NCBI RefSeq assembly: GCF_988243305.1
Contig: NZ_OZ547136.1
Reading direction: 5' to 3' (one strand)
DNA length: 64,000 bases
In this document: positions 1 through 64,000 of the stretch, in pieces
How the letters are laid out: every line of letters begins with the position of its first letter
Position numbering within the stretch: the first letter of the stretch is position 1
The notes under the pieces: model-generated
What the model was told of the DNA's origin: nothing
Databases searched by the model: none
Seen by the model: the letters and a program-made list of their open reading frames with translations, nothing else
Program-made: the position numbers and the translations under genes

Positions 1-288
1 TGTGCCGCGCTTCTGCTCGCCCTCGCCTCACCCGCGGTACTCGCCGCGCCGGGATCCTGTGAGCGCATACAGAGCGATATATCACAGCGCATTATCAATA
101 ATGGCGTACCCGAAAGCAGCTTCACGTTAAGTATTGTACCCAATGACCAGGTTGATCAGCCTGATTCCCAGGTCGTCGGGCATTGCGCTAATGATACGCA
201 TAAAATTCTCTACACCCGCACCACCAGCGGTAACGTCTCTGCTCCCGCGCAGTCTACCCAGGATGGCGCGCCTGCCGAACCGCAGTAA
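1..288 (+). CDS. ynfD: 3' portion of a DUF1161-family secreted protein gene (YnfD-like), truncated by the window start
   Basis: Frame 1 reads through to TAA at 286-288; position immediately upstream of ynfE matches the K-12 gene order. Confidence 0.55.
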   Translation, partial: CAALLLALASPAVLAAPGSCERIQSDISQRIINNGVPESSFTLSIVPNDQVDQPDSQVVGHCANDTHKILYTRTTSGNVSAPAQSTQDGAPAEPQ

Positions 289-486
289 TACATTATCGAC
301 TGCACGCCGGATACGACACATCCGGCGATTTGAACATACAACATAATCCCACCTTATTACTCATACCCTTCTATTGATATGGATTAATAATTCTTAACCC
401 AAAATAGGTAGACTCCCTCTATTGTTAGCGCGCTAAATATTCAATATATAAACTTTTATATAACAATAAAGAACAGGGAGTGAGTT

Positions 487-2913
487 ATGTCCAAAAATGA
501 ACAAATGGTGGGCATCAGCCGCAGAACACTCGTTAAATCTACCGCGATAGGTTCTCTGGCGCTGGCTGCAGGCGGTTTTTCTTTACCGTTCACCCTACGC
601 AGTGCAGCGGCAGCGGTACAACAGGCCAGCGAAAAAGTGGTCTGGGGTGCCTGTTCCGTCAACTGTGGTAGCCGCTGTGCACTTCGTCTGCATGTTAAAG
701 ATAATGAAGTGACCTGGGTGGAAACTGACAACACCGGCAGCGACGAGTATGGCAATCATCAAGTACGCGCCTGTTTGCGCGGTCGGTCCATCCGTCGACG
801 TATTAATCATCCCGATCGCTTGAATTACCCAATGAAACGCGTGGGCAAACGCGGCGAAGGCAAATTCGAACGGATTAGCTGGGATGAAGCCCTGGATACT
901 ATCGCCAGTAGCCTGAAAAAAACCGTCGAACAATATGGCAATGAGGCTGTATATATTCAGTACTCTTCAGGGATCGTTGGCGGCAATATGACCCGCTCTT
1001 CGCCATCCGCCTCGGCGGTCAAACGCCTGATGAACTGCTACGGCGGTTCACTCAACCAGTATGGCTCCTACAGCACCGCGCAAATTTCCTGTGCCATGCC
1101 CTACACCTACGGCAGTAATGATGGCAACAGCACCACGGATATTGAAAACAGCAAGCTGGTCGTGATGTTTGGTAACAACCCGGCAGAAACCCGCATGAGC
1201 GGCGGTGGCATCACTTATCTTCTTGAAAAAGCGCGCGAGAAATCGAACGCAAAAATGATTGTTATCGATCCGCGATATACCGATACAGCTGCTGGTCGTG
1301 AAGACGAATGGCTACCTATTCGCCCGGGCACCGATGCCGCGCTGGTTGCGGGTATTGCCTGGGTATTGATTAACGAAAATCTCGTTGATCAACCTTTTCT
1401 CGATAAATACTGCGTCGGCTATGACGAAAAAACCTTACCCGCAGATGCACCAAAAAATGGTCACTATAAAGCCTATATTCTTGGTGAAGGTGACGATAAA
1501 ACAGCGAAAACGCCGCAGTGGGCTTCGCAAATTACCGGTATCCCGGTGGACCGTATCATCAAACTGGCGCGTGAAATTGGCACAGCAAAACCCGCTTATA
1601 TCTGCCAGGGCTGGGGACCGCAACGCCAGGCAAACGGCGAGCTGACTGCACGTGCTATTGCGATGTTGCCTATTCTGACGGGCAATGTCGGCATCAGCGG
1701 CGGGAATAGTGGCGCGCGTGAATCGACCTATACCATTACCATAGAACGCCTACCGGTGCTGGATAATCCGGTCAAAACGTCAATCTCCTGCTTCAGCTGG
1801 ACAGATGCTATCGATCATGGCCCGCAAATGACGGCAATCCGCGACGGTGTCCGGGGCAAAGATAAACTGGATGTGCCCATTAAGTTCATCTGGAACTATG
1901 CGGGAAATACCCTCGTTAATCAGCATTCTGACATCAACAAAACGCATGAAATTCTGCAGGACGAATCGAAATGCGAAATGATTGTGGTCATCGAAAACTT
2001 TATGACCTCATCGGCAAAATATGCCGACATTCTGCTGCCAGACCTGATGACCGTTGAGCAGGAAGATATTATTCCTAACGACTACGCCGGTAACATGGGA
2101 TATCTCATTTTCCTTCAGCCAGTCACCAGCGAAAAATTCGAACGCAAACCGATTTACTGGATCCTGAGTGAAGTCGCGAAACGTCTTGGACCTGAAGTCT
2201 ATCAAAAGTTCACTGAAGGTCGCACTCAGGAACAATGGTTACAACATCTGTACGCCAAAATGCTTGCCAAAGATCCGGCGTTACCGTCTTACGACGAACT
2301 GAAAAAAATGGGTATCTATAAGCGTAAAGATCCCAATGGTCATTTTGTCGCCTACAAAGCATTTCGTGACGACCCCGAGGCAAATCCACTTAAAACGCCT
2401 TCCGGTAAGATTGAAATTTACTCCAGCAAGCTGGCGGAAATTGCCCGTACCTGGGAACTGGAAAAAGATGAAGTGATAAGCCCACTGCCGGTTTATGCCT
2501 CAACCTTTGAAGGCTGGGACTCCCCTGAACGTAGCACCTTCCCACTGCAACTGTTTGGTTTCCATTACAAATCCCGTACTCACTCGACCTACGGCAACAT
2601 TGATGTCCTGAAGGCAGCCTGCCGTCAGGAGGTGTGGATCAACCCTATAGATGCACAGAAACGTGGGATTGCCAACGGCGATATGGTGCGGGTGTTTAAC
2701 CATCGTGGCGAAGTTCGGCTACCAGCCAAAGTGACACCACGCATTCTCCCTGGGGTTAGCGCTATGGGCCAGGGAGCCTGGCACGAGGCCAATATGTCTG
2801 GCGATAAAATCGACCATGGCGGCTGTGTGAATACGCTAACCACTCTGCGCCCTTCACCACTGGCGAAGGGAAACCCGCAGCACACGAATCTGGTCGAGAT
2901 CGAAAAAATATAA
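487..2913 (+). CDS. ynfE: Molybdopterin oxidoreductase catalytic subunit, DmsA paralog (selenate reductase) with twin-arginine signal
   Basis: 808-aa ORF; N-terminal SRRTLVKS Tat motif; Cys-rich CSVNCGSRC Fe-S motif; synteny with ynfFGH. Confidence 0.9.
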   Translation: MSKNEQMVGISRRTLVKSTAIGSLALAAGGFSLPFTLRSAAAAVQQASEKVVWGACSVNCGSRCALRLHVKDNEVTWVETDNTGSDEYGNHQVRACLRGRSIRRRINHPDRLNYPMKRVGKRGEGKFERISWDEALDTIASSLKKTVEQYGNEAVYIQYSSGIVGGNMTRSSPSASAVKRLMNCYGGSLNQYGSYSTAQISCAMPYTYGSNDGNSTTDIENSKLVVMFGNNPAETRMSGGGITYLLEKAREKSNAKMIVIDPRYTDTAAGREDEWLPIRPGTDAALVAGIAWVLINENLVDQPFLDKYCVGYDEKTLPADAPKNGHYKAYILGEGDDKTAKTPQWASQITGIPVDRIIKLAREIGTAKPAYICQGWGPQRQANGELTARAIAMLPILTGNVGISGGNSGARESTYTITIERLPVLDNPVKTSISCFSWTDAIDHGPQMTAIRDGVRGKDKLDVPIKFIWNYAGNTLVNQHSDINKTHEILQDESKCEMIVVIENFMTSSAKYADILLPDLMTVEQEDIIPNDYAGNMGYLIFLQPVTSEKFERKPIYWILSEVAKRLGPEVYQKFTEGRTQEQWLQHLYAKMLAKDPALPSYDELKKMGIYKRKDPNGHFVAYKAFRDDPEANPLKTPSGKIEIYSSKLAEIARTWELEKDEVISPLPVYASTFEGWDSPERSTFPLQLFGFHYKSRTHSTYGNIDVLKAACRQEVWINPIDAQKRGIANGDMVRVFNHRGEVRLPAKVTPRILPGVSAMGQGAWHEANMSGDKIDHGGCVNTLTTLRPSPLAKGNPQHTNLVEIEKI

Positions 2914-2970
2914 CCCACTACAACCATAAATTCTGGCATGACATTTTGTTTGAAAAGCAATAAGTGAGTA

Positions 2971-5397
2971 ATGATGAAAATCCATACCACAGAGGCGCTC
3001 ATGAAGGCTGAAATCAGCCGTAGAAGTCTGATGAAAACCTCCGCACTTGGCAGTCTTGCGCTGGCAAGCAGTGCTTTCACTCTGCCATTTTCCCAAATGG
3101 TCCGAGCGGCAGAGGCACCGGTAGAAGAGAAAGCGGTCTGGAGTTCCTGCACCGTTAACTGCGGGAGCCGCTGTCTGTTACGTTTGCATGTGAAAGATGA
3201 CACCGTGTACTGGGTGGAGTCTGATACGACAGGTGACGACGTCTACGGTAATCATCAGGTTCGGGCATGTTTACGCGGGCGCTCTATCCGCCGACGGATG
3301 AATCATCCTGACAGGTTGAAATATCCCATGAAGCGCGTCGGCAAGCGCGGTGAAGGTAAATTTGAACGGATAAGTTGGGATGAAGCCCTGGATACCATCA
3401 GTGATAATCTTCGGCGGATCCTTGAAGATTACGGCAATGAGGCTGTACATGTCCTGTACGGAACAGGCGTAGATGGCGGAAACATCACCAACTCGAACGT
3501 CCCGTACCGTCTGATGAACTCTTGCGGTGGTTTTCTCAGTCGCTATGGCAGCTACAGTACCGCTCAAATCAGTGCCGCAATGAGTTATATGTTCGGTGCC
3601 AATGATGGCAACAGCCCGGATGATATAGCCAATACGAAACTGGTCGTTATGTTCGGAAATAACCCGGCAGAAACCCGGATGAGCGGCGGTGGTGTCACTT
3701 ACTACGTCGAGCAAGCCCGAGAACGTTCAAACGCACGCATGATCGTCATCGATCCACGTTATAACGACACTGCTGCCGGGCGTGAAGATGAATGGCTGCC
3801 AATTCGCCCAGGCACCGATGGCGCACTGGCCTGTGCGATTGCCTGGGTACTGATTACTGAAAACATGGTCGATCAGCCATTTCTCGACAAATATTGTGTT
3901 GGTTACGATGAAAAAACGCTGCCCGCCAACGCACCACGTAACGCGCATTATAAAGCCTATATTCTGGGCGAAGGGCCTGACGGCATAGCTAAAACGCCGG
4001 AATGGGCAGCAAAAATCACCAGCATCCCGGCAGAAAAAATTATCCATTTGGCACGAGAGATCGGTTCAGCAAAACCTGCTTATATTTGTCAGGGTTGGGG
4101 GCCACAACGACACTCCAACGGCGAACAAACGTCCCGCGCTATTGCCATGCTTTCCGTTCTCACCGGTAACGTCGGCATAAACGGCGGCAACTCAGGTGTA
4201 CGCGAAGGTAGCTGGGATCTGGGGGTAGAATGGTTCCCGATGCTCGAGAATCCTGTTAAAACGCAGATTTCCGTCTTTACATGGACAGATGCCATCGACC
4301 ATGGTACGGAAATGACCGCGACCCGTGATGGTGTTCGTGGAAAAGAAAAACTGGATGTCCCCATCAAGTTTTTATGGTGCTACGCCAGTAACACATTGAT
4401 CAATCAACATGGCGACATCAATCACACCCATGAGGTGCTTCAGGATGACAGCAAGTGCGAGATGATTGTTGGCATTGACCACTTCATGACTGCCTCGGCT
4501 AAGTATTGCGATATCCTGTTGCCCGACCTGATGCCAACAGAGCAAGAAGACCTTATCTCTCACGAATCTGCCGGGAATATGGGCTATGTGATCCTCGCCC
4601 AACCCGCAACCTCAGCAAAATTTGAACGCAAACCCATCTACTGGATGCTGAGTGAAGTCGCCAAACGCTTAGGACCAGACGTTTATCAAACCTTTACTGA
4701 AGGCCGCAGTCAGCACGAATGGATCAAATATCTCCATGCGAAAACGAAGGAACGTAACCCTGAGATGCCCGACTACGAGGAGATGAAAACGACCGGGATC
4801 TTTAAGAAAAAATGCCCGGAAGAACACTACGTCGCTTTCCGCGCATTCCGTGAAGATCCACAGGCAAACCCGTTGAAAACACCTTCGGGGAAAATCGAAA
4901 TTTATTCTGAACGACTGGCGACGATTGCGGATACCTGGGAATTGAAAAAAGATGAAATTATTCATCCCCTTCCTGCGTATACCCCAGGTTTTGATGGCTG
5001 GGACGATCCCCTGCGGAAAACCTATCCACTGCAGCTAACGGGCTTCCACTACAAAGCGCGTACCCACTCCAGCTACGGCAATATTGATGTGTTACAGCAG
5101 GCCTGCCCACAAGAGGTGTGGATCAACCCTATTGATGCTCAGGCACGCGGTATCCGTCATGGCGATACCGTGCGGGTATTTAACAATAATGGAGAAATGC
5201 TGATTGCCGCAAAAGTGACTCCGCGTATTCTGCCTGGCGTTACCGCCATCGGGCAAGGTGCGTGGCTTAAAGCGGATATGTTTGGTGACCGGGTCGATCA
5301 CGGCGGCAGTATTAATATTCTGACCTCTCACCGCCCTTCACCGCTGGCAAAGGGAAACCCGTCGCACAGCAATCTTGTCCAGATCGAAAAGGTTTAA
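2971..5397 (+). CDS. ynfF: Molybdopterin oxidoreductase catalytic subunit, second DmsA paralog
   Basis: 808-aa ORF highly similar to the preceding ORF; Tat motif SRRSLMKT; start may be the ATG at 2974. Confidence 0.9.
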   Translation: MMKIHTTEALMKAEISRRSLMKTSALGSLALASSAFTLPFSQMVRAAEAPVEEKAVWSSCTVNCGSRCLLRLHVKDDTVYWVESDTTGDDVYGNHQVRACLRGRSIRRRMNHPDRLKYPMKRVGKRGEGKFERISWDEALDTISDNLRRILEDYGNEAVHVLYGTGVDGGNITNSNVPYRLMNSCGGFLSRYGSYSTAQISAAMSYMFGANDGNSPDDIANTKLVVMFGNNPAETRMSGGGVTYYVEQARERSNARMIVIDPRYNDTAAGREDEWLPIRPGTDGALACAIAWVLITENMVDQPFLDKYCVGYDEKTLPANAPRNAHYKAYILGEGPDGIAKTPEWAAKITSIPAEKIIHLAREIGSAKPAYICQGWGPQRHSNGEQTSRAIAMLSVLTGNVGINGGNSGVREGSWDLGVEWFPMLENPVKTQISVFTWTDAIDHGTEMTATRDGVRGKEKLDVPIKFLWCYASNTLINQHGDINHTHEVLQDDSKCEMIVGIDHFMTASAKYCDILLPDLMPTEQEDLISHESAGNMGYVILAQPATSAKFERKPIYWMLSEVAKRLGPDVYQTFTEGRSQHEWIKYLHAKTKERNPEMPDYEEMKTTGIFKKKCPEEHYVAFRAFREDPQANPLKTPSGKIEIYSERLATIADTWELKKDEIIHPLPAYTPGFDGWDDPLRKTYPLQLTGFHYKARTHSSYGNIDVLQQACPQEVWINPIDAQARGIRHGDTVRVFNNNGEMLIAAKVTPRILPGVTAIGQGAWLKADMFGDRVDHGGSINILTSHRPSPLAKGNPSHSNLVQIEKV

Positions 5398-5407
5398 GGA
5401 GTAGCCC

Positions 5408-6025
5408 ATGACCACACAATATGGATTTTTTATCGATTCCAGCCGCTGTACTGGCTGTAAAACCTGCGAACTGGCGTGCAAAGATTTTAAAGATCTTGGC
5501 CCGGAAGTCAGTTTCCGCCGTATTTATGAATATGCTGGCGGCGACTGGCAGGAAGATAATGGCGTCTGGCACCAGAACGTGTTCGCTTATTATCTCTCCA
5601 TCTCCTGTAACCATTGCGATGACCCCGCATGTACAAAAGTCTGCCCCAGCGGCGCAATGCATAAGCGTGAAGATGGCTTTGTGGTGGTTGATGAAGATGT
5701 TTGTATCGGCTGCCGCTACTGCCACATGGCTTGTCCGTACGGCGCGCCACAGTACAATGCTGAAAAAGGGCACATGACGAAGTGCGATGGTTGTTATTCG
5801 CGCGTCGCCGAGGGGAAACAACCCATATGTGTCGAATCCTGCCCGCTGCGTGCACTTGAGTTCGGTCCAATTGAAGAGCTGCGCCAGAAGCACGGCACTC
5901 TGGCTGCCGTCGCGCCACTACCGCGCGCGCATTTCACAAAACCCAATATCGTTATCAAACCTAACGCCAACAGCCGCCCGACCGGCGATACCACTGGTTA
6001 TCTGGCTAATCCGGAGGAAGTGTAA
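5408..6025 (+). CDS. ynfG: 4Fe-4S ferredoxin-type electron transfer subunit (DmsB paralog)
   Basis: 205-aa ORF with multiple CxxCxxCxxxCP clusters; directly follows ynfF. Confidence 0.9.
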   Translation: MTTQYGFFIDSSRCTGCKTCELACKDFKDLGPEVSFRRIYEYAGGDWQEDNGVWHQNVFAYYLSISCNHCDDPACTKVCPSGAMHKREDGFVVVDEDVCIGCRYCHMACPYGAPQYNAEKGHMTKCDGCYSRVAEGKQPICVESCPLRALEFGPIEELRQKHGTLAAVAPLPRAHFTKPNIVIKPNANSRPTGDTTGYLANPEEV

Positions 6026-6026
6026 A

Positions 6027-6881
6027 ATGGGAAATGGATGGCATGAATGGCCACTGGTTATCTTTACCGTATTGGGTCAATGCGTAGTAGGCGCGCTGAT
6101 TGTTAGCGGAATTGGCTGGTTCGCCGCCAATAATGACGCAGACCGTCAGCGTATTGTCCGTGGCATGTTTTTCCTCTGGCTGTTGATGGGCATCGGGTTT
6201 ATTGCCTCTGTCATGCACCTGGGATCGCCACTGCGAGCGTTTAACTCGCTGAATCGAATCGGAGCTTCTGGTCTGAGTAACGAGATTGCTGCCGGTTCAA
6301 TATTTTTTGCCGTTGGCGGATTATGGTGGCTGGTGGCGGTCATCGGTAAAATGCCGCAAGCGTTGGGGAAACTCTGGTTACTTGTCAGCATGGCGCTCGG
6401 CGTCATTTTCGTCTGGATGATGACCGGCGTGTATCAAATCGACACCGTGCCAACCTGGCATAACGGTTACACTACGCTGGCTTTCTTCCTGACAGTATTG
6501 TTGAGCGGTCCAATACTTGCTGCCGCAATTCTGCGGGCAGCCCGCATTACATTTAATACCACACCCTTTGCCATCATTAGCGTTCTGGCGCTGATCGCTT
6601 GTGCCGGGGTGATTGTGCTGCAAGGTTTGTCTCTGGCGTCTATTCACTCATCCGTACAACAAGCCAGCGCACTGGTACCAGATTACGCCTCCTTACAGGT
6701 CTGGCGTGTGGTATTGTTATGCACAGGTCTAGGATGCTGGCTTTGTCCGCTCATTCGTCGCCGTGAACCTCACGTTGCCGGACTTGTTCTGGGGCTAATC
6801 CTCATACTTGGCGGTGAGATGATCGGGCGTGTGCTCTTTTATGGCCTGCACATGACGGTAGGAATGGCTATTGCAGGTTAA
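6027..6881 (+). CDS. ynfH: DmsC-like membrane anchor subunit
   Basis: Hydrophobic 284-aa product starting MGNGWHEWPLVIF at the ATG just after the ynfG stop; the track ORF 5787..6881 is an upstream in-frame extension. Confidence 0.85.
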   Translation: MGNGWHEWPLVIFTVLGQCVVGALIVSGIGWFAANNDADRQRIVRGMFFLWLLMGIGFIASVMHLGSPLRAFNSLNRIGASGLSNEIAAGSIFFAVGGLWWLVAVIGKMPQALGKLWLLVSMALGVIFVWMMTGVYQIDTVPTWHNGYTTLAFFLTVLLSGPILAAAILRAARITFNTTPFAIISVLALIACAGVIVLQGLSLASIHSSVQQASALVPDYASLQVWRVVLLCTGLGCWLCPLIRRREPHVAGLVLGLILILGGEMIGRVLFYGLHMTVGMAIAG

Positions 6882-6923
6882 CAAATTGGTGCGGGGCAAC
6901 CCGCACATTTCAGGATGTTAGGA

Positions 6924-7538
6924 ATGACCCATTTTTCACAGCAAGATAATTTTTCTGTCGCGGCGCGCGTGTTGGGCGCGCTGTTTTATTACGCTCCAGA
7001 GAGTGCGGAAGCCGCACCTCTGGTTGCGGTACTCACCCGTGACGGCTGGGAAACTCAGTGGCCTCTACCCGAAGCGTCATTAGCGCCGCTGGTGACGGCT
7101 TTTCAGGCACAGAGTGAAGAGACTCGCGCCCAGGCCTGGCAGCGTTTGTTTGTCGGCCCGTGGGCACTGCCGTCACCGCCGTGGGGGTCGGTCTGGCTGG
7201 ATCGCGAATCTGTGCTGTTTGGCGATTCAACATTGGCACTTCGTCAGTGGATGCGCGAGAAAGGCATTCAGTTTGAAATGAAGCAAAACGAACCGGAAGA
7301 TCATTTTGGTTCACTGCTGTTGATGGCTGCGTGGTTGGCGGAGAATGGTCGCCAGACAGAATGCGAAGAATTGCTGGCATGGCACCTTTTTCCGTGGTCA
7401 ATACGTTTTCTTGACGTTTTTATCGAAAAAGCAGAACACCCTTTCTACCGTGCACTGGGTGAACTGGCTCGCTTAACGCTGGCGCAATGGCAATCACAAC
7501 TGTTAATTCCTGTCGCGGTTAAACCACTCTTTCGATAG
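6924..7538 (+). CDS. dmsD: Tat proofreading chaperone for DMSO reductase-type enzymes
   Basis: Product begins MTHFSQQDN (internal Met of track ORF 6915..7538); position after ynfH. Confidence 0.85.
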   Translation: MTHFSQQDNFSVAARVLGALFYYAPESAEAAPLVAVLTRDGWETQWPLPEASLAPLVTAFQAQSEETRAQAWQRLFVGPWALPSPPWGSVWLDRESVLFGDSTLALRQWMREKGIQFEMKQNEPEDHFGSLLLMAAWLAENGRQTECEELLAWHLFPWSIRFLDVFIEKAEHPFYRALGELARLTLAQWQSQLLIPVAVKPLFR

Positions 7539-7731
7539 GATCACCGTAATATTGCCGGATGGTGGCGATTACGCGCAATTCGGCAATAATAGGTTACAGT
7601 GTCACGTTTTTTATCTCTTAAAGCACGCACTGCTTTTGCGTCTGGCCTCTTTTGCCGCAAAATAGTCGCCCGTGTTTCATTGCCCATTTCTGCTCATGCA
7701 TCATCTACACATCTATCCGGATCTGCGCACT

Positions 7732-8988
7732 ATGTTCCGCCGTCTGCTTATCGCAACAGTCGTCGGTATTCTCGCGGCCTTTGCCGTTGCCGGGTTTCGT
7801 CATACGATGCTGCTACTGGAGTGGTTGTTCCTCAATAATGACTCGGGCAGTCTGGTCAATGCAGCGACAAATCTTTCCCCGTGGCGACGGCTGCTAACTC
7901 CGGCGCTCGGCGGACTGGCGGCGGGTTTGTTGCTGATGGGCTGGCAGAAATTTACCCAGCAACGCCCTCATGCGCCGACCGATTACATGGAAGCGTTGCA
8001 AACCGATGGGCAGTTTGATTACGCAGCAAGCCTGGTTAAATCGCTTGCCTCTCTGCTGGTAGTAACCAGCGGCAGTGCAATTGGTCGCGAAGGTGCGATG
8101 ATTCTTTTAGCTGCCCTTGCCGCCTCCTGTTTTGCCCAACGTTTTACGCCACGCCAGGAGTGGAAATTATGGATCGCCTGTGGAGCTGCGGCGGGAATGG
8201 CTGCGGCCTATCGCGCCCCGCTTGCTGGCAGTTTATTTATAGCCGAAGTGCTGTTTGGCACTATGATGTTGGCCTCTCTCGGCCCGGTGATTATTTCCGC
8301 CGTCGTGGCGTTGCTGGTTAGCAATCTGATTAATCATAGCGACGCGTTACTCTACAGCGTACAACTCTCAGTGACGATTCAGGCTCGTGACTATGCGCTG
8401 ATTATCAGTACAGGTGTGCTGGCAGGTCTGGGCGGACCACTGTTGTTAACGTTAATGAACGCCTGTCATCGTGGATTTGTAAGTCTCAAACTTGCGCCGC
8501 CCTGGCAACTGGCACTGGGCGGGTTGATCGTGGGTCTGCTTTCCCTGTTCACACCTGCAGTGTGGGGCAACGGCTATAGCACCGTACAATCCTTTTTAAC
8601 CGCCCCGCCACTGTTAATGATCATTGCCGGGATCTTCCTCTGTAAACTGTTTGCCGTGCTGGCGAGTAGTGGTTCTGGCGCGCCCGGTGGTGTCTTTACA
8701 CCGACGCTATTTATCGGTCTTGCCATTGGCATGTTGTATGGTCGTAGCCTGGGATTATGGTTCCCTGATGGCGAAGAAATTACGCTTTTACTCGGATTGA
8801 CCGGGATGGCGACACTGTTGGCGGCAACCACGCACGCGCCGATTATGTCGACGTTGATGATATGTGAAATGACCGGGGAGTATCAGCTACTCCCCGGTTT
8901 ATTGATTGCCTGCGTAATTGCGTCGGTAATTTCGCGGACGTTACACCGTGACTCTATCTACCGCCAGCACACTGCGAAGCATAGCTAA
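7732..8988 (+). CDS. clcB: ClC-family voltage-gated chloride channel / H+-Cl- antiporter
   Basis: Polytopic membrane protein; start taken at [12 protein letters not shown] (internal Met of track ORF 7672..8988) to give 418 aa. Confidence 0.8.
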
Positions 8989-9636
8989 GCGGATGTATTG
9001 CCCCAGTTCACGCTGTTCGGCGCGCGGCAGATAAGGCAGTTCACCAATGAGCGGTGCCGGAAGTTTTTTACCGAGCACATCAATGATTTCCGCATAATGC
9101 GCCAGTCCTGGATTGATTCGGTTAGCCACCCAGCCAATGAGCGGTAGCCCGTCGTTGGCGATCGCCTGAGCTGTTAGCAGTGCATGGTTAATGCAACCTT
9201 CCTGAATACCGACAACCATCAACACCGGCAGTTGTTCCTGCACCACCCATTCAGAGAGCGGACGCAAATCATTCATCAGACTGCGCCAGCCGCCAGTCCC
9301 TTCTACCACCACATGATCGACTTTATCGGTCAGGTTTGCCAGGCCGTTTGAAATGAGGGTGTAATTGATTGGGCAACTGTGCGCCACGCTACTTTCTTCT
9401 TCGCTTAACGCGATAGGATTAACTGCTTCATAAGGCAGTTCGATGGTTGAAACACTCTGCAACACCAGGGCATCTTTATTACGCAGCCCTTCGGGTGTCT
9501 CTTTGCTCCCCTTCGCTACGGGTTTATATCCCGCAACCGTTTTTCCCTGGGAGGCTAACGCTTGTAGCAATGCGCGGGAAACCACCGTTTTCCCTACAGA
9601 AGTGTCTGTACCGGTAATAAAGAAACGCTTCAGCAT
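8941..9636 (-). CDS. ynfK: Dethiobiotin synthetase paralog (BioD-like ATP-dependent ligase)
   Basis: P-loop GTDTSVGKT near N-terminus; start at MLKRFFITG; 3' end overlaps clcB convergently. Confidence 0.85.
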
Positions 9637-9760
9637 CACTAACTCCACCGTTATGCTTCACAAATATAAACCAGGAAAATAATTAACCTTGAAAGTCTAA
9701 GTTATGCTTTCCTGGCCCAAATTGAGATAGCGCAAATTTTGGTAGAACAGTTAAAAAATG

Positions 9761-10981
9761 TTAACCCTGCAACAGACGAATCAACAAAGAACCGTTATAC
9801 ATCGCGTCTTTTACTAGCGCAGCCCCTGCCATCGTACCCTGGTTAGAAAATTGAGTACTCTCAACGCTAATGTGCTGACTATACGCAGGAAGGGCCTGCT
9901 GACGGATGCTGTCCGAGATGACCGGGAAGAGGATATCTGCCGCTTTACTTAACGGTGAGCCAATCAGTATTTTTTGTGGGTTAAATAAATTCACCATGAT
10001 GGCAAGAATGCGCCCGACATGCGCGCCCACCCCGGTAATGATGTCTTTTGCCAGCAGATCGCCGCGCAATGCCGCCTGACACAATGAATCCACGGTTAAC
10101 GGCTGTCCATGTAACATCGAGCTCATGGATTGATTAAGACGCAGCTGCGCCAGCTCAAGAATACTGTCCACACTGGCGATGGTTTCGAGGCAGCCGTGAT
10201 TCCCGCAATAACAGCGTTTCCCATACGGGTCGACCTGCGTGTGACCTATTTCCACGAGGCTACTGCTGCCTGCGTGTAGCAGATGACCATCGGTAATGAC
10301 GCCCGCCCCCACGTTGTGATCGATAACCACCTGAATCACATCGCGCGCCCCGCGTGAGGCACCAAACAAGGCCTCAGCCATCGTCCATGCGCTGATATCA
10401 TGCTGAATATAAACCGGTACGCCGGTATGCTGCTCCAGCGCCTCGCCGAGCGGCATCTCTTTTACATCCTCGTAGAACGGCATGCGATGTACAATACCAT
10501 TTTCCGTATCAATAATTCCCGGCAAGGTAATGGCAATCGAAGTCAGACGCTCAAGTTTTTTCTGGTGGCGGATAAAAAACTGATCGATATGGGAAATGAT
10601 ACGATCCAGCAATGGCGAGTCATCTTTTAACGCCAGTTCCTGCGACTCCTCCACTACCAGTTTGCTGCTCAGATCGCGCAAAGCAAGGAAAATCTCCCCG
10701 CGACTAATGCGCAGAGAAAGATAGTGCCAGGCTTCAGTTTCAACCACCAGCCCCACTGCCGGACGGCCACGGTTCCCCGCTTCTTTGATTTCCAGCTCTT
10801 GCACCAGGTGTGCTTCGAGCATCTCACGGACAATTTTAGTGATACTGGCAGGAGCCAGCTGCGCCAGACGGGAAAGATCGATACGCGAGACTGGACCAAG
10901 CTGATCAATCAGGCGATAAACCGCGCCCGCGTTGGTCTGCTTTATTTGATCAATGTGCCCAGGCTGATTTTCAGCAACCAC
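9761..10981 (-). CDS. mlc: ROK-family global transcriptional repressor Mlc (DgsA)
   Basis: 406-aa ORF starting MVAENQPGHIDQIKQTNAGAVYRLIDQ with ROK sugar-kinase-like core and Cys cluster CYCGNHGC. Confidence 0.9.
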   Translation of the reverse strand: MVAENQPGHIDQIKQTNAGAVYRLIDQLGPVSRIDLSRLAQLAPASITKIVREMLEAHLVQELEIKEAGNRGRPAVGLVVETEAWHYLSLRISRGEIFLALRDLSSKLVVEESQELALKDDSPLLDRIISHIDQFFIRHQKKLERLTSIAITLPGIIDTENGIVHRMPFYEDVKEMPLGEALEQHTGVPVYIQHDISAWTMAEALFGASRGARDVIQVVIDHNVGAGVITDGHLLHAGSSSLVEIGHTQVDPYGKRCYCGNHGCLETIASVDSILELAQLRLNQSMSSMLHGQPLTVDSLCQAALRGDLLAKDIITGVGAHVGRILAIMVNLFNPQKILIGSPLSKAADILFPVISDSIRQQALPAYSQHISVESTQFSNQGTMAGAALVKDAMYNGSLLIRLLQG

Positions 10982-11115
10982 CGCATACTCCCTATATTTT
11001 CGCGCTCCGAAATAATCTGTAGGCTATGGTGAAGCACTTCAATACGTGTCGTCAAATTTTTACTTAGGCATGTGATTAACAGCACATTTTTCGGGCTTTT
11101 TCGCTGAAATTTCCC

Positions 11116-12009
11116 TCACCTGAGAGCATTCAGCAGATGAATACGAAAGTTACGCGCAGCCGGACTTTGTTCATGGTGTTTCGGCCAGACCAACCACATT
11201 TCAGAAACCGCATCCTCTTCAGCAATCGGCACCCAGCGCATTTCGTTGAGCTGAACACGTTTAAATGACGCAGGCAAAATTGAAACACCCAGACCAGCGG
11301 AAACCAGACCGATGATGGTCATTGCCTCACCCACCTCCTGAGTGATGACGGGCGTCAAATTGTAACGTCGCATCAGCCCGAGAATATCGTCATACAGCCC
11401 TGTCCCTACGTGCGGATCAAAAAAGACAAAGGGTTCTTTCGCCAGTTCAGCCAGCGTTACACTCGGATTATTTGCCAGGGGATGATCGTGCGGGATCATC
11501 GCCATAAGCGGTTCATGGACGATGACTGCGTGTTCAAGCGTCTCCGGTAACGCTGTGTTACGCAGCAATCCCATATCCAGCGTTCCTTCAATGAGCGGAG
11601 CGATTTGCTCGCGAGTGTTCATTTCGCGGGTTTGTAAATGGACATCGGGATAATCACGGCGAAACAGCGATAACGTATCGGACACCGCCCGAATAAAAGG
11701 AGCGGACGAAGTAAAACCAATGCGCAACTCCCCCGCTTCACCCTGATGCAGTCTTTCAGCGCGAGCGGCAGCGTCATCCACCATAGACAGGATTTGCCGA
11801 CTATCTGCAAGAAACTGTTTTCCTGCTGCCGTCAGCAATACACTGCGATTAGTTCGTGCCAGCAGTCGGGCACCAATTTGTTGCTCCAGCGCCTGAATCT
11901 GCTGACTTAGCGGCGGTTGCGAAATATTCAGGCGGGCAGCGGCGCGCCCGAAATGCAGCTCTTCTGCAACAGCAACAAAGTAACGCAGATGACGAAGTTC
12001 AATATTCAT
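11116..12009 (-). CDS. ynfL: LysR-family transcriptional regulator
   Basis: N-terminal HTH MNIELRHLRYFVAVAEELHFGRAAARLNISQPPLSQQI typical of LysR regulators; divergent from ynfM. Confidence 0.85.
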   Translation of the reverse strand: MNIELRHLRYFVAVAEELHFGRAAARLNISQPPLSQQIQALEQQIGARLLARTNRSVLLTAAGKQFLADSRQILSMVDDAAARAERLHQGEAGELRIGFTSSAPFIRAVSDTLSLFRRDYPDVHLQTREMNTREQIAPLIEGTLDMGLLRNTALPETLEHAVIVHEPLMAMIPHDHPLANNPSVTLAELAKEPFVFFDPHVGTGLYDDILGLMRRYNLTPVITQEVGEAMTIIGLVSAGLGVSILPASFKRVQLNEMRWVPIAEEDAVSEMWLVWPKHHEQSPAARNFRIHLLNALR

Positions 12010-12115
12010 ATTTAAAACATCTTATTTGAGATTATTAATATATTAGACAGAACAATTCGATTTTCCTAATCTATTCATAAGCCTGATCCACAGGCATATT
12101 TAGCAAGGATTTCAA

Positions 12116-13369
12116 GTGAGCCGTACTACAACTGTTGATGGCGCTCCGGCAAGCGACACTGACAAGCAAAGCATTTCTCAGCCAAATCAATTTATTAAAC
12201 GCGGTACGCCGCAATTTATGCGCGTCACCCTGGCGCTGTTCTCTGCCGGACTGGCAACCTTCGCACTTCTCTATTGTGTGCAACCTATCCTTCCGGTGCT
12301 TTCGCAGGAGTTTGGCTTAACGCCCGCGAACAGTAGTATTTCACTGTCCATTTCCACGGCGATGTTGGCTATCGGTTTGCTGTTTACTGGCCCGTTATCC
12401 GATGCCATTGGTCGCAAACCAGTGATGGTCACGGCGCTACTGTTGGCCTCCATTTGTACGTTACTTTCGACAATGATGACCAGCTGGCACGGCATTTTGA
12501 TTATGCGCGCCTTGATTGGGCTTTCGTTAAGTGGCGTAGCAGCTGTTGGCATGACTTATCTTAGCGAGGAAATCCACCCCAGTTTCGTGGCCTTTTCGAT
12601 GGGATTGTATATCAGCGGCAACTCAATTGGCGGCATGAGCGGACGCTTAATTAGCGGTGTCTTCACGGACTTTTTCAACTGGCGAATTGCGCTGGCGGCA
12701 ATCGGTTGTTTCGCGCTGGCCTCGGCGTTAATGTTCTGGAAAATCCTCCCTGAATCACGCCATTTTCGCCCGACTTCGCTGCGACCTAAGACGTTGTTTA
12801 TCAACTTTCGTCTGCACTGGCGTGACCGGGGATTACCGTTATTGTTCGCAGAAGGCTTTTTGCTGATGGGGTCGTTCGTCACGCTGTTTAATTACATCGG
12901 CTATCGGTTGATGCTCTCCCCCTGGCATGTCAGCCAGGCCGTGGTTGGCTTATTATCGCTGGCTTATTTGACCGGTACATGGAGCTCACCCAAAGCCGGA
13001 ACCATGACCACCCGCTATGGGCGCGGTCCGGTGATGTTGTTTTCGACGGGGGTTATGCTGTTTGGTTTACTGATGACCTTATTTAGCTCGCTGTGGCTGA
13101 TCTTTGCCGGAATGTTACTCTTCTCAGCCGGATTCTTCGCAGCCCACTCAGTAGCCAGCAGCTGGATCGGCCCCCGCGCAAAACGCGCTAAAGGCCAGGC
13201 CTCCTCGCTGTATCTGTTCAGTTACTATCTGGGGTCGAGTATTGCCGGGACGCTGGGTGGTGTTTTCTGGCATAACTATGGCTGGAACGGCGTCGGCACA
13301 TTTATTGCTCTGATGCTGGTCATTGCTCTGCTGGTCGGGACGCGTTTGCATCGTCGTCTGCACGCCTGA
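12116..13369 (+). CDS. ynfM: MFS-superfamily transporter
   Basis: 417-aa 12-TM-type hydrophobic protein; divergent from the LysR gene. Confidence 0.85.
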   Translation: MSRTTTVDGAPASDTDKQSISQPNQFIKRGTPQFMRVTLALFSAGLATFALLYCVQPILPVLSQEFGLTPANSSISLSISTAMLAIGLLFTGPLSDAIGRKPVMVTALLLASICTLLSTMMTSWHGILIMRALIGLSLSGVAAVGMTYLSEEIHPSFVAFSMGLYISGNSIGGMSGRLISGVFTDFFNWRIALAAIGCFALASALMFWKILPESRHFRPTSLRPKTLFINFRLHWRDRGLPLLFAEGFLLMGSFVTLFNYIGYRLMLSPWHVSQAVVGLLSLAYLTGTWSSPKAGTMTTRYGRGPVMLFSTGVMLFGLLMTLFSSLWLIFAGMLLFSAGFFAAHSVASSWIGPRAKRAKGQASSLYLFSYYLGSSIAGTLGGVFWHNYGWNGVGTFIALMLVIALLVGTRLHRRLHA

Positions 13370-13792
13370 AAAATAAGTCCGGACTGCGGTAAATACCCAT
13401 CCGGACTTATTGCCTGCTCAAACCAACGTTAATAGCCATCCTAAAATAGACGAAGCGCCAGCCAATTCCCGCAGCGCATCTAGTGTCATCAGGATTATAA
13501 GTACCCAAATAAACGGATTCATTTTGCTGTGTGTCATTTATTACTGATGCGCAGTTATTCTACCGCTTTGTAAGTAGTAAAATAGTTAACCCGATCAAGA
13601 CTACTATTATTGGTAGCTAAATTTCCCTTAAGTCACAATACGTTATTATCAACGCTGTAATTTATTCAGCGTTTGTACATATCGTTACACGCTGAAACCA
13701 ACCACTCACGGAAGTCTGCCATTCCCAGGGATATAGTTATTTCAACGGCCCCGCAGTGGGGTTAAATGAAAAAACAAATTGAGGGTATGACA

Positions 13793-14101
13793 ATGAAAAA
13801 AGTATTAGCTCTGGTTGTTGCCGCTGCTATGGGTCTGTCTTCTGCTGCCTTTGCTGCAGAGACTGCGACCACACCTGCTCCGACTGCGACGACCACCAAA
13901 GCAGCGCCGGCGAAAACCACACATCATAAAAAACAGCATAAAGCAGCACCTGCCCAGAAAGCGCAGGCGGCTAAAAAGCATCATAAAAATGCCAAAGCTG
14001 AACAGAAAGCTCCTGAACAAAAAGCGCAGGCAGCGAAGAAACACGCCAAGAAACACAGCCATCAGCAACCGGCAAAACCTGCTGCACAACCCGCAGCGTA
14101 A
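13793..14101 (+). CDS. asr: Acid shock protein (periplasmic, Lys/Ala/His-rich)
   Basis: Signal peptide [21 protein letters not shown] followed by low-complexity KAAPA/KKHHK repeats; start at the internal Met of track ORF 13766..14101. Confidence 0.85.
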
Positions 14102-14193
14102 GTTATCAATAGTAATGCTGGCGCGCCCCCTCGCGCCTGAAAATTACGGTGCTAAGCGGATAACGTTTAGCACCGCCTTTAGCGGAGGGTAGT

Positions 14194-14277
14194 ATGGTGG
14201 GCCGTTATCGCTTTGAGTTCATTCTTATCATCCTTATTTTATGCGCACTGATTGCCGCCCGTTTTTATCTTTCCTGA
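14194..14277 (+). CDS. ydgU: Small hydrophobic protein (27 aa)
   Basis: ATG 14194 to TGA 14275-14277 encodes MVGRYRFEFILIILILCALIAARFYLS; too short for the ORF track. Confidence 0.5.
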   Translation: MVGRYRFEFILIILILCALIAARFYLS

Positions 14278-14376
14278 TCGTAGTTATCTGATTTTACTCC
14301 CACTTTCATCCCGTCCCGTCTATAGTATTTATGAGGGTTTGCTTTTAATAATCATAATTACCCACCAGAGTGTGAT

Positions 14377-15198
14377 ATGCGTACAACCATTGCTGTAGTG
14401 TTGGGTGCAATTAGTTTGACGTCTGCTTTTGTGTTTGCAGATAAACCAGACGTTGCCAAATCGGCAAACGATGAGGTCAGCACCCTGTTTTTTGGTCATG
14501 ATGATCGTGTGCCAGTGAATGACACGACCCAATCACCGTGGGATGCGGTTGGCCAACTGGAAACGGCCAGCGGCAATTTATGTACGGCGACGCTGATTGC
14601 ACCCAATCTGGCATTAACGGCAGGACACTGTTTATTGACGCCGCCAAAGGGTAAAGCCGATAAAGCGGTAGCGCTGCGTTTCGTGTCAAATAAAGGTCTT
14701 TGGCGCTATGAGATCCACGACATAGAAGGCCGCGTTGATCCGACACTGGGAAAGCGGTTAAAAGCAGATGGGGATGGTTGGATTGTTCCTCCCGCAGCTG
14801 CGCCGTGGGACTTCGGTTTGATTGTGCTACGTAATCCCCCTTCTGGCATTACACCGTTGCCGTTATTTGAGGGAGATAAAGCCGCGCTTACCGCCGCATT
14901 AAAATCGGCTGGCCGTAAAGTGACTCAGGCAGGATACCCTGAAGATCATCTCGATACGTTGTACAGTCATCAAAACTGTGAAGTGACTGGCTGGGCGCAA
15001 ACGTCGGTGATGTCACATCAGTGCGATACCTTGCCGGGTGACAGCGGTTCGCCTCTGATGTTGCATACCAATGACGGCTGGCAATTAATTGGGGTGCAAA
15101 GTTCGGCTCCTGCCGCGAAAGATCGCTGGCGCGCCGATAACCGGGCCATTTCTGTTACCGGTTTTCGCGACAAGCTGGATCAACTGTCGCAAAAATAA
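14377..15198 (+). CDS. ydgD: Secreted trypsin-like serine peptidase
   Basis: Signal peptide; TAGHC and GDSGSP catalytic motifs. Confidence 0.85.
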
Positions 15199-15236
15199 TG
15201 TTCAAACGCTGCCCGACAGTGCGGGCAGCGTGTTCA

Positions 15237-15566
15237 TCAGGCAAGTTTCACCATGATCATTCCAGCCAACAGCAAGACCAGGCCAATCCAGCCTTTACGA
15301 TTTAACCGTTGACCAAACAAGATCCAACCTGCGGCTAACGTGGCGGCAATACCAAACCCGCCCCACAATGCATAAGCGACAGACAAGTCGATCCCTTTAA
15401 CGGCCTGAGAAAGCGCACTAAAGGCAGCCAGCACCGCCGCCAGGGAGAGCAAGCCAAATATTTTGCGACGAAAGCCGTCAGAAAATTTCAAAAAAACGTT
15501 AGCAACGATTTCCAGCACGATTGCCAATGCCAGCCAGGCGGCGTGAACCCATTCAAACTGCGCCAT
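15237..15566 (-). CDS. mdtI: SMR-family spermidine export protein subunit
   Basis: 109-aa 4-TM protein; overlapping gene pair with mdtJ. Confidence 0.9.
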
Positions 15567-15918
15567 GGTTCACCTCCAGTTCAGGTTTACGCGCTTTACG
15601 GGTACCTGATTTGATCAATACAATCCCGGCCACCAGGGTGGTTAACCCGGCAATTTTCATCAGCGATAAACTTTCGTCGAATAACAAAACGCTAAACAAG
15701 GTAATAAATAAAATACCGATACCTTCCCACAGCGCATAAGCCACGCCTAAGGCGATTTTTTTAACGGCGAAAGAGAGAAATATATACGACAGAGAAATCA
15801 TCACCAGCATTAAAATAAAGCCGCCATTTCCCTCACTGACGCTCGCCCATTTCATTGACAGCGTACCGGTAATTTCCGTAGCAATAGCCAGGCCTAATAA
15901 AATCCAATAAATATACAT
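15553..15918 (-). CDS. mdtJ: SMR-family spermidine export protein subunit
   Basis: 121-aa 4-TM protein overlapping mdtI start. Confidence 0.9.
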
Positions 15919-16329
15919 TGTCCTTCTCCTGCAAGAGAATTATTTTAATTTTCGCTTATTTCAGCGAAACCAAAGTAAAGTGGTCAAGCCCCGCGCATAG
16001 CGCAAGCTTAGGCAGAAGAAAGGACTAAAGCGCGTTGCGCCAGTGCTGCTCACCTACGAGCAAGATAGTGGATGAGGTACGAAGATGGGTAAATGTAGAA
16101 AATAACGTCCTGAACAAATTGTCCATAATATTACAATTATCCGCAGTGTTGCTTCTCGTCATCGCGGATGATAATTGTCCTCGGTAGTTGAACACGCCTG
16201 ATTTGTATCATAGCTTAAGAATTAACTCAAAATATTTTCACTTCTTTACCTGAGCAGTTTGATTTTCGTTATGATGACGGAGCGAAAAAGACATTATTAT
16301 TAGCAAAGGAAGAAAAAACGGGGACAAGC

Positions 16330-16466
16330 ATGGCAAAGCCGATCATCACGCTCAATGGCCTAAAAATCGTCATTATGTTGGGAATGCTGGTCATTATTCT
16401 CTGCGGTATCCGTTTTGCCGCCGAGATCATCGTGCCGTTTATTCTCGCATTATTTATTGCTGTTAT
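16330..16466 (+). pseudogene. tqsA: 5' fragment of the AI-2 exporter gene tqsA (first ~46 codons), interrupted by the island; the frame runs on into island sequence and stops at 16492-16494
   Basis: Encodes [45 protein letters not shown], then diverges; the rest of the gene resumes at 31796. Confidence 0.8.
16458..16466. repeat. Left copy of 9-bp direct repeat TGCTGTTAT at the island/host junction (putative att core or target duplication)
   Basis: Identical 9-mer at 31787-31795; both lie exactly where tqsA reading frame is broken and resumed. Confidence 0.65.
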
Positions 16467-17231
16467 ATATAACTTATTTCACATAACACGTTGATTTAAT
16501 TAAATAATTTTCACCGCAAAAAGTGCCAAAAATCGCAAAATGACTACACCAGTGACTACACCGTTCGGTGCACTGTATGAAACAACGTGGAACAAATAGA
16601 CACAAGAAATATACAGGCGGATCATCTTTCCAGGGGGAAGCGCACCAATTCATGAGGGGCGTTAATGTCGATATGGGGATCCCCACCTACCGGAATTTTT
16701 TTCCGGTTAAACGTTAATCAGGCTGGTGGGCTTTACCTGTTCGGTAGGTGTTATGATTATCGTAATACCTTTCCCCCAATGGGGTAAAAGCATCAACCGT
16801 AACGAAAGTCGTTATGGTTGCCACTGATACCCCAAATTTGGGTATCACGAGTAAGACCCAAAATCTGGGTGTTACTCTTACTACCCAAACTACGGGTAGT
16901 TTCCGTAGTTTCATGGTCGAGTTGCAGATCTGCAACTCCCCCATTAACCACAGGCGAATTTCCGCCTTCGGTCATTCCTTAATCATCTGCGTAATCATAA
17001 TGATTATTCAGCAAGCGCAATTTTGCACTTTGCTTAAAGTTCAGCGAGTTACCGCGCCGACTTCCTCAAATTGAGGTTTCCGAAAATATCAGCGGGTTAG
17101 CGATTAAGCTGATCATTAATTAAACTGCGAAAATTTCGTAGTTTGTGACTGTCTTTCAGGCAGCTTGTTAACAGTCCTCAGAAGCGAGGGATGTAGCCAC
17201 CCATTTTTGGTCCGTCGGGAATATCAACCAG

Positions 17232-17513
17232 TTACCGCCGCAACCGCTCCGGCTTCTTCCAGTGGTACGTTATTTTCTCCTTCTCCCGATACATCTCCAC
17301 GCGGCGACGGTAGGCCAGCAACTCAAGAACTCTGGTTCGTATGTTGCGCATATCCACGCCATTAAGTTCTATACCATCACGGCGCATCACCTCAGCAACA
17401 ACACGCGCATAGTTTTCGGCTGTCACGCTGTCCGGCTGCGTGGCCTGTTCGTCAGCCTGCTGGCTGATTCCGGCAACGCGGCGGATTAATCCCGTTATTT
17501 CGGCTTCTGTCAT
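17232..17513 (-). CDS. Hypothetical protein, last gene of the packaging operon
   Basis: 93-aa ORF immediately downstream of the large terminase on the same strand; no recognisable motif. Confidence 0.4.
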   Translation of the reverse strand: MTEAEITGLIRRVAGISQQADEQATQPDSVTAENYARVVAEVMRRDGIELNGVDMRNIRTRVLELLAYRRRVEMYREKEKITYHWKKPERLRR

Positions 17514-17526
17514 GCTGCTGACCTCA

Positions 17527-19188
17527 TTACACCCCGCTAAATTCTTCCAGTTTCTGGCGGTGGCTGTCGCTTATATCAAAAGCAAAATCCTCATGCTCTG
17601 CCTGGAATGTACCAAACGCCATCAGCGCCGCCACGCTCGGGTCTATCTTGTTCGGTGATTTTTTCTTGTTCGGCTTGATATTGGCGTTCGCGTCACTCTG
17701 CATCACGACGTTACTCATCGACCAGGACAACACCGGATCGCCACGATGCACAATCACCCTGCGGTTAACAAAAACTTCGAACGATTTCGCCGCCGGACTG
17801 AATCTGAGGTAGGTTTGCGGGAACGGCTCCACCTCAAAACCTGCCCCCTGTAATTGCGTTCTGAGATGCGTGGCGTTCCACGTATCAAAGCCCACCAGCC
17901 TGATATTAAATTTCTCCGCGTCCTGCATGATGTCATCTCTGATCCGGTCGTAATCAATGCAGTCGCCAGGCGTTGTGCGTATCCAGCCTGCTTTAGCCCA
18001 CTGACGATAGATGGCGCGGTTTTTATTGGCGGGGTTCTGTAGCTGAAATTCCGGCAGATAGTGACGGGAAACCAGCATAATGGTTTTACCGACCGGAAAG
18101 GCATAGCACACGCTGGAAATATCGCTGGTTGATGATAAGTCCAGCCCCGCGTAACACTCCTGGCCGTGTAAATCTTCCTCCGTGAACGTTCCGGCACACT
18201 CAGCCCATGCGCCGTTACCCATCCACGGGGTAGCCCCCAGGCACCAGATATTAAATCGCTTTGTCATCATCTCCACCCACTGCGACGGAATACCCCGCGC
18301 TTTCTGGATGGTTGAGGCCAGTTTTTCACGATCCACGGAAACATCAATATTAGGGTTCGCCTTTATCCACATCGCCGGATCATCAACCTCGTTTTCGTCG
18401 TCCAGTTCGTAAATCAGTACAAAAATTGAATCGTTGACCTCTTCGCCGTCCAGGATCTGGCAGCAATAATCATAGTGCTGCTTACAGGCTGAAACGACGT
18501 TACTGCCTGATGTGGTAATAGCAAATAACAGCCCTTCGGGACGTGCGCCCATCCCCAGCTCAAGCGCGGAATAAACGCCGTTATCGGGGTGCAAGTGGTA
18601 TTCGTCCACGATGGAAAGGCTGGGGTTTGTTCCCTCGATGGTTGCCGCTTTTGCTGCCAGCGGCTTTAACAGGCTGTTGCTTTTCGGGTGTATCACCTTA
18701 TGCGCCTGAATATTCACCCGCCTGCGTAACGGTCGGGATAAAAGGCACATCTGACGCGCATCATCAAAGACGATCCGCGCCTGGTCACGGCTCACCGCTG
18801 CGGTGTAAATATCCTGCTGACCGTTCTCCATAATCAGAAACCAGTTAGCCAGAATCGCGGCGGTCGTGGATTTCGCATTTTTGCGCGGCACTTCGATAAA
18901 GGCGCTCGTGTATTTGCGCCGTCCGGTGGCCTTAACCTTAAAGCCGAGGATGCACGCAAAGGCGAACTGCTGCCACGGCTCCAGCTCAATGGGTCTGCCA
19001 CGCATCGGCCCTTTTACGTGCGGGCACACCCTGGAAAAGGCAATAAACCGCTCCACAACCTCACGATCGAACGTGTAAAGGGGGCTTTCAAGGTCCGAAA
19101 AGTACCGTTTAACGGCCTGTTTCAGCCGTTTACAGGCCGGAATTTTGCCCGTTTTTACGTCTTCTGCGTACTTATTCCAGGCGGTCAA
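17527..19188 (-). CDS. Phage terminase large subunit
   Basis: 553-aa ORF with ATPase N-terminal region and nuclease C-terminal region typical of Terminase_1-type TerL; follows TerS. Confidence 0.85.
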   Translation of the reverse strand: MTAWNKYAEDVKTGKIPACKRLKQAVKRYFSDLESPLYTFDREVVERFIAFSRVCPHVKGPMRGRPIELEPWQQFAFACILGFKVKATGRRKYTSAFIEVPRKNAKSTTAAILANWFLIMENGQQDIYTAAVSRDQARIVFDDARQMCLLSRPLRRRVNIQAHKVIHPKSNSLLKPLAAKAATIEGTNPSLSIVDEYHLHPDNGVYSALELGMGARPEGLLFAITTSGSNVVSACKQHYDYCCQILDGEEVNDSIFVLIYELDDENEVDDPAMWIKANPNIDVSVDREKLASTIQKARGIPSQWVEMMTKRFNIWCLGATPWMGNGAWAECAGTFTEEDLHGQECYAGLDLSSTSDISSVCYAFPVGKTIMLVSRHYLPEFQLQNPANKNRAIYRQWAKAGWIRTTPGDCIDYDRIRDDIMQDAEKFNIRLVGFDTWNATHLRTQLQGAGFEVEPFPQTYLRFSPAAKSFEVFVNRRVIVHRGDPVLSWSMSNVVMQSDANANIKPNKKKSPNKIDPSVAALMAFGTFQAEHEDFAFDISDSHRQKLEEFSGV

Positions 19189-19528
19189 GCTCGTCCTCTT
19201 CTTCTGTTTCCGGTGGATTTTTACGGCGGCTTATCGGGTCAAAACCGAGCAAGGAGGCCATTTTTATCATCACCCTTTCAGCGTCGGATTTTGCGCTTAA
19301 TGCGGGGTTTCTGCTCTCGCCGCCCTGACTGTTAACAATGCTGAACCCGCGCGCCGCAAGGTCTGCAACGGCTTTCCGGTAAATGGAGTAGTTGACACAA
19401 TACAGTTCCAGATTGCTCCAGTCGGCGGGGGTCAGGTCTCCCCGTTCCGCAAGCTGCCGCGATTTTTCCCGCCACTGCTTCACGGCGATGTCATCCAGGT
19501 AGGCGGGGGCTTTCGGTGGTCTTGCCAT
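19172..19528 (-). CDS. Phage terminase small subunit (P27-family-like)
   Basis: 118-aa ORF with acidic C-terminus, immediately upstream of and overlapping TerL; family assignment from recall. Confidence 0.7.
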   Translation of the reverse strand: MARPPKAPAYLDDIAVKQWREKSRQLAERGDLTPADWSNLELYCVNYSIYRKAVADLAARGFSIVNSQGGESRNPALSAKSDAERVMIKMASLLGFDPISRRKNPPETEEEDELDRLE

Positions 19529-19817
19529 ACTTATTTTTTCGCCAGATTATTTTTCAAAAAATTCCCGTGCATAAAAATTTGAGGAGGCGTTCGGTGCCCG
19601 GCGGGGTCGGGTTTGTCCTGAAAACGCCCCCCACCCCGTCATACAGCCTCATCAGCGATTGCGGAAACATTCCATAACCTCGCGGTCACGGTCGGTTAAT
19701 CGCTTCGCTGTGATGCGTTCTGCGCGTCCTGACGCTTTATCTTTATGCCCTGTTTCCTGTGTCTTCCATGCGTCACGCTGCCTTATAAGTCCACGGATAA
19801 GGCGGTTTTGTTCCCGC
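19529..19817. other. Candidate cos/packaging-site region between HNH endonuclease and TerS
   Basis: 289-bp intergenic gap with G+C-rich tracts (GGTGCCCGGCGGGGTCGGG, CGCCCCCCACCCCG); location inferred by analogy with HK97-type HNH-dependent cos phages. Confidence 0.3.
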
Positions 19818-20258
19818 TCATTCATCAGCGTCATACATCCAGTTATTGCGGTTAGCGGACCGTTCTTCCTCTTCACGAAATCCACCTGCGGCACGCTTGC
19901 TTTTTGTTGCCGGATCAAGCCATTTCGTTTTCTGGTTATGACACGCCTGACACAATGGCTGATGGTTCCATTCGGGCCAGAAGAGAACATCATCGCCGCC
20001 ATCGATGGGGATAATGTGATCCACCACCACGGCGGGCGTATATATCCCCTTCTCAAGGCATCGCACGCATAACGGGTTTTTACTCAGATACATGGCGCGG
20101 TATTTGTCCCACTGTCTGGAGTACCCACGCGCGCGGCGGTGTCCTCGTCTGGCATCCTCTGCACGCCATGCCGCCCGCCTGTGCTCCTCACACTTACCGG
20201 ACTTAACGCGCCTGTTACAGCCTGGTTCTGTACATCGTCTTAATGGTTGCCACGGCAT
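19818..20258 (-). CDS. HNH endonuclease
   Basis: Cys-rich N-terminus (CTEPGCNRR...CEEH) and VVDHIIP...NHQPLCQACHNQKT HNH motif; sits immediately upstream of terS. Confidence 0.8.
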   Translation of the reverse strand: MPWQPLRRCTEPGCNRRVKSGKCEEHRRAAWRAEDARRGHRRARGYSRQWDKYRAMYLSKNPLCVRCLEKGIYTPAVVVDHIIPIDGGDDVLFWPEWNHQPLCQACHNQKTKWLDPATKSKRAAGGFREEEERSANRNNWMYDADE

Positions 20259-20554
20259 CAGTACACCCCCACATCACGGTAAGCCGTCCAGAGTGCGCCT
20301 ATCGTCATGGGTACGCGCGTTTTTGCGTTATCCGCGACAATCTGGCGATTTTCATACAGGTGAGCGATAAACATCATGCAGCCAATCTTTATGGCTGGCG
20401 TGAACTCCAGCCCGTCATCAAAGCGCCTGCCTATGTGTATCTGGCACGCCTCAAGCGATGCGGCAATGTATCCGCTGATTAACTGGTCTTCATCGTCGCC
20501 ATCGATGCGGCAATGGAGTTTCACTTCTTCCAGGGTGATAAGTTCTTCTGTCAT
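20258..20554 (-). CDS. Phage gp6-like head-tail connector protein
   Basis: 98-aa ORF MTEELITLEEVKLHCRIDGDDEDQLISGYIAAS... resembling the gp6-like connector family; within the head module. Confidence 0.6.
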   Translation of the reverse strand: MTEELITLEEVKLHCRIDGDDEDQLISGYIAASLEACQIHIGRRFDDGLEFTPAIKIGCMMFIAHLYENRQIVADNAKTRVPMTIGALWTAYRDVGVY

Positions 20555-20889
20555 TTTTCCGCGCCCTCACGACAAAGAATTTCAAGGCGTGTCCTGGCGG
20601 CATCCGGCAACGGTTGCCCGATGATATTCAGTACACGCCCCGCCAGCGGCCCTGTATTGACCTTTATCCGACTGGTGGCGTTGATGTCCTTCCGGTAGCG
20701 TATCCATATCCTTACCGTTCCAGTCGCCAGCTCTGCACCTGATGAAATGGCCTCCTTGCTGCTGATCATGTTCACGCTTGCCCAGAGTGTGTGACCGTCC
20801 ACCCACGTTTCGAGTATTTCGCCGGTTATATCCCTGGTCTGTTTCAGGGTCTGAATCGTTACCCTGTCACGCAGTCGCCCTATGTTCAT
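20551..20889 (-). CDS. Phage head closure / head-tail joining protein
   Basis: Start taken at MNIGRLRDRVTIQ, overlapping the portal stop by 4 nt; resembles head-tail joining family. Confidence 0.6.
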   Translation of the reverse strand: MNIGRLRDRVTIQTLKQTRDITGEILETWVDGHTLWASVNMISSKEAISSGAELATGTVRIWIRYRKDINATSRIKVNTGPLAGRVLNIIGQPLPDAARTRLEILCREGAEK

Positions 20890-22097
20890 TCCGGTTTTTC
20901 TCCCTCGCTGATTTTTACTTCCTGTTTCCATGCCTGGCTGAACTCATCACCACCATCACGCGGGGACAGCCCTTCACGTTCGCGGGCTTCGTTCGGGCAC
21001 ATAACGCCGGATTTGATGCCGCGTTCATAGGTGGCAAAGCGTTCGCCAGGTGTGGCCCGTAACAGGTCCGCGCTGTCAAACTCCACCTGATACCGGATAC
21101 CAGGTACAGGCGAGGCCACCAGCAGGGCGTTTTTTATCTGCTGCTCAAAGTTCGCCAGCCACGGGCGCATCGTCATGGTGAGAAATGCGCGGCTTGCCTC
21201 GCTGAAGTTGCTGTAGGTGCTGTTGCTGTATTCCTGCAAAAAAATCGGCGAGACGTTGAACATTCGGGCGATGTCTTCAATGGTGAAGCGACGGGAGGCC
21301 AGCCATTCGGCATCCTGATTACTCATGCCCAGCTGCTGATAGCTCATCCCCCCTTCAAGGATGGGCGTTTTTCCGGCGTTTCTGGCCCCTTTGTAGCGTT
21401 CCAGTGCGGCTAATGCCTGTTTGCCCTTCACGCCGTCCAGCCATTCGCCTGACGTGATAACCCCTGCCGCCATCATGCCATCACGCATCACGCTCGCGCC
21501 GTGGCGTTGTTGGGCCAGCCCAAGCCCCAGCGATTCGCGGCAGATGGTTACAGGTGAGCGCCCCATAAAACCGTCATCCGTGGAGTAACGAAGGTGGAGA
21601 ACCTCCCACGGTAAATAGTTGCGGGTGTTTCCGGTGTAGGCGTCAGTGATGCAGTAGCGCCAGTTATGATCACCTGTCTGCTCCACGTTCACCGACTGCG
21701 GCGGGTAAGGATGTAAAGCCACCGGAAAACCATCACGCCCCCACTGAATCACCGCATAAGCATTACCGTTTAACAGGCAGTGGCGGATCATCATTCGCTT
21801 AAACTGGTAGGGAGTCTGCCACGCGTTCGGGCGCTCGTTGAGGATGTGATCGACCGGATGAGAATCAAGCCACTCGCGGGCCTCCTTCCCCTTCTCATTG
21901 CGTACCAGGTACAGGTAACACGGCATGGTAGCCACCGCCTCAGAGATGACCGTCACGGCGTTCATGACGGCGGGCAGTGATTCCGCTGTCCCCGATGATA
22001 CGTACTCACCCGCCCCCGTGTTCGATGTGCCAGCCAGCGCCATAAACTCATCAAGCGTCATGCTGCGCTGCTCTTTTTTTCTTCTGAAAGGCCACAT
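20886..22097 (-). CDS. Phage portal protein (HK97 family)
   Basis: 403-aa ORF immediately downstream of the prohead protease; composition and size typical of HK97-type portals. Confidence 0.8.
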   Translation of the reverse strand: MWPFRRKKEQRSMTLDEFMALAGTSNTGAGEYVSSGTAESLPAVMNAVTVISEAVATMPCYLYLVRNEKGKEAREWLDSHPVDHILNERPNAWQTPYQFKRMMIRHCLLNGNAYAVIQWGRDGFPVALHPYPPQSVNVEQTGDHNWRYCITDAYTGNTRNYLPWEVLHLRYSTDDGFMGRSPVTICRESLGLGLAQQRHGASVMRDGMMAAGVITSGEWLDGVKGKQALAALERYKGARNAGKTPILEGGMSYQQLGMSNQDAEWLASRRFTIEDIARMFNVSPIFLQEYSNSTYSNFSEASRAFLTMTMRPWLANFEQQIKNALLVASPVPGIRYQVEFDSADLLRATPGERFATYERGIKSGVMCPNEAREREGLSPRDGGDEFSQAWKQEVKISEGEKPE

Positions 22098-22098
22098 A

Positions 22099-22671
22099 TC
22101 ACACCCCCGCTAAATCCACCCACCAGCGGCGATTATCCGCACGCGGCATTTTTTCGGGGTGCTGCTCATACAGGGAACGGCGGGCCAGCTCCACGCCGGA
22201 ATCGGGGTAAGCCGGTACCGATGTAACGGTAATTTCGTACAGTTCCGCCACCAGCACGGTGCGCACGCATGGATCTGTTGTGGTATCCCATACATCCTTA
22301 CGGGAGCGAAAGCCAAAGCTCATCCCCGAGATGTCCCCACGCTTAACCAGTTCGATAACGTCGCGCCCTGTACTGGTATCCGGTGGGGTCAGTTCAAAGC
22401 GTAACCCTGTTTCGTCCTCTTCCAGTTTCAGCGTGCCGGAACGGGTGCGCCCCAGTAACATGCTGTGGTCATGCTCATACAGGCCGCGAACGTCATTACC
22501 CGCCGCAAGCCACTCAGTAAACGCCCCCCGCTGGAATTTTTCGTAAAACTCCCCCCATAGCAGTTCTGAAAGCTTATCCCAGCGAACAACGTAGCCCGTC
22601 AGCGTACCGGCTCCGCTGGTAGTGATTTCCGATGACCGGATTTCCATACTCTTCATAATTTTTTCACCCAT
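22099..22671 (-). CDS. HK97-family prohead maturation protease
   Basis: 190-aa ORF between major capsid and portal genes; sequence resembles the S78-type prohead protease family. Confidence 0.75.
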   Translation of the reverse strand: MGEKIMKSMEIRSSEITTSGAGTLTGYVVRWDKLSELLWGEFYEKFQRGAFTEWLAAGNDVRGLYEHDHSMLLGRTRSGTLKLEEDETGLRFELTPPDTSTGRDVIELVKRGDISGMSFGFRSRKDVWDTTTDPCVRTVLVAELYEITVTSVPAYPDSGVELARRSLYEQHPEKMPRADNRRWWVDLAGV

Positions 22672-22710
22672 AAAACACTAAAGGGGCTTTTAAGCCCCTT
22701 CTGTATGCTG

Positions 22711-23868
22711 TTAATCGTCGTCCTGTGGCAGTTCCAGAATCTTGATCGCGTTCGAATCCACCACGCCACCGCCTAAATATTTCTGCGTGAAAATTTTGAT
22801 GAAGCCCGGCTCTGTGAGGTTGTCCGGTCTGGTGCGAACACCTGTTTCGTGATCAACAATGTAGTAACCGCGTTTGAAGTCACCCAGGGCAATAACGTTA
22901 TCCGGCATAAACTCCAGATATTCGACCGGAAGGCCCAGTAACGTATCAGGATCACCCGCCTGTAAACGGTCGCGCCAGATGTAATCACCGTTCGCGTTCT
23001 TCACCTTCTGAAGTTTTGCCGCCGTCGTGGAGTTAACCACCCAGACCGCGTTTTTGCGGTATTTTTTACGTAATGCAAATTTCAGGTCGATCAGCGGGTC
23101 CGCAGATGTCCACGCCAGAGATTCGGAAGGTTTAATTACCTGCAACGTACCAAAATCACGCTCTTTGTCGTTCTTCTCTGCACGGGGTACGGATAAAAAA
23201 CCTTTTGCTTTTTTGTCACCGTCGCCCACAACCAGATCGCTTTCTTCGGTTTCCGTGAAGGTGTCGCCAATCTCGCCCGTCAGCCATGAAAGGATGTCCA
23301 CATCGGAAAAATCCACGATTTCCTGTGTGGTGCGCGGGTACGCATAGACCGGATACAGCTTAATGCTCACCTCGTTAATCTGCGGGGTGCTGGTCTGTTC
23401 GCGTGTCTTACCCTCTTCACCGTGGTTAACGGTCGCACCGCCAGCGGAAACAAGCTGCTTAAACTCGTTGCTGCTGATTTTCTTCACGGTACAGATGCGG
23501 CGCATGGTGGACTCATCCGCCAGCATTCGCATGATTTCGGTGTTCAGTTCGGGGATAACGGTATAACCACCATCAGCGGGAACGCCTGTACTTAATGCGC
23601 GGGTTTCACCTGTCAGAATGTAGTTGCGTAGTTCTGCGGGGTCAGTGGTCTGGCTGCTTTTACCTGGCTTGCTGCGCTCTTCGTCTGCAATGGCTTCAAG
23701 GCGGGAAATGTCTTTATCGAGGGATTCAGCTTTAGCGCGTAATTCGTCAAATTTTGCGCCCTCAGCATCGTTAAGACTGCGGTTTTCTTTTTCCGCGTTC
23801 TCCAGCATGTCGCGCATCTGATTTTTAATGGCGGTTTTCTGCTGGCGTAATTCGATTATTCTCGGCAT
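22711..23868 (-). CDS. HK97-fold major capsid protein with N-terminal coiled-coil (scaffold-like delta) domain
   Basis: Start taken at the ATG for MPRIIELRQQKT; the track ORF extends to a TTG at 23913; N-terminal charged coiled-coil followed by a capsid-like body. Confidence 0.8.
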   Translation of the reverse strand: MPRIIELRQQKTAIKNQMRDMLENAEKENRSLNDAEGAKFDELRAKAESLDKDISRLEAIADEERSKPGKSSQTTDPAELRNYILTGETRALSTGVPADGGYTVIPELNTEIMRMLADESTMRRICTVKKISSNEFKQLVSAGGATVNHGEEGKTREQTSTPQINEVSIKLYPVYAYPRTTQEIVDFSDVDILSWLTGEIGDTFTETEESDLVVGDGDKKAKGFLSVPRAEKNDKERDFGTLQVIKPSESLAWTSADPLIDLKFALRKKYRKNAVWVVNSTTAAKLQKVKNANGDYIWRDRLQAGDPDTLLGLPVEYLEFMPDNVIALGDFKRGYYIVDHETGVRTRPDNLTEPGFIKIFTQKYLGGGVVDSNAIKILELPQDDD

Positions 23869-23906
23869 AAAAAAAAGTCCTGGGGTTAAGTAAGGAACTC
23901 CAGGAC
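23869..23906 (-). terminator. Stem-loop plus U8 run immediately abutting the capsid gene start codon
   Basis: Minus strand reads GTCCTGGAGTTCCTTACTTAACCCCAGGAC followed by TTTTTTTT then ATG. Confidence 0.5.
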
Positions 23907-24111
23907 GCGGCAAACACTCAACCGTTTTTCATAAGGAAATCAGCAATCGCACCGATCGTTTTCCCGCCTGGTAATGAATATTGGCGAGCACATTAACAGG
24001 CGGGAAAGTGGCCCCAGCGTCCTGGCACCACGGGCGAGAATAATCATGATTCAGTTCGGGTAAAATATGCCGATCCGCTCAGTGAACAACGTGGAACAAC
24101 CACGAACAAAT

Positions 24112-24149
24112 AATTTACAAAAAATAACAAAAAGCCGGATTGCTCCGGC
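24112..24149 (-). terminator. Rho-independent terminator downstream of the small gene 24170..24394
   Basis: Minus strand GCCGGAGCAATCCGGC hairpin followed by TTTTTGTTATTTTTT. Confidence 0.6.
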
Positions 24150-24169
24150 TGTATGTGCTGTATGGGTGC

Positions 24170-24394
24170 TCAGTCTCTGATCCCTTTCAGAAATTCTATC
24201 AATGCATCTGTCTGTTCAGGATTTACTGCCAGCATTTCACCGGATAGCGCGCAACGAACAAAACCATGATGATCCTTTTCAATCAGTGCGCCCGTCTCCA
24301 GGAATGCGCGGTAATCATTGATGCTCATCGTCTCCATGTTGTCAGCATGGTATTTATCACGCTGTTTTAATATCTCATCAAATTTCATCGGCAT
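24170..24394 (-). CDS. Small hypothetical protein (74 aa) in a terminator-bounded cassette
   Basis: ATG at 24394 preceded by AGAGGAAAAAACA RBS; terminators on both sides. Confidence 0.55.
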   Translation of the reverse strand: MPMKFDEILKQRDKYHADNMETMSINDYRAFLETGALIEKDHHGFVRCALSGEMLAVNPEQTDALIEFLKGIRD

Positions 24395-24488
24395 TGTTTT
24401 TTCCTCTGTTGTGTCTGTTTGTTTCAGATAGTAACTATGCCTGACCGTGACGAAAACCCGGTAATGCGCCATACCGTTTCAACTGGTG

Positions 24489-24512
24489 CAAAAAAAGCCG
24501 GATTTCTCCGGC
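24489..24512 (-). terminator. Rho-independent terminator ending the replication-region operon
   Basis: Minus strand GCCGGAGAAATCCGGC hairpin followed by TTTTTTT. Confidence 0.6.
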
Positions 24513-24563
24513 TGTGTGATTAGCTGTCCTGGTAATTGCGCCATATTTCATCACCAGCACCAT

Positions 24564-24833
24564 CTATCCCCATTTCGGCATAAGTGCGATCGACTGCCTT
24601 TTCAGGTCTCCGTAATTATCCGGTGGCTCCGGTGGCCTCTGTGCCTTCCTGGAACATTCCAGCCGTCGCATCGTGATGTGATGCCGTTCCTTGTCTGTCT
24701 CCACCAGCAGCATGACTTCACCCCATCGCGCCGACGCCCTCCGGTAAAATCCTTTAGCCTCGAGTTCCTCCGCTATGCGGTCATGTACCATCCTCACCCC
24801 CTCAGAACGGAATACCGTCACCGTAAGGGTCAT
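24564..24833 (-). CDS. Hypothetical protein downstream of ssb; start uncertain (24833 or 24791)
   Basis: ORF in track 24564..24911; candidate ATG starts at 24833 (GGGAGG upstream) and 24791 (GTGAGG upstream). Confidence 0.4.
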   Translation of the reverse strand: MTLTVTVFRSEGVRMVHDRIAEELEAKGFYRRASARWGEVMLLVETDKERHHITMRRLECSRKAQRPPEPPDNYGDLKRQSIALMPKWG

Positions 24834-25212
24834 CGCCTCCCGCTGGTGGCTGATTACCCTGTGTGCCTGTGGTTTTGCGTCTGTTCCCGCCAGGACGTGC
24901 CGCACGGGCACTGATTACGCTGTCTGCAATAACCTGCCAGCCCTGCCGCGTTTCTCCGTTCTGTCCGGTCCACTGGCTTACCTGCATCGTGCCGGATACG
25001 CTGGCAACATCGCCTTTTTGATGTTTAGCCAGGAAGTCGGCCTGTTTGCCAAATGCGATGACCGATAACCATAACGTCGCCTGTCCGTCCTGTGCCTGGC
25101 TGCATGGCAAAGATACCGCCATACGCGCCAGCGTCATCGGTGTGCCCTTGCTGGTCTGTTTTACCTGCGGGTCGTCCACCAGCCGCCCGTAAGCGGCTAT
25201 CTGTGCCGTCAT
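24802..25212 (-). CDS. ssb: Single-stranded DNA-binding protein
   Basis: 136-aa ORF with Gly/Gln-rich linker and C-terminal acidic tail ending DDPYGDGIPF, the hallmark SSB C-terminus. Confidence 0.8.
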   Translation of the reverse strand: MTAQIAAYGRLVDDPQVKQTSKGTPMTLARMAVSLPCSQAQDGQATLWLSVIAFGKQADFLAKHQKGDVASVSGTMQVSQWTGQNGETRQGWQVIADSVISARAARPGGNRRKTTGTQGNQPPAGGDDPYGDGIPF

Positions 25213-25490
25213 AATTCCACCTCTCCGGTTTTAACGTTGATGGTTGTTACCTGTTCCGCTTCGGCAATCTCCCGTTCTGTCAGCGTGGCAAAGTTTGCCG
25301 CCGCCGTGGTCATGAATGCGCTTATCAGGTCGGGATGTTCCTTCGCGTATCCTTCCCGCGTGTGGCGGTCTATCGTTCTGATTGCCACCTTTAAAGCGTG
25401 CTCAGTCATGTCTAACGCTTTATATTTTGGCTCTGTTCTGTCTCTGCGTTTTTGGGTCATTTCTCGCAACCTCTCACTTTTTCGCCTCAC
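25209..25490 (-). CDS. Hypothetical basic protein upstream of ssb
   Basis: 93-aa ORF overlapping ssb start by 4 nt; 5' end overlaps the iteron array so true start may be internal. Confidence 0.4.
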   Translation of the reverse strand: MRRKSERLREMTQKRRDRTEPKYKALDMTEHALKVAIRTIDRHTREGYAKEHPDLISAFMTTAAANFATLTEREIAEAEQVTTINVKTGEVEL

Positions 25491-25662
25491 TTTTTCAAGC
25501 GTCTCACTTCGTCGCAGTTGGGATTTTCGGTTTTTCTATGTGTGTGTTTCATAAGTATTTTTTTACCCCTCACTTTTGAGGATGTATACAGGTCGAAAAG
25601 TGAGGGAGAGCGGGCTAATTTTGGCCCTCTTTCTATCCCCCTCGCTTTTGCTCCTCACTTTT
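25470..25662. repeat. Iteron array (CTCACTTTT, about 7 copies including one inverted); putative replication origin
   Basis: Copies at 25473, 25486, 25502 (imperfect), 25569, 25596 (inverted), 25640 (imperfect), 25654; immediately 3' of the replication ATPase gene. Confidence 0.6.
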
Positions 25663-27061
25663 ATAGCGGCGCTACATCATCCCCATCGATACGAATAACC
25701 CCATCTTTTTCCAGCTTGTACAGCCAGCGCCGGAAGTTTTTCATTTCATACCCCAGTTTTTTCATGTCATCACGTAACAGCGGGATCGTGCACTTGTCGC
25801 CGTTCTGTGTGCGTGAACGGATGCACCCCCATAGCGCGGTATGGTTTTCCGTCTTGTTCCCTGCCTCCTCGATGCGCTCCAGTTCAACAGGAGGGCGCGG
25901 ATCATCCACCACTACCAGCGACGTGATTAATTCACCGTCAGCGTCGGTAAAAAGCTCCACCACGCGTAAGTCATATGCGGCTTCTTTGAGTTCCTCCGCG
26001 TCCTTCATTTTGGTGCATGAGATAACCAGCGCTTCGCTTCCTGCGTCCTCCCTGCGTATCCGGTATTCAGCATCCAGCGAAGCACGAAATGCACTGGAAC
26101 CGCGCGCGCCTTTCGTCTCATCCTTGCCGGAATGGTGAACCACCAGCACCGTGGCCCCTGTGCGTCGTTTCAGTTCGTCACAACCACGGATAAACGCCCC
26201 CATATCACGGGAATCATTTTCATCATTCCCACCAAAGCAACGCGCCAGCGTATCCAGAATAATCATGCGTACAGGTTTACCCGTTTCCCGCTCCACCTGA
26301 CGGGCAGCGATAACCATTTCATCAACATCAAGCGGGGCAGCCGGAAAGATGGGGCGGTTTACCAGATACAGATTTTTCACCTGCTCATCGTGCACAACCT
26401 CCCAGGCTTTTACACGACGCGGAACACCTATACCGCCTTCACCAACCACATAGAGAACCGCACCATGTGCAACCCTGCGGCCTCCCCACTGGCGACCAGT
26501 GGCAACATGGCACGCCCACGATCCGGCAAGGAATGATTTATAGGACCCGCTAGCCCCGTATATGCTGCATAGCGATACCGCCGGAATAATCCCCTTAACC
26601 ACGTAATCCAGTTGCGTGTCGTATCCGGTAGATCCAACGCTCATCGGTAGCGTGGTTTTTCGCTGGTGGTTTTTTTCTTCCACCGGCTCTTTCCCGCGCA
26701 CCCGTTCCAGGTATTCGCGCCAGTTCTCCCGCATATGGCTGTGCATCCCTTCGGGGTAATAATTCGCATCAGTTACACCCGCCGCCGCCAGCTTGTGCGC
26801 AATGGCATTAATATTTGATGGCCTGATGTGGCCTGCCTTGTACAGCCGGACACAATAGCGCCCCTCGTCGATGATTCTCAGGTCTGCCAGTTCATCCAGT
26901 TGATCATCAGCCAGCACAACGGGAGGCACATTATCGCCAGCCAGTCGCCCGTCCTGTTCCTGCCACTGTTTCGCATGTGCCCAGGCATCACTACCCGCAA
27001 AAATAATGACTTCGGTCATCTTGTCGTAAGGCTGTTTTTTTAAGTTCGGTGCGCTTTTCAT
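25661..27061 (-). CDS. Replication initiator with RecA-fold ATPase domain (satellite Pri-Rep-like)
   Basis: 466-aa ORF with Walker A-like YGASGSYKS and downstream ILDTL Walker B-like segment. Confidence 0.65.
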   Translation of the reverse strand: MKSAPNLKKQPYDKMTEVIIFAGSDAWAHAKQWQEQDGRLAGDNVPPVVLADDQLDELADLRIIDEGRYCVRLYKAGHIRPSNINAIAHKLAAAGVTDANYYPEGMHSHMRENWREYLERVRGKEPVEEKNHQRKTTLPMSVGSTGYDTQLDYVVKGIIPAVSLCSIYGASGSYKSFLAGSWACHVATGRQWGGRRVAHGAVLYVVGEGGIGVPRRVKAWEVVHDEQVKNLYLVNRPIFPAAPLDVDEMVIAARQVERETGKPVRMIILDTLARCFGGNDENDSRDMGAFIRGCDELKRRTGATVLVVHHSGKDETKGARGSSAFRASLDAEYRIRREDAGSEALVISCTKMKDAEELKEAAYDLRVVELFTDADGELITSLVVVDDPRPPVELERIEEAGNKTENHTALWGCIRSRTQNGDKCTIPLLRDDMKKLGYEMKNFRRWLYKLEKDGVIRIDGDDVAPL

Positions 27062-27357
27062 TTCTTGCCCCTGAATCCGTTAATCATGGTTTTCAGCTTC
27101 TGGATGTTTGCCCGTGCCCTGGCGTTGCTGGTGGGCACGTTATGCGGCGCGGTCTGTACCAGAGAAAAATCACGCCGGAACTGATAAACAGGCATCACGC
27201 AATCATATTCGTAACCTTCACGGCGGTAGGTTACGCGCCGTTCTTCCACGCCCTTAATCATTACCGTGCCGCCGTACTGGTCGCGGTAAATATCACCGCG
27301 CGTAAATTTAGGGTGAGTGTTGCCACTGGCAGTTAAGCCAGAATATTTAAGTTTCAT
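27058..27357 (-). CDS. Hypothetical protein, translationally coupled to the replication gene
   Basis: 99-aa ORF whose stop overlaps the replication ATPase start by 4 nt. Confidence 0.45.
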   Translation of the reverse strand: MKLKYSGLTASGNTHPKFTRGDIYRDQYGGTVMIKGVEERRVTYRREGYEYDCVMPVYQFRRDFSLVQTAPHNVPTSNARARANIQKLKTMINGFRGKK

Positions 27358-27362
27358 TATTT

Positions 27363-27596
27363 TTATTCTCCGGTGTGCTGTTCTTTATATCTGTCGTGCA
27401 ATAGATCTATTTCTTGCAGTTCCATTATTACAGGCTCAAGAAGCGTTATTAATGCCGTGGCAATTCTTGATTTTTGTTTGTCGCGTTCATTGTCGCCAAG
27501 TGTTTCAAGCCATATGCGCAATATTTCCAGCATGTTTTCACTGTGAGAAAGTGCAAGAAATACGCGGTCTATTGTTTCGTGGTAAATATCACGCAT
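27363..27596 (-). CDS. Hypothetical small protein
   Basis: 77-aa ORF tightly packed between neighbouring ORFs on the same strand. Confidence 0.4.
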   Translation of the reverse strand: MRDIYHETIDRVFLALSHSENMLEILRIWLETLGDNERDKQKSRIATALITLLEPVIMELQEIDLLHDRYKEQHTGE

Positions 27597-27597
27597 A

Positions 27598-28034
27598 TTA
27601 ATCCCCGTCCGTCGTTTTTCTTAAAATAACCTCTGTCACGAAATCAGCATAATCGGCGGCGATATTCAGTACATCAAGCCCCGTTGATTTATATTCTCTC
27701 GTGGAAAGTAAGAAAAAAGCCGCTCTAATAAGTTCTGGCATTGACGAAAGCGCATCAGCCGCATCATCAGGAACGCCGGAAAATTCCTGTTTCAGGGAAT
27801 TAAAACGATCATCACGCATAACCCCCCCCCATTTTCACAATCAGCAACAAGAATATTTTTAGCGTCATTCAGCGACCGCGTTGCGATGTATCGGATACAT
27901 TCCAGGGCGAACTGTGTCCGGTCTTTCTGTTCTTCTCCCTGCGCAAGCTCTGCAGTGCATTCAATATCGATAAGCGCGTGCATCAGCGTAGTGAGCGCGG
28001 CGGCTGCTGCGTCCGGTGTGGTTTTATTGCACAT
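27598..28034 (-). pseudogene. Gene split into two frames by a G9 homopolymer tract (27822-27830); frameshifted or phase-variable
   Basis: Upstream part starts at ATG 28034 with AGGAGG RBS and ends 27792; downstream part 27598..27819 begins 3 nt after the tract in the +1 frame. Confidence 0.55.
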
Positions 28035-28314
28035 GGCACACCTCCTGACGAATACGGGCGGCGAATACAGCAACACAACCGGACGGGCAACGGCTACGCG
28101 CTTCGCGTTCCGTCCAGGCGGTTACGTGGATGATTTGAGATTCTCCGGCACTTAGTGCCAGAAAACGCCACACAAAGGCCGTTTGTGTGTGTATAAGGCG
28201 TGGTATATGATTTACGGCAACCATAACGGCTCCTAGTTTACGTTGTTGGTTAGACGCCCCGTATGTGTTCCCAGCACTGCGGGGCGTTGATTTTTGTGTA
28301 ATGGCAAGTACAAT

Positions 28315-28358
28315 GGTAATTACCATGTAGGTATAGTAATGAAGGGTAATTACCATGT
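28315..28358. promoter_or_regulatory. Two copies of 14-bp repeat GGTAATTACCATGT, each containing the perfect palindrome GGTAATTACC; putative operator
   Basis: Copies at 28315-28328 and 28345-28358, 30 bp apart; second copy overlaps the ATG of the small plus-strand gene; region lies between divergent gene sets. Confidence 0.55.
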
Positions 28359-28528
28359 CAACACCATTAGAAAAACGTTCGCCTCCATACCAAATGCGAT
28401 TACCGGAAGACTTCAGAGCGCAGCTAGAAGAAGCAGCTAAGGCCGATGGCGACACATCTTTAGCCACTTGGATTAAACGCGTTCTCCGCAAAGAATTACA
28501 GCAACGCGGCATAGAGCCAAAAGGTTGA
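28355..28528 (+). CDS. Small putative DNA-binding protein (Arc/MetJ-type ribbon-helix-helix-like), 57 aa
   Basis: ATG 28355 to TGA 28526-28528: MSTPLEKRSPPYQMRLPEDFRAQLEEAAKADGDTSLATWIKRVLRKELQQRGIEPKG; one of only two plus-strand genes in the island. Confidence 0.5.
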   Translation: MSTPLEKRSPPYQMRLPEDFRAQLEEAAKADGDTSLATWIKRVLRKELQQRGIEPKG

Positions 28529-28549
28529 ATTTCAGAAGGAGATAAAATA

Positions 28550-28702
28550 ATGAACTGGCTGTTACATACCCTCCCAGGTCGCATTCTCATTGCACTAATT
28601 ATTTTATGGATTTTGTACCAATTCGGTTTTTTCGATTCGCTTTGGAAGCCTGACTGTTCCGTTAACCCTGGCGATGTACTGAAAGGCTGTAAAAATGGCT
28701 GA
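28550..28702 (+). CDS. Small hydrophobic peptide (50 aa), predicted membrane-associated
   Basis: AGGAG RBS 8 nt upstream of ATG 28550; MNWLLHTLPGRILIALIILWILYQFGFF... single hydrophobic segment. Confidence 0.45.
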   Translation: MNWLLHTLPGRILIALIILWILYQFGFFDSLWKPDCSVNPGDVLKGCKNG

Positions 28703-29057
28703 TCAGGGTTACTCCCTGTAATGCCTTTAACTGGCCCTCTTAAAGAGGGTTGGTTATCTTCGCAGCTCTCTACGTTTTTCGTCGGAACCTCTGAACCTAA
28801 GCAGTGTTGATGTTCAGGAGAACCCGAATACTGTTCGTGTTCGTTGCTCGCCAATTCTCGCGTTTCGCGATAATCAAAATGATTCAATGGGTTGAGATGT
28901 CCGTACGTTAAACGTACGCGGTTAATTTGTACATGCGAATTTCGTCGGCTCAAATTCTGCGCAACCCTGCTTGAGTTATGCAAATAGCACGCGGCTAACT
29001 CACAAGGATTTGAGCGCCCCCAAACGGGGGAGCGCAAAATTTTAGGCATAAGACGCA

Positions 29058-29771
29058 TCAGCGAATCTCCAACACTGACGATGAAGTGATCAGGCTGGCG
29101 AACGCATCCATACGGCGGGCAACCTCACGCACCGCATCGCCTGGACTCATGTCATTACGCACCGCCTCATTAAAGGCCGCCTGTTCGATTTTCTGCATCA
29201 CTACCAACAGCCCCAATTGCTGTTCGTCTGCGGTACCGCGTTCACCATCAGACAAACCAGCCACGCGGTTTTCAGCGCGGGCCAGATTGATGTAATGGTG
29301 CCGTTGTGCGCCCAGAGCTTTTAATCTGTCGCGGCTTTCGTGATAGCCAGGCAGGTACTCACGGCGGATAGGTTCTGCGGCGCGGCGCTTAGTGAATGCC
29401 TTCGTAACATCCAGTTTGAACTGGTTAATACGCTCAGGATCACGCCCTCGGGTGATACGCAGCAGATAGTCGAGCTGCGGCTCATTCAGCAGATAACTAA
29501 TCTCAGGACGCCCACGCTTTCGGCCGGATTTTCCCGATTTCAAATCGGTTAATTCCTTGAGTGACTGACGAGGCAGTGATCCCAGCTCGCGCAATCTGCT
29601 CTGGTGCGATTTAATCGTCGCGCTTAAGCTTTCATGTTGTATTCCGGCTCGCTCTGAAATAACGCGGGAATCGATACGCGGCTCCGATTTGTGATTAATT
29701 AAAATATCGCTCTGGCTGGCTTCAGGGCGAACGAATCCCCGCCCACGTTCTGGCGTATATTCAATCTTCAT
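29058..29771 (-). CDS. Hypothetical protein, possible phage-type regulatory protein
   Basis: 237-aa ORF between AlpA and the divergent control region; basic central segment GRKRGRP; no confident family assignment. Confidence 0.4.
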   Translation of the reverse strand: MKIEYTPERGRGFVRPEASQSDILINHKSEPRIDSRVISERAGIQHESLSATIKSHQSRLRELGSLPRQSLKELTDLKSGKSGRKRGRPEISYLLNEPQLDYLLRITRGRDPERINQFKLDVTKAFTKRRAAEPIRREYLPGYHESRDRLKALGAQRHHYINLARAENRVAGLSDGERGTADEQQLGLLVVMQKIEQAAFNEAVRNDMSPGDAVREVARRMDAFASLITSSSVLEIR

Positions 29772-29828
29772 GGTTATAGCTCTGTGTTCAGATGATTGAT
29801 GTGTGGCGGCTGCGTGCCGCCAGCGTGA

Positions 29829-30017
29829 TTAATGAACTGCCTTGCAGCTATCCTTCCAGGCCAGAACCTCGGATAAAGACCAGCCAACGGAACGACCGCC
29901 AAGTTTACGACGTGATGGGAATTGTCCGGCCTTTTCCAGGCGGTAGCGACACGTACGGCTAAGGCCGGTTAGTTTTTCGCATTCTTTTTCACGTATAAAC
30001 CGATCAGTGCTTAACAC
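29829..30017 (-). CDS. alpA: AlpA-family phage transcriptional regulator / excisionase-like HTH protein
   Basis: 62-aa ORF with AlpA-like signature ...LTGLSRTCRYRLEKAGQFPSRRKLGGRSVGW...; adjacent to integrase. Confidence 0.7.
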   Translation of the reverse strand: MLSTDRFIREKECEKLTGLSRTCRYRLEKAGQFPSRRKLGGRSVGWSLSEVLAWKDSCKAVH

Positions 30018-30381
30018 TATTGCCCCCTTTCGTTTCTTAAAGAGTCATCAGGTGTCTTATTGTGTCGTATTGTTCCCGCTAGAGTGATAAATGGCAAATA
30101 CTGAGGATGTATGATTTACAGAAAATGAAACAGTAAGAATAAAATCTTTTAAATTCATGTTAATACAAAGGCATAAAATATTGTTTCATGCCTTTTTTCT
30201 CGCTCTTTAAAGAGTGATTCGCTAGTGTATAAAAAACCAGTAACGCATTAAAAATCAGCTACTTATAAATCCGTACGCTTTTTCGCCTCTTGTTCGTAGT
30301 TGTTCCACATTGTTGCTCATTGTTGCACGTTGTATCTGTTCGCATATACAGTATGCGCATACTGAAAAAACACGAAAAAAA

Positions 30382-31611
30382 TTATTTTCTTCTGGCTACT
30401 GGTAGCGTGGTTACGTTTTCATGTGTTCCCGCCAGTATCCCTAACCGCTCCGTCCACATATCCAGCGCATTGCGTTTAGCATCCAGATAACGGGAATGAT
30501 TATAAACTCGCTGCATTCCTGGCATCTGGTGGCCTGTAAGCTGCTCCACGACATGCGGATCAACGCCTAAATCGTTCAGCATGGTTGTAAAGGTGCGCCG
30601 GATGTCATGCAGTGACCAGTGAGGATGATTAAGCCTCCTGTGCGCTAATCTTCCATACTGCGATACGCTGGCCTCCTGTTTCACTTCCCCCAGCAATAAG
30701 CCCGTGTGCCTGTTCTGCTCCACCAGCTGCGTGACGAACGGCAGGATCGCTTCCGGTATGGGCCGGAATATTGCGACCTTCGTTTTGCTGTGCTCCTTCG
30801 GAACGGTCCATAGCATTTCCGTAAAATCCCACTCCCCGATCTCCGATAACCTCAGTTCTACCGTTCTGGCTCCGAAGACAATCAGGAGGCGGATTAACGC
30901 GACGTAGTAAGGGGAGAATATTTTTTTGTCCAGTGCCTGCAATAATTCGCCAAGTTCTTTGTTACTTAAGACACGTTCGCTTATATCCGGTTTTTTCCCA
31001 ACGTCCGCCACGTTCAGATCGTCCAGAACGTTGCTGATTGCATAGCGCCGCCTACGGCAGAACTTAAGCGCCTGTTTGCACGCCTGTAGCACGAATCCGG
31101 CAGTAACAGGCGTTCGCTTTGCCACCTGGTCAAAACAGGCCAGCCAGTGCCGTAGCTCGCATTTATCCAGCGGCATAGCACCAATCTGCTGTATTACGTG
31201 ATTATTAAGTCGCCTTTTCAGGGCGATATAATCCACGCGGTTTTCCTTTACGTAATACTCAAGCCAGTAGGTGAGCGCATCGCCAACCGTTACGGGCTTT
31301 AACGCTTCCTGTACGGTGTAATTCATCTCATGACGTGGATTTTTCCCCTCAGCCAGCCATGTGCGACACTGTGCGGCTTTTTCCCTGGCTGCTTTCAGGC
31401 TCAGATCAGGATAACTTCCCAGCTTAATGCGTTCGGGTCGTGTCTCCCTTCCCGTTCCGGCCCTGTATGTGAAATACCAGGTCAATTTCCCTGATGTTAA
31501 ATATTTCACGCTCAGGTTTCCGCCATCACTATAAAACGTGTTTTTCTCCGCTGGCTTACCATGAAGTTTCCTTAGCAAGGTATCGCTCAGTTTGTTCATT
31601 GCTCTGCTCAC
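30382..31611 (-). CDS. int: Tyrosine site-specific integrase (P4-type)
   Basis: 409-aa ORF; C-terminal catalytic region with HDIRRTF (H-x-x-R) and a downstream tyrosine; located at the island right end. Confidence 0.85.
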   Translation of the reverse strand: MSRAMNKLSDTLLRKLHGKPAEKNTFYSDGGNLSVKYLTSGKLTWYFTYRAGTGRETRPERIKLGSYPDLSLKAAREKAAQCRTWLAEGKNPRHEMNYTVQEALKPVTVGDALTYWLEYYVKENRVDYIALKRRLNNHVIQQIGAMPLDKCELRHWLACFDQVAKRTPVTAGFVLQACKQALKFCRRRRYAISNVLDDLNVADVGKKPDISERVLSNKELGELLQALDKKIFSPYYVALIRLLIVFGARTVELRLSEIGEWDFTEMLWTVPKEHSKTKVAIFRPIPEAILPFVTQLVEQNRHTGLLLGEVKQEASVSQYGRLAHRRLNHPHWSLHDIRRTFTTMLNDLGVDPHVVEQLTGHQMPGMQRVYNHSRYLDAKRNALDMWTERLGILAGTHENVTTLPVARRK

Positions 31612-31786
31612 GTTTTACCCCCTCTTTACGAAAAAGTGACTACACCAGTGACTACACCGATCGTTGCACAAAGGGCTACAACGTGAAACAAGCTGGAACA
31701 AGGAAAATCACAAATCTGTTGATAATCAAAAACATAATGCACAGCCTGAAACATTATGAAACAGCAAAAAACACTAAATGATAAAA

Positions 31787-31795
31787 TGCTGTTAT
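31787..31795. repeat. Right copy of 9-bp direct repeat TGCTGTTAT at the island/host junction
   Basis: Identical to 16458-16466; the tqsA reading frame resumes here ([11 protein letters not shown]...). Confidence 0.65.
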
Positions 31796-32693
31796 TCTTA
31801 ACCCGCTGGTGCAACACATGGTCCGCTGGCGAGTGCCGCGTGTACTGGCGGTGTCGATTTTGATGACCATCATCGTGATGGCGATGGTGTTGCTGTTAGC
31901 TTATCTGGGTTCCGCACTCAACGAGTTGACGCGGACGTTACCGCAATATCGCAACTCTATTATGACGCCGCTGCAAGCGCTTGAACCGTTGTTGCAACGC
32001 GTAGGGATTGACGTCTCAGTTGACCAACTGGCGCATTACATTGATCCGAACGCGGCGATGACGTTGCTCACCAACTTATTGACGCAGTTATCTAATGCCA
32101 TGTCATCAATCTTTTTATTGCTGCTGACGGTGCTGTTTATGCTGCTCGAAGTGCCACAATTGCCCGGAAAATTTCAGCAAATGATGGCGCGTCCGGTTGA
32201 AGGGATGGCGGCGATTCAGCGTGCGATTGACAGTGTTTCTCATTATCTGGTGCTGAAAACAGCCATCAGCATCATCACCGGCCTGGTCGCCTGGGCGATG
32301 CTCGCCGCACTCGATGTTCGCTTCGCTTTTGTCTGGGGATTGCTGGCCTTTGCGCTTAATTACATCCCGAATATTGGTTCAGTTCTCGCGGCAATCCCCC
32401 CTATCGCTCAGGTATTGGTGTTTAATGGCTTCTACGAAGCGTTGCTGGTGCTGGCGGGATATCTGCTGATTAATCTGGTCTTCGGCAATATTCTGGAGCC
32501 GCGCATCATGGGGCGTGGGCTGGGGCTTTCCACATTGGTGGTATTTCTGTCGTTGATTTTTTGGGGATGGTTGTTAGGACCGGTGGGTATGCTGCTTTCC
32601 GTGCCGTTGACAATTATTGTCAAAATTGCGCTTGAACAAACAGCGGGTGGTCAAAGCATCGCCGTTCTGTTAAGCGATCTCAATAAAGAGTGA
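31796..32693 (+). pseudogene. tqsA: 3' portion of tqsA (AI-2 exporter) separated from its 5' end by the island
   Basis: In-frame continuation [24 protein letters not shown]...; track ORF starts at GTG 31809. Confidence 0.8.
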
Positions 32694-32717
32694 CGGCCTC
32701 CGCAGAGGCCGTCAGGG

Positions 32718-34109
<1,392 letters not shown>

Positions 34110-34116
34110 TTACCCC

Positions 34117-35712
<1,596 letters not shown>

Positions 35713-36172
35713 TCATGTACGAGCTAAATGTTACTCCGTTAAAATAAATTAGTAACAAACGCCCTATAACGTACTGAAAATTATGCCTGTGATCTAGCGC
35801 CAAAAATCAGTATTTCGGCGTGAACTCGCAAAATATTAACGATTCAGCCGTGATAGTGGGATAAACACCTTAGAACGTTGGATAAAGACTGATAATTGTC
35901 TTCGACGGTCAGGTAAAACGAGACATCGCCCCGGCACGAATCACTACTTAACATTAAATTAACTTATACAATTCAGTTGCTTCAGTAGTATTGATGCTGA
36001 TACGGCTGTTTTTTAAGCATAGACGGTCATTTGAGCAGGATTAAAATTGGCTTAAGGAATGTGATATGAAAAATGACGCAGACAGTTACACCGTTTAAAT
36101 GCAATAATCAGCCACGTTTCTCGTTAATAACAATACCAGTACCTGGTTTGCGCAAGGCGAAGGATTATTTTT

Positions 36173-37117
36173 ATGAAGCTTAAGAACACCCTCCTGGCGT
36201 CGGCACTGCTTTCTGCTACGGCATTCTCCGTTAACGCAGCAACAGAACTGACACCGGAGCAAGCGGCAGCGGTTAAACCTTTTGACCGTGTAGTGGTTAC
36301 CGGTCGTTTTAATGCTATTGGCGAAGCGGTGAAAGCCGTTTCTCGTCGCGCAGATAAAGAAGGTGCCGCCTCTTTTTATGTTGTCGACACTTCTGATTTT
36401 GGTAACAGCGGTAACTGGCGTGTGGTCGCTGACCTCTATAAAGCCGATGCTGAAAAAGCAGAAGAAACAAGTAATCGCGTAATTAACGGTGTTGTCGAAC
36501 TGCCGAAAGATCAGGCTGTTCTGATTGAACCGTTTGACACGGTCACCGTCCAGGGCTTCTATCGTAGCCAGCCAGAAGTCAATGATGCCATCACCAAAGC
36601 GGCAAAAGCGAAAGGTGCCTACTCTTTCTACATCGTTCGTCAAATCGATGCCAACCAGGGCGGCAACCAGCGTATTACTGCATTCATCTATAAAAAAGAT
36701 GCGAAGAAACGTATCGTCCAGAGCCCGGATGTGATCCCGGCAGATTCCGAAGCAGGACGTGCAGCTCTGGCTGCCGGTGGCGAAGCCGCGAAGAAAGTTG
36801 AGATTCCGGGTGTTGCGACTACCGCATCACCAAGCTCTGAAGTCGGTCGCTTCTTTGAAACCCAGTCATCAAAAGGCGGGCGTTACACTGTCACGCTTCC
36901 TGACGGCACTAAAGTCGAAGAACTGAACAAAGCGACCGCAGCGATGATGGTCCCGTTCGACAGCATCAAATTCTCTGGCAACTACGGCAACATGACTGAA
37001 GTCTCCTATCAGGTTGCGAAACGTGCCGCGAAGAAAGGTGCTAAATATTACCACATCACCCGCCAGTGGCAGGAACGTGGTAATAACCTGACCGTCAGCG
37101 CAGATCTGTATAAATAA
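36173..37117 (+). CDS. ydgH: Periplasmic DUF1471-repeat protein
   Basis: Signal peptide plus three internal repeats of a ~90-aa unit. Confidence 0.85.
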   Translation: MKLKNTLLASALLSATAFSVNAATELTPEQAAAVKPFDRVVVTGRFNAIGEAVKAVSRRADKEGAASFYVVDTSDFGNSGNWRVVADLYKADAEKAEETSNRVINGVVELPKDQAVLIEPFDTVTVQGFYRSQPEVNDAITKAAKAKGAYSFYIVRQIDANQGGNQRITAFIYKKDAKKRIVQSPDVIPADSEAGRAALAAGGEAAKKVEIPGVATTASPSSEVGRFFETQSSKGGRYTVTLPDGTKVEELNKATAAMMVPFDSIKFSGNYGNMTEVSYQVAKRAAKKGAKYYHITRQWQERGNNLTVSADLYK

Positions 37118-37135
37118 CTATTCAGTTACTCCTAT

Positions 37136-37166
37136 AAGGCGGCTTGATGCCGCCTTTCGCATTTTT
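37136..37166 (+). terminator. Rho-independent terminator after ydgH
   Basis: AAGGCGGCTTGATGCCGCCTT hairpin followed by TCGCATTTTT. Confidence 0.6.
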
Positions 37167-37302
37167 AGTCACAAATTTCCCCGCGACCATTGCATGCAGA
37201 CACATCTCTTCGTAAAATCCCGCGCTTCAGTGGCAAACTCCATTTTTATGCGTTTTGCCCTAATATTTATTCTTCTTATCACGTTTTAATCACTGGATAT
37301 CG

Positions 37303-38685
37303 ATGGAAAAGAAACTGGGACTGAGCGCACTCACCGCGCTGGTATTAAGCTCAATGCTGGGCGCGGGTGTTTTCAGTCTGCCGCAAAATATGGCAGCAGT
37401 TGCCAGCCCGGCAGCACTGCTCATCGGCTGGGGCATTACTGGCGCTGGCATTTTATTGCTGGCCTTTGCCATGCTGATCCTCACGCGCATTCGTCCCGAA
37501 CTTGACGGCGGTATCTTTACCTATGCCCGCGAAGGGTTTGGCGAGCTAATCGGCTTTTGTTCCGCATGGGGATACTGGCTGTGCGCGGTCATCGCCAACG
37601 TCTCCTATCTGGTGATCGTTTTTTCCGCGTTAAGCTTTTTTACGGACACGCCGGAATTGCGCCTGTTTGGCGATGGTAATACCTGGCAATCGATCGTCGG
37701 TGCATCGGCTTTATTGTGGATTGTTCACTTTTTGATCCTGCGCGGGGTGCAAACCGCTGCCAGCATTAACCTGGTGGCAACACTGGCAAAACTGTTGCCG
37801 CTGGGTCTGTTTGTTGTGTTGGCGATGATGATGTTCAAACTGGATACCTTCAAGCTCGACTTCACCGGACTTGCACTTGGCGTACCCGTTTGGGAACAGG
37901 TGAAAAACACCATGCTGATCACCCTGTGGGTTTTCATTGGTGTGGAAGGTGCCGTGGTTGTTTCTGCGCGTGCGCGTAATAAACGTGATGTTGGCAAAGC
38001 GACACTGCTGGCGGTTCTCTCCGCTCTGGGCGTTTACTTGCTGGTAACGCTGCTTTCGTTGGGTGTGGTGGCACGTCCTGAACTGGCTGAAATTCGTAAC
38101 CCGTCAATGGCCGGTCTGATGGTGGAAATGATGGGACCATGGGGCGAAATCATCATCGCTGCCGGTTTAATCGTTTCCGTTTGCGGCGCGTACTTAAGCT
38201 GGACCATCATGGCGGCAGAAGTTCCGTTCCTGGCCGCCACTCATAAAGCATTCCCGCGCATTTTTGCGCGCCAGAACGCACAAGCTGCGCCATCCGCCTC
38301 ACTGTGGTTGACCAACATCTGCGTGCAAATTTGTCTGGTACTCATCTGGCTGACCGGTTCCGATTACAACACGTTGCTGACCATCGCCTCAGAAATGATT
38401 CTGGTGCCCTATTTCCTGGTCGGCGCGTTCTTGCTGAAAATCGCAACCCGTCCACTGCATAAAGCGGTAGGTGTCGGTGCCTGCATTTATGGCTTATGGT
38501 TATTGTACGCCTCTGGTCCAATGCACTTGCTGTTATCCGTTGTTCTGTATGCACCGGGGCTGCTGGTTTTCCTGTACGCGCGTAAAACGCATACCCATGA
38601 TAATGTACTGAATCGTCAGGAAATGGTGCTGATTGGCATGCTGTTAATTGCCTCAGTTCCGGCGACCTGGATGCTGGTGGGATAA
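37303..38685 (+). CDS. ydgI: APC-family amino acid antiporter (putative arginine:ornithine antiporter)
   Basis: 460-aa polytopic membrane protein. Confidence 0.85.
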   Translation: MEKKLGLSALTALVLSSMLGAGVFSLPQNMAAVASPAALLIGWGITGAGILLLAFAMLILTRIRPELDGGIFTYAREGFGELIGFCSAWGYWLCAVIANVSYLVIVFSALSFFTDTPELRLFGDGNTWQSIVGASALLWIVHFLILRGVQTAASINLVATLAKLLPLGLFVVLAMMMFKLDTFKLDFTGLALGVPVWEQVKNTMLITLWVFIGVEGAVVVSARARNKRDVGKATLLAVLSALGVYLLVTLLSLGVVARPELAEIRNPSMAGLMVEMMGPWGEIIIAAGLIVSVCGAYLSWTIMAAEVPFLAATHKAFPRIFARQNAQAAPSASLWLTNICVQICLVLIWLTGSDYNTLLTIASEMILVPYFLVGAFLLKIATRPLHKAVGVGACIYGLWLLYASGPMHLLLSVVLYAPGLLVFLYARKTHTHDNVLNRQEMVLIGMLLIASVPATWMLVG

Positions 38686-38721
38686 CGTTCATCCCATCGT
38701 TGGATAGCAAAGGAGATAACG

Positions 38722-39444
38722 ATGGGTAAAGCCCAGCCCTTGCCAATATTAATTACTGGCGGTGGTCGTCGCATCGGCCTCGCCCTCGCATGGCATTTCA
38801 TTAATCAAAAGCAACCGGTGATTATCAGCTATCGGACGCACTATCCAGCCATTGATGGACTGATTAACGCAGGTGCGCAGTGTATTCAGGCTGATTTTTC
38901 GACCAACGACGGTGTGATGGCGTTTGCCGATGAAGTACTAAAAAGCACCCATGGCCTGCGTGCTATTTTGCATAACGCCAGCGCGTGGATGGCAGAAAAA
39001 CCAAGTACACCACTGACCGACGTACTGGCTTGCATGATGCAGATCCACGTTAATACCCCATATCTACTCAACCATGCCCTGGAAAGATTACTGCGTGGGC
39101 ACGGACACGCCGCCAGCGATATTATTCACTTTACCGATTATGTGGTGGAGCGCGGTAGCGACAAACATATTGCCTATGCTGCAAGCAAAGCGGCACTGGA
39201 TAATATGACCCGCTCGTTTGCCCGCAAGTTGGCACCGGAAGTGAAAGTGAATTCTATTGCGCCATCGCTGATCCTGTTTAATGAGCATGATGATGCCGAA
39301 TATCGACAACAGGCGCTGAATAAATCACTGATGAAAACCGCGCCTGGCGAGAAAGAAGTGATCGACCTGGTCGATTACTTACTTACCAGCTGCTTTGTCA
39401 CCGGACGCAGTTTCCCTCTTGATGGCGGTCGTCATCTGCGTTAA
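38722..39444 (+). CDS. folM: Short-chain dehydrogenase, dihydromonapterin reductase
   Basis: 240-aa SDR with N-terminal TGGGRRIG nucleotide-binding motif and YAASK catalytic motif. Confidence 0.85.
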   Translation: MGKAQPLPILITGGGRRIGLALAWHFINQKQPVIISYRTHYPAIDGLINAGAQCIQADFSTNDGVMAFADEVLKSTHGLRAILHNASAWMAEKPSTPLTDVLACMMQIHVNTPYLLNHALERLLRGHGHAASDIIHFTDYVVERGSDKHIAYAASKAALDNMTRSFARKLAPEVKVNSIAPSLILFNEHDDAEYRQQALNKSLMKTAPGEKEVIDLVDYLLTSCFVTGRSFPLDGGRHLR

Positions 39445-39776
39445 TGCAGCTTTATCCAGCATATAATCAACACCCATGCGCTTATCCCCCAACACGCAAC
39501 AGAACCAACAAAAGCGGCGGGCAAGCGCATCATTCCGGTGAAATACCACAGCGACGCCAGGTAAACAAAATAGGGAATAATCGACCACATGCTAAAAATG
39601 ATGGTTGCGCGTAAGGCTTCAATGCCGCGTTCGCTGGCAACAATATAATGCGCGATGAGCGCAAAGGTCGGGAAAAGTGGGATCAGCCCGGCGATATAAT
39701 AATTTTTCGTTTTTGCTAAAACACCAATCAACAGCACTACCAGCGCACCGAGCGCGGCTTTGATTACCAGCCCCAT
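39441..39776 (-). CDS. ydgC: GlpM-family inner membrane protein
   Basis: 111-aa hydrophobic protein; overlaps folM stop. Confidence 0.8.
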   Translation of the reverse strand: MGLVIKAALGALVVLLIGVLAKTKNYYIAGLIPLFPTFALIAHYIVASERGIEALRATIIFSMWSIIPYFVYLASLWYFTGMMRLPAAFVGSVACWGISAWVLIICWIKLH

Positions 39777-39904
39777 CTTTTTACCTTAACACTTCCATAA
39801 CAAGTCATCAGTAGAATACCTGATGAAAACTTGTTTAGAAACGATTGATAGTAAGTAAAAACAGCGCGGTGTATTGTGACGTTTTTATATCTACCGTGAA
39901 TAAT

Positions 39905-40624
39905 ATGAACACTATCGTATTTGTGGAAGATGATGCGGAAGTCGGTTCACTGATTGCCGCGTACCTGGCAAAACATGATATGCAGGTTACCGTAGAGCCG
40001 CGCGGCGACCAGGCCGAAGAAACTATTCTGCGAGAAAATCCGGATTTGGTGTTACTCGACATCATGCTACCAGGCAAGGACGGCATGACCATTTGTCGTG
40101 ATTTACGCGCAAAGTGGTCCGGACCAATTGTTCTTCTAACCTCTCTCGATAGCGATATGAACCACATCCTGGCACTGGAAATGGGAGCCTGCGACTATAT
40201 TCTCAAAACGACGCCCCCTGCTGTTTTGTTAGCGCGTTTACGTTTGCATTTGCGTCAGAATGAGCAAGCCACACTGAGCAAAGGTCTTCAGGAAACGTCT
40301 CTGACTCCCTACAAAGCCCTGCATTTCGGCACGTTGACCATCGATCCTATCAACCGCGTAGTCACCCTGGCTAACACTGAAATCTCGCTCTCGACAGCTG
40401 ATTTCGAATTATTGTGGGAATTAGCTACCCATGCTGGGCAAATCATGGACCGCGATGCATTGCTGAAAAATTTACGTGGCGTCAGTTATGACGGACTGGA
40501 TCGTAGCGTGGACGTGGCTATTTCGCGGTTAAGAAAAAAACTGCTCGATAACGCCGCAGAACCTTATCGCATTAAAACTGTGCGTAACAAAGGCTATCTT
40601 TTTGCGCCTCATGCATGGGAATAA
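39905..40624 (+). CDS. rstA: OmpR-family two-component response regulator
   Basis: Start at MNTIVFVEDD; receiver domain and winged-helix output domain; followed by rstB. Confidence 0.85.
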   Translation: MNTIVFVEDDAEVGSLIAAYLAKHDMQVTVEPRGDQAEETILRENPDLVLLDIMLPGKDGMTICRDLRAKWSGPIVLLTSLDSDMNHILALEMGACDYILKTTPPAVLLARLRLHLRQNEQATLSKGLQETSLTPYKALHFGTLTIDPINRVVTLANTEISLSTADFELLWELATHAGQIMDRDALLKNLRGVSYDGLDRSVDVAISRLRKKLLDNAAEPYRIKTVRNKGYLFAPHAWE

Positions 40625-40627
40625 GCG

Positions 40628-41929
40628 ATGAAAAAACTGTTTATCCAGTTTTACCTGTTATTGTTTGTCTGCTTCCTTGTGATGTCTCTGCTGGTTGGGT
40701 TGGTGTACAAATTTACCGCCGAACGCGCGGGCAAACAGTCGCTGGATGATTTGATGAACAGTTCGCTGTATCTGATGCGCAGCGAATTGCGTGAGATCCC
40801 CCCACACGACTGGGGTAAGACGCTGAAAGAGATGGATTTAAATCTCTCTTTCGATCTGCGTGTCGAGCCACTGAGTAAATACCATCTTGATGATATTTCC
40901 ATGCACCGACTGCGTGGCGGCGAAATTGTCGCCCTGGACGATCAGTACACGTTTTTGCAACGTATCCCGCGCAGCCACTACGTGCTGGCAGTTGGTCCTG
41001 TTCCTTATCTTTATTATCTCCATCAGATGCGATTGCTGGATATCGCCCTGATCGCTTTTATTGCTATTTCCCTCGCCTTTCCGGTGTTTATCTGGATGCG
41101 TCCGCACTGGCAGGATATGTTAAAACTGGAAGCAGCGGCGCAACGATTTGGCGATGGGCATCTCAATGAGCGTATCCACTTTGATGAGGGTTCGAGCTTT
41201 GAACGACTTGGTATCGCATTTAACCAGATGGCGGACAATATCAACGCCTTGATTGCCAGCAAAAAACAGCTTATTGACGGTATCGCTCACGAACTGCGAA
41301 CACCGTTAGTGCGCCTGCGTTATCGACTGGAGATGAGCGATAACCTGAGCGCCGCCGAATCCCAGGCGTTGAATCGTGATATCAGTCAACTTGAAGCTTT
41401 AATTGAAGAGCTGCTGACTTATGCCCGACTCGATCGCCCACAAAACGAGCTTCATCTTAGCGAACCAGACCTGCCGTTGTGGCTGTCAACGCATCTGGCA
41501 GATATTCAGGCAGTAACGCCCGATAAAACGGTACGGATAAAAACGCTCGTGCAAGGCCATTATGCGGCGTTGGATATGCGCTTAATGGAGCGCGTGCTGG
41601 ATAATTTGCTCAATAACGCCCTGCGGTACTGCCATTCAACGGTTGAAACCAGCCTGCTACTGTCGGGGAATAGAGCGACATTAATTGTTGAGGATGATGG
41701 CCCAGGGATTGCCCCAGAAAACCGCGAACATATCTTTGAACCTTTTGTTCGCCTCGATCCCAGCCGGGATCGCTCAACCGGCGGCTGCGGGCTGGGGCTG
41801 GCAATTGTCCACTCTATAGCACTGGCAATGGGCGGTACGGTTAATTGTGACACCAGCGAACTGGGTGGTGCTCGCTTCTCGTTTAGCTGGCCGTTATGGC
41901 ATAACATCCCGCAATTTACCTCTGCCTGA
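40628..41929 (+). CDS. rstB: Two-component sensor histidine kinase
   Basis: TM segments, HAMP region, H-box IAHELRTPL, ATPase G-box GGCGLGLAIV. Confidence 0.9.
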   Translation: MKKLFIQFYLLLFVCFLVMSLLVGLVYKFTAERAGKQSLDDLMNSSLYLMRSELREIPPHDWGKTLKEMDLNLSFDLRVEPLSKYHLDDISMHRLRGGEIVALDDQYTFLQRIPRSHYVLAVGPVPYLYYLHQMRLLDIALIAFIAISLAFPVFIWMRPHWQDMLKLEAAAQRFGDGHLNERIHFDEGSSFERLGIAFNQMADNINALIASKKQLIDGIAHELRTPLVRLRYRLEMSDNLSAAESQALNRDISQLEALIEELLTYARLDRPQNELHLSEPDLPLWLSTHLADIQAVTPDKTVRIKTLVQGHYAALDMRLMERVLDNLLNNALRYCHSTVETSLLLSGNRATLIVEDDGPGIAPENREHIFEPFVRLDPSRDRSTGGCGLGLAIVHSIALAMGGTVNCDTSELGGARFSFSWPLWHNIPQFTSA

Positions 41930-41971
41930 CACTACGCGCACGATGGTCAAGTCACCACCATTGTGCTATAA

Positions 41972-44334
<2,363 letters not shown>

Positions 44335-44447
44335 GGCCTGCTCCTCACCTGATTAATTTTTTCTTTCTGTTTTGCTTTCGTTAAGCAACTTTTAGCTCAC
44401 TCATTATTTACTATTTGATAACAAATGTTTGGTCTTTCGTGCCATGT

Positions 44448-44470
44448 AAAAAAACCGCCCCGAAGGGCGG
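44448..44470 (-). terminator. Rho-independent terminator downstream of fumA
   Basis: Minus strand GCCGCCCTTCGGGGCGG hairpin followed by TTTTTTT. Confidence 0.65.
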
Positions 44471-44476
44471 CTCTGT

Positions 44477-46123
44477 TTATTTCACACAGCGGGTGCACTG
44501 TGTGAGTTGTATCTGCTGGAAGAAGTCATTTCCTTTATCATCCACAAGGATAAACGCCGGGAAATCTTCCACTTCAATTTTCCAGATGGCTTCCATTCCC
44601 AGTTCCGGATATTCAACACATTCCAGGCTCTTAATGCTTCCCTGCGCCAATACAGCTGCCGGACCACCGATACTACCGAGGTAGAAACCGCCGTGTTTTT
44701 TACAGGCATCCGTCACCTGCTGGCTGCGGTTGCCTTTCGCCAGCATGATCATACTTCCGCCCTGCGCTTGCAGTTGATCGACATAAGAATCCATCCGGCC
44801 GGCGGTCGTTGGGCCAAGAGAACCGGAGGCATAACCTTCCGGCGTTTTGGCCGGACCCGCGTAGTAAATCGGATGATCTTTAATATACTGCGGCAGCCCT
44901 TCGCCGTTATCCATCCGCTCTTTCAGTTTGGCGTGAGCAATATCACGACCAACGATAATCGTGCCATTCAGCGACAAGCGCGTAGAAACGGGATACTGCG
45001 ACAACTGTGCGAGGATCTCTTTCATCGGACGGTTAAGGTCAACGCGCACCGCTTCGCCTTCTCCCGCTTTACGCAGCTCTTCAGGGATATATTTACCTGG
45101 ATTATGTTCCAGTTTTTCGATCCAGATCCCCTGACGGTTGATCTTCGCTTTGATATTACGGTCAGCAGAACAGGAGACGCCCATACCGACCGGGCAGGAT
45201 GCGCCGTGACGTGGCAGGCGAATCACGCGGATGTCGTGAGCGAAGTATTTACCACCAAACTGCGCACCCAGACCAAGATTTTGCGCTTCGATCAGCAATT
45301 CTTTTTCCAGTTCCACATCGCGGAACGCCTGACCGTGCTCATTCCCTTCCGTTGGCAGTTCATCATAGTATTTAGCGGAAGCCAGTTTCACCGTTTTAAG
45401 GTTCGTTTCCGCAGAAGTTCCACCAATCACAAATGCAATATGATAGGGAGGACAGGCTGCCGTACCCAGCGTGCGCATTTTCTCAACCAGGTAATTTTTC
45501 AGTTTTCCCGGCGTCAGTAACGCTTTGGTTTCCTGATACAGATACGTCTTGTTTGCCGAACCGCCACCTTTGGCGATACAGAGGAATTTGTACTCGTCGC
45601 CATCAACGGCATAAAGATCGATCTGCGCCGGCAAGTTGGTGCCGGTATTCACCTCTTTATACATATCCAGCGGCGCGTTTTGCGAGTAGCGCAGATTATC
45701 TTCGATATAAGTGTTATAGACACCGCGCGCCAGCGCCGCTTCATCACCACCACCGGTCCATACACGCTGCCCTTTTTTACCAACAATAATCGCGGTGCCG
45801 GTATCCTGACAGGTTGGCAGAACGCCTTTCGCCGCGATGTCGGAGTTGCGCAGGAATTGCAGCGCCACATATTTATCATTTTCGCTGGCTTCCGGGTCAC
45901 GCAGAATGTCGGCCACCTGTTGTTGGTGAGCCGGACGCAGCATAAATGACGCATCATGAAACGCCTGACGCGCCAACAGAGTTAACGCTTCGGGTGCGAC
46001 TTTCAAAATCTCCTGCCCTTCAAATTCAGATACGCTAACGTGTTCGCTGGTTAGCAGGTAATACTCAGTATCATCTTTTTTGAGTGGAAAAGGAGCCTGA
46101 TAATGAAAGGGTTTGTTTGACAT
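44477..46123 (-). CDS. fumA: Class I (Fe-S) fumarate hydratase
   Basis: 548-aa ORF; synteny upstream of fumC. Confidence 0.9.
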
Positions 46124-46321
46124 TGTTCTCTCACTTACTGCCTGGTTTGGTTATGCTCTGGGCGGGTGTTCCGTTGCCCTGTTAAAAGCGAGTAACAATA
46201 TCCTACACACTTTTTTAACAAAAACTGAGACTAGTACGACTTTTTGCGGCTCCAGGTTACTTCCCGTAGGATTCTTGCTTTAATAGCGGGATTAATTTCC
46301 ACATATAAACAGGGATTGATC

Positions 46322-47497
46322 ATGCAAAAACTCATTAACTCAGTGCAAAACTATGCCTGGGGCAGCAAAACGGCGTTGACTGAACTTTATGGTATGGAAA
46401 ATCCGTCCAGCCAGCCGATGGCCGAGCTGTGGATGGGCGCACATCCGAAAAGCAGTTCACGGGTGCAGAATGCCGCCGGAGATATCGTTTCACTGCGTGA
46501 TGTGATTGAGAGTGATAAATCGACTCTGCTCGGAGAGGCCGTTGCCAAACGCTTTGGCGAACTGCCTTTCCTGTTCAAAGTATTATGCGCAGCACAGCCG
46601 CTCTCCATTCAGGTTCATCCAAACAAACGCAATTCTGAAATCGGTTTTGCCAAAGAAAATGCCGCAGGTATTCCGATGGATGCCGCCGAGCGTAACTATA
46701 AAGATCCTAACCACAAGCCGGAGCTGGTTTTTGCGCTGACGCCTTTCCTTGCGATGAACGCGTTTCGTGAATTTTCCGAGATTGTCTCCCTACTCCAGCC
46801 AGTCGCAGGTGCACATCCGGCGATTGCTCACTTTTTACAACAGCCTGATGCCGAACGTTTAAGCGAACTGTTCGCCAGCCTGCTGAATATGCAGGGGGAA
46901 GAAAAATCCCGCGCGCTGGCGATTTTAAAATCGGCGCTCGACAGTCAGCAGGGTGAACCGTGGCAAACGATTCGTTTAATTTCTGAATTTTACCCGGATG
47001 ACAGCGGTCTGTTCTCCCCGCTGTTGCTGAATGTGGTGAAATTGAATCCTGGCGAAGCGATGTTCCTGTTCGCTGAAACACCGCACGCTTACCTGCAAGG
47101 CGTGGCGCTGGAAGTGATGGCGAACTCCGATAACGTGCTGCGTGCGGGTCTGACGCCTAAATACATTGATATTCCGGAACTGGTTGCCAATGTGAAGTTC
47201 GAAGCCAAACCGGCTAACCAGTTGTTGACCCAGCCGGTGAAACAAGGTGCAGAACTGGACTTCCCGATTCCTGTGGATGATTTTGCCTTCTCGCTGCATG
47301 ACCTTAGTGATAAAGAAACCACCATCAGCCAGCAGAGTGCCGCCATTTTGTTCTGCGTCGAAGGCGATGCAACGCTGTGGAAAGGTTCTCAGCAGTTACA
47401 GCTTAAACCGGGTGAATCAGCGTTTATTGCCGCCAACGAATCACCGGTGACTGTCAAAGGCCACGGCCGTTTAGCGCGTGTTTACAACAAGCTGTAA
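46322..47497 (+). CDS. manA: Mannose-6-phosphate isomerase
   Basis: Start at MQKLINSVQNYAWGSK (391 aa); track ORF extends upstream. Confidence 0.9.
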   Translation: MQKLINSVQNYAWGSKTALTELYGMENPSSQPMAELWMGAHPKSSSRVQNAAGDIVSLRDVIESDKSTLLGEAVAKRFGELPFLFKVLCAAQPLSIQVHPNKRNSEIGFAKENAAGIPMDAAERNYKDPNHKPELVFALTPFLAMNAFREFSEIVSLLQPVAGAHPAIAHFLQQPDAERLSELFASLLNMQGEEKSRALAILKSALDSQQGEPWQTIRLISEFYPDDSGLFSPLLLNVVKLNPGEAMFLFAETPHAYLQGVALEVMANSDNVLRAGLTPKYIDIPELVANVKFEAKPANQLLTQPVKQGAELDFPIPVDDFAFSLHDLSDKETTISQQSAAILFCVEGDATLWKGSQQLQLKPGESAFIAANESPVTVKGHGRLARVYNKL

Positions 47498-47555
47498 GAG
47501 CTTACTGAAAAAATTAACATCTCTTGCTAAGCTTATTAAAGGCTTATAACACCTT

Positions 47556-47584
47556 CAGGCGGCCAGTCCGCCTGATTTCATTTT
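47556..47584 (+). terminator. Rho-independent terminator after manA
   Basis: CAGGCGGCCAGTCCGCCTG hairpin followed by ATTTCATTTT. Confidence 0.55.
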
Positions 47585-47597
47585 ATGGATAATCATT

Positions 47598-49106
47598 ATG
47601 AATAAATCGCTGGTAGCGGTAGGCGTCATTGTTGCGCTAGGCGTAGTCTGGACAGGCGGCGCATGGTATACAGGCAAGAAGATTGAAACCCATCTCGAAG
47701 ACATGGTCGCGCAGGCGAACGCGCAACTCAAACTGACCGCTCCTGAATCCAACCTGGAAGTGAGTTATCAAAACTATCATCGCGGCGTATTCAGCAGTCA
47801 GCTGCAACTGTTGGTGAAACCCATTGCCGGGAAAGAAAATCCGTGGATTAAAAGCGGTCAGAGCGTCATCTTCAACGAATCGGTTGATCATGGTCCCTTC
47901 CCCCTTGCCCAGCTTAAAAAACTGAACCTGATCCCGTCGATGGCATCAATTCAAACCACGCTGGTTAATAACGAAGTTAGCAAGCCACTGTTTGATATGG
48001 CAAAAGGTGAAACGCCTTTTGAGATTAACTCCCGCATTGGTTACAGCGGAGATTCCAGTTCCGATATTTCGCTCAAGCCACTGAATTACGAGCAAAAGGA
48101 TGAAAAAGTCGCCTTTAGCGGCGGCGAGTTCCAGTTAAATGCAGACAGAGACGGCAAAGCTATCTCCCTTTCCGGGGAGGCGCAAAGTGGTCGGATAGAC
48201 GCGGTTAACGAATATAACCAGAAAGTACAGTTGACCTTTAATAATCTGAAAACCGACGGTTCCAGCACGCTGGCAAGTTTTGGTGAGCGCGTAGGAAATC
48301 AAAAACTATCACTGGAAAAAATGACCATTTCAGTGGAAGGCAAAGAACTGGCACTGCTGGAAGGCATGGAGATCAGCGGTAAATCGGATCTGGTCAATGA
48401 CGGTAAAACGATCAATAGCCAACTGGATTACTCGCTAAACAGCCTGAAGGTACAGAATCAGGATCTGGGCAGCGGCAAGCTGACTTTAAAAGTCGGCCAA
48501 ATTGATGGCGAAGCCTGGCATCAGTTTAGCCAGCAATATAACGCGCAAACTCAGGCGCTGCTGGCACAGCCAGAAATTGCCAACAATCCCGAACTTTATC
48601 AGGAAAAAGTGACGGAAGCCTTCTTTAGCGCCCTGCCGCTGATGTTGAAAGGCGATCCGGTGATTACTATCGCGCCGCTAAGCTGGAAAAACAGTCAGGG
48701 TGAAAGTGCGCTGAATCTGTCGCTGTTCCTGAAAGATCCGGCAACGACTAAAGAAGCGCCGCAAACGCTGGCGCAGGAAGTAGATCGTTCGGTTAAATCT
48801 CTGGATGCGAAACTGACCATTCCGGTGGATATGGCAACTGAGTTTATGACTCAGGTAGCGAAGCTGGAAGGTTATCAGGAAGATCAAGCGAAAAAACTGG
48901 CGAAACAGCAAGTTGAAGGTGCATCAGCAATGGGGCAGATGTTCCGTCTGACCACCTTGCAGGACAATACCATCACCACCAGCCTGCAATATGCTAACGG
49001 TCAGATCACGTTAAACGGGCAGAAAATGCCACTGGAAGATTTTGTTGGGATGTTTGCGATGCCGGCATTAAACGTTCCGGCTGTACCCGCTATTCCGCAG
49101 CAGTAA
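47598..49106 (+). CDS. ydgA: DUF945-family protein with N-terminal membrane anchor
   Basis: 502-aa ORF with N-terminal hydrophobic segment. Confidence 0.85.
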   Translation: MNKSLVAVGVIVALGVVWTGGAWYTGKKIETHLEDMVAQANAQLKLTAPESNLEVSYQNYHRGVFSSQLQLLVKPIAGKENPWIKSGQSVIFNESVDHGPFPLAQLKKLNLIPSMASIQTTLVNNEVSKPLFDMAKGETPFEINSRIGYSGDSSSDISLKPLNYEQKDEKVAFSGGEFQLNADRDGKAISLSGEAQSGRIDAVNEYNQKVQLTFNNLKTDGSSTLASFGERVGNQKLSLEKMTISVEGKELALLEGMEISGKSDLVNDGKTINSQLDYSLNSLKVQNQDLGSGKLTLKVGQIDGEAWHQFSQQYNAQTQALLAQPEIANNPELYQEKVTEAFFSALPLMLKGDPVITIAPLSWKNSQGESALNLSLFLKDPATTKEAPQTLAQEVDRSVKSLDAKLTIPVDMATEFMTQVAKLEGYQEDQAKKLAKQQVEGASAMGQMFRLTTLQDNTITTSLQYANGQITLNGQKMPLEDFVGMFAMPALNVPAVPAIPQQ

Positions 49107-49120
49107 TTCACAGCCAAAAC

Positions 49121-49150
49121 GCCGGAGATTTTTCTCTCCGGCATTTTTTT
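49121..49150. terminator. Terminator between convergent ydgA and uidC
   Basis: GCCGGAGATTTTTCTCTCCGGC hairpin followed by ATTTTTTT on the plus strand. Confidence 0.65.
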
Positions 49151-49151
49151 C

Positions 49152-50417
49152 TTACTTCAGCATAAAGTCATACTGAATACTCCTTTTCACATCCCAGTAA
49201 TTCAGGCGATCGCCCAGCGCACTGCCATCGCGCTTTTCCCGCCCTTTATCGGCAGCAAGAAAGAAATTCATCCCTTGTAACGGCCCTTCGCTGACCCGAT
49301 AGTTCATACCACCTAAGATACCCGCGCCTTCAATCCGCACATCTCGTTTACTGGATTCATAGCCGCGAGTCACAATCGGTGCAAATGTCATCGTAAATTG
49401 CGGGGTTAAACGATAATTGACACCCAATTGCCAGGACTGCATTCCTTCACGGTTACGATCAAGACTTAATGAAAAGGGATAGCCAATGTCGGTATCCACC
49501 ACGGCACCATTCATTGCATGGCGCAAATAACCACCACTGCCAAATACGCTTCCCCACGGCGCATTCCAGGTCAATTGTCCACTAACCAACGCCGTTTCAT
49601 TGGGCTGGCTGGTATTACGACTTAAACCTTCAAGTTGCGCGTAAAAGCCGAGCAACTCCCCTTTCAACGTATAATTCGGGTCAAGCGGTATGCTTTTCTC
49701 GAGAATACTTTGTATCTGATTGGAAACATCTTTCTGTACCGATGCCCCCAGAGAATAGCGACTGGTATCATCATGCCAACTGGCGGCTAAAAAAGAACGT
49801 GCGCGATGTTTATCGTATTTTCCCGTCTGGCTGTTATACACCCCTTCATCACGAATACCGGTTGTTGAATCAGTCCATAAAAATACTCGTGAACGCCACA
49901 TTCCCCACAGATCAATATTTGGCGTTAAAGCCCAATAACCTAATGCTCCTTCAGAAACTGTCGGTAATGTACGTTGCGAACTGCCAGCCATTAACGGAAT
50001 ACGATAAGGTAAGCTACCATAACTATAATCCGTCCCGAAGCGACCTAATTTTAGCAGGCTATTTTCACTGGGTTTTATTTTTACTGCCCCCAGGGCAAAG
50101 CCAAAACTTTTATCACCATCAAGATACCACCGGGTACTCATATCAGCACGAGCACCTAATTTATAAACATAATACGCTCCGCCTTCAACGCCAATAATAT
50201 TGGAATAATAACCACTATTGAAATCGAGCAATCCTCCCTGTACCCATGCGTAAATATCTCTTCCCGCGCCAGCACTGGGCTTATCAGCCCTGCGCAATTC
50301 GTTTTTCAGTCTGATGCGTAGTCCCGCTTCATCGTCAGCCAGTTGCGCCGCGTAAGCAGAGGTAAGGCCAGAGGCAGCCGTCAGGCAAATAACGGCCATG
50401 GCCACTATTTTTCTCAT
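49152..50417 (-). CDS. uidC: Outer membrane porin for glucuronides
   Basis: 421-aa ORF with signal peptide and C-terminal aromatic residue; last gene of uid operon. Confidence 0.85.
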   Translation of the reverse strand: MRKIVAMAVICLTAASGLTSAYAAQLADDEAGLRIRLKNELRRADKPSAGAGRDIYAWVQGGLLDFNSGYYSNIIGVEGGAYYVYKLGARADMSTRWYLDGDKSFGFALGAVKIKPSENSLLKLGRFGTDYSYGSLPYRIPLMAGSSQRTLPTVSEGALGYWALTPNIDLWGMWRSRVFLWTDSTTGIRDEGVYNSQTGKYDKHRARSFLAASWHDDTSRYSLGASVQKDVSNQIQSILEKSIPLDPNYTLKGELLGFYAQLEGLSRNTSQPNETALVSGQLTWNAPWGSVFGSGGYLRHAMNGAVVDTDIGYPFSLSLDRNREGMQSWQLGVNYRLTPQFTMTFAPIVTRGYESSKRDVRIEGAGILGGMNYRVSEGPLQGMNFFLAADKGREKRDGSALGDRLNYWDVKRSIQYDFMLK

Positions 50418-50455
50418 AGTTGCACCTTTGATGTTCTGATTATTTTTATTGAATA

Positions 50456-53688
<3,233 letters not shown>

Positions 53689-54026
53689 TTAACCAATTCT
53701 GTGTTGCACACAGTTATCTGTGAGAAACCCATGGAAGAGAAATGGAAATAAAAAGAACTGACACCGCGATCAAAAAACCAAAAACTGCAATACCCACAGC
53801 GTGATATAGATCGCATTAATCTTTAAAACAGCGTTGACATAAGCCACAAAATAAGCAATCGAACGTTCGTTCGAGCATATTGGGAACGATAAACTCTCAT
53901 GACATATGGCTACAGTGAATATTTGGGGGGAATTCTCCGAACCCAGGAAGGATATTTTTTGCACAGAGAAATTACGATATGAAACGCGGGCTCAGTTGTC
54001 ACCAGCCCGCGGAAAGAGAGAGAGGA

Positions 54027-54617
54027 TCAGGATGCGGTTAAGATACCGCCAATCATCGCGCGTAATCCCTGAGCAAACGACGCTTCACGCGCCAGATCTT
54101 CCGCTTCGATATCGGCCAGTACACCGTAGGTCAGATCCAGCAGTAAACGTGAAGTCATTGCCGTGTTGATGTCTGGGCTTATCTCGCCTTTTTGCTGGGC
54201 ATCACGCATCCGCTGGGCAACAAATTCCGTGATCGTCATATGTTTATTTTTAAGCATGGCGGCGACCTGTGGGTTACGCATCCCTTCCGCCATAATTTCA
54301 ACCACCAGCGCCCGTTGTCCAAAGGCTTCATGGGTGAGAGAGACAATGGACTCGACCATATAGTCAACAAAATGAATCCCTTCAATCGGTTCCCGGAAAC
54401 GGGCCAGCGCCCTCTCCTGGTCCTGTAAGATAATCGCCTGAATCAAGGCTTCTTTGGAGATGAAATGGTGATAGAGCGTCCCGGGACTAATGGCGCAAGA
54501 TTTACAGATGGCTTTCATCGAGGCACTGTGAAATCCATTTTCTGAAAAAATCTCTCTGGCAGCATTGAGGATCCGGGTCCGTGTCGGTTGTGCTTCAGTC
54601 TGCATGTTATCCATCAT
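54027..54617 (-). CDS. uidR: TetR-family repressor of the uid operon
   Basis: 196-aa ORF with N-terminal TetR HTH; upstream of uidA. Confidence 0.9.
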   Translation of the reverse strand: MMDNMQTEAQPTRTRILNAAREIFSENGFHSASMKAICKSCAISPGTLYHHFISKEALIQAIILQDQERALARFREPIEGIHFVDYMVESIVSLTHEAFGQRALVVEIMAEGMRNPQVAAMLKNKHMTITEFVAQRMRDAQQKGEISPDINTAMTSRLLLDLTYGVLADIEAEDLAREASFAQGLRAMIGGILTAS

Positions 54618-54845
54618 TAAACCATTATAGTTAGCGTGAATAACTAGTTTACCGCGTTGTCAGGTGAGCGCCTATCATTGCTGTTGAATAGTGCGAAGGT
54701 ACACTCTATTCGTATACTTTTCACCCAACAATTGGTTAACCAATAGCCGTGATTTGGCTGCCAGTTGTTTCGCAGAGACGTTGATGAGTTGTTCACGCTA
54801 TCCCGGTATACAACACGTACGGCTGTTTACCGGTCCGTTAGTGTA

Positions 54846-55613
54846 TTAATTGAGCTCCTGTACCCCACCACCGGAGACGGTGAGAATTTGTCCGCTTACC
54901 CAGCTGGCTGCAGGCGAGCAAAGGAACAGCGCCGCGTTAGCAATATCTTGCGGTTGGCCCAGACGTCTGATCGGCGTGTGTTGTAACATTTTTTGTTCAA
55001 TTTCTGGTGTAATAACGGATTTCAGGGCATCGGTTAATATTGCCCCCGGCGCAATGCCATTTACCCGAATATTTTTTTCACCCAGGTCAAACGCCATATT
55101 TCTGACCAGATGACTGGCCGCAGCTTTAGATGATGCATAGGAAGTCATGTTTATATTTTTATTTTCTGCCGCCATAGAAGTGATGGTCAGAATAACGCCA
55201 CCACCATTTTTTTCCATTTCTGGCGCAACAAGTTGTGACAGATGGAAAAAAGAAAACACATTCAGTTCATAAGCACGGCGAAAATCCGCCATTGGCATAT
55301 CAAACGGTTTAGGACCACCGCCACCGGCGTTGTTAACCAGAATATCAACTTTACCCAGCTTACTGACGGCAAAGTCTGCCAGTGCAGAGAGTTCCTGTTC
55401 GGACGTAATATCACAACGCCAGGCAAATGCCTGACCACCCAGTTGTTGAATTTTGTCTACAACATGGTTAGCTGCGTCGGCGTTAATATCACTGACCACC
55501 ACAGATGCGCCAGCTGTCGCGAATGTAATGGCGATTTCTTTACCAATACCTGCACCCGCACCTGTGATGATGGCGCATTTTCCGTCGAGTCTCAGGTTGT
55601 CAGAATTAAACAC
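54846..55613 (-). CDS. hdhA: 7-alpha-hydroxysteroid dehydrogenase (SDR family)
   Basis: 255-aa SDR with GAGAGIG Rossmann motif and YASSK catalytic motif. Confidence 0.9.
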   Translation of the reverse strand: MFNSDNLRLDGKCAIITGAGAGIGKEIAITFATAGASVVVSDINADAANHVVDKIQQLGGQAFAWRCDITSEQELSALADFAVSKLGKVDILVNNAGGGGPKPFDMPMADFRRAYELNVFSFFHLSQLVAPEMEKNGGGVILTITSMAAENKNINMTSYASSKAAASHLVRNMAFDLGEKNIRVNGIAPGAILTDALKSVITPEIEQKMLQHTPIRRLGQPQDIANAALFLCSPAASWVSGQILTVSGGGVQELN

Positions 55614-55724
55614 ATAAACCTCCTGTGAACTTCAGTAAAAATAAAAGGCACCGCCTGTGTGCCACATTTTTTATCATTAACCTTGAGGAAAGGACACTAC
55701 CAGGTATAGCAGATAAAGAGAGGA

Positions 55725-58520
<2,796 letters not shown>

Positions 58521-58529
58521 GGATAAGAT

Positions 58530-59702
58530 ATGTTCGATTTTTCAAAGGTCGTGGATCGTCATGGCACATGGTGTACGCAGTGGGATTATGTCGCTGACCG
58601 TTTCGGCACTGCTGACCTGTTACCGTTCACGATTTCAGACATGGATTTTGCCACTGCCCCCTGCATTATCGAGGCGCTGAATCAGCGCCTGATGCACGGC
58701 GTGTTTGGCTACAGCCGCTGGAAAAACGATGAGTTTCTCGCGGCTATTGCCCACTGGTTTTCCACCCAGCATTACACCGCCATTGATACGCAGTCGGTGG
58801 TGTATGGCCCTTCTGTTATCTACATGGTCTCGGAACTGATTCGTCAGTGGTCTGAAAAAGGTGAAGGCGTGGTGATCCACACACCCGCCTATGACGCATT
58901 TTACAAGGCCATTGAAGGTAACCAGCGCACAGTAATGCCCGTCGCTTTAGAGAAGCGGGCTGACGGCTGGTTTTGCGATATGGGCAAGCTGGAAGCCGTG
59001 TTGGCGAAACCAGAATGTAAAATTATGCTCCTGTGTAGCCCACAGAATCCTACCGGGAAAGTGTGGACGTGCGATGAACTGGAGATCATGGCTGACCTGT
59101 GCGAGCGTCATGGTGTGCGGGTTATTTCCGATGAAATCCATATGGATATGGTCTGGGGCGAGCAGCCGCATATTCCCTGGAGTAATGTGGCGCGGGGAGA
59201 CTGGGCGTTGCTGACGTCGGGATCGAAAAGTTTCAATATTCCCGCGCTGACCGGTGCTTATGGGATTATAGAAAATAGCAGCAGCCGTGATGCCTATTTA
59301 TCGGCACTGAAAGGACGTGATGGGCTTTCTTCCCCTTCGGTACTGGCGTTAACTGCCCATATCGCCGCCTATCAGCAAGGCGCGCCGTGGCTGGATGCCT
59401 TACGCGTCTATCTGAAAGATAACCTGACGTATATCGCAGATAAAATGAACTCCGCGCTCCCTGAACTCAACTGGCAGATCCCGCAATCCACTTATCTGGC
59501 CTGGATTGATCTACGTCCGTTGAATATTGACGACAACGCGTTGCAAAAAGCGCTTATCGAGCAAGAGAAGGTCGCGATCATGCCGGGGTATACCTACGGT
59601 GAAGAAGGTCGTGGTTTTGTCCGTCTCAATGCCGGGTGCCCGCGTTCGAAACTGGAAAAAGGTGTTGCTGGATTAATTAACGCCATCCGCGCTGTTCGTT
59701 AA
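58530..59702 (+). CDS. malY: PLP-dependent cystathionine beta-lyase-like enzyme / MalT-regulon modulator
   Basis: 390-aa aminotransferase class I/II fold; follows malX. Confidence 0.9.
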   Translation: MFDFSKVVDRHGTWCTQWDYVADRFGTADLLPFTISDMDFATAPCIIEALNQRLMHGVFGYSRWKNDEFLAAIAHWFSTQHYTAIDTQSVVYGPSVIYMVSELIRQWSEKGEGVVIHTPAYDAFYKAIEGNQRTVMPVALEKRADGWFCDMGKLEAVLAKPECKIMLLCSPQNPTGKVWTCDELEIMADLCERHGVRVISDEIHMDMVWGEQPHIPWSNVARGDWALLTSGSKSFNIPALTGAYGIIENSSSRDAYLSALKGRDGLSSPSVLALTAHIAAYQQGAPWLDALRVYLKDNLTYIADKMNSALPELNWQIPQSTYLAWIDLRPLNIDDNALQKALIEQEKVAIMPGYTYGEEGRGFVRLNAGCPRSKLEKGVAGLINAIRAVR

Positions 59703-59805
59703 CCCCAATTGCGCAACGTAAAAAATCGTTGCGCAATCGTGGATTTTTACCCTGCTTTGTTTTTATAATGGTGCGCACTTTTATATCCAGAAAAAGAGTG
59801 CGACC

Positions 59806-60807
59806 ATGATTGATACCACCCTGCCATTAACTGATATCCATCGCCACCTTGATGGCAACATTCGTCCCCAGACCATTCTTGAACTTGGCCGCCAGTATAA
59901 TATCTCGCTTCCTGCACAATCCCTGGAAACACTGATTCCCCACGTTCAGGTCATTGCCAACGAACCCGATCTGGTGAGCTTTCTGACCAAACTTGACTGG
60001 GGCGTTAAAGTTCTCGCCTCTCTTGATGCCTGTCGCCGCGTGGCATTTGAAAACATTGAAGATGCAGCCCGTCACGGCCTGCACTATGTCGAGCTGCGTT
60101 TTTCACCAGGCTACATGGCAATGGCACATCAGCTGCCTGTAGCGGGTGTTGTCGAAGCGGTGATCGATGGCGTACGTGAAGGTTGCCGCACCTTTGGTGT
60201 GCAGGCGAAGCTTATCGGCATTATGAGCCGGACCTTCGGCGAAGCCGCCTGTCAGCAAGAGCTGGAGGCCTTTTTAGCCCACCGTGACCAGATTACCGCA
60301 CTTGATTTAGCCGGTGATGAACTTGGTTTCCCAGGAAGTCTGTTCCTTTCTCACTTCAACCGCGCGCGTGATGCGGGCTGGCATATTACCGTCCATGCAG
60401 GCGAAGCTGCCGGGCCGGAAAGCATCTGGCAGGCGATTCGTGAACTGGGGGCGGAACGTATTGGACATGGCGTAAAAGCCATTGAAGATCGGGCGCTGAT
60501 GGATTTTCTCGCCGAGCAGCAAATTGGTATTGAATCCTGTCTGACCTCCAATATTCAGACCAGCACCGTGGCAGAGCTGGCGGCACATCCGCTGAAAACG
60601 TTCCTTGAGCATGGCATTCGTGCCAGCATTAACACTGACGATCCCGGCGTACAGGGAGTGGATATCATTCACGAATATACCGTTGCCGCGCCGGCTGCTG
60701 GGTTATCCCGCGAGCAAATCCGCCAGGCGCAGATTAATGGTCTGGAAATGGCTTTCCTCAGCGCAGAGGAAAAACGCGCACTGCGAGAAAAAGTCGCTGC
60801 GAAGTAA
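59806..60807 (+). CDS. add: Adenosine deaminase
   Basis: 333-aa ORF with metal-binding HxH (DIHRHLDG) near N-terminus. Confidence 0.9.
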
Positions 60808-60814
60808 CAAAAAT

Positions 60815-60844
60815 GGATGGTGCTAATTGCACCATCCTCTTTTC
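60815..60844. terminator. Terminator between convergent add and ydgJ
   Basis: GGATGGTGCTAATTGCACCATCC hairpin followed by TCTTTTC. Confidence 0.6.
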
Positions 60845-61883
60845 ACGCAAGGCACAGCGTCGCGCGATGTTTGGCGGATTCGATGCCCAGCTCAATCAAC
60901 TCCATTACCTGGATTGCCTGACTTGCCGGAACCGGATTTTCACCATCGCCATTTAACGCATCACGAATAGCCGCATAGTAAGCCGGATAATTCCCTGGTA
61001 CTGTCAACAGCGTTTCTTCGACACGTTCCTCACCTTCCACGCGGGTAAGTACGCCATCACGCATATCGTAGCCCCAGTCTTCCTGCGGCAGACGCTCGCC
61101 ATTTTTCAGACGTTCTTCCTGTGGATCGAGGCCATATTTCACATAACTGCCTCGGGATCCATGCACGATATAACGTGCTGACTCAGCGGCTGCCAGCATG
61201 GTGCCGTGTAAAATGACTCGCCGCTGCGGATAGGACAAGATGGCGTGGAAATAATCGGTCGACTGCGCTCCGGGCCGTAACTGTGCCAAATCTACCGTCA
61301 TGCTAACCGGTAAACCAAATAACGTAATGGCCTGATCAAGAAGGTGCGGTGCTAAATCGTACCAGATACCGCTGCCAGGGCCGCCCTGTTCACGCCAACG
61401 ATCGCGCACCTGCGGACGGAAACGGTCAAAATGAGACTCAAAGTAAGCAACTTCACCCAGTACGCCTTCCGCGAGCAAACCTTTTAGCGTCAGGAAATCG
61501 CTATCCCAGCGACGGTTATGGAATACAGACAGCACACGCCCCAGGCTTTTTGCCAGCGCTTCCAGCTCGCGCGCTTGTGACAGTGTCACGGTAAAGGGTT
61601 TATCAACGACCACATGTTTACCCGCCTCAAGCGCCGCTTTGGCTAACGGGAAATGGGTATCGTTGGGTGTAGGAATGACAATCAGGTCTATGTTGGGATC
61701 GTTAAACAGATGCTTCGGCTCAGAGACAACCGTAACCGTTGGCCAGTCGGCTTTTACTTTTGTTTCATCACTGCTGGAGATTACCGCCAGTTCCAGCCCG
61801 GGCGTGCCCGCAATCAGGGGCGCATGGAAGGTTTTGCTCGCATAACCATACCCAATCAACCCAACACGGATGTTGTCGCTCAT
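60843..61883 (-). CDS. ydgJ: Gfo/Idh/MocA-family NAD(P)-dependent oxidoreductase
   Basis: Start at MSDNIRVGLIGYGYASK (Rossmann motif); track ORF extends 13 codons upstream. Confidence 0.85.
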   Translation of the reverse strand: MSDNIRVGLIGYGYASKTFHAPLIAGTPGLELAVISSSDETKVKADWPTVTVVSEPKHLFNDPNIDLIVIPTPNDTHFPLAKAALEAGKHVVVDKPFTVTLSQARELEALAKSLGRVLSVFHNRRWDSDFLTLKGLLAEGVLGEVAYFESHFDRFRPQVRDRWREQGGPGSGIWYDLAPHLLDQAITLFGLPVSMTVDLAQLRPGAQSTDYFHAILSYPQRRVILHGTMLAAAESARYIVHGSRGSYVKYGLDPQEERLKNGERLPQEDWGYDMRDGVLTRVEGEERVEETLLTVPGNYPAYYAAIRDALNGDGENPVPASQAIQVMELIELGIESAKHRATLCLA

Positions 61884-62125
61884 GTCATTGCCTCTCATTG
61901 AAGTATGATGGCTATTTGACACTATCCTTTACCCACGCTCAACAGTTTAATAACCTGCCAGCAATAAGGGATGTTGTTTAACTTAAGTCAAAAAAATAGC
62001 GAATTTTCCAACGACAAAAGCTAAATATCGCAAAAACCTCAGTAAAAATCTTGCTGGAGCTATTATTGCTAAGTAACATTTACCCCCTGAAGTTAATGGA
62101 TCAATCAAGAGAGATGTGGGCTGTA

Positions 62126-62251
62126 ATGAATCGTCTTATTGAATTAACAGGTTGGATCGTTCTTGTCGTTTCAGTCATTCTTCTTGGCGTGGCGAGTCAC
62201 ATTGACAACTATCAGCCACCTGAACAGAGTGCTTCGGTACAACACAAGTAA
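62126..62251 (+). CDS. blr: Small membrane protein Blr (41 aa)
   Basis: MNRLIELTGWIVLVVSVILLGVASHIDNYQPPEQSASVQHK within track ORF 62051..62251. Confidence 0.7.
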   Translation: MNRLIELTGWIVLVVSVILLGVASHIDNYQPPEQSASVQHK

Positions 62252-62523
62252 GCTCTGCACTTGTGGAGCGACATGCTGCCCGTCCGGGTGCATGTTTTCA
62301 CTTGTCGGATATTAAACCAGGAATTTATTATCTTGTTCGATGTTGTTGGTGATTGTCAGGGATAGTAAAGCGCGTTACTCTTTTCAGAGCAGTTTTTCAT
62401 CCCTGAATATTTGCCATCAGCGCATTCTTATTATTGTAATAACACAAGCGTTCACTTTTGGTGAAATTTTATCATCACTAATAATACCTACCCCTTTGGT
62501 ATTAATTATTTTATGGACCTTTT

Positions 62524-62739
62524 ATGACTGTTCAGGACTACTTATTAAAATTTCGCAAAATCAGTTCACTCGAAAGTTTGGAAAAACTCTACGACCATCT
62601 TAATTACACCCTGACGGACGATCAGGAACTGATCAATATGTATCGTGCTGCCGATCACCGTCGCGCAGAGCTGGTTTCTGGCGGGCGTTTGTTTGACCTC
62701 GGCCAGGTACCGAAGTCCGTCTGGCACTATGTCCAATAA
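62524..62739 (+). CDS. cnu: Hha-family nucleoid-associated modulator Cnu (YdgT)
   Basis: 71-aa [54 protein letters not shown]... Confidence 0.9.
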
Positions 62740-62824
62740 AGAAAGTAGCGATCGGTTATAAAAGCCTTATAATAACGCCCCTAAAATTAGATTTGCCTGT
62801 TTGCGTCGCTATTCTGGAGAACCT

Positions 62825-63265
62825 ATGACCACCACAACGCCACAACGTATTGGAGGCTGGTTGCTTGGCCCATTGGCCTGGCTTTTAGTCGCTCTGTTAA
62901 GTACGACGCTGGCGTTGTTGCTGTATACCGCTGCGTTATCTTCTCCGCAAACATTTCAAACGCTCGGCGAACAAGCACTGACGACACAAATCTTATGGGG
63001 CGTTTCTTTTATTACCGCTATCGCCATGTGGTATTACACACTGTGGTTGACCATCGCTTTCTTTAAACGTCGGCGTTGTGTTCCTAAACACTATATTATC
63101 TGGCTGCTTATTTCCGTATTGCTGGCAGTAAAAGCGTTCGCTTTTTCACCCGTGGAAGATGGCATAGCCGTTCGCCAGTTACTGTTTACTTTGTTGGCAA
63201 CCGCATTGATCGTCCCCTATTTTAAACGCTCGTCGCGGGTGAAAGCGACGTTTGTGAATCCGTAA
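62825..63265 (+). CDS. ydgK: DUF2569-type inner membrane protein
   Basis: Start at MTTTTPQRIGGWLLGPL (146 aa); hydrophobic. Confidence 0.8.
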   Translation: MTTTTPQRIGGWLLGPLAWLLVALLSTTLALLLYTAALSSPQTFQTLGEQALTTQILWGVSFITAIAMWYYTLWLTIAFFKRRRCVPKHYIIWLLISVLLAVKAFAFSPVEDGIAVRQLLFTLLATALIVPYFKRSSRVKATFVNP

Positions 63266-63341
63266 TAACCTTACAGTTAACCTGTTGTCGCCTGCTCTGG
63301 ATTAACGGATAATAGGCGGCTTTTTTATTTCAGGCCGAAAA

Positions 63342-63923
63342 ATGACTGACTACCTGTTACTGTTTGTCGGAACTGTACTGGTCAATAACTTTGTACTGGT
63401 CAAGTTTCTCGGTCTCTGTCCGTTTATGGGGGTTTCCAAAAAGCTGGAAACCGCGATGGGCATGGGGCTGGCTACAACGTTTGTGATGACGCTGGCGTCT
63501 ATTTGCGCCTGGCTTATCGATACGTGGATTTTGATCCCGCTTAATCTGATTTACCTGCGCACCCTGGCGTTTATTCTGGTGATTGCTGTGGTTGTGCAGT
63601 TCACCGAGATGGTGGTGCGCAAAACCAGCCCGGTGCTTTACCGTCTGCTGGGGATTTTTTTGCCGCTTATCACCACCAACTGTGCAGTGCTCGGCGTGGC
63701 GTTGCTGAATATCAATCTCGGGCACAATTTCTTGCAGTCGGCGCTGTACGGTTTTTCCGCCGCTGTCGGTTTCTCGCTGGTGATGGTGCTTTTCGCCGCC
63801 ATCCGCGAACGCCTTGCTGTGGCTGATGTCCCGGCACCTTTTCGCGGTAATGCCATTGCGTTAATTACCGCAGGTCTTATGTCTCTGGCCTTTATGGGCT
63901 TTAGTGGTTTGGTGAAGTTGTAA
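63342..63923 (+). CDS. rsxA: Rnf/Rsx electron transport complex subunit A
   Basis: 193-aa polytopic membrane protein [32 protein letters not shown]... Confidence 0.9.
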
Positions 63924-64000
63924 TGAATGCTATCTGGATTGCCGTTGCCGCCGTGAGCCTGCTGGGCCTGGCGTTTGGCGCCATTCTGGGTTATGCCTCC
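63923..64000 (+). CDS. rsxB: Rnf/Rsx electron transport complex subunit B, 5' end only (truncated by window end)
   Basis: ATG at 63923 overlapping the rsxA stop; [26 protein letters not shown]. Confidence 0.8.

Follow-up and report, generated by a model that had tools for sequence, protein, structure and literature searches.

Among Enterobacteria, PICIs and capsid-forming PICIs (cf-PICIs) are major gene-transfer vehicles; the majority of their small genes are uncharacterised. Two described kinds of small gene come closest to the locus analysed here. The morons of lambdoid and HK97-like phages are extra genes lying between genes that are adjacent in relatives, each with its own factor-independent terminator, a concept that reportedly goes back to Juhala et al. 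in 2000 and to Hendrix. SaPI Ppi and PICI RppA are small post-ori proteins that bind the small terminase of the helper, and structures of RppA and RppC have been solved. The post-ori position is the site of interference genes in SaPIs and in the island EcCICFT073, which has been mobilised experimentally and is fully mobilisable (PMC6739421). Experimental mobilisation has also been reported for the cf-PICI EcCIEDL933, which reportedly leaves its helpers HK106 and HK446 unblocked (Alqurainy et al., 10.1101/2022.09.08.507074). In that study the EcCIEDL933 mutants covered packaging-module genes only, including the hypothetical gene 1792, and the searchable text does not mention the gene described below; a 2025 preprint numbers the capsid gene 1786.

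Here we describe a small cassette found in a 64,000-nt stretch of DNA, referred to below as the window. Like a moron, the cassette has neighbours that are adjacent in relatives, a terminator downstream, a distinct base composition, and is dispensable. Unlike a moron, it resides in a satellite, carries a terminator on both sides, and encodes a protein family whose position is conserved across genera; moreover, the terminator duplication marks the unit that is gained and lost, and a promoter scan found no promoter. Its likeness to SaPI Ppi and PICI RppA is confined to position and size, the gene being small, post-origin and placed before the packaging genes, whereas its protein shares neither sequence nor fold with solved chains and EcCIEDL933, which carries the gene, is without helper interference.

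The window carries an EcCIEDL933-like cf-PICI

The segment at ~17.2–31.6 kb of the window is an EcCIEDL933-like cf-PICI, whose ORFs match those of RefSeq-annotated EcCIEDL933-type cf-PICIs gene for gene. It contains int, alpA, a replication gene and genes for capsid, protease, portal, connector proteins, HNH, TerS and TerL, lacks tail and lysis genes, and measures ~15 kb. The island has the following features.

30382-31611, minus strand: integrase
25661-27061, minus strand: RepA-type helicase
~25480-25665: origin, six AAAGTGAGG-type iterons round an A+T-rich stretch
between the origin and SSB, minus strand: ORF of 83-93 aa
24802-25212, minus strand: SSB
24564..24791, minus strand: PerC-family regulator gene, the fixed left-hand neighbour of the cassette
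24084..24120, minus strand: start of the capsid-operon control region, the fixed right-hand neighbour of the cassette (by inspection of 15 loci)
22711-23868, minus strand: HK97-type major capsid protein
between the capsid gene and TerL, minus strand: protease, portal, connector/head-closure proteins, HNH, TerS
17527-19188, minus strand: TerL

The window island has the same gene order as EcCIEDL933, and its capsid gene is ~99% identical at the nucleotide level to O157:H7 alleles. EcCIEDL933 carries the cassette as well, in the order PerC, WP_001132080.1 (74 aa, positions 47607-47831 of locus L042, 96% identical), capsid gene. Unlike the window island, which has a RepA helicase and a probable location in tqsA, EcCIEDL933 has a DUF927 primase and adjoins roxA. 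In the relative DETEC-S792 the island lies within tqsA, between mdtJI and pntB, and the sizes of the flanking ORFs in the window fit this location for the window island too.

A small gene between two predicted terminators

The cassette and its borders comprise four features.

24492..24518, minus strand: T1, upstream copy of a 27-nt repeat, with a hairpin at 24496-24513, a GAAA loop and a U-run at 24490-24495
24395..24491, minus strand: cassette leader of 97 nt, with GAGGA at 24406-24402 and a weak second hairpin at 24459-24476
24170..24394, minus strand: 74-aa ORF of the phrog_1957 family (ATG at 24394, MPMKFDEILK...IRD)
24129..24155, minus strand: T2, downstream copy of the 27-nt repeat, with a hairpin at 24133-24150, a GCAA loop and a U-rich tail

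A sequence-only reading of the window had proposed a 74-aa minus-strand ORF with a good ribosome-binding site, flanked by two near-identical terminators. Its coordinates proved correct: the Shine-Dalgarno GAGGA lies 7 nt 5′ of the ATG, and T1 and T2 form a 27-nt direct repeat, identical at 25 of the 27 positions and spaced 363 nt apart. The predicted stem of T1 (24513-24496) reads AGCCGGA GAAA TCCGGCT, then TTTTTT, and that of T2 (24150-24133) reads AGCCGGA GCAA TCCGGCT, then TTTTTGTTATTTTTT; each has 7 bp with 5 G-C pairs and a GNRA loop, in the same orientation as the genes. Folding energies were −12.6 kcal/mol for T1 and −14.1 kcal/mol for T2 (z = −2.7 and −4.7, respectively, against shuffles), and both ranked among the top-scoring minus-strand sites in a terminator scan of 22-27 kb. 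The 22-nt terminator motif occurs at these two sites only in the 64-kb window, with a chance expectation of 0. The T2 hairpin begins 19 nt past the stop codon of the ORF, and the T1 stem lies 6 nt past the stop codon of the intact PerC allele; in the window itself the PerC C-terminus is frameshifted, the A-run being one base shorter. T1 and T2 are thus predicted intrinsic terminators, each combining a G+C-rich hairpin with a U-run, co-oriented with a gene and placed just 3′ of it. Positions 24112-24120, given in the sequence-only reading as the end of the T2 T-run, belong instead to a separate box, TTGTAAATTATTTGTTCG (24103-24120).

The order PerC, cassette, capsid-operon control region bears on a further claim of that reading, which had placed the gene between the replication and capsid modules. 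The gene does form a discrete, insulated unit at the junction of these modules in the satellite, but the accessory PerC gene intervenes upstream and, since T1 is the terminator of PerC, the cassette gene is not directly bounded by the replication module.

The final ~35 nt of the leader are homologous to the leader of Klebsiella-type islands. A sigma-70 promoter scan of 24395-24495 gave no match, and inspection by eye revealed only the weak sigma-70 resemblance TTTTCG-17-TACTAT. The G+C content was 43.6% in the gene and 45.6% in the leader, compared with 56.1% in PerC, 58.9% in SSB, 50.9% in the capsid gene and 51.7% in the island. The gene had also been called moron-type; in support of this, the cassette neighbours are adjacent in the gene-less islands L031, L033 and EcCICFT073, a terminator follows the gene and its G+C content is atypical, but no convincing promoter of its own was found. 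Of the four moron features examined, the cassette shares three, namely the adjacency of its neighbours in relatives, the predicted downstream terminator and the base composition.

Two other ORF calls at this locus were set aside. A 100-aa version of the ORF (ATG 24472) was dropped in favour of the 74-aa start because distant homologues begin at the latter. The RefSeq 42-aa call over T1, labelled “hypothetical” or “trigger factor (frameshifted)”, is probably spurious, having no family support and spanning the hairpin. An Rfam search over 17-32 kb assigned no RNA family to the cassette or its vicinity.

Gain and loss of the cassette among E. coli islands

We searched 5,426 complete E. coli genomes with window positions 23500-24400, covering the 5′ end of the capsid gene, the intergenic region and the cassette gene, and obtained matches in 733 genomes. 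These fell into three patterns, with sizes that are estimates from evenly spaced rows of the match lists and not full counts: (a) a full-length match in 215 genomes; (b) a match that breaks off at 24152-24155, immediately 5′ of the T2 stem, in ~145 genomes that lack the gene; and (c) a match to 24129-24400 only, with the gene and T2 joined to a classical PICI packaging module, in ~325 genomes. The estimates agree with separate counts of 360 genomes with the window capsid allele and 540 with the gene. A reciprocal query from strain SS17 returned ~360 classical EcCICFT073-type PICIs with the gene and ~230 without it, the gene-less ones including EcCICFT073, Nissle 1917 and NCTC86. The expectation of the sequence-only reading that this slot would hold different genes in related islands did not survive the comparison, which found in E. 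coli either this gene or nothing.

The borders of the variable stretch coincided with the repeats. In L031, an island of pattern (b), PerC is followed by a single GCAA-loop terminator and then by the exact post-T2 sequence of the window. In L032 (O157:H7 SS17), of pattern (c), PerC, the gene and T2 are followed by a classical PICI packaging module with a 68-aa ORF, a lambda-E-like capsid protein, a decoration protein and TerS. EcCICFT073 has the classical module and the same PerC region as SS17 but no cassette, and carries one terminator copy. T2 marks the homology breakpoint in the E. coli islands of the other two arrangements. Among the fetched loci, two copies of the terminator motif were found in all 14 that bear the gene and one copy in all three that do not. 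The sole terminator of the gene-less cf-PICI L033 combines the left flank of T1 with the loop of T2, which is what a T1 × T2 crossover would leave, and the GAAA loop in both terminator copies of L001 suggests gene conversion between them. The two loci together point to recombination between the repeat copies. From these junctions, the unit of gain and loss is the 354-363-bp repeat-to-repeat stretch, in two PICI lineages.

Since EcCICFT073 without the gene and EcCIEDL933 with it are both functional islands, the gene is accessory and dispensable. Alleles encoding 96%-identical proteins adjoin the RepA helicase in the window and the DUF927 primase in EDL933, and such alleles likewise adjoin either an HK97-type or a lambda-E-type capsid gene.

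The encoded protein is conserved and unlike solved structures

The ORF is absent without replacement from near-identical islands; in the E. coli genomes with a match its reading frame is intact in 538 of 540. Compared with four E. coli alleles, the window gene differed at 8-10 sites, mostly synonymous, with pN/pS of 0.11-0.20; by this measure the protein is under purifying selection. Among complete genomes the best E. coli allele of the gene was at most 96.4% identical to that of the window, while the capsid gene reached 99.6%. The window copy is a mosaic, because its differences cluster in the 3′ half. These data bear on the possibility that the ORF is incidental, its frame not being maintained for a protein, and that the functional unit is a duplicated terminator or insulator, or a decaying remnant. 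Such an explanation would fit the empty promoter scan, the dispensable cassette and the RefSeq label “hypothetical”, but we consider it very improbable in view of the intact frame, the low pN/pS and the homologues in many genera, which at 35-47% identity keep the length, the motifs and the confident fold.

An AlphaFold2 model built from the family alignment was confident (pLDDT 89.6) and showed three short helices, a three-stranded sheet and a C-terminal helix. Structure prediction, which had been proposed as a check, thus delivered a fold but no solved structure resembling it: comparison with solved structures by sequence and by fold, Rpp included, found no similarity. The protein is acidic, with 14 D/E against 9 K/R, which argues against nucleic-acid binding. 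Pfam searches with the single protein and with 19 family members returned nothing meaningful, and the protein had no match in NCBIfam. A marginal PDB profile match to the nicking endonuclease N.BspD6I (E = 0.008, 38 residues) was set aside as chance. In AFDB50, one match each was labelled DUF3861 and cbb3 oxidase subunit III; both labels were judged unreliable, the former because Pfam reports DUF3861 for none of the 19 members, and the other matches were uncharacterised homologues only.

The model drew attention to HicA-like mini-RNase toxins of the dsRBD fold, with which it shares the core order alpha-beta-beta-beta-alpha. The HH motif is reminiscent of the HicA “GSHH”, and hhalign picked the expected register against an unverified E. 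coli HicA sequence. With this query, however, the hhalign probability was 3%; no Pfam HicA_toxin match was found in the 19 members and no fold match; the phrog_1957 protein is acidic whereas HicA toxins are basic; and there is no HicB-like partner gene. We rejected this assignment, which is almost certainly wrong, on the hhalign value, the lack of Pfam and fold matches, and the acidity.

The sequence-only reading had suggested an anti-phage or helper-interference function, which in more specific form would make the gene a dedicated inhibitor of packaging, like Ppi or Rpp, or an abortive-infection effector. The cassette does share the post-ori position with the interference genes of SaPIs and EcCICFT073, and the gene is small, optional, of atypical G+C content and located beside a cargo hotspot. 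PADLOC-DB 2.0, however, contained no defence family matching at E ≤ 1, and the likeness to solved structures that an Rpp relationship would lead one to expect was absent. Identity with Rpp was rejected outright, as the rppA of EcCICFT073 is another gene, c1503, and EcCICFT073 has no cassette. Moreover, EcCIEDL933 bears the gene and is reported not to block HK106 or HK446, and defence cargo is typically variable whereas the phrog_1957 family is constant across genera. These observations run counter to the proposed function, and we regard a dedicated interference gene as quite unlikely.

Homologues keep their position in cf-PICIs across genera

The protein aligned end to end with phrog_1957 (E = 2e-41, residues 1-74 on profile positions 1-74 of 82), a family annotated in PHROGs v4 as of unknown function, and RefSeq labels the product “hypothetical”; the gene is thus already in the databases under both designations. 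An exhaustive phmmer search of 1.84 billion cluster representatives gave 21 matches at E ≤ 0.001. Profile searching added homologues from Klebsiella, Citrobacter, Enterobacter, Ewingella, Pectobacterium and Arsenophonus, and AFDB50 added homologues from Salmonella, Serratia, Erwinia, Proteus, Morganella, Hafnia, Xenorhabdus and Yersinia. In the family alignment the conserved core spans residues 23-70 (MS..YR..L..GA....DHHGF.R..LSGE.LA.N.EQ.D.LIE.L) and the N-terminus is variable.

Loci from other genera, more than 45 of them, carry the homologue on the same strand, 3′ of a RepA- or D5-type replication protein and 5′ of a capsid gene that is 62-69% identical to that of the window; they include loci from a scan of viral contigs with the Klebsiella homologue, the family alignment being too variable to serve as the query. 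The cf-PICIs with a homologue at this place include those of Klebsiella, Enterobacter, Citrobacter, Pectobacterium and Gilliamella, and in the Klebsiella-, Enterobacter- and Gilliamella-type loci that were read the iterons reach to within ~20 nt of the ribosome-binding site of the homologue. By sequence and position, the E. coli gene is evidently the orthologue of the first post-origin gene in cf-PICIs of other Enterobacterales. The occurrence of one family at one position in so many genera contradicts the suggestion that the slot holds arbitrary cargo.

Neither the E. coli nor the Klebsiella version had a tblastn match among 50,697 phage records, so the family appears to be borne by satellites rather than by phages. 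Six matches were to plasmids, 16-17-kb circular records among them, and the one inspected (Klebsiella CP018459.1) is a cf-PICI. A search of genome contigs with the capsid protein returned 11 loci, three of them cf-PICIs. In the cf-PICI of Erwinia psidii (L011) the family gene is absent and cargo occupies the slot.

In other genera 235 to 2,240 nt separate the gene from the capsid gene, and this interval holds at least eight unrelated types of cargo, mostly on the opposite strand. The cargo genes had no meaningful match in PADLOC or NCBIfam. As judged from these loci, the true variable cargo slot of cf-PICIs is the interval between the family gene and the capsid gene; in the window island it is empty. 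The idea of a slot with changing content, put forward in the sequence-only reading, is thus right for this neighbouring interval and wrong for the family gene.

The conserved position raises the possibility of an island-directed auxiliary that tunes replication of the island itself or the switch to expression of the capsid operon. Position and strand are kept in the more than 45 loci, the iteron-rich origin immediately precedes the gene in islands of the Klebsiella, Enterobacter and Gilliamella types, and in L041 and L053 the gene lies directly 5′ of the TTGTAAATTATT box, its stop codon abutting the box. Against such a role, RepA, D5-type and DUF927 initiators and differing iterons all occur with the gene, which is therefore not initiator-specific. 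The gene-less L031 has an identical control region from T2 to the capsid gene and, as EcCICFT073 is mobilisable too, the gene is not needed for late expression; in addition, an acidic protein is an unlikely DNA binder. We therefore hold an island-directed role to be unlikely.

A structured leader precedes the capsid operon

The 265-nt interval between T2 and the capsid start is not plain spacer. The box TTGTAAATTATTTGTTCG follows T2 directly and is conserved across genera. Three TGTTC repeats, 10 nt apart, lie at 24084-88, 24094-98 and 24104-08, with TACCC in their place in another group of islands, and a promoter-like TTTTAC-14-GATTAT is located at 24065-24040. Next comes a leader of ~170 nt with three predicted hairpins, P1 (24008-24031), P2 (23960-24007) and P3 (23877-23906); P3 covers the ribosome-binding site and is followed by U8 and the capsid start codon.

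The three-hairpin layout was found in 12 of 13 aligned loci from other genera, the lowest-energy fold being different in L034; two further loci, L003 and L077, are without the conserved motif. P1 and P3 are conserved with compensatory changes, and P2 varies in sequence and is always a long perfect hairpin. Pairing was found in 94.6% of the alignment cells, against at most 57% when the partners were slid. Changes on both sides of a pair affected 11 pairs compared with 2.1 in shuffles, none of 500 shuffles reaching this value, with few independent lineages contributing to the count. The leader matched no Rfam family. In the window the segment GCGTCCTGG (23900-23908) has two possible partners: 24017-24025, within P1, and 23877-23883, which together with it makes up P3. 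These alternative pairings look like a candidate switch. A structured leader before a cf-PICI capsid operon is undescribed.

Discussion

Our analysis leads to an explanation that we put forward tentatively, at somewhat less than an even chance when taken as a whole: the locus is an optional 363-bp PICI cassette, insulated by terminators and exchanged through repeats, that encodes a satellite-specific trans-acting binder of a helper-phage or host protein. Its anatomical and evolutionary part is solid, while the functional part is a guess. The interpretation given by the sequence-only reading is partly supported.

The cassette would consist of the leader, the 74-codon gene and a terminator, inserted behind T1 of the PerC gene. 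T1 would end the early/replication transcript after PerC and so insulate the gene, and T2 would stop the cassette transcript from entering the control region of the capsid/packaging operon. The 27-nt direct repeats could provide the homology for loss and gain of the cassette and for its movement between islands. Expression of the gene may depend on leakage through T1 or on a leader promoter that is weak or needs activation, and the protein may act in trans, binding a helper-phage or host protein to the benefit of the satellite.

The functional part of this explanation was reached largely by elimination. The gene accompanies three unrelated initiators (RepA, DUF927 and D5-type) and two unrelated packaging modules, and islands work without it; it is therefore not a component of island replication, capsid assembly or late control. 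The lack of co-variation with island modules, the acidity of the protein and its absence from phages point to a binder of a helper-phage or host protein. Some findings weigh against the explanation as a whole: the leader has no sigma-70 match and T1, with its 7-bp stem and U-run, looks strong; EcCIEDL933 bears the gene and leaves helper titres unreduced; and the origin-adjacent conservation in other genera could mean an island-directed role. In view of the unreduced titres, if the target is the helper, the effect would not be gross interference with HK106 or HK446.

It is possible, though we consider it doubtful, that phrog_1957 represents a new class of satellite-specific effectors, small and acidic, with a fold unlike solved structures, that bind a helper or host protein. 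If so, effectors of this family would be origin-adjacent in cf-PICIs of more than 15 genera of Enterobacterales and Orbales and absent from phages, and could serve, for example, as anti-defence factors or manipulators of the helper, and the duplicated terminator would be a device for exchange between E. coli PICIs of two packaging types. We believe that the polymorphism at the duplicated terminator, the ori-proximal conservation and the cargo hotspot have not been described before; none of them was found in the searchable literature.

What has been found is a clearly delimited hypothetical gene within a known type of element and not a new system. The cassette gene belongs to the small number of non-structural genes that cf-PICIs from many genera have conserved. 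Because E. coli islands that are otherwise nearly identical differ naturally in carrying it or not, nature already provides isogenic comparisons, and the two prototypes, one bearing the gene (EcCIEDL933) and one lacking it (EcCICFT073), can both be handled in the laboratory. For the mining of cargo in cf-PICIs, the interval to target is the one between the family gene and the capsid gene.

Probable replication origin and the PerC-family gene

The interval directly following the RepA helicase gene (window 25480-25665) was identified from its sequence as the probable replication origin of the island. At this putative origin an A+T-rich stretch is flanked by six AAAGTGAGG-type iterons, of which one is inverted, whereas Klebsiella-type islands carry (A/G)TGCGGC iterons in place of the AAAGTGAGG type found in the window. 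Between the origin and the cassette, the PerC-family gene (window 24564-24791) contained an A-run reading AAAAGG, one base shorter than the AAAAAGG of the RefSeq alleles, which left the last ~26 codons frameshifted and placed the end of the ORF at 24564 rather than 24520; either an error in sequencing or true variation could account for the difference. RefSeq relatives carry an annotation that corresponds to window 24435-24563 and spans the hairpin of T1, the terminator upstream of the 74-aa gene; it is given either as a "hypothetical protein" of 42 aa or as a "trigger factor" pseudogene with a frameshift. No family support was found for this ORF across T1, and the gene call is probably spurious.

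Control region and leader of the packaging operon

Downstream of the 74-aa gene, between its second terminator (T2) and the capsid gene, the following elements were located.

Elements between T2 and the capsid gene
24040-24120, minus strand: control region of the packaging operon, with a box, direct repeats and a promoter-like element
24008-24031, minus strand: P1 hairpin of the capsid-gene leader
23960-24007, minus strand: P2 hairpin of the capsid-gene leader
23877-23906, minus strand: P3 hairpin of the capsid-gene leader, with U8 and then ATG on its 3' side

Conserved across genera, the box TTGTAAATTATTTGTTCG opens the control region and abuts T2 on the downstream side. Three direct repeats set 10 nt apart come next, reading TGTTC in the window and TACCC in another island group, and after them the window has a promoter-like TTTTAC-14-GATTAT. 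Together, these elements look like an array of activator-binding sites that serves the packaging operon. The 74-aa protein is not the binder of this array, because the array is kept in islands that lack the 74-aa gene.

We also observed a conserved structured leader upstream of the cf-PICI capsid gene (window 23869-24034, minus strand), composed of the three hairpins, with P3 overlapping the ribosome-binding site of the gene. The three-hairpin layout was common to 12 of the 13 aligned loci of other genera, and this alignment revealed compensatory changes in the hairpins, the sequence of P2 being hypervariable and its pairing perfect in every case. No Rfam family matched the leader. A 9-nt segment of the window's leader can pair alternatively with P1 or with P3, which suggests a possible switch or attenuator.

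A different arrangement was seen in classical PICIs, where the packaging operon has, within 17370-17450 of the prototype EcCICFT073 (L044) and 3330-3400 of O157:H7 SS17 (L032), a good predicted sigma-70 promoter, TTGCTC-16-TATAAT. The promoter is followed by CTGGATGAACATCCAG, whose CTG-N10-CAG form is that of a LexA box and therefore suggests SOS control of the operon, a proposed likeness to the SOS-controlled operon I of SaPIs. In contrast, this motif is absent from the cf-PICI of the window.

Accessory-gene hotspot and circular records

In cf-PICIs of other genera, the interval from the phrog_1957 gene (the family of the 74-aa gene) to the capsid gene was an accessory-gene hotspot (loci L034, L037, L046, L058, L061, L064, L010 and L011, among others). 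At least eight unrelated cargo types, mostly on the opposite strand, occupied it, including proteins of 170 aa (phrog_5789, with or without a 252-259-aa partner), 261 aa, 156-158 aa, 257-259 aa (membrane-like), 414 aa, 111-117 aa (membrane protein) and 136 aa (repeat protein), and a 139 + 230 aa set in Erwinia. No type had a significant match in PADLOC or NCBIfam. One cargo copy, in L068, was broken up by a 343-aa ORF that we took to be a putative transposase.

Three family members lay outside the usual context: in the metagenome contigs L004 and L005 the gene adjoins a divergent T6SS Hcp-Tlde1 effector module, and in L008 its neighbour is an integrase and the surrounding element has its capsid and terminase genes in another order. 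The family gene was also present on small circular "non-mobilizable plasmids" in PLSDB, namely Klebsiella CP018459.1 (16,971 bp) and Arsenophonus NZ_CP038627.1 and NZ_CP123539.1 (~16 kb). The Klebsiella record is a cf-PICI by its gene content, with integrase and replication genes, the family gene, and genes for capsid and terminase. CP018459.1 has in addition a "tape measure" gene of 1,135 aa after TerL, and is presumably an excised cf-PICI episome.

Follow-up and report, generated by a model that had tools for sequence, protein, structure and literature searches.

The origins of Gram-negative PICIs lie 3′ of rep and consist of two sets of iterons around an AT-rich region, and the rep-ori segment of EcCICFT073 maintains a plasmid (Fillol-Salom et al. 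2018, PMC6092414). In the SaPIs, the Reps are self-loading SF3/SF6 AAA+ helicases with a C-terminal winged helix that binds 5-6-nt iterons located after the rep ORF (Qiao et al. 2022, PMC9371898). These Reps move 3′ to 5′, and the SaPI origins carry opposed iterons on both sides of an AT-rich region (PMC9371898). Capsid-forming PICIs, islands of about 15 kb of which EcCIEDL933 is the prototype, package their own DNA with their own terminase, and no origin is described in the paper on EcCIEDL933 (10.1101/2022.09.08.507074).

The window (the whole stretch of 64,000 nucleotides analysed in this study) carries an island in which the rep gene is followed by a gap of about 200 bp filled with short repeats. 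Judging from the sequence, this gap, at positions 25461-25662, is very probably the replication origin of a capsid-forming PICI integrated in tqsA. What was found fits the PICI/SaPI pattern: the array is located 3′ of the initiator ORF, two iteron sets (seven copies, for six to twelve in origins of this type) flank an AT-rich region, and the predicted winged helix of the initiator co-varies with the iterons. A first-pass annotation of this DNA had proposed a satellite-type island origin here, and this reading is supported by the position of the array, the iteron sets around the A/T tract, their conservation, the co-variation and the exchange of the array together with rep. As the same layout was published for Gram-negative PICIs in 2018, the array represents a kind of origin that is already described, here joined to another variant of Rep.

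The locus resembles the Gram-negative PICIs in its gene order (int, a unidirectional operon, DUF4222-rep, and then ssb/perC) and in the common N-domain of Rep (62% identity to the P4-primase-type Rep of a sister island). However, the Rep of the CFT073 locus is annotated as a 'DNA primase family protein', whereas the Rep in the window has a RecA-fold, RepA-like core and is associated with another iteron word. With the SaPIs (SaPI1, SaPIbov1 and SaPI5) the locus has in common a helicase followed by a C-terminal winged helix (predicted here), iterons directly after the ORF and an AT-rich centre, and self-loading is proposed for both. It differs from them in the RecA fold of the Rep core, which is closest to RSF1010 RepA, RAD51 and KaiC, in having just one inverted iteron, and in the lack of sequence homology. 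The SaPI Rep class (SF3/SF6 AAA+) was rejected for this protein, since its core is Pfam AAA_25 and its structural matches are RecA-fold proteins (RAD51, RSF1010 RepA, KaiC and DnaB). The SaPI analogy drawn in the first-pass annotation thus holds for an origin directly 3′ of the initiator, but not for the helicase core, which is RSF1010-RepA-like. RSF1010 RepA is a 5′-to-3′ helicase, so the polarity of the window Rep may be opposite to that of the SaPI Reps.

The IncQ plasmids divide the work among three separate proteins, with RepC for iteron binding, RepA as the helicase and RepB as the primase, and have iterons of about 20 bp. The locus resembles RSF1010/IncQ in the fold of the helicase core and in being iteron-based without reliance on host DnaA boxes, but the window Rep unites the helicase with a DNA-binding domain, the iterons are 9 nt long, and there is no primase. 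Because these functions are fused (helicase and winged helix in one ORF) and no match to a primase family is present, an IncQ replicon was ruled out. The iteron plasmids (pSC101, F, R6K and RK2) and the lambda O/ori system also have repeated initiator sites beside an A/T-rich unwinding element and winged-helix recognition. Their initiators lack a helicase of their own and bring in host DnaB; the iterons are 17-22 bp in length (those of lambda are within the O gene), and DnaA/IHF sites are commonly present. In contrast, the window iterons measure 9 nt, and no DnaA box, IHF site, Fis site or GATC was found in 25400-25720 (up to one mismatch being allowed for DnaA and IHF). A classical iteron plasmid origin of the RepA/pi/TrfA type was therefore rejected on account of the short iterons, the lack of DnaA boxes and an initiator with its own helicase core.

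The island and its Rep protein

The ORFs of the island extend from 17527 to 31611. A tyrosine integrase gene (30382-31611) adjoins the split tqsA, and pntB; besides rep and ssb, the island encodes a DUF4222 protein, a PerC-like protein, an HK97-type capsid protein, a protease, a portal protein, connectors, HNH, TerS and TerL, and has no tail or lysis genes (gene names are from matches in related genomes and in the sister island L093; loci are numbered with the prefix L). Based on this gene set (int, rep, SSB, an HK97-type capsid module, HNH and TerS/TerL), the island is a capsid-forming PICI of the EcCIEDL933 type, integrated in tqsA. The best match among complete RefSeq E. coli genomes is 98.2% identical over 90% of the island and occurs in non-O157 strains, while the rep-ori segment alone is 99.7-99.8% identical to O157:H7 copies; by these comparisons the island is a mosaic. 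With a best complete-genome match at this level, its identity with EcCIEDL933 itself was not established, and since none of the complete RefSeq E. coli genomes carries an identical island, EcCIEDL933 replication data apply to it by homology only. A query with the rep-ori segment gave full or partial matches at up to 12 places per E. coli genome; several O157:H7 strains have 3-4 such places. Among these is a second island (L001), which lies between phoQ and roxA and whose Rep and array are identical, so that one Rep could fire several islands per cell.

The rep gene (25661..27061, minus strand) encodes 466 residues and ends with a TAA stop codon. It had been taken for a RecA-fold ATPase gene in the first-pass annotation, and this was borne out by Pfam AAA_25, which covers residues 148-315 (E 5.5e-43); phrog_2850 covers the full length, and the RefSeq name of the protein is 'helicase RepA family protein'. 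In an AF2 model built from a 61-sequence alignment (pLDDT 83.8), an N-domain (residues 1-123) is joined by a disordered linker to a RecA-like core, which is followed by a C-terminal unit of three helices and two strands. The domains were delimited as follows, all on the minus strand: the N-domain at aa 1-125 (nt 26687-27061), the RecA-fold RepA-like ATPase core at aa ~140-385 (nt 25907-26644) and the predicted winged helix at aa 395-466 (nt 25664-25879). In Foldseek searches, the core matched RAD51, KaiC, DnaB and the hexameric helicase RSF1010 RepA (1g8y/1nlf/1olo, TMt 0.65-0.71), and phmmer aligned Rep with RSF1010 RepA 1g8y at an E-value of 0.0055. No primase family was detected in Rep by phrog, Pfam and primase-model searches.

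When modelled alone, the C-terminal 72 residues gave a pLDDT of 91.9. The top Foldseek matches of this domain are all winged-helix proteins (PcaR, Fur, DtxR/IdeR, LexA, BlaI, MexR and an ORC subunit), with probabilities of 0.9-0.99 and weak E-values of 0.04-0.16. A sequence search with the profile of the domain against the PDB returned nothing significant, and the winged-helix fold is therefore taken from the AF2 model. The models put Asn442 (codon AAC, 25736..25738, minus strand) in the opening turn of the recognition helix (helix 3; 440/443-452).

An island SSB (phrog_44, E 3.6e-40; also annotated so in RefSeq) is encoded at 24802..25212 on the minus strand and is probably an accessory of the replicon. 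Between it and the array lies an 83-aa gene (25209..25460, minus strand, phrog_1231), which sets the downstream boundary of the origin; the array can be explained without it.

An array of iterons between rep and the next gene

The array occupies the entire gap from the rep stop codon to the ATG of the next gene (25460). A pattern search identified five exact copies of CTCACTTTT within 25473-25662, four on the plus strand (25473, 25486, 25569 and 25654) and one inverted, on the minus strand (25596-25604), plus two degenerate copies: CTCGCTTTT, with one mismatch, at 25641, and CTCACTTCG, with an intact GTGAG core, at 25503. These numbers agree with the first-pass annotation, which had counted about seven 9-mers in roughly 190 bp; five of its positions stand, while the two imperfect copies, which it had placed at 25502 and 25640, were each off by one. 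The 64 kb contain only one further exact copy, at 46827, the other five of six being within 190 bp. The GTGAG core occurs six times in the gap of about 203 nt, as compared to 0.28 expected from the density in the whole window, and a sliding scan found just three places in the window, the array among them, where any 9-mer reaches at least three copies per 203 nt. An Rfam search of 24000-28500 at a permissive E-value gave two sub-threshold chance hits, both outside the array.

Four iterons are on the rep side of an A/T-rich tract and three are past it. Read in the sense of rep (minus strand), the repeat word is AAAAGTGAG. Iteron 1 (25654..25662) is exact, is aligned in all relatives and shares two bases with the rep stop codon (25661-25663), so the array does abut the 3′ end of rep, as had been noted from the letters alone. 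Iteron 2 (25641..25649, minus strand), 13 nt from iteron 1, is degenerate, reading AAAAGCGAG with one mismatch, and aligns with intact iterons in the relatives. Iteron 3 (25596..25604, plus strand) is exact and is the only inverted copy; it stands head-to-head with iteron 4 (25569..25577, minus strand, exact), and the two form an inverted repeat with 11/11 complementary positions, the pair with its spacer spanning 25567-25606. The 18-nt spacer (25578..25595) has the palindrome GTATAC at 25584-25589 and is a candidate for the first melting site. Iteron 4 is 83 nt from iteron 6 and 85 nt from iteron 1, and these spacings are kept in relatives L002-L004.

The A/T-rich tract covers 43 nt (25523..25565), is A-rich on the rep-sense strand and is kept in the relatives, as seen from the alignment; it is a candidate DNA-unwinding element. 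Its A+T content is 75%, and the GC content is 0.33-0.35 across 25520-25599, which confirms the A/T-rich stretch seen at first pass. Past the tract, the order in the rep sense is iteron 5 (25503..25511; degenerate, CGAAGTGAG, core GTGAG intact), iteron 6 (25486..25494; exact) and iteron 7 (25473..25481; exact), after which a decayed copy covers the ribosome-binding site of the following gene; all three iterons of this distal set are direct and read on the minus strand. The decayed copy, GTTGCGAGA (25462..25470, minus strand), was recognized by alignment, has GCGAG at 25463 and abuts the ATG. In four relatives (L088, L002, L003 and L090), the last iteron, GGTGAGGA or GGTGGGGA, is intact, ends one base before the next ATG and serves as the Shine-Dalgarno sequence. 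Overall, the window array is more decayed than those of its relatives, with iteron 2 mismatched and no copies left near +27, +145 and +195, where they would be expected, and the efficiency of the origin could therefore be reduced.

Conservation of the array behind Rep homologues

The loci compared were those of 80 Rep homologues from bacteria represented by one genome per species, seven chosen variants (L086-L092), five E. coli loci and the window. Enrichment was scored as at least four copies of some 7-mer in the 260 nt after the Rep stop codon, for which 87 loci were usable. Such repeats were found at 71 of the 87 loci (82%), as compared to 96 of 6520 background windows (1.5%) of the same loci, and the 260 nt after the stop were the most repetitive window of their locus in 63 cases. 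The copies are positioned at about +3/+5, +18, +60 (inverted) and +90 after the stop and, beyond the A-rich tract, at +145 to +197, and these offsets are kept from E. coli to Xenorhabdus, Serratia and Kosakonia; a further inverted copy is seen near +138 in the Xenorhabdus relatives. The place of the array behind Rep homologues is retained both within Enterobacterales and outside this order. Between the opposed copies (+57 to +97), most Enterobacterales loci carry a core CCTGTATA(C/T)A (TGTATA(C/T)A) or CATATATA, irrespective of the iteron word.

Under this constant layout, the repeat word itself changes by clade, with cores GTGAG, GTGGG, GTGGGGGA and GTGCGGCA. The word is AAAAGTGAG in the window island, AAAGTGGG in other E. 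coli islands, AAAGTGAGGAA in Xenorhabdus, AAGTGGGGGAA in Serratia, Pectobacterium and Morganella, and AAGTGCGGCA in Kosakonia, Enterobacter soli and Klebsiella, and Rep relatives at 30-40% identity have unrelated repeat words. All copies within one element carry the same variant. When nine E. coli/Salmonella origins were aligned, every iteron column was A in one group and G in the other, with the spacers in common. The array is also retained at L087 and L089-L092, where the 83-aa gene is replaced by other genes, and it is absent at L005, an uninformative locus whose rep is frameshifted and truncated. A simple k-mer count in the 260 nt after the stop gave no clear array at L047, L048, L050, L057-L061, L063, L065, L068, L069 and L076; the types concerned come from Photorhabdus, Kluyvera/Citrobacter (EKKF types), Klebsiella sp., Sodalis and Acerihabitans, in which either the iterons could be more degenerate or the origin could be located elsewhere.

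One further locus, L094 (CP018459.1), is a K. pneumoniae 'plasmid' of 16,971 bp deposited as circular, which is cf-PICI-like, with an integrase, a capsid protein, a terminase and the same Rep type. Its rep is at 5081-6445 and its iterons, AAGTGCGGCA around a CCTGTATACA core, are at 4870-5085, with Ser at the equivalent of residue 442.

The sister island L093 is of the same type as the window island, with the same tqsA site and packaging genes and with a DUF4222 protein the same as that of L002. Its rep is of the P4-primase type and reaches the P4-family primase model; the island has no copy of CTCACTTTT, and GGTAGAYAG repeats occupy the corresponding gap. The common part of its Rep and the window-type Rep is limited to residues 1-125 (62% identity). 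As the two Reps are alike over these residues only and the repeats differ, the helicase, the DNA-binding domain and the repeats are swapped as a single cassette. In L001 and L002, the capsid/terminase modules are different and the array is kept. As a separate observation, the otherwise unrelated Rep of L093 is encoded at 10230-11981, and the joint between the common N-domain and the rest of Rep falls in the disordered linker (aa 123-134).

Residue 442 of Rep and the variable base of the iterons

Residue 442 of Rep, in the motif KxF(x)RWL, tracks the variable base of the iterons at 65 of 65 informative loci, a count whose members are not phylogenetically independent, with perhaps four independent N/H backgrounds in E. 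coli/Salmonella and about four clade-level switches. The change between N and H is nevertheless seen on four or more distinct protein backgrounds. Asn is paired with A (27/27), His with G (8/8), Lys with G (23/23), Ser with C (5/5) and Gly with C (2/2); that is, N goes with GTGAG, H or K with GTGGG, and S or G with GTGCG. Among ten E. coli/Salmonella Reps, 442 is the sole column of the whole protein that separates the GTGAG from the GTGGG types, and in one pair (L003, H, GTGGG; L087, N, GTGAG) the last 62 residues are identical except for this one. The seven chosen variants (L086-L092) served as a test, with expectations recorded before the sequences were fetched: all three predicted from N gave GTGAG, and L090 (H) gave GTGGG as predicted. 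For L089, the expectation had been entered as H, the actual residue is N and the iterons are GTGAG; the two G-type loci carried no prediction.

Asn442 is therefore a candidate for the residue that reads the A of GTGAG. We would give an even chance to a broader reading, according to which: residue 442 alone sets the origin specificity of the family (N to A; H or K to G; S or G to C), with natural N/H variants being orthogonal Rep-ori pairs that allow islands to coexist without cross-firing; and the family consists of RecA-fold (SF4-like) self-loading initiator-helicases, in which helicase and winged helix were fused independently of the AAA+ SaPI Reps and are swapped with the origin as one cassette behind a common N-domain.

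Discussion

From the co-variation and by analogy with the described islands, we infer that Rep binds the array and fires the origin, and melting, self-loading, the site of opening, the SSB role and host primase use are likewise proposed. The 9-nt iterons (AAAAGTGAG in the rep sense) would be the sites for the C-terminal winged helix of the island's own Rep, with two of the seven sites at the stop codon, a head-to-head pair around GTATAC, and three past the 43-nt A/T tract. After induction and excision, Rep bound to both iteron sets would assemble into rings via its RecA-fold, RSF1010-RepA-like core, open the DNA at the GTATAC core and/or the A/T tract, and load itself as the replicative helicase. 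The single strands would be covered by the island SSB, encoded two genes downstream, and host primase and polymerase would complete replication; the use of the host primase is proposed because no primase domain is detectable in Rep. Asn442, in the first turn of the recognition helix, would read the A of GTGAG and would thereby set which origin a given Rep fires.

Other explanations of the array were weighed against an origin. The repeats might be operator sites through which Rep or another island regulator controls initiation at, or read-through into, the downstream genes (the 83-aa gene, ssb, perC and the packaging operon), without any origin being present. The array does form the 5′ leader of the next gene, its last repeat doubles as the Shine-Dalgarno sequence in relatives, winged-helix proteins are typical repressors, and iteron-binding initiators often autoregulate. 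However, a promoter scan revealed no sigma-70-like promoter on the minus strand in 25461-25660, and the sole terminator-like hairpin (GGGCTAATTTTGGCCC, 25612-25627), which has the wrong strand orientation and lacks conservation in L002-L004, was rejected as a terminator and taken as incidental. In addition, the downstream gene varies among loci that keep the array, the domain co-varying with the repeats is fused to a helicase, and a bipartite array around an A/T-rich tract is the layout of an origin. Operators in place of an origin are thus unlikely, while a secondary regulatory role of the array beside the origin is possible. Somewhat less likely still, the repeats would bind Rep for copy-number control or incompatibility only (titration, handcuffing), with replication starting elsewhere in the island. 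Plasmid iterons have such a double role, and many E. coli genomes hold several partial or full rep-ori matches, but neither the island nor the window has a second array of the motif (the lone other exact copy being at 46827), conservation within the array extends to the A/T tract and to the TATA-like core that separates the opposed iterons, and the position of the array equals that of the tested EcCICFT073 ori.

It is more doubtful again that the array is a packaging signal (cos or pac) for the island's TerS/TerL/HNH. The island relies on a terminase of its own to package its DNA (10.1101/2022.09.08.507074), and some pac/cos regions contain short repeats. This explanation is contradicted by the fact that the array goes with rep rather than with the packaging genes: in L093 the packaging module is the same and the motif is missing, while L001 and L002 keep the array next to other capsid/terminase modules. 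Least credible of all is that the repeats cluster by chance or are non-functional products of slippage in a T-rich spacer, which the comparative data rule out. A first-order Markov simulation sometimes yields repeated 9-mers through T-runs; as T-runs inflate repeated 9-mers, this null was not useful for the region and was dropped in favour of scanning the actual window and of the background across the family. Chance would have to account for five exact copies of a non-homopolymeric 9-mer, one of them inverted, for positions conserved across genera with concerted change of sequence, and for the family-wide enrichment of 82% versus 1.5%.

An origin fired by the island's own Rep matters in that the origin determines where, and by which protein, the satellite amplifies after helper-phage induction; this amplification comes before the highly efficient spread of the satellite among E. 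coli, Shiga-toxin strains included. The picture of the field is unchanged, and the published model of PICI origins is extended to a Rep with a different helicase fold; what is added is the family-wide co-variation, which places a candidate specificity contact at residue 442. If the residue-to-base rule holds, the origin type and the likely cross-activation or incompatibility of co-resident islands could be predicted from sequence, and the Rep-ori cassette with its N442/H442 variants would provide a pair of small, possibly orthogonal, host-primase-dependent replicons.

Other repeats in the window

Inside the island, the palindrome ATGGTAATTACC(AT) occurs twice, 20 nt apart (28313-28356), on either side of a minus-strand TTGACA-17-TACTAT that resembles a promoter; the early operon of the island probably has its operator/promoter here. 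The minus strand also carries a pair of almost identical hairpins that look like terminators, AGCCGGAG(A/C)AATCCGGCT with a T-run behind it, at 24496-24513 and 24133-24150; they flank a 100-aa gene (24170-24472). Elsewhere in the window, two GATAAAACGTTTTAYC palindromes (56783-56879) are located between the divergent ORFs 55725-56753 (minus strand, 342 aa) and 56724-58520 (plus strand); this region resembles the malI-malX control region with its MalI boxes and would then be ordinary.

What the first reader, a model, noticed from the sequence alone, without database searches (positions are those of the whole stretch)
27598..28034. G9 homopolymer splits a gene into two overlapping frames (frameshift or phase variation)
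On the coding (minus) strand a run of nine G (27822-27830) sits in an ORF that starts at ATG 28034 behind a strong AGGAGG RBS and reads …NGGGLCVMIVLIP-stop at 27792. In the +1 frame an ATG three nucleotides after the tract opens a second ORF (27819..27598, 73 aa). One extra G would fuse the two halves into a single ~156-aa protein. This is the first gene downstream of the divergent control region, so its on/off state could gate the early leftward operon.
Basis: seen in the sequence. Interest (0 to 1): 0.6.

Follow-up and report, generated by a model that had tools for sequence, protein, structure and literature searches.

The report
Hypervariable G-run joining two satellite genes
A run of nine G's sits where one small gene of a phage-satellite island ends and the next begins; its length differs between E. 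coli lineages (5 to 12 G) and sometimes fuses the two genes, but the second gene always keeps its own start, so this is a mutation-prone gene junction and not a demonstrated on/off switch.

Summary
The G9 tract (27822-27830, minus strand) and both ORFs are real. The locus lies in the early operon of a capsid-forming PICI (EcCIEDL933/CP-933C-like), in this order: promoter, Icd-like gene, ORF1, ORF2, ORF3, RgdR (DUF4222), RepA helicase. Tract length is polymorphic. Public assemblies with the window's exact ORF1 haplotype carry G5 to G12; G8 and G9 each occur on at least 1000 contigs. G7 and G10 give fused 144/145-aa proteins. Loci with identical 450-nt flanks often differ in tract length. Length is nevertheless clade-structured: O157:H7 G7, B2 strains G8, O26/O111 G9. 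ORF2 is an autonomous cistron. Distant relatives are separate ~75-aa proteins that all start at the same Met. ORF2 also follows unrelated genes, behind ordinary Shine-Dalgarno sequences with start/stop overlaps, and ORF1-like genes occur without ORF2. The G-run occupies ORF2's Shine-Dalgarno position inside the 3' end of ORF1. The window's G9 is a common natural allele that only replaces the ORF1 tail (YA becomes LCVMIVLIP). ORF1 is not the first gene of the operon, and nothing supports an operon on/off gate. Ordinary kind, undescribed locus, modest interest.

The parts
27822..27830 (-). G9 homopolymer. It encodes the Gly-Gly-Gly C-terminal part of ORF1 and lies 2 nt upstream of the ORF2 ATG, at the Shine-Dalgarno position of ORF2.
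   Evidence: The same tract is G5-G12 in relatives.
27792..28034 (-). ORF1, G9 allele: 80 aa, ...ADCENGGGLCVMIVLIP. ATG 28034 is preceded by AGGAGG.
   Evidence: phrog_5146 and the N-terminal half of phrog_2512. The exact protein is on at least 1000 public contigs. Annotated as CDS WP_001342316.1 in O26:H11 11368.
27598..27819 (-). ORF2, 73 aa, MRDDRFNSLKQEFSG...; an autonomous cistron.
   Evidence: phrog_24341 and the C-terminal half of phrog_2512. The exact protein is on at least 1000 contigs. All distant ORF2-only relatives start at this Met.
27812..27819 (-). ATGCGTGA start/stop-overlap motif. In G8 alleles the ORF1 stop TGA lies inside it (8-nt overlap). In the window's G9 allele the TGA is out of frame for ORF1.
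   Evidence: The same 8-nt overlap type occurs in distant relatives.
27746..27871 (-). Conserved junction block (ORF1 C-terminus, tract, ORF2 N-terminus). Nucleotide diversity is about 0-0.05 from 11 nt upstream of the tract to 75 nt downstream and 0.10-0.18 in the 30 nt further upstream, against 0.3-0.47 in mid-ORF1.
   Evidence: 72 loci, 54 haplotypes; protein alignment.
28024..28224 (-). Icd-like 66-aa ORF, the real first gene of the operon. Its stop overlaps the ORF1 ATG by 11 nt (ATGTGCAATAA).
   Evidence: NF033153, 64.7 bits against a cutoff of 25; sequence.
28333..28361 (-). Sigma-70-like promoter TTGACA-17-TACTAT driving the leftward operon.
   Evidence: 10 of 12 matches. A consensus match only.
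27363..27596 (-). ORF3, 77 aa; also starts ATGCGTGA.
   Evidence: phrog_2196.
27058..27357 (-). DUF4222 protein, 99 aa, RGD at residues 20-22. It is a homolog of RgdR (ECs1581), a LEE/T3S regulator.
   Evidence: PMC3378721.
25661..27061 (-). RepA-family replicative helicase of the island.
   Evidence: phrog_2850; annotation in relatives.

Best explanation
The G-run is the Shine-Dalgarno region of an autonomous small gene (ORF2), embedded in the last codons (Gly-Gly-Gly) of the preceding small gene (ORF1). Both belong to the AlpA-controlled early operon of an E. coli-type capsid-forming PICI.

The ancestral design is two translationally coupled cistrons with an 8-nt ATGnnTGA start/stop overlap. 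The G8 allele reproduces that design.

A G/C homopolymer of 7-10 slips during replication, so the tract has drifted between lineages (G5-G12). It cycles the ORF1 C-terminus through three states:
- G8, G11, G5: stop inside ATGCGTGA.
- G9, G12, G6: a 9-residue out-of-frame tail, LCVMIVLIP, replaces YA. This is the window's allele.
- G7, G10: in-frame fusion to ORF2 through a Gly linker.

In every state ORF2 retains its own ATG and a G-rich SD, and the downstream genes (ORF3, rgdR, repA) remain coupled. All three states are therefore tolerated, and each is fixed in large clades.

Shown here: the polymorphism, its clade structure, the autonomy and ancestral separateness of the two genes, and the position of the run relative to the start codon. 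Inferred: SD function of the run, replication slippage as the cause, and functional tolerance of the three states.
For: - Tract census for the window's exact ORF1 haplotype: G8 on at least 1000 contigs, G9 on at least 1000, G7 34, G10 13, G11 47, G12 8, G6 5, G5 11.
- IMG/VR loci: G7 19, G8 23, G9 12 plus 2 more whose ORF2 start reads ATGCTTGA, G10 3, G11 1. Interrupted tracts are locked in split frames: GGGGTGGG, GGGGGTGG, GGGGAGGGGGGG.
- Even sample of complete genomes: G7 18, G8 15, G9 10, G10 1, sorted by clade. About 225 genomes with O157-type flanks are G7, against about 30 with G8.
- 6 of 10 multi-member haplotypes with identical 450-nt flanks differ in tract length.
- A profile search of 1.84 billion cluster representatives finds only 2 fused representatives. 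About 20 match ORF1 only, and about 15 match ORF2 only; all of the latter start at profile position 73, the Met of MRDD.
- ORF2 follows a different 127-aa gene in 13 loci, as CAGGGGGGTAAAC-ATGCGTGA.
- Distant ORF2-like genes follow unrelated genes, with AGGAGG or GGAGGG 6-7 nt upstream and ATGA or ATGTATGA overlaps.
- Distant ORF1-like genes are followed directly by ORF3-like genes through ATGCATAA or ATGCCTAA overlaps, with no homopolymer.
- PHROGs holds separate ORF1, ORF2 and fused families.
- An A8 run in the same operon of relatives is nearly invariant (25 A8, 1 A7). The G-run is therefore specifically unstable.
Against: - The junction block is the most conserved part of both genes and the pure G-run persists in most lineages. 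That could mean the run itself is selected, not merely tolerated.
- Fused forms are numerous and fixed in O157:H7, so fusion might be functional.
- G11 (47 contigs) outnumbers G10 (13) on the exact haplotype, which hints at selection on frame. The fused count is diluted, however, because it also requires an exact ORF2 match; P0014, with the same ORF1, adds 152 contigs.
- No expression data exist. SD function and neutrality are inferred.
- Some tract calls in long-read assemblies may be errors, for example EcN_Sk G7 against G8 in other Nissle assemblies.
Confidence: 0.7

Rival explanations
1. This is a true contingency (phase-variable) locus. The G-run is maintained by selection because slippage reversibly switches the island between states (split or fused ORF1-ORF2, or altered coupling to rgdR/repA), which diversifies satellite behaviour or host virulence regulation.
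For: - Tract length varies on identical flanks, and all three frames are common.
- The pure run and its flanks are the most conserved part of the locus.
- Rare within-strain differences exist: EcN_Sk G7 against Nissle G8, and O111:H8 8234 G10 against other O111 G9.
- The LEE regulator gene rgdR lies about 240 nt downstream of ORF2's stop (about 460 nt from the tract) in the same operon (PMC3378721).
Against: - Length is clade-stable: O157:H7 G7 in every sampled genome.
- No state removes the ORF2 start or creates a long untranslated gap.
- Some lineages have interrupted the run without losing the genes.
- E. coli is mismatch-repair proficient, so G8-9 slippage is expected to be far slower than in classical phase-variable species. 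This rests on established knowledge and was not measured here.
Confidence: 0.13
2. The locus uses programmed recoding. On G8 or G9 alleles, ribosomal frameshifting (-1 on G9, +1 on G8) or RNA-polymerase slippage on the G-run produces a fraction of ORF1-ORF2 fusion protein alongside the separate products, as with dnaX or phage tail-chaperone G/GT.
For: - A long G-run is in principle slippery for tRNA-Gly and for RNA polymerase.
- The fused product is evidently viable, since it is fixed in O157:H7.
- G GGG GGG fits the X XXY YYZ form.
Against: - Tract length is not conserved.
- The downstream ORF has its own conserved start and SD.
- Distant relatives have no slippery run.
- The junction RNA shows no significant structure (z = -1.6) and matches no Rfam family.
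Confidence: 0.07
3. The ancestral gene is the fused ~145-aa ORF, and the window's G9 is simply an inactivating frameshift (a pseudogene) or an assembly error in a homopolymer.
For: - RefSeq annotates a G9 allele in strain H19 as one 'frameshifted' pseudogene.
- Many fused proteins exist.
- Homopolymers are error-prone in long-read assemblies.
Against: - The exact G9 ORF1 product is on at least 1000 independent contigs, as many as G8.
- G9 is consistent across O26/O111/O103 complete genomes.
- Distant relatives are split, not fused.
- ORF1 and ORF2 occur independently of each other.
- Other RefSeq records annotate two intact CDS for G9.
Confidence: 0.05

Closest known systems
Simple-sequence-repeat contingency loci (poly-G/C phase variation in Neisseria, Haemophilus, Campylobacter)
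   Same: A G homopolymer inside coding sequence whose length changes shift the reading frame. Length is polymorphic between isolates with otherwise identical flanks.
   Different: No frame abolishes a product. The downstream gene has its own start. Length is stable within clones. The host is mismatch-repair-proficient E. coli. No switching has been shown within a culture.
Translationally coupled overlapping cistrons (ATGA / ATGnnTGA start-stop overlaps with the SD inside the upstream gene)
   Same: G8 alleles and all distant relatives have the upstream stop inside or next to the downstream start, with a G-rich SD in the upstream coding region.
   Different: Here the SD has become a pure 7-10-nt homopolymer. 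The coupling geometry itself is therefore mutationally unstable. In the window's G9 allele ORF1 stops 28 nt past the ORF2 start.
Programmed frameshift or transcriptional-slippage genes (dnaX, IS element transposases, phage tail chaperone G/GT)
   Same: Two overlapping frames are joined at a slippery homopolymer, and the fused product exists in nature.
   Different: The tract length is not conserved, the downstream ORF initiates independently, and no stimulatory structure was found.
cf-PICI EcCIEDL933 / CP-933C / O-island 51 of E. coli O157:H7
   Same: The same island type and the same operon: int, alpA, Icd-like, small ORFs, rgdR (DUF4222), repA, ssb, then capsid, portal and terminase genes (PMC3378721; 10.1101/2022.09.08.507074).
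   Different: The O157:H7 copy carries G7 (one fused 154-aa CDS); the window carries G9 (split). The window's mosaic of modules is not found at 80% coverage or more in any complete E. coli genome.

Membership tests
SSR-mediated phase-variable (contingency) locus | A homopolymer or short repeat lies in a coding region or promoter | tested here: met
   G9 inside the ORF1 3' end, next to the ORF2 start.
SSR-mediated phase-variable (contingency) locus | Repeat length is polymorphic among otherwise identical alleles | tested here: met
   G5-G12 on one ORF1 haplotype. 6 of 10 identical-flank haplotypes differ in length.
SSR-mediated phase-variable (contingency) locus | High-frequency, reversible switching occurs within a clone or culture | tested here: inconclusive
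   Only assemblies are available. O157:H7-type flanks: about 225 genomes G7 against about 30 G8. There are isolated within-strain differences. No read-level data.
SSR-mediated phase-variable (contingency) locus | A length change turns expression of a functional product ON or OFF | tested here: not met
   In all frames ORF1 keeps residues 1-70 or 1-71 and ORF2 keeps its own ATG and SD. ORF2 is autonomous in relatives.
Programmed ribosomal frameshift / transcriptional slippage gene | The slippery site is conserved in sequence and length | tested here: not met
   Length is G5-G12, with interrupted variants. The run is absent from distant relatives.
Programmed ribosomal frameshift / transcriptional slippage gene | The downstream frame lacks independent initiation | tested here: not met
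   A conserved ATG with SD is present. Distant ORF2-only proteins all start at that Met.
Programmed ribosomal frameshift / transcriptional slippage gene | A stimulatory RNA structure lies downstream | tested here: not met
   The MFE z-score is -1.6; 15 of 200 shuffles fold as well. No Rfam hit.
Programmed ribosomal frameshift / transcriptional slippage gene | A trans-frame product is made from a single allele | not testable with these tools
   Needs protein or RNA data.
Translationally coupled overlapping cistrons | The upstream stop overlaps or abuts the downstream start | tested here: met
   8-nt ATGCGTGA overlap in G8 alleles. ATGnnTAA, ATGA or ATGTATGA overlaps in distant relatives. In the window's G9 allele the overlap is 28 nt.
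Translationally coupled overlapping cistrons | The SD of the downstream gene lies inside the upstream coding sequence | tested here: met
   G-run at -3 to -11 from the ORF2 ATG. GGGGGG, AGGAGG or GGAGGG at equivalent positions in other contexts. SD activity itself was not tested.
Translationally coupled overlapping cistrons | Downstream translation depends on upstream translation | not testable with these tools
   Needs reporter assays.
Capsid-forming PICI (cf-PICI) | int, alpA and rep, plus its own major capsid protein, protease, portal, head-closure protein, TerS and TerL | tested here: met
   PHROG hits for all of these between 17527 and 31611.
Capsid-forming PICI (cf-PICI) | No tail genes; induced and mobilised by a helper phage | not tested
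   The region left of 17527 was not examined. Induction is not testable here.

The most novel reading that the evidence does not exclude
The G-run is a selected, heritable three-state switch of cf-PICI/PICI early operons. By changing whether ORF1 and ORF2 are coupled, uncoupled or fused, it would tune the dosage of the downstream LEE regulator RgdR and the RepA helicase. Lineage-specific settings (O157:H7 fused, O55:H7 and B2 strains coupled, O26/O111 extended) would then contribute to differences in satellite inducibility or type III secretion regulation between pathotypes.
Probability: 0.1. Interest if true: 0.55.

Novelty: new member of a known kind. Interest (0 to 1): 0.3.

Why it matters
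The practical value lies in annotation and comparative genomics. The same locus is annotated in RefSeq as two genes, as one gene, or as a frameshifted pseudogene, depending only on tract length. PHROGs holds fused and split families for it. Knowing that this is a slippage-prone junction between two autonomous cistrons prevents false pseudogene calls and false reports of novel fusion proteins in thousands of E. coli genomes.

Biologically, it is a clean natural example of recurrent gene fusion and fission driven by a homopolymer that doubles as a Shine-Dalgarno sequence. It sits about 240 nt upstream of rgdR, a known regulator of EHEC type III secretion, so a modest regulatory effect is worth one targeted experiment.

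Tried and rejected
- Identity-band counts from short BLAST queries could not separate exact matches from one-difference matches. I used record spans in evenly spaced samples and exact-protein look-ups instead.
- The AlphaFold2 model of the fused protein was low-confidence (pLDDT 61, pTM 0.43, linker 71-96 below 50). No fold search was attempted, and the model says nothing reliable about whether the halves interact.
- No function could be assigned to ORF1 or ORF2: Pfam, NCBIfam and tblastn against INPHARED phages all gave nothing.
- ORF1, ORF2 and ORF3 show no pairwise similarity, so the idea of tandem paralogs is rejected.
- RNA folding of the junction and Rfam give no evidence for a structured element that would explain the conserved block.
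- I could not identify the window's source genome. No complete E. coli genome covers 80% or more of 25600-30100, and the window has no tRNA genes.
- Literature searches for a described homopolymer or phase variation in P4-like satellites or PICIs found nothing.

Full report
**1. Observation**

- Nine consecutive G at 27830-27822.
- ORF1 starts at ATG 28034, preceded by AGGAGG with a 6-nt spacer. It reads ...ADCENGGGLCVMIVLIP and stops at 27794-27792.
- ORF2 starts at ATG 27819, two bases (TT) after the tract, and runs to 27598 (73 aa).
- ORF2 lies in the -1/+2 frame relative to ORF1. In-silico G10 or G7 yields one continuous ORF of 145 or 144 aa, not about 156.
- The tract is the only G/C homopolymer of 7 or more in the window. 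All 25 other runs are A/T of 7-8.
- An iid model expects about 0.4 such runs in 64 kb, so the run by itself is not statistically striking.

**2. Context**

The locus belongs to a capsid-forming phage-inducible chromosomal island of the EcCIEDL933 / CP-933C / OI-51 type. PHROG and NCBIfam searches identify these genes:

| Feature | Coordinates | Strand |
|---|---|---|
| Integrase | 31611..30382 | - |
| AlpA-like excisionase/regulator | 30017..29829 | - |
| 237-aa regulator | 29771..29058 | - |
| Divergent Arc/YlcI-like gene | 28355..28528 | + |
| Icd-like 66-aa ORF | 28224..28024 | - |
| ORF1, ORF2, ORF3 | 28034..27363 | - |
| DUF4222 protein | 27357..27058 | - |
| RepA-family helicase | 27061..25661 | - |
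| SSB | 25212..24802 | - |
| Major head protein, protease, portal, head-closure, TerS, TerL | down to 17527 | - |

- A sigma-70-like promoter, TTGACA-17-TACTAT, lies at 28361-28333.
- ORF1 is therefore the second gene of the leftward operon, not the first. The Icd-like ORF overlaps the ORF1 ATG by 11 nt.
- The DUF4222 protein carries RGD at residues 20-22 and is 99 aa. It matches RgdR/ECs1581, the OI-51-encoded activator of LEE/type III secretion (PMC3378721).
- The cf-PICI literature (10.1101/2022.09.08.507074) and the EcCIMP1 paper do not mention ORF1, ORF2 or any frameshift.
- Searches for a described homopolymer or phase variation in these satellites found nothing.

**3. The tract is polymorphic**

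- The first three relatives fetched already differ. Strains ATCC 25922 and CFT073 have G8: two CDS, with the ORF1 stop TGA inside ATGCGTGA, an 8-nt overlap. NCTC9112 has G7: one fused 148-aa CDS.
- An exact-sequence look-up in about 15 billion proteins, holding the window's ORF1 N-terminal haplotype constant, gives:

| Tract | ORF1 C-terminus | Contigs |
|---|---|---|
| G5 | ...GGYA | 11 |
| G6 | ...GGLCVMIVLIP | 5 |
| G7 | fused | 34 |
| G10 | fused | 13 |
| G11 | ...GGGGYA | 47 |
| G12 | ...GGGGLCVMIVLIP | 8 |

- Further fused proteins carry other ORF2 modules: 152 (P0014), 212 (P0032) and 258 (P0038) contigs, and 566 (P0137) contigs. P0014 and P0038 have the window's ORF1 half.
- Eighty IMG/VR loci give G7 19, G8 23, G9 12 (plus 2 more whose ORF2 start reads ATGCTTGA), G10 3 and G11 1. 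This sample is biased toward fused forms. It also contains interrupted tracts: GGGGTGGG and GGGGGTGG (both in the 8-frame) and GGGGAGGGGGGG.
- An evenly spaced sample of 60 of 895 complete E. coli genomes contains 44 records with the junction: G7 18, G8 15, G9 10, G10 1.
- Of the ten haplotypes that are identical over 450 nt of flank and seen more than once, six differ in tract length. The tract therefore changes faster than any nearby point substitution.
- An A8 run at the preceding gene junction in relatives is almost invariant (25 A8, 1 A7). The instability is specific to the G-run.

**4. It does not behave like a rapid switch**

- Length sorts by clade: O157:H7 and O145:H28 carry G7; O55:H7 and B2 strains (Nissle, CFT073, ATCC 25922) carry G8; O26, O111 and O103 carry G9.
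- With O157:H7-type flanks, 15 of 15 evenly spaced top rows (about 225 genomes) are G7. Only 2 rows (about 30 genomes, from other serotypes) are G8.
- Within-strain discordance is rare: one Nissle derivative with G7 against G8 in all other Nissle assemblies. It could be a sequencing error.

**5. The two ORFs are autonomous genes and the split state is ancestral**

- A profile of 46 fused proteins was searched against 1.84 billion cluster representatives and gave 55 hits. Only two are fused. About 20 proteins of 70-93 aa match only the ORF1 half. About 15 proteins of 69-78 aa match only the ORF2 half, and every one begins at profile position 73, the Met of MRDD.
- In 13 IMG/VR loci ORF2 follows an unrelated 127-aa gene, as ...CAGGGGGGTAAAC-ATGCGTGA. 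That is a G6 Shine-Dalgarno at 5-nt spacing, with the upstream stop again inside ATGCGTGA.
- Distant ORF2-like genes follow other unrelated genes, with AGGAGG or GGAGGG 6-7 nt upstream and ATGA or ATGTATGA overlaps.
- Distant ORF1-like genes end ...GHA...HHA or ...CDA, have no Gly run, and are followed directly by an ORF3-like gene through ATGCATAA or ATGCCTAA overlaps behind caggaggtggggc or cagggggcgcacc.
- ORF1 and ORF2 are thus shuffled as independent modules. The protein alignment shows at least two ORF1 module types and at least two ORF2 module types joined at an invariant junction. PHROGs contains ORF1-only, ORF2-only and fused families.
- The G-run occupies positions -3 to -11 from the ORF2 ATG, where these other contexts carry a conventional SD.

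**6. Mechanistic reading**

The best-supported model is a chain of small, translationally coupled cistrons in which one SD has become a pure G homopolymer. The G8 allele reproduces the ancestral 8-nt overlap. Replication slippage then moves the ORF1 reading frame among three outcomes:
- G8, G11, G5: stop inside ATGCGTGA.
- G9, G12, G6: ORF1 reads 9 out-of-frame codons and stops 28 nt into ORF2. This is the window.
- G7, G10: ORF1 is fused to ORF2 through Gly-Gly(-Gly)-Val.

ORF1 residues 1-70 and the ORF2 start and SD are preserved in all three outcomes. That explains why each state is fixed in successful clades and why some lineages have locked the 8-frame by a G-to-T interruption.

Inferred rather than shown: that the run acts as an SD, that slippage is replicative, and that the states are functionally near-equivalent.

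**7. What remains unexplained**

- The junction block is the most conserved stretch of both genes. Nucleotide diversity is about 0-0.05 from 11 nt upstream of the tract to 75 nt downstream, and 0.10-0.18 in the 30 nt further upstream, against 0.3-0.47 in mid-ORF1.
- The same block is the least confident part of the AlphaFold model (residues 71-96 below pLDDT 50).
- The RNA fold is not significant (z = -1.6) and no Rfam family matches.
- The conservation could reflect a functional N-terminal peptide of ORF2, constraint from the overlapping frames, or use of the block as a recombination junction between modules. A selected role for the run itself is therefore not excluded.

**8. Rivals**

- An adaptive contingency switch is possible but lacks its defining features, namely rapid within-clone switching and ON/OFF of a product.
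- Programmed frameshifting or transcriptional slippage is unlikely. Tract length is not conserved, ORF2 initiates independently, and no stimulatory structure is detectable.
- A pseudogene or assembly error is contradicted by at least 1000 independent contigs carrying the identical G9 product and by the split state of distant relatives.
- RefSeq itself is inconsistent. G9 is annotated as two CDS in O26:H11 11368 and as one 'frameshifted' pseudogene in strain H19.

**9. Verdict**

This is an undescribed instance of a known phenomenon, a slippage-prone homopolymer, here doubling as an SD at a gene junction. It has practical relevance for annotation and a low-probability link to RgdR dosage.

Noticed in passing
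L001 2791-3021 / 3011-3232 (ATCC 25922); L049; proteins P0003, P0004, P0015, P0119: In relatives that carry an extra small gene (ORF0, MSQEITLQQ..., 76 aa) before ORF1, the ORF0/ORF1 junction contains an A8 run (AACGAAAAAAAATGCGGAGGGG). A7 fuses ORF0 to ORF1, and with a fused G-tract gives 217-224-aa triple fusions. A8 occurs in 25 loci and A7 in 1, so this run is far more stable than the G-run. ORF0 is absent from the window.
   Followed up: partly
window 27058-27357 (-): The 99-aa DUF4222 ORF two genes downstream of ORF2 has RGD at residues 20-22. It corresponds to RgdR/ECs1581, the OI-51 (CP-933C) activator of LEE/type III secretion and repressor of motility (PMC3378721).
   Followed up: partly
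window 28313-28356 (-): ATGGTAATTACC occurs twice. One copy overlaps the -35 hexamer of the leftward promoter (28356-28345). The second (28326-28313) extends to a perfect 14-bp palindrome, ATGGTAATTACCAT, just downstream of the -10 hexamer. These are likely operators for the divergent Arc/YlcI-like repressor (28355-28528 +).
   Followed up: no
window 28255-28286 (-): A GC-rich stem (CGCCCCG ... CGGGGCG) lies in the leader between the promoter and the Icd-like ORF. A terminator-like hairpin with a T-tail lies inside the Icd-like ORF (28189-28169). Both are reminiscent of leader-based transcription-termination control in P4-type immunity regions.
   Followed up: no
window 27831-27833 (-), and G8 relatives: An ATG is formed by AAT+G immediately 5' of the tract. 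In G8 alleles it is in frame with ORF2 (MGGV-MRDD...), giving an alternative start 4 codons upstream. In G9 it opens only MGGGYA*.
   Followed up: no
window 27746-27871 (-): The ORF1-C-terminus/ORF2-N-terminus block is nearly invariant at the nucleotide level across mosaic modules. The corresponding peptide (residues 71-96 of the fusion) is the lowest-confidence part of the AlphaFold model. The cause of the conservation is unexplained.
   Followed up: partly
window 25600-30100: No complete E. coli genome in RefSeq covers 80% or more of this 4.5-kb stretch (best 73% at 97.9%). The window's combination of regulatory and small-ORF modules is a mosaic not represented there. The window contains no tRNA gene, so the integration site is not a tRNA within the window.
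   Followed up: partly
RefSeq records NC_013361.1 (L091) and NZ_AP027165.1 (L092): The same G9 allele is annotated as two intact CDS in one genome and as a single 'frameshifted' pseudogene in another. G7 alleles are annotated as one normal CDS (O157:H7, L084).
   Followed up: yes
NZ_CP172017.1 (EcN_Sk) vs other Nissle 1917 assemblies: One Nissle 1917 derivative assembly has G7, while all other Nissle assemblies sampled have G8. This is either a real slippage event in a laboratory lineage or a homopolymer assembly error.
   Followed up: no

Follow-up and report, generated by a model that had tools for sequence, protein, structure and literature searches.

Layout of the control region

The window analysed here, a 64,000-nucleotide stretch of contig NZ_OZ547136.1, contains an island of ~15.3 kb (16467-31795) inserted in tqsA, which by its sequence is a putative capsid-forming phage-inducible chromosomal island (cf-PICI) related to P4. 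Its int, alpA, RepA-type helicase and SSB genes were assigned by homology or through the annotation of near-identical islands. The control region of the ribbon-helix-helix (RHH) gene (28226-28524) is 98-99% identical to that of an O157:H7 island that adjoins roxA/pepT and bears a major capsid gene, and is found at the same identity in ~460 of 5,426 complete E. coli genomes, including O157:H7, O26 and O103. The following genes and features were located:

28024..28224, minus strand: 66-aa Icd/Kil-like gene, first of the leftward (replication) operon (NCBIfam NF033153, E=5.7e-18; phrog_1743, E=1e-23)
28183..28211, plus strand: predicted promoter of the antisense RNA (TTGTGT, 17-nt spacer, TATGAT)
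28218..28297, plus strand: predicted cis-antisense RNA of ~80 nt with inferred ends, consisting of an outer helix, stem-loop 1 and stem-loop 2 with a U-run
28287..28314, plus strand: predicted RHH promoter P(+), a consensus match (TTGATT, 16-nt spacer, TACAAT)
28303-28312, no strand: degenerate third site O0 (predicted), GGCAAGTACA, 12 bp left of O1 and overlapping the -10 of the RHH promoter
28313-28326, no strand: predicted operator O1, 14-bp perfect palindrome ATGGTAATTACCAT, spanning the predicted start sites of both promoters
28333..28361, minus strand: predicted leftward promoter P(-), a consensus match (TTGACA at 28361-28356, 17-nt spacer, TACTAT at 28338-28333)
28345-28354, no strand: predicted operator O2, 10-bp palindrome GGTAATTACC in the spacer, adjoining the P(-) -35 and directly 5' of the RHH57 ATG
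28355..28528, plus strand: RHH57, predicted 57-aa Arc-like ribbon-helix-helix repressor gene
28550..28702, plus strand: pep50, predicted 50-aa single-pass membrane peptide, an accessory cassette 21 nt after the RHH57 stop
28728..28756, plus strand: 13-bp hairpin, probable terminator of the RHH-pep50 transcript (-26.1 kcal/mol, z -3.3)
28024..29058, minus strand: 344-codon "eta-like" open frame, whose ATG overlaps the Rha-like stop (TGATG) and whose C-terminal end is the Icd-like domain
29058..29771, minus strand: Rha/Bro-type 237-aa gene (Pfam Phage_pRha, 3.2e-5), feeding into the eta-like frame
29829..30017, minus strand: alpA (phrog_2790 "excisionase and transcriptional regulator", 2.5e-17)

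Both small plus-strand ORFs described in an earlier note on this DNA, of 57 aa (28355..28528) and 50 aa (28550..28702), are present, the latter with the ribosome-binding site attributed to it (GAAGGAGAT) directly upstream. The same note had placed the first ATG of the leftward operon at 28034; the operon opens instead with the Icd/Kil-like gene at 28224, which has an AGGAG ribosome-binding site 5 nt 5' of its ATG, so that the non-coding gap is only ~130 bp. Within this gene lies a minus-strand terminator-like hairpin (28189-28169) that, by eye, has no evident conservation in other lineages.

A small Arc-type gene under purifying selection

RHH57 was characterized through its homologues, dN/dS, PHROG, Pfam and hhalign comparisons, and AF2 models. 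The homologues form 93 clusters, nearly all of 56-58 aa, from Enterobacterales, Pasteurellaceae, Aeromonas, Oceanimonas and Gilliamella; the frame is uninterrupted in all loci compared, and RefSeq leaves it unannotated in the three islands inspected. Conservation, which had been suggested as a check on the small ORFs, is borne out for RHH57: length is fixed, third codon positions are variable in 53 of 57 codons, and dN/dS is ~0.08 (median pS 0.80, pN 0.15), a substitution pattern indicating that RHH57 is a real gene under strong purifying selection.

RHH57 matches PHROG 228 ("Arc-like repressor") at E=1.5e-6. The Pfam Arc model matches 17 of 41 homologues at E<=0.1 and three at <=0.001 (best 1.6e-4), and the window's own RHH57 weakly (E=0.041); hhalign against Arc gives E=8e-4 with a probability of 24%, pairing PQFNLRWP of Arc with PPYQMRLP of RHH57. 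When the family profile was compared with PDB sequences, designed helical repeats dominated as composition artefacts, and AmrZ appeared at E=0.74 only. The monomer AF2 model contains two helices only; strand-helix-helix is formed twice in a linked-dimer model, the only one in which the strand appears (strands 11-15 and 88-92; helices 18-30, 36-50, 95-108 and 113-127), with pLDDT of 88-94 in the folded parts and pTM of 0.69. Foldseek matches are individually weak (E>0.01), the best for the linked dimer being tandem-RHH TraY (probability 0.8-1.0) and AvtR (0.57) and the top ones for the monomer model being Arc, CopG, NikR, ParD, VapB and PutA. The linked-dimer model, Foldseek and PHROG 228 agree on the ribbon-helix-helix assignment made in the earlier note, and these models predict RHH57 to be an Arc-type RHH protein.

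A predicted antisense RNA at the start of the Icd-like gene

The predicted ~80-nt RNA is complementary to the Shine-Dalgarno sequence and ATG of the Icd-like gene; stem-loop 1 presents an anti-Shine-Dalgarno in its loop, and stem-loop 2 (28253-28289) with its U-run constitutes a predicted intrinsic terminator. In an alignment of 31 sequences, 93.9% of cells are paired and 17 of 21 pairs are compensatory, a result equalled in 0 of 500 shuffles. G.U pairs number 84 and A.C pairs 3, which points to the plus strand as the transcribed strand; the plus strand also folds more stably, at -33.6 kcal/mol (z -3.6), than the minus strand, at -24.2 (z -1.9). A TAnnnT hexamer, from which the RNA's promoter was predicted, ends exactly 10 nt left of the Icd-like start "CAT" in most loci, and this distance is fixed although the overlapping Icd-like N-termini differ between lineages.

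Applied to held-out loci, EcCICFT073 among them, the covariance model of the RNA finds one match in each module; it finds none in P4. An Rfam search of both strands of window positions 14000-33000 (E<=1) yielded no family matching the RNA and a single spurious snoRNA match. A P4-type CI/C4 RNA as the leader element of the window was rejected, given that neither C4 nor isrK (RF01695, RF01394) has an Rfam match at E<=1 in this range; the same search recovered C4 at 73-78 bits in P4 and in two of the compared loci (L001 and L061). The hairpin at 28254-28287 has its U-run and its G.U pairs on the plus strand, for which reason a role in the leftward mRNA, as a leader structure or as a terminator, was also rejected.

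The conserved hairpin might be a mere insulating terminator or a leader element of the leftward mRNA, with no discrete antisense RNA being made. We consider this unlikely, although the promoter and 5' end of the RNA are placed by the TAnnnT hexamer only, and the hairpin with its U-run could stop stray plus-strand transcription before it reaches the RHH promoter. The excess of G.U over A.C pairs argues for selection on a plus-strand RNA; stem-loop 1 and the outer helix, which lie 5' of the terminator hairpin, show compensatory changes and present the anti-Shine-Dalgarno sequence in a loop, would be superfluous for a bare terminator; and the -10-like hexamer keeps its distance where the overlapping protein differs. 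We infer a discrete transcript: a conserved, structured plus-strand RNA next to the repressor that appears to be previously undescribed.

Probable operators that vary with the RHH protein

The repeats GGTAATTACCATGT reported earlier are exact at 28315-28328 and 28345-28358; when up to two mismatches are allowed, the count rises to 4, compared with a mean of 0.37 in shuffled sequence, and 4 were reached in 0 of 100 shuffles. Each repeat had been credited with the same perfect palindrome. Both are palindromic, but the first copy corresponds to a longer palindrome of 14 bp and the second to one of 10 bp; the separation of 30 bp holds when O1 and O2 are measured centre to centre. The RHH57 start codon is spanned by the second repeat, as had been noted, and the ATG begins directly after palindrome O2 rather than within it. 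The third site, O0, agrees with the operator at 7 of 10 positions in the window, and its position is occupied by the perfect palindrome TGTAATTACA in L005, L017 and L018; it is a predicted site, the least secure of the switch parts.

Operator positions ~36 and ~5 bp 5' of the RHH ATG are kept across ~30 divergent loci (here and throughout, counted loci are not phylogenetically independent), and an O2 equivalent occurs at -10..-1 in almost every locus, with a variant-specific sequence. Proteins with QYQMRL accompany the operator GGTAATTACC (~18 loci); those with QYQ[I/L]RL, following T-D or S-Q/S-T rather than S-P, accompany the upstream site TGTAATTACA (8 loci, two lineages), and in two Pasteurellaceae loci of this type the ATG-proximal site is AGTAATTACA. 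QFPMRL is paired with GGTATATACC (3 loci) and TFQIRI with TACGTACGTA (2 loci). By alignment to Arc, RHH57 positions 11, 13 and 15 form the DNA-facing side, and the central operator bases vary together with positions 11 and 13. The M-to-I/L change was downgraded as a direct base read-out: the residue is core-facing in the Arc alignment, so that outer-base specificity would have to come from the N-terminal arm. The code linking operator and protein is not strict, since L060 encodes a QYQMRL protein yet has one GGTAATTACC site and one GGTATATACC site.

That the palindromes are bound by some other protein (AlpA, the Rha-like protein, the integrase or a host factor), with the target of RHH57 lying elsewhere, seems quite improbable. 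AlpA does bind DNA and activate PICI genes (PMC6092414), but the operator follows the RHH variant and not the neighbouring genes: near-identical alpA/Rha flanks with different RHH proteins have different operators (the window versus L059; L056 versus L058), and RHH autoregulation usually takes this form, with a palindrome of 10-14 bp per dimer where the regulator's own gene starts. Judging from the kept positions and the co-variation with the N-terminal arm and strand, the palindromes are very probably the operators of RHH57, and the distribution of variants indicates that RHH/operator specificities are exchanged among islands, like phage immunity regions.

Predicted overlapping, head-on promoters

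The arrangement had been described as divergent, with the operators between the leftward operon and the plus-strand genes. The operators do overlap both predicted promoters; the promoters, however, are not simply back-to-back but head-on and overlapping, with predicted starts ~5 bp apart. The -10 of P(+) is TACAAT, TATAAT or TAAAAT and ends 40-41 bp 5' of the ATG in most QYQMRL-type loci, and its -35 (TTGnTT) lies within the U-tail of the upstream hairpin; in TGTAATTACA-type loci this promoter is poorly defined. The -35 of P(-), TTGACA, is encoded by the first codons of RHH57 (ATG-TCA-A) and is identical in 27 of 29 loci; in the loci that bear it, the Ser2 codon is always TCA, out of six serine codons. 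The -10 of P(-) stands 17-18 bp from the -35 and matches at 4-5 of 6 positions. P(-) is proposed to be the analogue of P4 PLE.

A portable membrane-peptide cassette

The best 19-aa hydropathy window of pep50 scores 2.08. A search of 5.8 billion proteins yields only 2 clusters of the peptide, and none of the 5,426 complete E. coli genomes encodes it. The window and 4 metagenomic contigs are the only places where it occurs together with an RHH57 homologue, and it has no match in Pfam, PHROG, NCBIfam or PADLOC. The gene is nucleotide-identical behind three RHH types, has 84% protein identity behind a fourth, and is an insertion relative to FDAARGOS_1283; an equivalent of the hairpin at 28728..28756 is kept 3' of the RHH stop in an island without pep50. 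Between its two variants, 7 codons differ by synonymous changes only and 8 by non-synonymous ones, numbers too small to demonstrate selection. The peptide had been proposed as a component of the switch; as a rare, clean cassette found behind four RHH variants, it is by its distribution a portable add-on and not part of the core.

RHH57 and pep50 could also be read as a toxin-antitoxin or addiction pair, an autoregulating antitoxin and a membrane toxin that stabilize the island. An RHH gene followed by one for a small hydrophobic protein, with autoregulatory palindromes, is the typical type II layout, some databases call the homologues "HicB family antitoxin", and pep50 has one strong transmembrane segment. 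We nevertheless regard such a pair as very unlikely: RHH57 homologues are nearly always solitary, with alpA or Bro-type genes as neighbours; pep50 is removable, with its 2 protein clusters spread behind four RHH types and no toxin match in PADLOC, Pfam or NCBIfam; and a toxin-antitoxin module would have no need of operators placed over the replication-operon promoter, as they are here.

A long antisense frame kept free of stops

The eta-like frame crosses pep50, RHH57, the operators and the RNA in antisense, and its family matches are confined to residues 295-338 of 344. Across the switch, 20 of 36 loci have it open, versus 1 of 72 for two control frames, and over the RHH gene alone in 20 of 29 loci versus 5.4 predicted by synonymous resampling. 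Unrelated inserts in L059 and L061 leave it open, the indels preserve the frame, and its amino-acid sequence shows no conservation. In Xenorhabdus, Photorhabdus, Yersinia, Pectobacterium and Serratia loci the frame is interrupted, so that read-through translation would not be universal. These counts indicate that the frame is held open by selection.

It is hardly credible that the long frame is itself a real protein gene ("Icd-like" or of the Bro network) with the 57-aa ORF as its by-product, even though PGAP calls a minus-strand "Icd-like protein, incomplete" in the O157, O26 and O103 islands and the frame is open beyond chance: the RHH frame is saturated at synonymous positions and the RHH protein is conserved, hence the minus-strand amino-acid sequence is not; only the short C-terminal segment matches a family; the frame traverses promoters, operators and a covarying plus-strand RNA; and it is interrupted in many lineages, RHH57 in none. 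Both frames may be under selection, with sequence being what counts in RHH57 and openness alone in the long frame.

A proposed immunity module

We consider it reasonably probable that the region from 28.18 to 28.76 kb serves a P4-related, capsid-forming PICI satellite as its immunity (silencing) module and operates by the mechanism proposed here. The model postulates DNA binding, repression, the existence of the RNA and read-through, and draws on computed sequence features, conservation, RHH57 coding selection, RNA covariation, open-frame selection and operator/protein co-variation.

RHH57 would be expressed from its own weak promoter P(+), and its dimer would bind O1 and O2, and weakly O0; the 30-bp spacing would put O1 and O2 on the same helix face. 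On O1 it would cover the start sites of both head-on promoters, and on O2 it would adjoin the consensus -35 of the strong P(-), so that P(-), and with it the Icd/Kil-like gene and the replication operon, would be shut off and synthesis of RHH57 itself limited. As a second lock, the ~80-nt antisense RNA would start within the Icd-like gene, stop at the conserved terminator hairpin and pair with the ribosome-binding site of P(-) transcripts, blocking translation of the Icd-like gene; pep50 would be optional cargo co-expressed with the repressor. On induction, a helper phage would switch on alpA, a step published for related PICIs, and leftward transcription from alpA would continue into the Rha-like gene and on along the eta-like frame. 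With coupling at the TGATG overlap, ribosomes would translate across the switch and protect the transcript from termination, as for P4 eta, and this read-through transcript would be antisense to RHH57. AlpA-type genes are convergent with the RHH gene in L005, L007, L025, L029, L032 and L049.

The earlier note had considered the region the best candidate for the island's decision between maintenance and induction. Published experiments place the trigger of induction at alpA; AlpA acts as an activator of its own promoter, and over-expressing it is enough to induce PICI replication (PMC6092414). The switch module therefore most likely represents the maintenance (immunity) half of the decision and not the trigger.

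More tentatively, and somewhat less likely than not, Gram-negative PICIs and cf-PICIs, with the EcCIEDL933-type and EcCICFT073 model elements among them, may share an overlooked immunity system made of swappable repressor/operator cassettes, an antisense RNA and a stop-free antisense frame. Small RHH or YlcI/YnfO-type proteins would define "immunity types"; the conserved cis-antisense RNA would target the Kil/Icd-like gene; and the frame, which contains the repressor and the RNA in antisense, would be selected only for the absence of stops. AlpA-driven read-through would override the lock, with convergent transcription silencing the repressor.

Relation to known systems

In P4, kil is nested in eta, eta is coupled to an alpA homologue, and translation of eta prevents termination (PMC10111431); the P4 sequence was checked, and its kil/eta layout is as in the nested frame of the window. 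Both elements have an alpA/vis-type gene, a coupled long frame (eta) with a Kil/Icd-like end of 65-66 aa, a leftward promoter inside that frame, a primase/replication operon downstream and an ~80-nt RNA near the kil start, that of the window being predicted. The motif of the 66-aa Icd-like gene resembles the 65-aa P4 Kil, and a tblastn search of the phage collection with the Icd-like protein did not reach P4. Unlike the frame in the window, P4 eta contains no protein gene on its opposite strand, and P4 immunity derives from a sense-strand CI (C4-type) RNA with seqA/isrK sites; the window has instead an Arc-like protein, operators on a PLE-like promoter and a cis-antisense RNA of different structure, all predicted.

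Arc controls overlapping, oppositely oriented promoters. Arc and Mnt (P22 immI), CopG, omega and MetJ share with RHH57 a small strand-helix-helix dimer and palindromes over promoters, including their own. RHH57 differs from Arc in that their similarity is marginal, its separate palindromes 30 bp apart and a further site at a distance of 12 bp contrast with the single 21-bp operator of Arc, its gene is nested antisense in another predicted translated frame, and its host is a satellite rather than a phage. SaPI Stl and Rpr of Gram-positive PICIs are functional analogues, being island repressors at a divergent control region that silence replication genes; they are, however, larger helix-turn-helix proteins inactivated by helper-phage proteins, whereas the model for the window proposes a bypass by read-through and implies no anti-repressor. 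The orientation also differs from that in the window: int and the repressor gene point the same way in Gram-positive PICIs.

For Gram-negative PICIs, the global repressor has been called "unclear", with only the activator AlpA known (PMC6092414), and later surveys list eta-like and CI-RNA features and no protein repressor (PMC10111431); we found no RHH protein linked to PICIs in the searchable literature. PICIs spread virulence and defence genes, and the switch could explain the silence of such islands in E. coli and relatives. If correct, the three-part system would fill the place of the missing "global repressor" in these satellites and be a clear natural case of an ORF kept purely to hold ribosomes on a transcript. 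It offers concrete predicted parts, namely a 57-aa repressor, three operators, two head-on promoters and an ~80-nt RNA, and swapped RHH/operator specificities would predict which satellites coexist or cross-repress.

The EcCICFT073 and AR_0013 islands have a YlcI/YnfO small protein in the RHH57 slot, on the same strand and between alpA and the Icd-like gene, with the same RNA motif upstream and a second small gene downstream; unlike the window, they have another protein sequence and two direct repeats, AGGTGTGGCCCAC. RHH57 matches the YlcI/YnfO family model weakly (E=0.0014), below the cut-off. By this curated threshold the two do not belong to one family; they would be alternative "immunity types".

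Island content and distribution

The window is E. coli-like in sequence and contains an island of ~15.3 kb inside tqsA, with a 9-bp core, TGCTGTTAT, common to both junctions (16458 and 31787). The N-terminal 46 codons of tqsA lie to the left (16326-16465) and the remainder to the right (31784-32693), with stop codons of island origin upstream of the right-hand part; this arrangement suggests that the insertion probably inactivated tqsA. A 23-bp direct repeat (a doubled 10-mer), TGACTACACCAGTGACTACACCG, occurs ~80-150 bp inside each island end (16541-16563 and 31637-31659), and its copies may be arm-type sites of the integrase. Segment 28226-28524 was found at 98-99% identity in roughly 460 of the 5,426 complete E. 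coli genomes searched, including the O157:H7 islands beside roxA/pepT, which carry capsid genes and are elements of the capsid-forming phage-inducible chromosomal island (cf-PICI) type.

Features of the island and its control region
30382..31611, leftward (-): int
29829..30017, leftward (-): alpA (phrog_2790, 2.5e-17)
29058..29771, leftward (-): Rha/Bro-type gene (Pfam Phage_pRha, 3.2e-5)
Further leftward genes: small ORFs, RepA-type helicase, SSB, large ORFs at 17.5-24 kb
29058..28024, minus: eta-like ORF, 344 codons, its ATG overlapping the Rha-like stop (TGATG), ending as an Icd-like domain
28361-28333, minus: P(-), leftward promoter predicted by consensus scan (TTGACA, 17 nt, TACTAT)
28345-28354: O2, palindrome GGTAATTACC, right copy
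28313-28326: O1, 14-bp perfect palindrome ATGGTAATTACCAT, left copy
28287-28314, plus: P(+), RHH57 promoter predicted by consensus scan (TTGATT, 16 nt, TACAAT)
28183-28211, plus: predicted antisense-RNA promoter (TTGTGT, 17 nt, TATGAT)

A conserved ribbon-helix-helix protein

The plus-strand ORFs of 57 aa (28355..28528) and 50 aa (28550..28702) proposed in an earlier note are both present, and family matches and structure models agree with its tentative assignment of the former as a ribbon-helix-helix (RHH) protein; this gene, RHH57, is real. Homologues formed 93 clusters in a search of 5.8 billion proteins, nearly all of 56-58 aa, from Enterobacterales, Pasteurellaceae, Aeromonas, Oceanimonas, and Gilliamella, and fifty genomic loci were retrieved. 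A comparison of 14 diverse loci gave a median pS of 0.80, which means saturation at synonymous sites, against a pN of 0.15; 53 of the 57 codons differ at their third position, and dN/dS, where computable, is about 0.08. RHH57 matches PHROG 228, “Arc-like repressor” (1.5e-6), 17 of 41 family members match Pfam Arc at E<=0.1, and hhalign pairs it with P22 Arc (E=8e-4), aligning PPYQMRLP to PQFNLRWP. The monomer model has helices at 18-31 and 36-50, with a Foldseek list almost entirely of RHH proteins, and the linker-joined dimer model, the predicted structure suggested earlier as a check, shows strand-helix-helix twice (pLDDT about 90), with the tandem-RHH proteins TraY and AvtR as best Foldseek matches.

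Among all complete E. coli genomes, homology breaks at 28524/28525, 4 nt before the RHH57 stop codon, and the conserved C-terminal tail RGIEPKG appears to serve as the joint at which regulator cassettes and the cargo behind them recombine.

Probable operators and predicted head-on promoters

Both reported copies of GGTAATTACCATGT (28315 and 28345) are exact. With up to two mismatches tolerated, the motif occurs four times, compared with an average of 0.37 in shuffled sequence, and 0/100 shuffles reach four. The centres of O1 and O2 are 30 bp apart. P(+) and P(-) are head-on, their predicted starts (about 28321 and 28326) both fall within O1, and O2 occupies the P(-) spacer, beside its -35. P(-) is markedly conserved: in 27 of 29 loci this -35, TTGACA, is written by ATG-TCA-A of the RHH gene, the Ser2 codon always being TCA, with the -10 at 17-18 bp from it.

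Some 30 non-identical loci have palindromes at constant positions, their centres lying about 36 and 5 bp ahead of the RHH ATG, often with a third 12 bp further left, and the palindrome sequence tracks the N-terminal arm and strand of the RHH variant. QYQMRL goes with GGTAATTACC, QFPMRL with GGTATATACC, and TFQIRI with TACGTACGTA; QYQ(I/L)RL with a different preceding arm goes with TGTAATTACA at the upstream site in eight loci of Pasteurellaceae and Enterobacterales, and the two Pasteurellaceae loci of this type have AGTAATTACA at the ATG-proximal site. The alignment to Arc places positions 11, 13, and 15 on the DNA side: where Q-Q-R is kept the central GTAATTAC is kept, and a change at 11 or 13 is accompanied by changed central bases. 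The outer operator base would have to be read by the arm because the M/I position is core-facing. The palindromes behave as RHH57 operators, to which we infer that the protein binds.

A predicted antisense RNA over the Icd/Kil-like gene

The first gene of the leftward operon does not start at an ATG at 28034, as previously supposed; it is a 66-aa Icd/Kil-like gene at 28224..28024 (NF033153, E=6e-18), with AGGAG 5 nt before its ATG. A hairpin occupies 28254-28287, with a T-run behind it on the plus strand. When 31 sequences are aligned from the Icd-like start codon to this T-run, the common fold has three parts: an outer helix, a short stem-loop with the Shine-Dalgarno complement in its loop, and a terminator stem. 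In this alignment, 93.9% of cells are paired, compensatory changes occur in 17 of 21 pairs, none of 500 shuffles scores as high, and slid controls score far lower. There are 84 G.U pairs against 3 A.C pairs, and therefore the plus strand is the selected RNA; in the window, this strand of the region folds at -33.6 kcal/mol (z -3.6) versus -24.2 for the minus strand. In most lineages the end of a TAnnnT hexamer lies exactly 10 nt ahead of the Icd-like start “CAT”, despite differing overlapping protein sequence. Together, the conserved fold, the strand bias, and the positioned hexamer predict a plus-strand RNA that spans roughly 28218-28297 (about 80 nt) and would be complementary to the Shine-Dalgarno sequence and ATG of the Icd-like gene. 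A covariance model gave one match per module in held-out loci and also matched EcCICFT073 (L063), the island of E. coli CFT073; it had no match in P4, and an Rfam search found no family at the site.

A terminator-like hairpin, CACACAAACGGCCTTTGTGTG then GCGTTTTCTG, lies inside the Icd-like ORF at 28169-28189 (-), about 35 nt after the ATG; it could render termination translation-dependent, and its conservation is not evident in other lineages.

A P4-like nested frame

Family matches of the 344-codon eta-like frame are confined to residues 295-338. Upstream of the Icd-like ATG, this frame clears the RHH gene in 20/36 loci versus 1/72 for the other two frames, and when only the stretch over the RHH gene is considered, 20 of 29 loci keep it open, compared with 5.4 expected from synonymous resampling. 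It is also open in loci L059 and L061, where the intervening sequence is unrelated: L059 has a different RHH, with indels that preserve the eta-like frame, and in L061 the frame crosses a YlcI/YnfO-type gene and a 69-aa gene. Together with the Icd-like gene this is the kil/eta layout of phage P4, in which the 65-aa kil gene is likewise nested in eta and eta abuts vis; in P4, transcripts from the upstream promoter escape termination because eta is translated (PMC10111431). P4 immunity depends on the sense-strand CI/C4 RNA, which was found in P4, L001 (an E. coli island), and L061, whereas the Rfam search of the window, run over 14-33 kb at E<=1, gave no match to a C4-type RNA. Some islands have both putative locks in series (L001 6371-6556; L061 1756-1960): the RHH or YlcI module, accompanied by the antisense-RNA motif, comes first, and a P4-type C4/isrK immunity RNA inside a second Icd/Ash-like gene follows.

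A variable slot downstream of the putative repressor

The 50-aa peptide (pep50) contains a single strong hydrophobic segment and ends in a conserved tail that includes Cys, forms only two protein clusters, and has no match in family database searches. It is a clean insertion relative to FDAARGOS_1283, between the RHH stop and CAGGGTTACTC, and in four metagenomic contigs it lies 21 nt after four different RHH variants, nucleotide-identical in three contexts. Other islands hold different small genes here, and the best interpretation of pep50 is cargo carried in a small slot that follows the repressor gene. In the model PICI EcCICFT073 (L063 200-900, next to phoQ) the same slot is filled with a 59-aa YlcI/YnfO-family gene plus an opposite-strand gene of 57 aa; two direct repeats AGGTGTGGCCCAC lie upstream, and the plus-strand RNA motif of the window recurs there (63 bits).

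Proposed switch and related islands

The anatomy and context of the region, RHH57, the co-variation of operators and of antisense RNA, and the eta-like frame are observations at the sequence and comparative level, from which we infer that RHH57 binds and represses, that the RNA is expressed, and that termination is prevented. In a silent island, RHH57 bound to O1 and O2 would close P(-) and dampen P(+), and any Icd-like transcript that escaped would be kept from translation by the antisense RNA; upon induction, helper-activated alpA would send translated read-through over the switch. In published work, AlpA turns on the promoter of its own gene, and over-expressing AlpA is by itself enough to trigger replication (PMC6092414). 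RHH repressors that autoregulate and the eta/kil arrangement of P4 were already known, and the repressor of Gram-negative PICIs has been called unclear in the literature; our literature search did not find the combination of RHH repressor, eta/kil, and cis-antisense RNA described in these islands.

In islands of O103, O26, and O157:H7 (L001 6839-7354; L002 and L003 5153-5746), the 57-aa repressor gene is unannotated in RefSeq, which places an opposite-strand pseudogene, “Icd-like protein, incomplete,” over the same bases; this omission probably affects hundreds of E. coli genomes. Photorhabdus loci (L034-L038, about 2600-2950 and 3800-4160) carry the RHH module in two tandem copies about 1.2 kb apart, each with its own RNA motif. 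Pasteurella “phage” Pmp8 (L060, OR544139; 4313-5183), whose 15.3-kb record was submitted as a phage, shares the architecture of the window island (int, primase, an Icd-like or “transcriptional repressor” gene, RHH, an alpA-type gene, and terminase) and probably represents a satellite of the cf-PICI type; the two operators in it are unlike each other, one GGTAATTACC and one GGTATATACC.

Follow-up and report, generated by a model that had tools for sequence, protein, structure and literature searches.

The window analysed here is a 64,000-nt stretch of contig NZ_OZ547136.1 (RefSeq assembly GCF_988243305.1). Its host is E. coli, and it carries an island inserted in tqsA beside pntAB, as read from the flank of the near-identical locus L001. 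Pfam searches of the element identified an integrase, AlpA, AAA_25, SSB, PerC, an HK97-type Phage_capsid, Peptidase_S78, Phage_portal, HNH, Terminase_4 and TerL; the AAA_25 protein is a RepA-family helicase according to the RefSeq annotation of the homologous L001 ORF. By this gene content (int, alpA, replication, capsid, protease, portal and terminase), the element is a capsid-forming PICI (cf-PICI). Its regulatory and replication part (24000–32000) is 97.6% identical to an annotated relative. Along the minus strand, the order is int, alpA, a Rha-family ORF, a 344-codon open frame, small ORFs, DUF4222 and the RepA helicase (25661–27061). The features on the integrase side are as follows.

30382–31611, minus strand: tyrosine integrase at the island end (Pfam Arm-DNA-bind_3 and Phage_integrase)
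30069–30163, minus strand: two promoter-like sites upstream of alpA (consensus scan)
29829–30017, minus strand: alpA, upstream of the Rha gene and co-oriented with it (PF05930, E 5.4e-17)
29804–29822, minus strand: GC-rich hairpin in the alpA-rha gap, with a 7-bp stem, a 5-nt loop and no U tract (sequence reading)
29058–29771, minus strand: gene for a Rha-family (Bro-network) protein of 237 aa (ORF, Pfam, PHROGs, relatives, AlphaFold, dN/dS)
29013–29035, no strand assigned: GC hairpin within the first part of the 344-codon frame, 23 nt beyond the Rha stop (sequence reading)
28024–29058, minus strand: 344-codon open frame that ends as an Icd-like domain (ORF; NF033153 phage_ICD_like, E 1.1e-16)

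The AlpA translation is 62 aa long and identical to the products of the alpA ORFs of L001 and L003 (RefSeq WP_000953272.1) and of the O157 island L016. The promoter-like sites upstream of alpA are only suggestive, since their number does not exceed the shuffle expectation. A preliminary description of this DNA had placed the 237-aa protein between AlpA and a control region, on the integrase side of the switch, and the placement holds: the gene begins 57 nt past alpA, and a divergent promoter-like region lies beyond it at approximately 28287–28361. A scan of the 57-nt gap returned no convincing terminator, and alpA and the Rha gene are probably co-transcribed. The gap hairpin lies within the backbone common to islands that lack the Rha gene, and the hairpin past the Rha stop was likewise not called as a terminator by the scan.

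As originally described, the ORF at 29058–29771 comprises 237 codons. It lies on the minus strand and starts with ATG, and the evidence that it is coding comes from three sides. A word-indexed protein search with the 237-aa sequence returned 220 relatives at E ≤ 1e-3, the closest at 98% identity, and 251 relatives were found among representatives clustered at 50% identity. The dN/dS values for the gene span 0.13–0.43, with 0.13–0.16 in the C-terminal half against two homologues. AlphaFold2 produced a confident two-domain model (mean pLDDT 82.8), in which only residues 1–19, 74–79 and 231–237 are disordered. Because of these relatives, the low dN/dS and the confident model, the ORF is more than a chance open frame. 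Within the protein, three regions can be delimited.

29391–29675, minus strand: Phage_pRha winged-helix domain, residues 33–127 (Pfam range and AlphaFold model)
29502–29525, minus strand: AT-hook-like basic wing GRKRGRPE, residues 83–90 (sequence reading)
29082–29450, minus strand: conserved C-terminal helical-bundle domain, residues 108–230, DdrC-like

The first reading of the sequence had found no motif to assign, and here it fell short: Pfam PF09669 (Phage_pRha) matches residues 33–127 with an E-value of 1.7e-5 over 87 of its 91 profile positions. The score of 25.8 bits lies below the gathering score of 29.9 bits, but the match is real. Among PHROGs, the best family is phrog_2657, ‘transcriptional regulator’ (E 1.8e-7, residues 22–171), with a Rha-like family scoring more weakly, and NCBIfam contains no family for the ORF. 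All 60 relatives in the deep alignment (A2) match PF09669 at E ≤ 0.01, the best at 1e-18. In the large protein search, most relatives have a precomputed PF09669 match, and many are named ‘Rha family transcriptional regulator’, some sources preferring ‘Anti-repressor protein’. On this sequence evidence, we consider it secure that the 237-aa protein is a diverged member of the Rha superfamily, because homology is transitive through intermediate sequences. At E ≤ 1, Pfam gave only Phage_pRha and a negligible HTH_Tnp_1, and no ANT/KilAC, AntA/AntB, P22_AR or Phage_ASH domain appeared at that threshold. No housekeeping or unrelated enzyme family was matched.

The family comprises temperate-phage proteins of ~220–260 aa with the same N-terminal winged-helix domain, and the full two-domain length aligns with them at 24–45% identity; the window protein differs by its sub-gathering score and by an AT-hook-like basic loop in place of the usual wing. 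In the model, residues 24–106 adopt the winged-helix topology strand/helix/helix/wing (strands 24–34, helices 35–62, wing strands 68–70 and 91–95, helix 97–106), with pLDDT mostly above 90 outside the wing. The divergence of the protein from its family is located in this wing. Approximately three wing variants occur in the family, only one of which is AT-hook-like, with the beta-hairpin replaced by SGKSGRKRGRPE; in the window protein, GRKRGRPE sits in a low-confidence loop of the model (pLDDT 53–62). The basic central patch remarked on at the outset, GRKRGRPEISYLL at residues 83–95, corresponds to this KRGRP wing. Its core R-G-R-P / KRGRP resembles an AT-hook, and because of this likeness the patch is probably a minor-groove DNA contact. 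The N-terminal half is the mosaic part of the family, the part that is swapped.

Residues ~108–230 are the most conserved part of the protein, with invariant RREYLPxYHESR, NLARAENR, GER and QKIEQAAF motifs that span Escherichia, Salmonella, Klebsiella, Edwardsiella, Hafnia, Yersinia, Xenorhabdus, Proteus, Providencia and Pantoea. Searched alone, the C-terminal half has no counterpart among Pfam or PHROG families. The mixed helical character first attributed to the protein agrees with its make-up of a winged helix and then a helical bundle. In a structure-based search, a check suggested at the outset, the only strong match was DdrC of Deinococcus radiodurans (PDB 7QVB), the matching region being the linker and four-helix bundle, and BFVD fold matches comprised phage ‘Regulatory protein’, KilA-N, Bro-N and antirepressor entries. 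DdrC has been described as a winged helix, a helical linker and a domain-swapped four-helix bundle, published as lacking a known structural homologue; it dimerises and helps bind DNA through the linker plus bundle, binds DNA on both faces of the dimer, and compacts and circularises DNA (PMC9303277). The order of wHTH, linker and four-helix bundle is common to DdrC and the model of the window protein, whereas sequence identity is 11–13%. DdrC was not retrieved at E ≤ 10 when profiles A2 and A3 were run against PDB sequences, and a PDB sequence search with the single protein and two profiles gave no meaningful match. The two proteins also differ in setting, in that DdrC is a chromosomal, damage-induced nucleoid protein and the window protein belongs to a mobile element. 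The shared architecture supports a dimeric DNA-binding protein without pointing to a specific function. Because the DdrC wHTH is negatively charged and its DNA binding non-specific (PMC9303277), the fold match argues for DNA binding in general and not for sequence-specific regulation.

A gene of this type in this position has been described before. Gram-negative PICIs are divided into integration, Bro, replication and late zones, and the ten Bro-network domains listed for the dynamic Bro zone include Phage_pRha (Mageeney et al. 2023, PMC10111431); domains of this network are likewise found at the N-terminus of many annotated antirepressors (PMC10111431, PMC9043618). Like the genes of the published Bro zone (PMC10111431), the Rha gene is flanked by int/alpA on one side and the replication genes on the other, all on one strand, and its homologues show the segment swapping reported for that zone; some Bro zones carry immunity RNAs (C4/isrK), whereas the window has an antisense Arc-like protein repressor instead. 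The window protein is a new, diverged member of the Rha/Bro-zone proteins. The Rha gene follows alpA in every satellite context that we opened, namely in Escherichia, Providencia, Pseudomonas and one unassigned contig. In E. coli cf-PICIs, seen at yhdJ and at two further sites, int-X-alpA-Rha precedes one of two gene sets: DUF4222, Ash, primase and capsid, or antisense RHH, Icd, primase and capsid. Three of the Rha-bearing E. coli islands (L004-6) have an Ash protein two genes downstream of Rha and no antisense RHH. Providencia islets read int-alpA-111 aa-Rha-[antisense DUF3950]-primase, and a 42%-identical relative on a short contig shares a co-oriented run with AlpA, from which it is separated by four small ORFs, AlpA coming first. 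In the Pseudomonas satellite phiAH14b, the order is int-HflK/C-alpA-p04-Rha (PMC4936722). Rha-domain matches are also plentiful in streptococcal satellite records. In true phages, by contrast with the post-alpA position of the satellite genes, full-length relatives are inserted into late operons on the opposite strand. The original suggestion of a regulatory or antirepressor-like protein kept together with int and alpA is supported as far as family and position are concerned.

Comparison with related islands delimits a variable slot at 28525–29722 of the window. Islands from O145, O55 and O157 strains have an identical AlpA (WP_000953272.1) and both operators described below, and one of the Rha-less islands, L003, has an identical RHH protein as well. 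Rha-less islands retain only the first 49 nt of the gene, MKIEYTPERGRGFVRP (its first 16 codons), at the head of a long ‘Icd-like’ frame. At least 80% of the Rha gene is present in 65 of the 5426 complete E. coli genomes searched, in none of them within the tqsA island, and the exact arrangement of the window is absent from all 5426. EcCIEDL933, which has been described with int, alpA and rep and no Rha gene, is helper-induced and alpA-dependent. It is common for islands to share this alpA and switch region and yet lack Rha, so the Rha gene is accessory and not a master switch. The preliminary description had located it where satellites keep their induction machinery; its position beside int and alpA agrees with this, but an indispensable role does not, given the islands with identical alpA and switch that manage without the gene. 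Other ORFs that occupy this slot in L001 and L003 were considered as counterparts and rejected, as their low-complexity translations are not Rha-like.

The gene itself is mosaic. Compared with its homologue in L004, the N-terminal half has a dS of 0.13 and the C-terminal half one of 0.94, the three wing variants of the family alignment sit on one C-domain, and one relative fuses the same Rha N-domain to Phage_ASH. In the copy found in the window, the near-invariant Gly207 is changed to Asp, position 149 holds an unusual Arg and the N-terminus is chimeric, so that this copy could be impaired.

Downstream of the Rha gene, the switch region comprises the following features.

28550–28702, plus strand: hydrophobic peptide ORF of 50 aa, downstream of the RHH gene and preceded by AAGGAG (ORF)
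28355–28528, plus strand: Arc-like ribbon-helix-helix (RHH) protein of 57 aa, antisense to the long frame (phrog_228 ‘Arc-like repressor’, E 1.5e-6)
28287–28361, no strand assigned: divergent promoter-like pair, the ‘control region’ (rightward TTGATT-16-TACAAT; leftward TTGACA-17-TACTAT)
28313–28326 and 28343–28356, no strand assigned: two palindromic operators, ATGGTAATTACCAT and AGGGTAATTACCAT, respectively, the only two sites in 64 kb

The operator palindrome occurs at 2 sites in 64 kb against 0.26 expected, and the operators overlap both divergent promoter-like sites. The 57-aa RHH protein, which also has a weak YlcI/YnfO match, is the probable repressor of the island; its gene lies 530 nt downstream of the Rha gene, and the ORF at the same position and strand in L002 is annotated as ‘HicB family antitoxin’. 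The 50-aa hydrophobic ORF has no family match and is swapped for a 62-aa basic ORF in L001 and L003. Together, the plus-strand RHH gene and the 50-aa ORF converge on the Rha gene. The operators are present in the Rha-less islands L003 and L016 and absent from the Rha-bearing E. coli islands L002 and L004-6, and the Providencia islets L007-9 hold a single core copy. The operator palindrome GGTAATTACC was rejected as a Rha target, as it accompanies the RHH gene and not Rha. A second candidate, TCTTAAAGAG, found only at 28738 and 30035 in 64 kb, was also rejected: one copy belongs to the alpA backbone, being present in the Rha-less L001 and L003, and the other to the Rha 3′ flank or cassette, being present in L002, so that the motif does not co-occur with the gene. 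Overall, no DNA motif co-occurring with the Rha gene was found. Immunity RNAs of the C4/isrK/CI type would be expected beside Icd-like genes, but Rfam at E ≤ 1 across 24000–32000 detected none, only a spurious snoRNA match.

Taking the family, the predicted fold and the position together, we propose, with a probability of approximately 0.45, that the gene encodes a two-domain DNA-binding Rha (Bro-network) regulator, accessory in the Bro zone and acting in trans. When a helper phage switches on alpA transcription, the Rha-family protein would be made along with AlpA. It would dimerise through its DdrC-like C-terminal bundle, bind DNA through the winged helix and basic wing, and act in trans as a transcriptional or architectural regulator. 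Its target, we surmise, would be the DNA of the helper or of a competing phage rather than the island's own switch. Three observations lead us outside the island: the same backbone works without the gene, no motif of the island accompanies it, and its DNA-binding half is exchanged among island lineages that are unrelated. The protein might thereby modulate the expression of helper genes or the range of helpers, as PLE CapR and P4 delta/epsilon do through different mechanisms. CapR of PLE, which is linked to the Bro network, represses the helper capsid promoter (PMC10111431), and P4 epsilon derepresses P2. The protein shares its modular logic with AriS-like proteins and P22-type antirepressors, which combine an exchangeable Bro-network domain at the N-terminus with a conserved effector domain at the C-terminus (PMC9043618); the C-terminus of those proteins is ANT/KilAC, whereas that of the window protein is not and belongs to no Pfam family. 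Our literature searches on Rha with satellites, antirepressors, alpA and PICI found no functional study of such a protein in satellites, no DNA-binding, dimerisation or regulatory experiment for the window protein or a close relative, and no established biochemical function for any Rha-family member.

Other readings must be weighed against this DNA-binding regulator. The protein could instead be an antirepressor that works by protein-protein contact, inactivating either a CI-like repressor of the helper, as P4 epsilon/Ash does with P2 C, or the Arc-like RHH repressor of the island. Rha domains head many annotated antirepressors, and some relatives bear that name; the position between alpA and the replication genes is where P4 has eta/cI and then epsilon; Ash is fused to the N-domain in one relative and encoded two genes downstream in L004-6; and a small antisense RHH or DUF3950 gene lies just downstream in the window, in L002 and in Providencia. 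The window protein nevertheless contains none of the ANT/KilAC, AntA, P22_AR or Ash domains, and its fold matches a DNA-binding dimer. Moreover, Rha is not an obligate partner of RHH, because each occurs without the other: L004-6 have Rha and no antisense RHH, and RHH islands without Rha are common. We therefore regard an antirepressor as unlikely, though not negligible. Somewhat less probable still is a phage-interference factor, which would harm the development of the helper or of competing lambdoid phages to the benefit of the satellite or the host. It would recall the classical phenotype of the rha products of phi80 and P22, which impair the growth of phages when the host is IHF-defective (cited in PMC4936722), and it would suit a rare gene (65 of 5426 genomes) in a variable slot, whose full-length relatives in true phages are moron-like opposite-strand inserts in late operons. 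However, PADLOC gave no match at E ≤ 0.01 for the Rha ORF or its three neighbours, and phi80/P22 Rha were not among the retrieved relatives, so that the phenotype may not transfer. This reading also overlaps with the regulator that we prefer, because interference could result from DNA binding.

A further idea is an architectural helper in replication or packaging: like DdrC, the protein would compact DNA or bind its ends, and so organise the DNA of the island during either process. DdrC, a protein that compacts and circularises DNA, is after all the only strong structural match, and the Rha gene lies upstream of the replication zone. Yet islands with the same backbone do without it, and EcCIEDL933, described without the gene, replicates and packages; a variable winged helix that is swapped also suggests target specificity over general binding. 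We consider such a helper improbable. Little credence can likewise be given to a decaying passenger, that is, a recombination remnant whose ORF is intact and whose function has been lost in the window island. The first 16 codons are indeed chimeric and common to Rha-less islands, Asp207 and Arg149 are out of place, and the exact arrangement recurs in none of the 5426 genomes. Against these signs of decay, the full-length frame is intact and its TGATG overlap with the next frame is kept, the C-domain has a dN/dS of 0.13 against a 97.8%-identical copy, and residues 1–19 are disordered and variable across the whole family.

Beyond the Rha gene, the 344-codon frame is a finding in its own right. 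Its ATG overlaps the Rha stop codon (TGATG), and the Icd-like domain occupies residues 295–338, at ~28045–28176. The frame links the Rha gene to the Icd-like gene, crossing the antisense Arc-like repressor gene and the promoter region, and leads on to the replication operon. In the window, it contains 0 stops against 19 and 23 in the other two frames, and none of 2000 dinucleotide shuffles was open, as was also the case for L002, L003 and L007. Equivalent frames extend over 336 codons in L002, 313 codons in the Rha-less L003, where the frame directly follows alpA, and 258 codons in the Providencia locus L007, each with 0 stops against 13–24 in the other frames. The aligned length there is 1090 nt in the window and 1009 nt in L002, a difference of 81 nt that is a multiple of three, and both are open. 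At the protein level, the middle of the long frames lacks conservation. In relatives, the upstream part appears in RefSeq as an ‘incomplete’ Icd-like pseudogene; probably a single intact long frame has been mis-annotated there.

This organisation invites comparison with P4, in which translation of the eta/kil leader, coupled to an alpA homologue, prevents termination (PMC10111431). The P4 region alpA(orf88)-eta/kil/cI-epsilon shares the order of alpA homologue, regulatory ORFs and replication genes, and eta/kil is likewise a long frame coupled to an upstream gene and ending in a small toxic or division-inhibitor-like product (PMC10111431). BLASTP detected no similarity between the long frame and the P4 ORF annotated as cI; the parallel is therefore organisational only. 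P4 differs further in using the CI/C4 RNA, none having been found in the window by Rfam, and in that epsilon belongs to the Ash family and the window protein to the Rha family.

A more elaborate form of the regulator hypothesis can be put forward. The protein would be a helper-directed effector whose swappable winged helix chooses helper or competitor DNA, with the invariant DdrC-like half providing a conserved function such as dimerisation, DNA bridging or a host-factor contact. Its gene would have entered, in frame, a translated leader ORF through which alpA-driven transcription passes the antisense Arc-like gene and reaches the Icd/replication operon. As a whole we hold this to be speculative and unlikely. 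If true, the satellite switch would combine P4-eta-like translated read-through with a protein repressor.

For Gram-negative PICIs, the genes after alpA are obvious candidates for helper sensing or manipulation beyond the alpA requirement. Among them, the Rha gene offers a clean testable case, with a variable DNA-binding half on a near-invariant second domain, and natural islands with and without it on the same backbone provide a ready-made comparison. Should the protein act on helper DNA, it would help to explain the helper range of cf-PICIs, which cross species; should it be an ordinary accessory regulator, the gain is a useful annotation only. The parts most worth following up are the open-frame architecture around the Rha gene and the DdrC link, which gives an ‘orphan’ Deinococcus protein a large phage-borne family of look-alikes.

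In capsid-forming PICIs (cf-PICIs) and Providencia islets, a single reading frame remains open for 258–344 codons from the end of the gene encoding the Rha-family protein to an Icd-like domain; in Rha-less islands with the same backbone, it begins at the end of alpA instead. The frame was located at the following positions:

Window 28024-29058, minus strand: long open frame
L002 (Rha-bearing E. coli cf-PICI) 7394-8404, minus strand: long open frame
L003 (Rha-less island) 1431-2372, minus strand: long open frame
L007 (Providencia islet carrying the Rha gene) 8686-9462, plus strand: long open frame

The frame crosses a small antisense gene as well as the promoter region, and contains no stops, compared with 13–24 in the other frames; none of 2000 shuffled sequences remained open. 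Its middle part lacks conservation at the protein level. The arrangement is reminiscent of the translated leader of P4 eta/kil, albeit without sequence similarity. In two Rha-less islands, RefSeq annotates the upstream part of the frame as an incomplete gene:

L003 1779-2372: "incomplete" Icd-like pseudogene
L016 8456-9049: "incomplete" Icd-like pseudogene

Because the L003 frame is one intact ORF of 313 codons, the pseudogene call looks like a systematic mis-annotation. The plus-strand ribbon-helix-helix (RHH) gene is also absent from the annotation of both islands.

Further features lie around the Rha gene.

Window 29804-29822: GC-rich hairpin within the 57 nt that separate alpA from the Rha gene (stem of 7 bp, loop of 5 nt)
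Window 28703-29057 and L002 8001-8403: segment of ~350 nt 3′ of the Rha gene
Window 28738-28747 and 30035-30044: TCTTAAAGAG
Window 30203-30214: CTCTTTAAAGAG, related to TCTTAAAGAG

The downstream segment moves together with the Rha gene between two different cf-PICI lineages, and its window and L002 versions differ by 81 nt in length with the frame maintained; it yielded no Rfam match and no ORF besides the long frame. The hairpin lacks a U tract, belongs to the backbone shared with Rha-less islands, and may serve in RNA processing or attenuation. Against an expectation of 0.06, the 64 kb contain just two copies of TCTTAAAGAG: one shortly before the start codon of alpA, the other 3′ of the Rha gene, in its flank. 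Since the first is part of the backbone and the second part of the cassette comprising the Rha gene and its 3′ flank, no link to the Rha gene was demonstrable.

Two small genes lie on the plus strand.

Window 28287-28528: Arc-like RHH gene (57 aa, plus strand) and two ATGGTAATTACCAT palindromes
Window 28550-28702, plus strand: hydrophobic peptide ORF (50 aa, MNWLLHTLPGRILIALIILWILYQFGFF...), directly after the RHH gene

The palindromes overlap both divergent promoter-like sites and the start codon of the RHH gene itself, whose product is probably a repressor protein acting on the main operon of the island. This gene is kept in the Rha-less islands L003 and L016, and a different RHH allele occupies the same place in L001, a near-identical tqsA-site island. 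The operator core of the E. coli switch, GGTAATTACC, also occurs once (7923-7932) in the Providencia islets L007–L009, where it lies ~70 nt 5′ of the Rha gene; these islets are unrelated to the E. coli island, and the occurrence may be due to chance. The hydrophobic ORF, preceded by an AAGGAG ribosome-binding site, matched no family and is replaced in related islands by a 62-aa basic ORF; it may encode an exclusion peptide or else a small membrane toxin.
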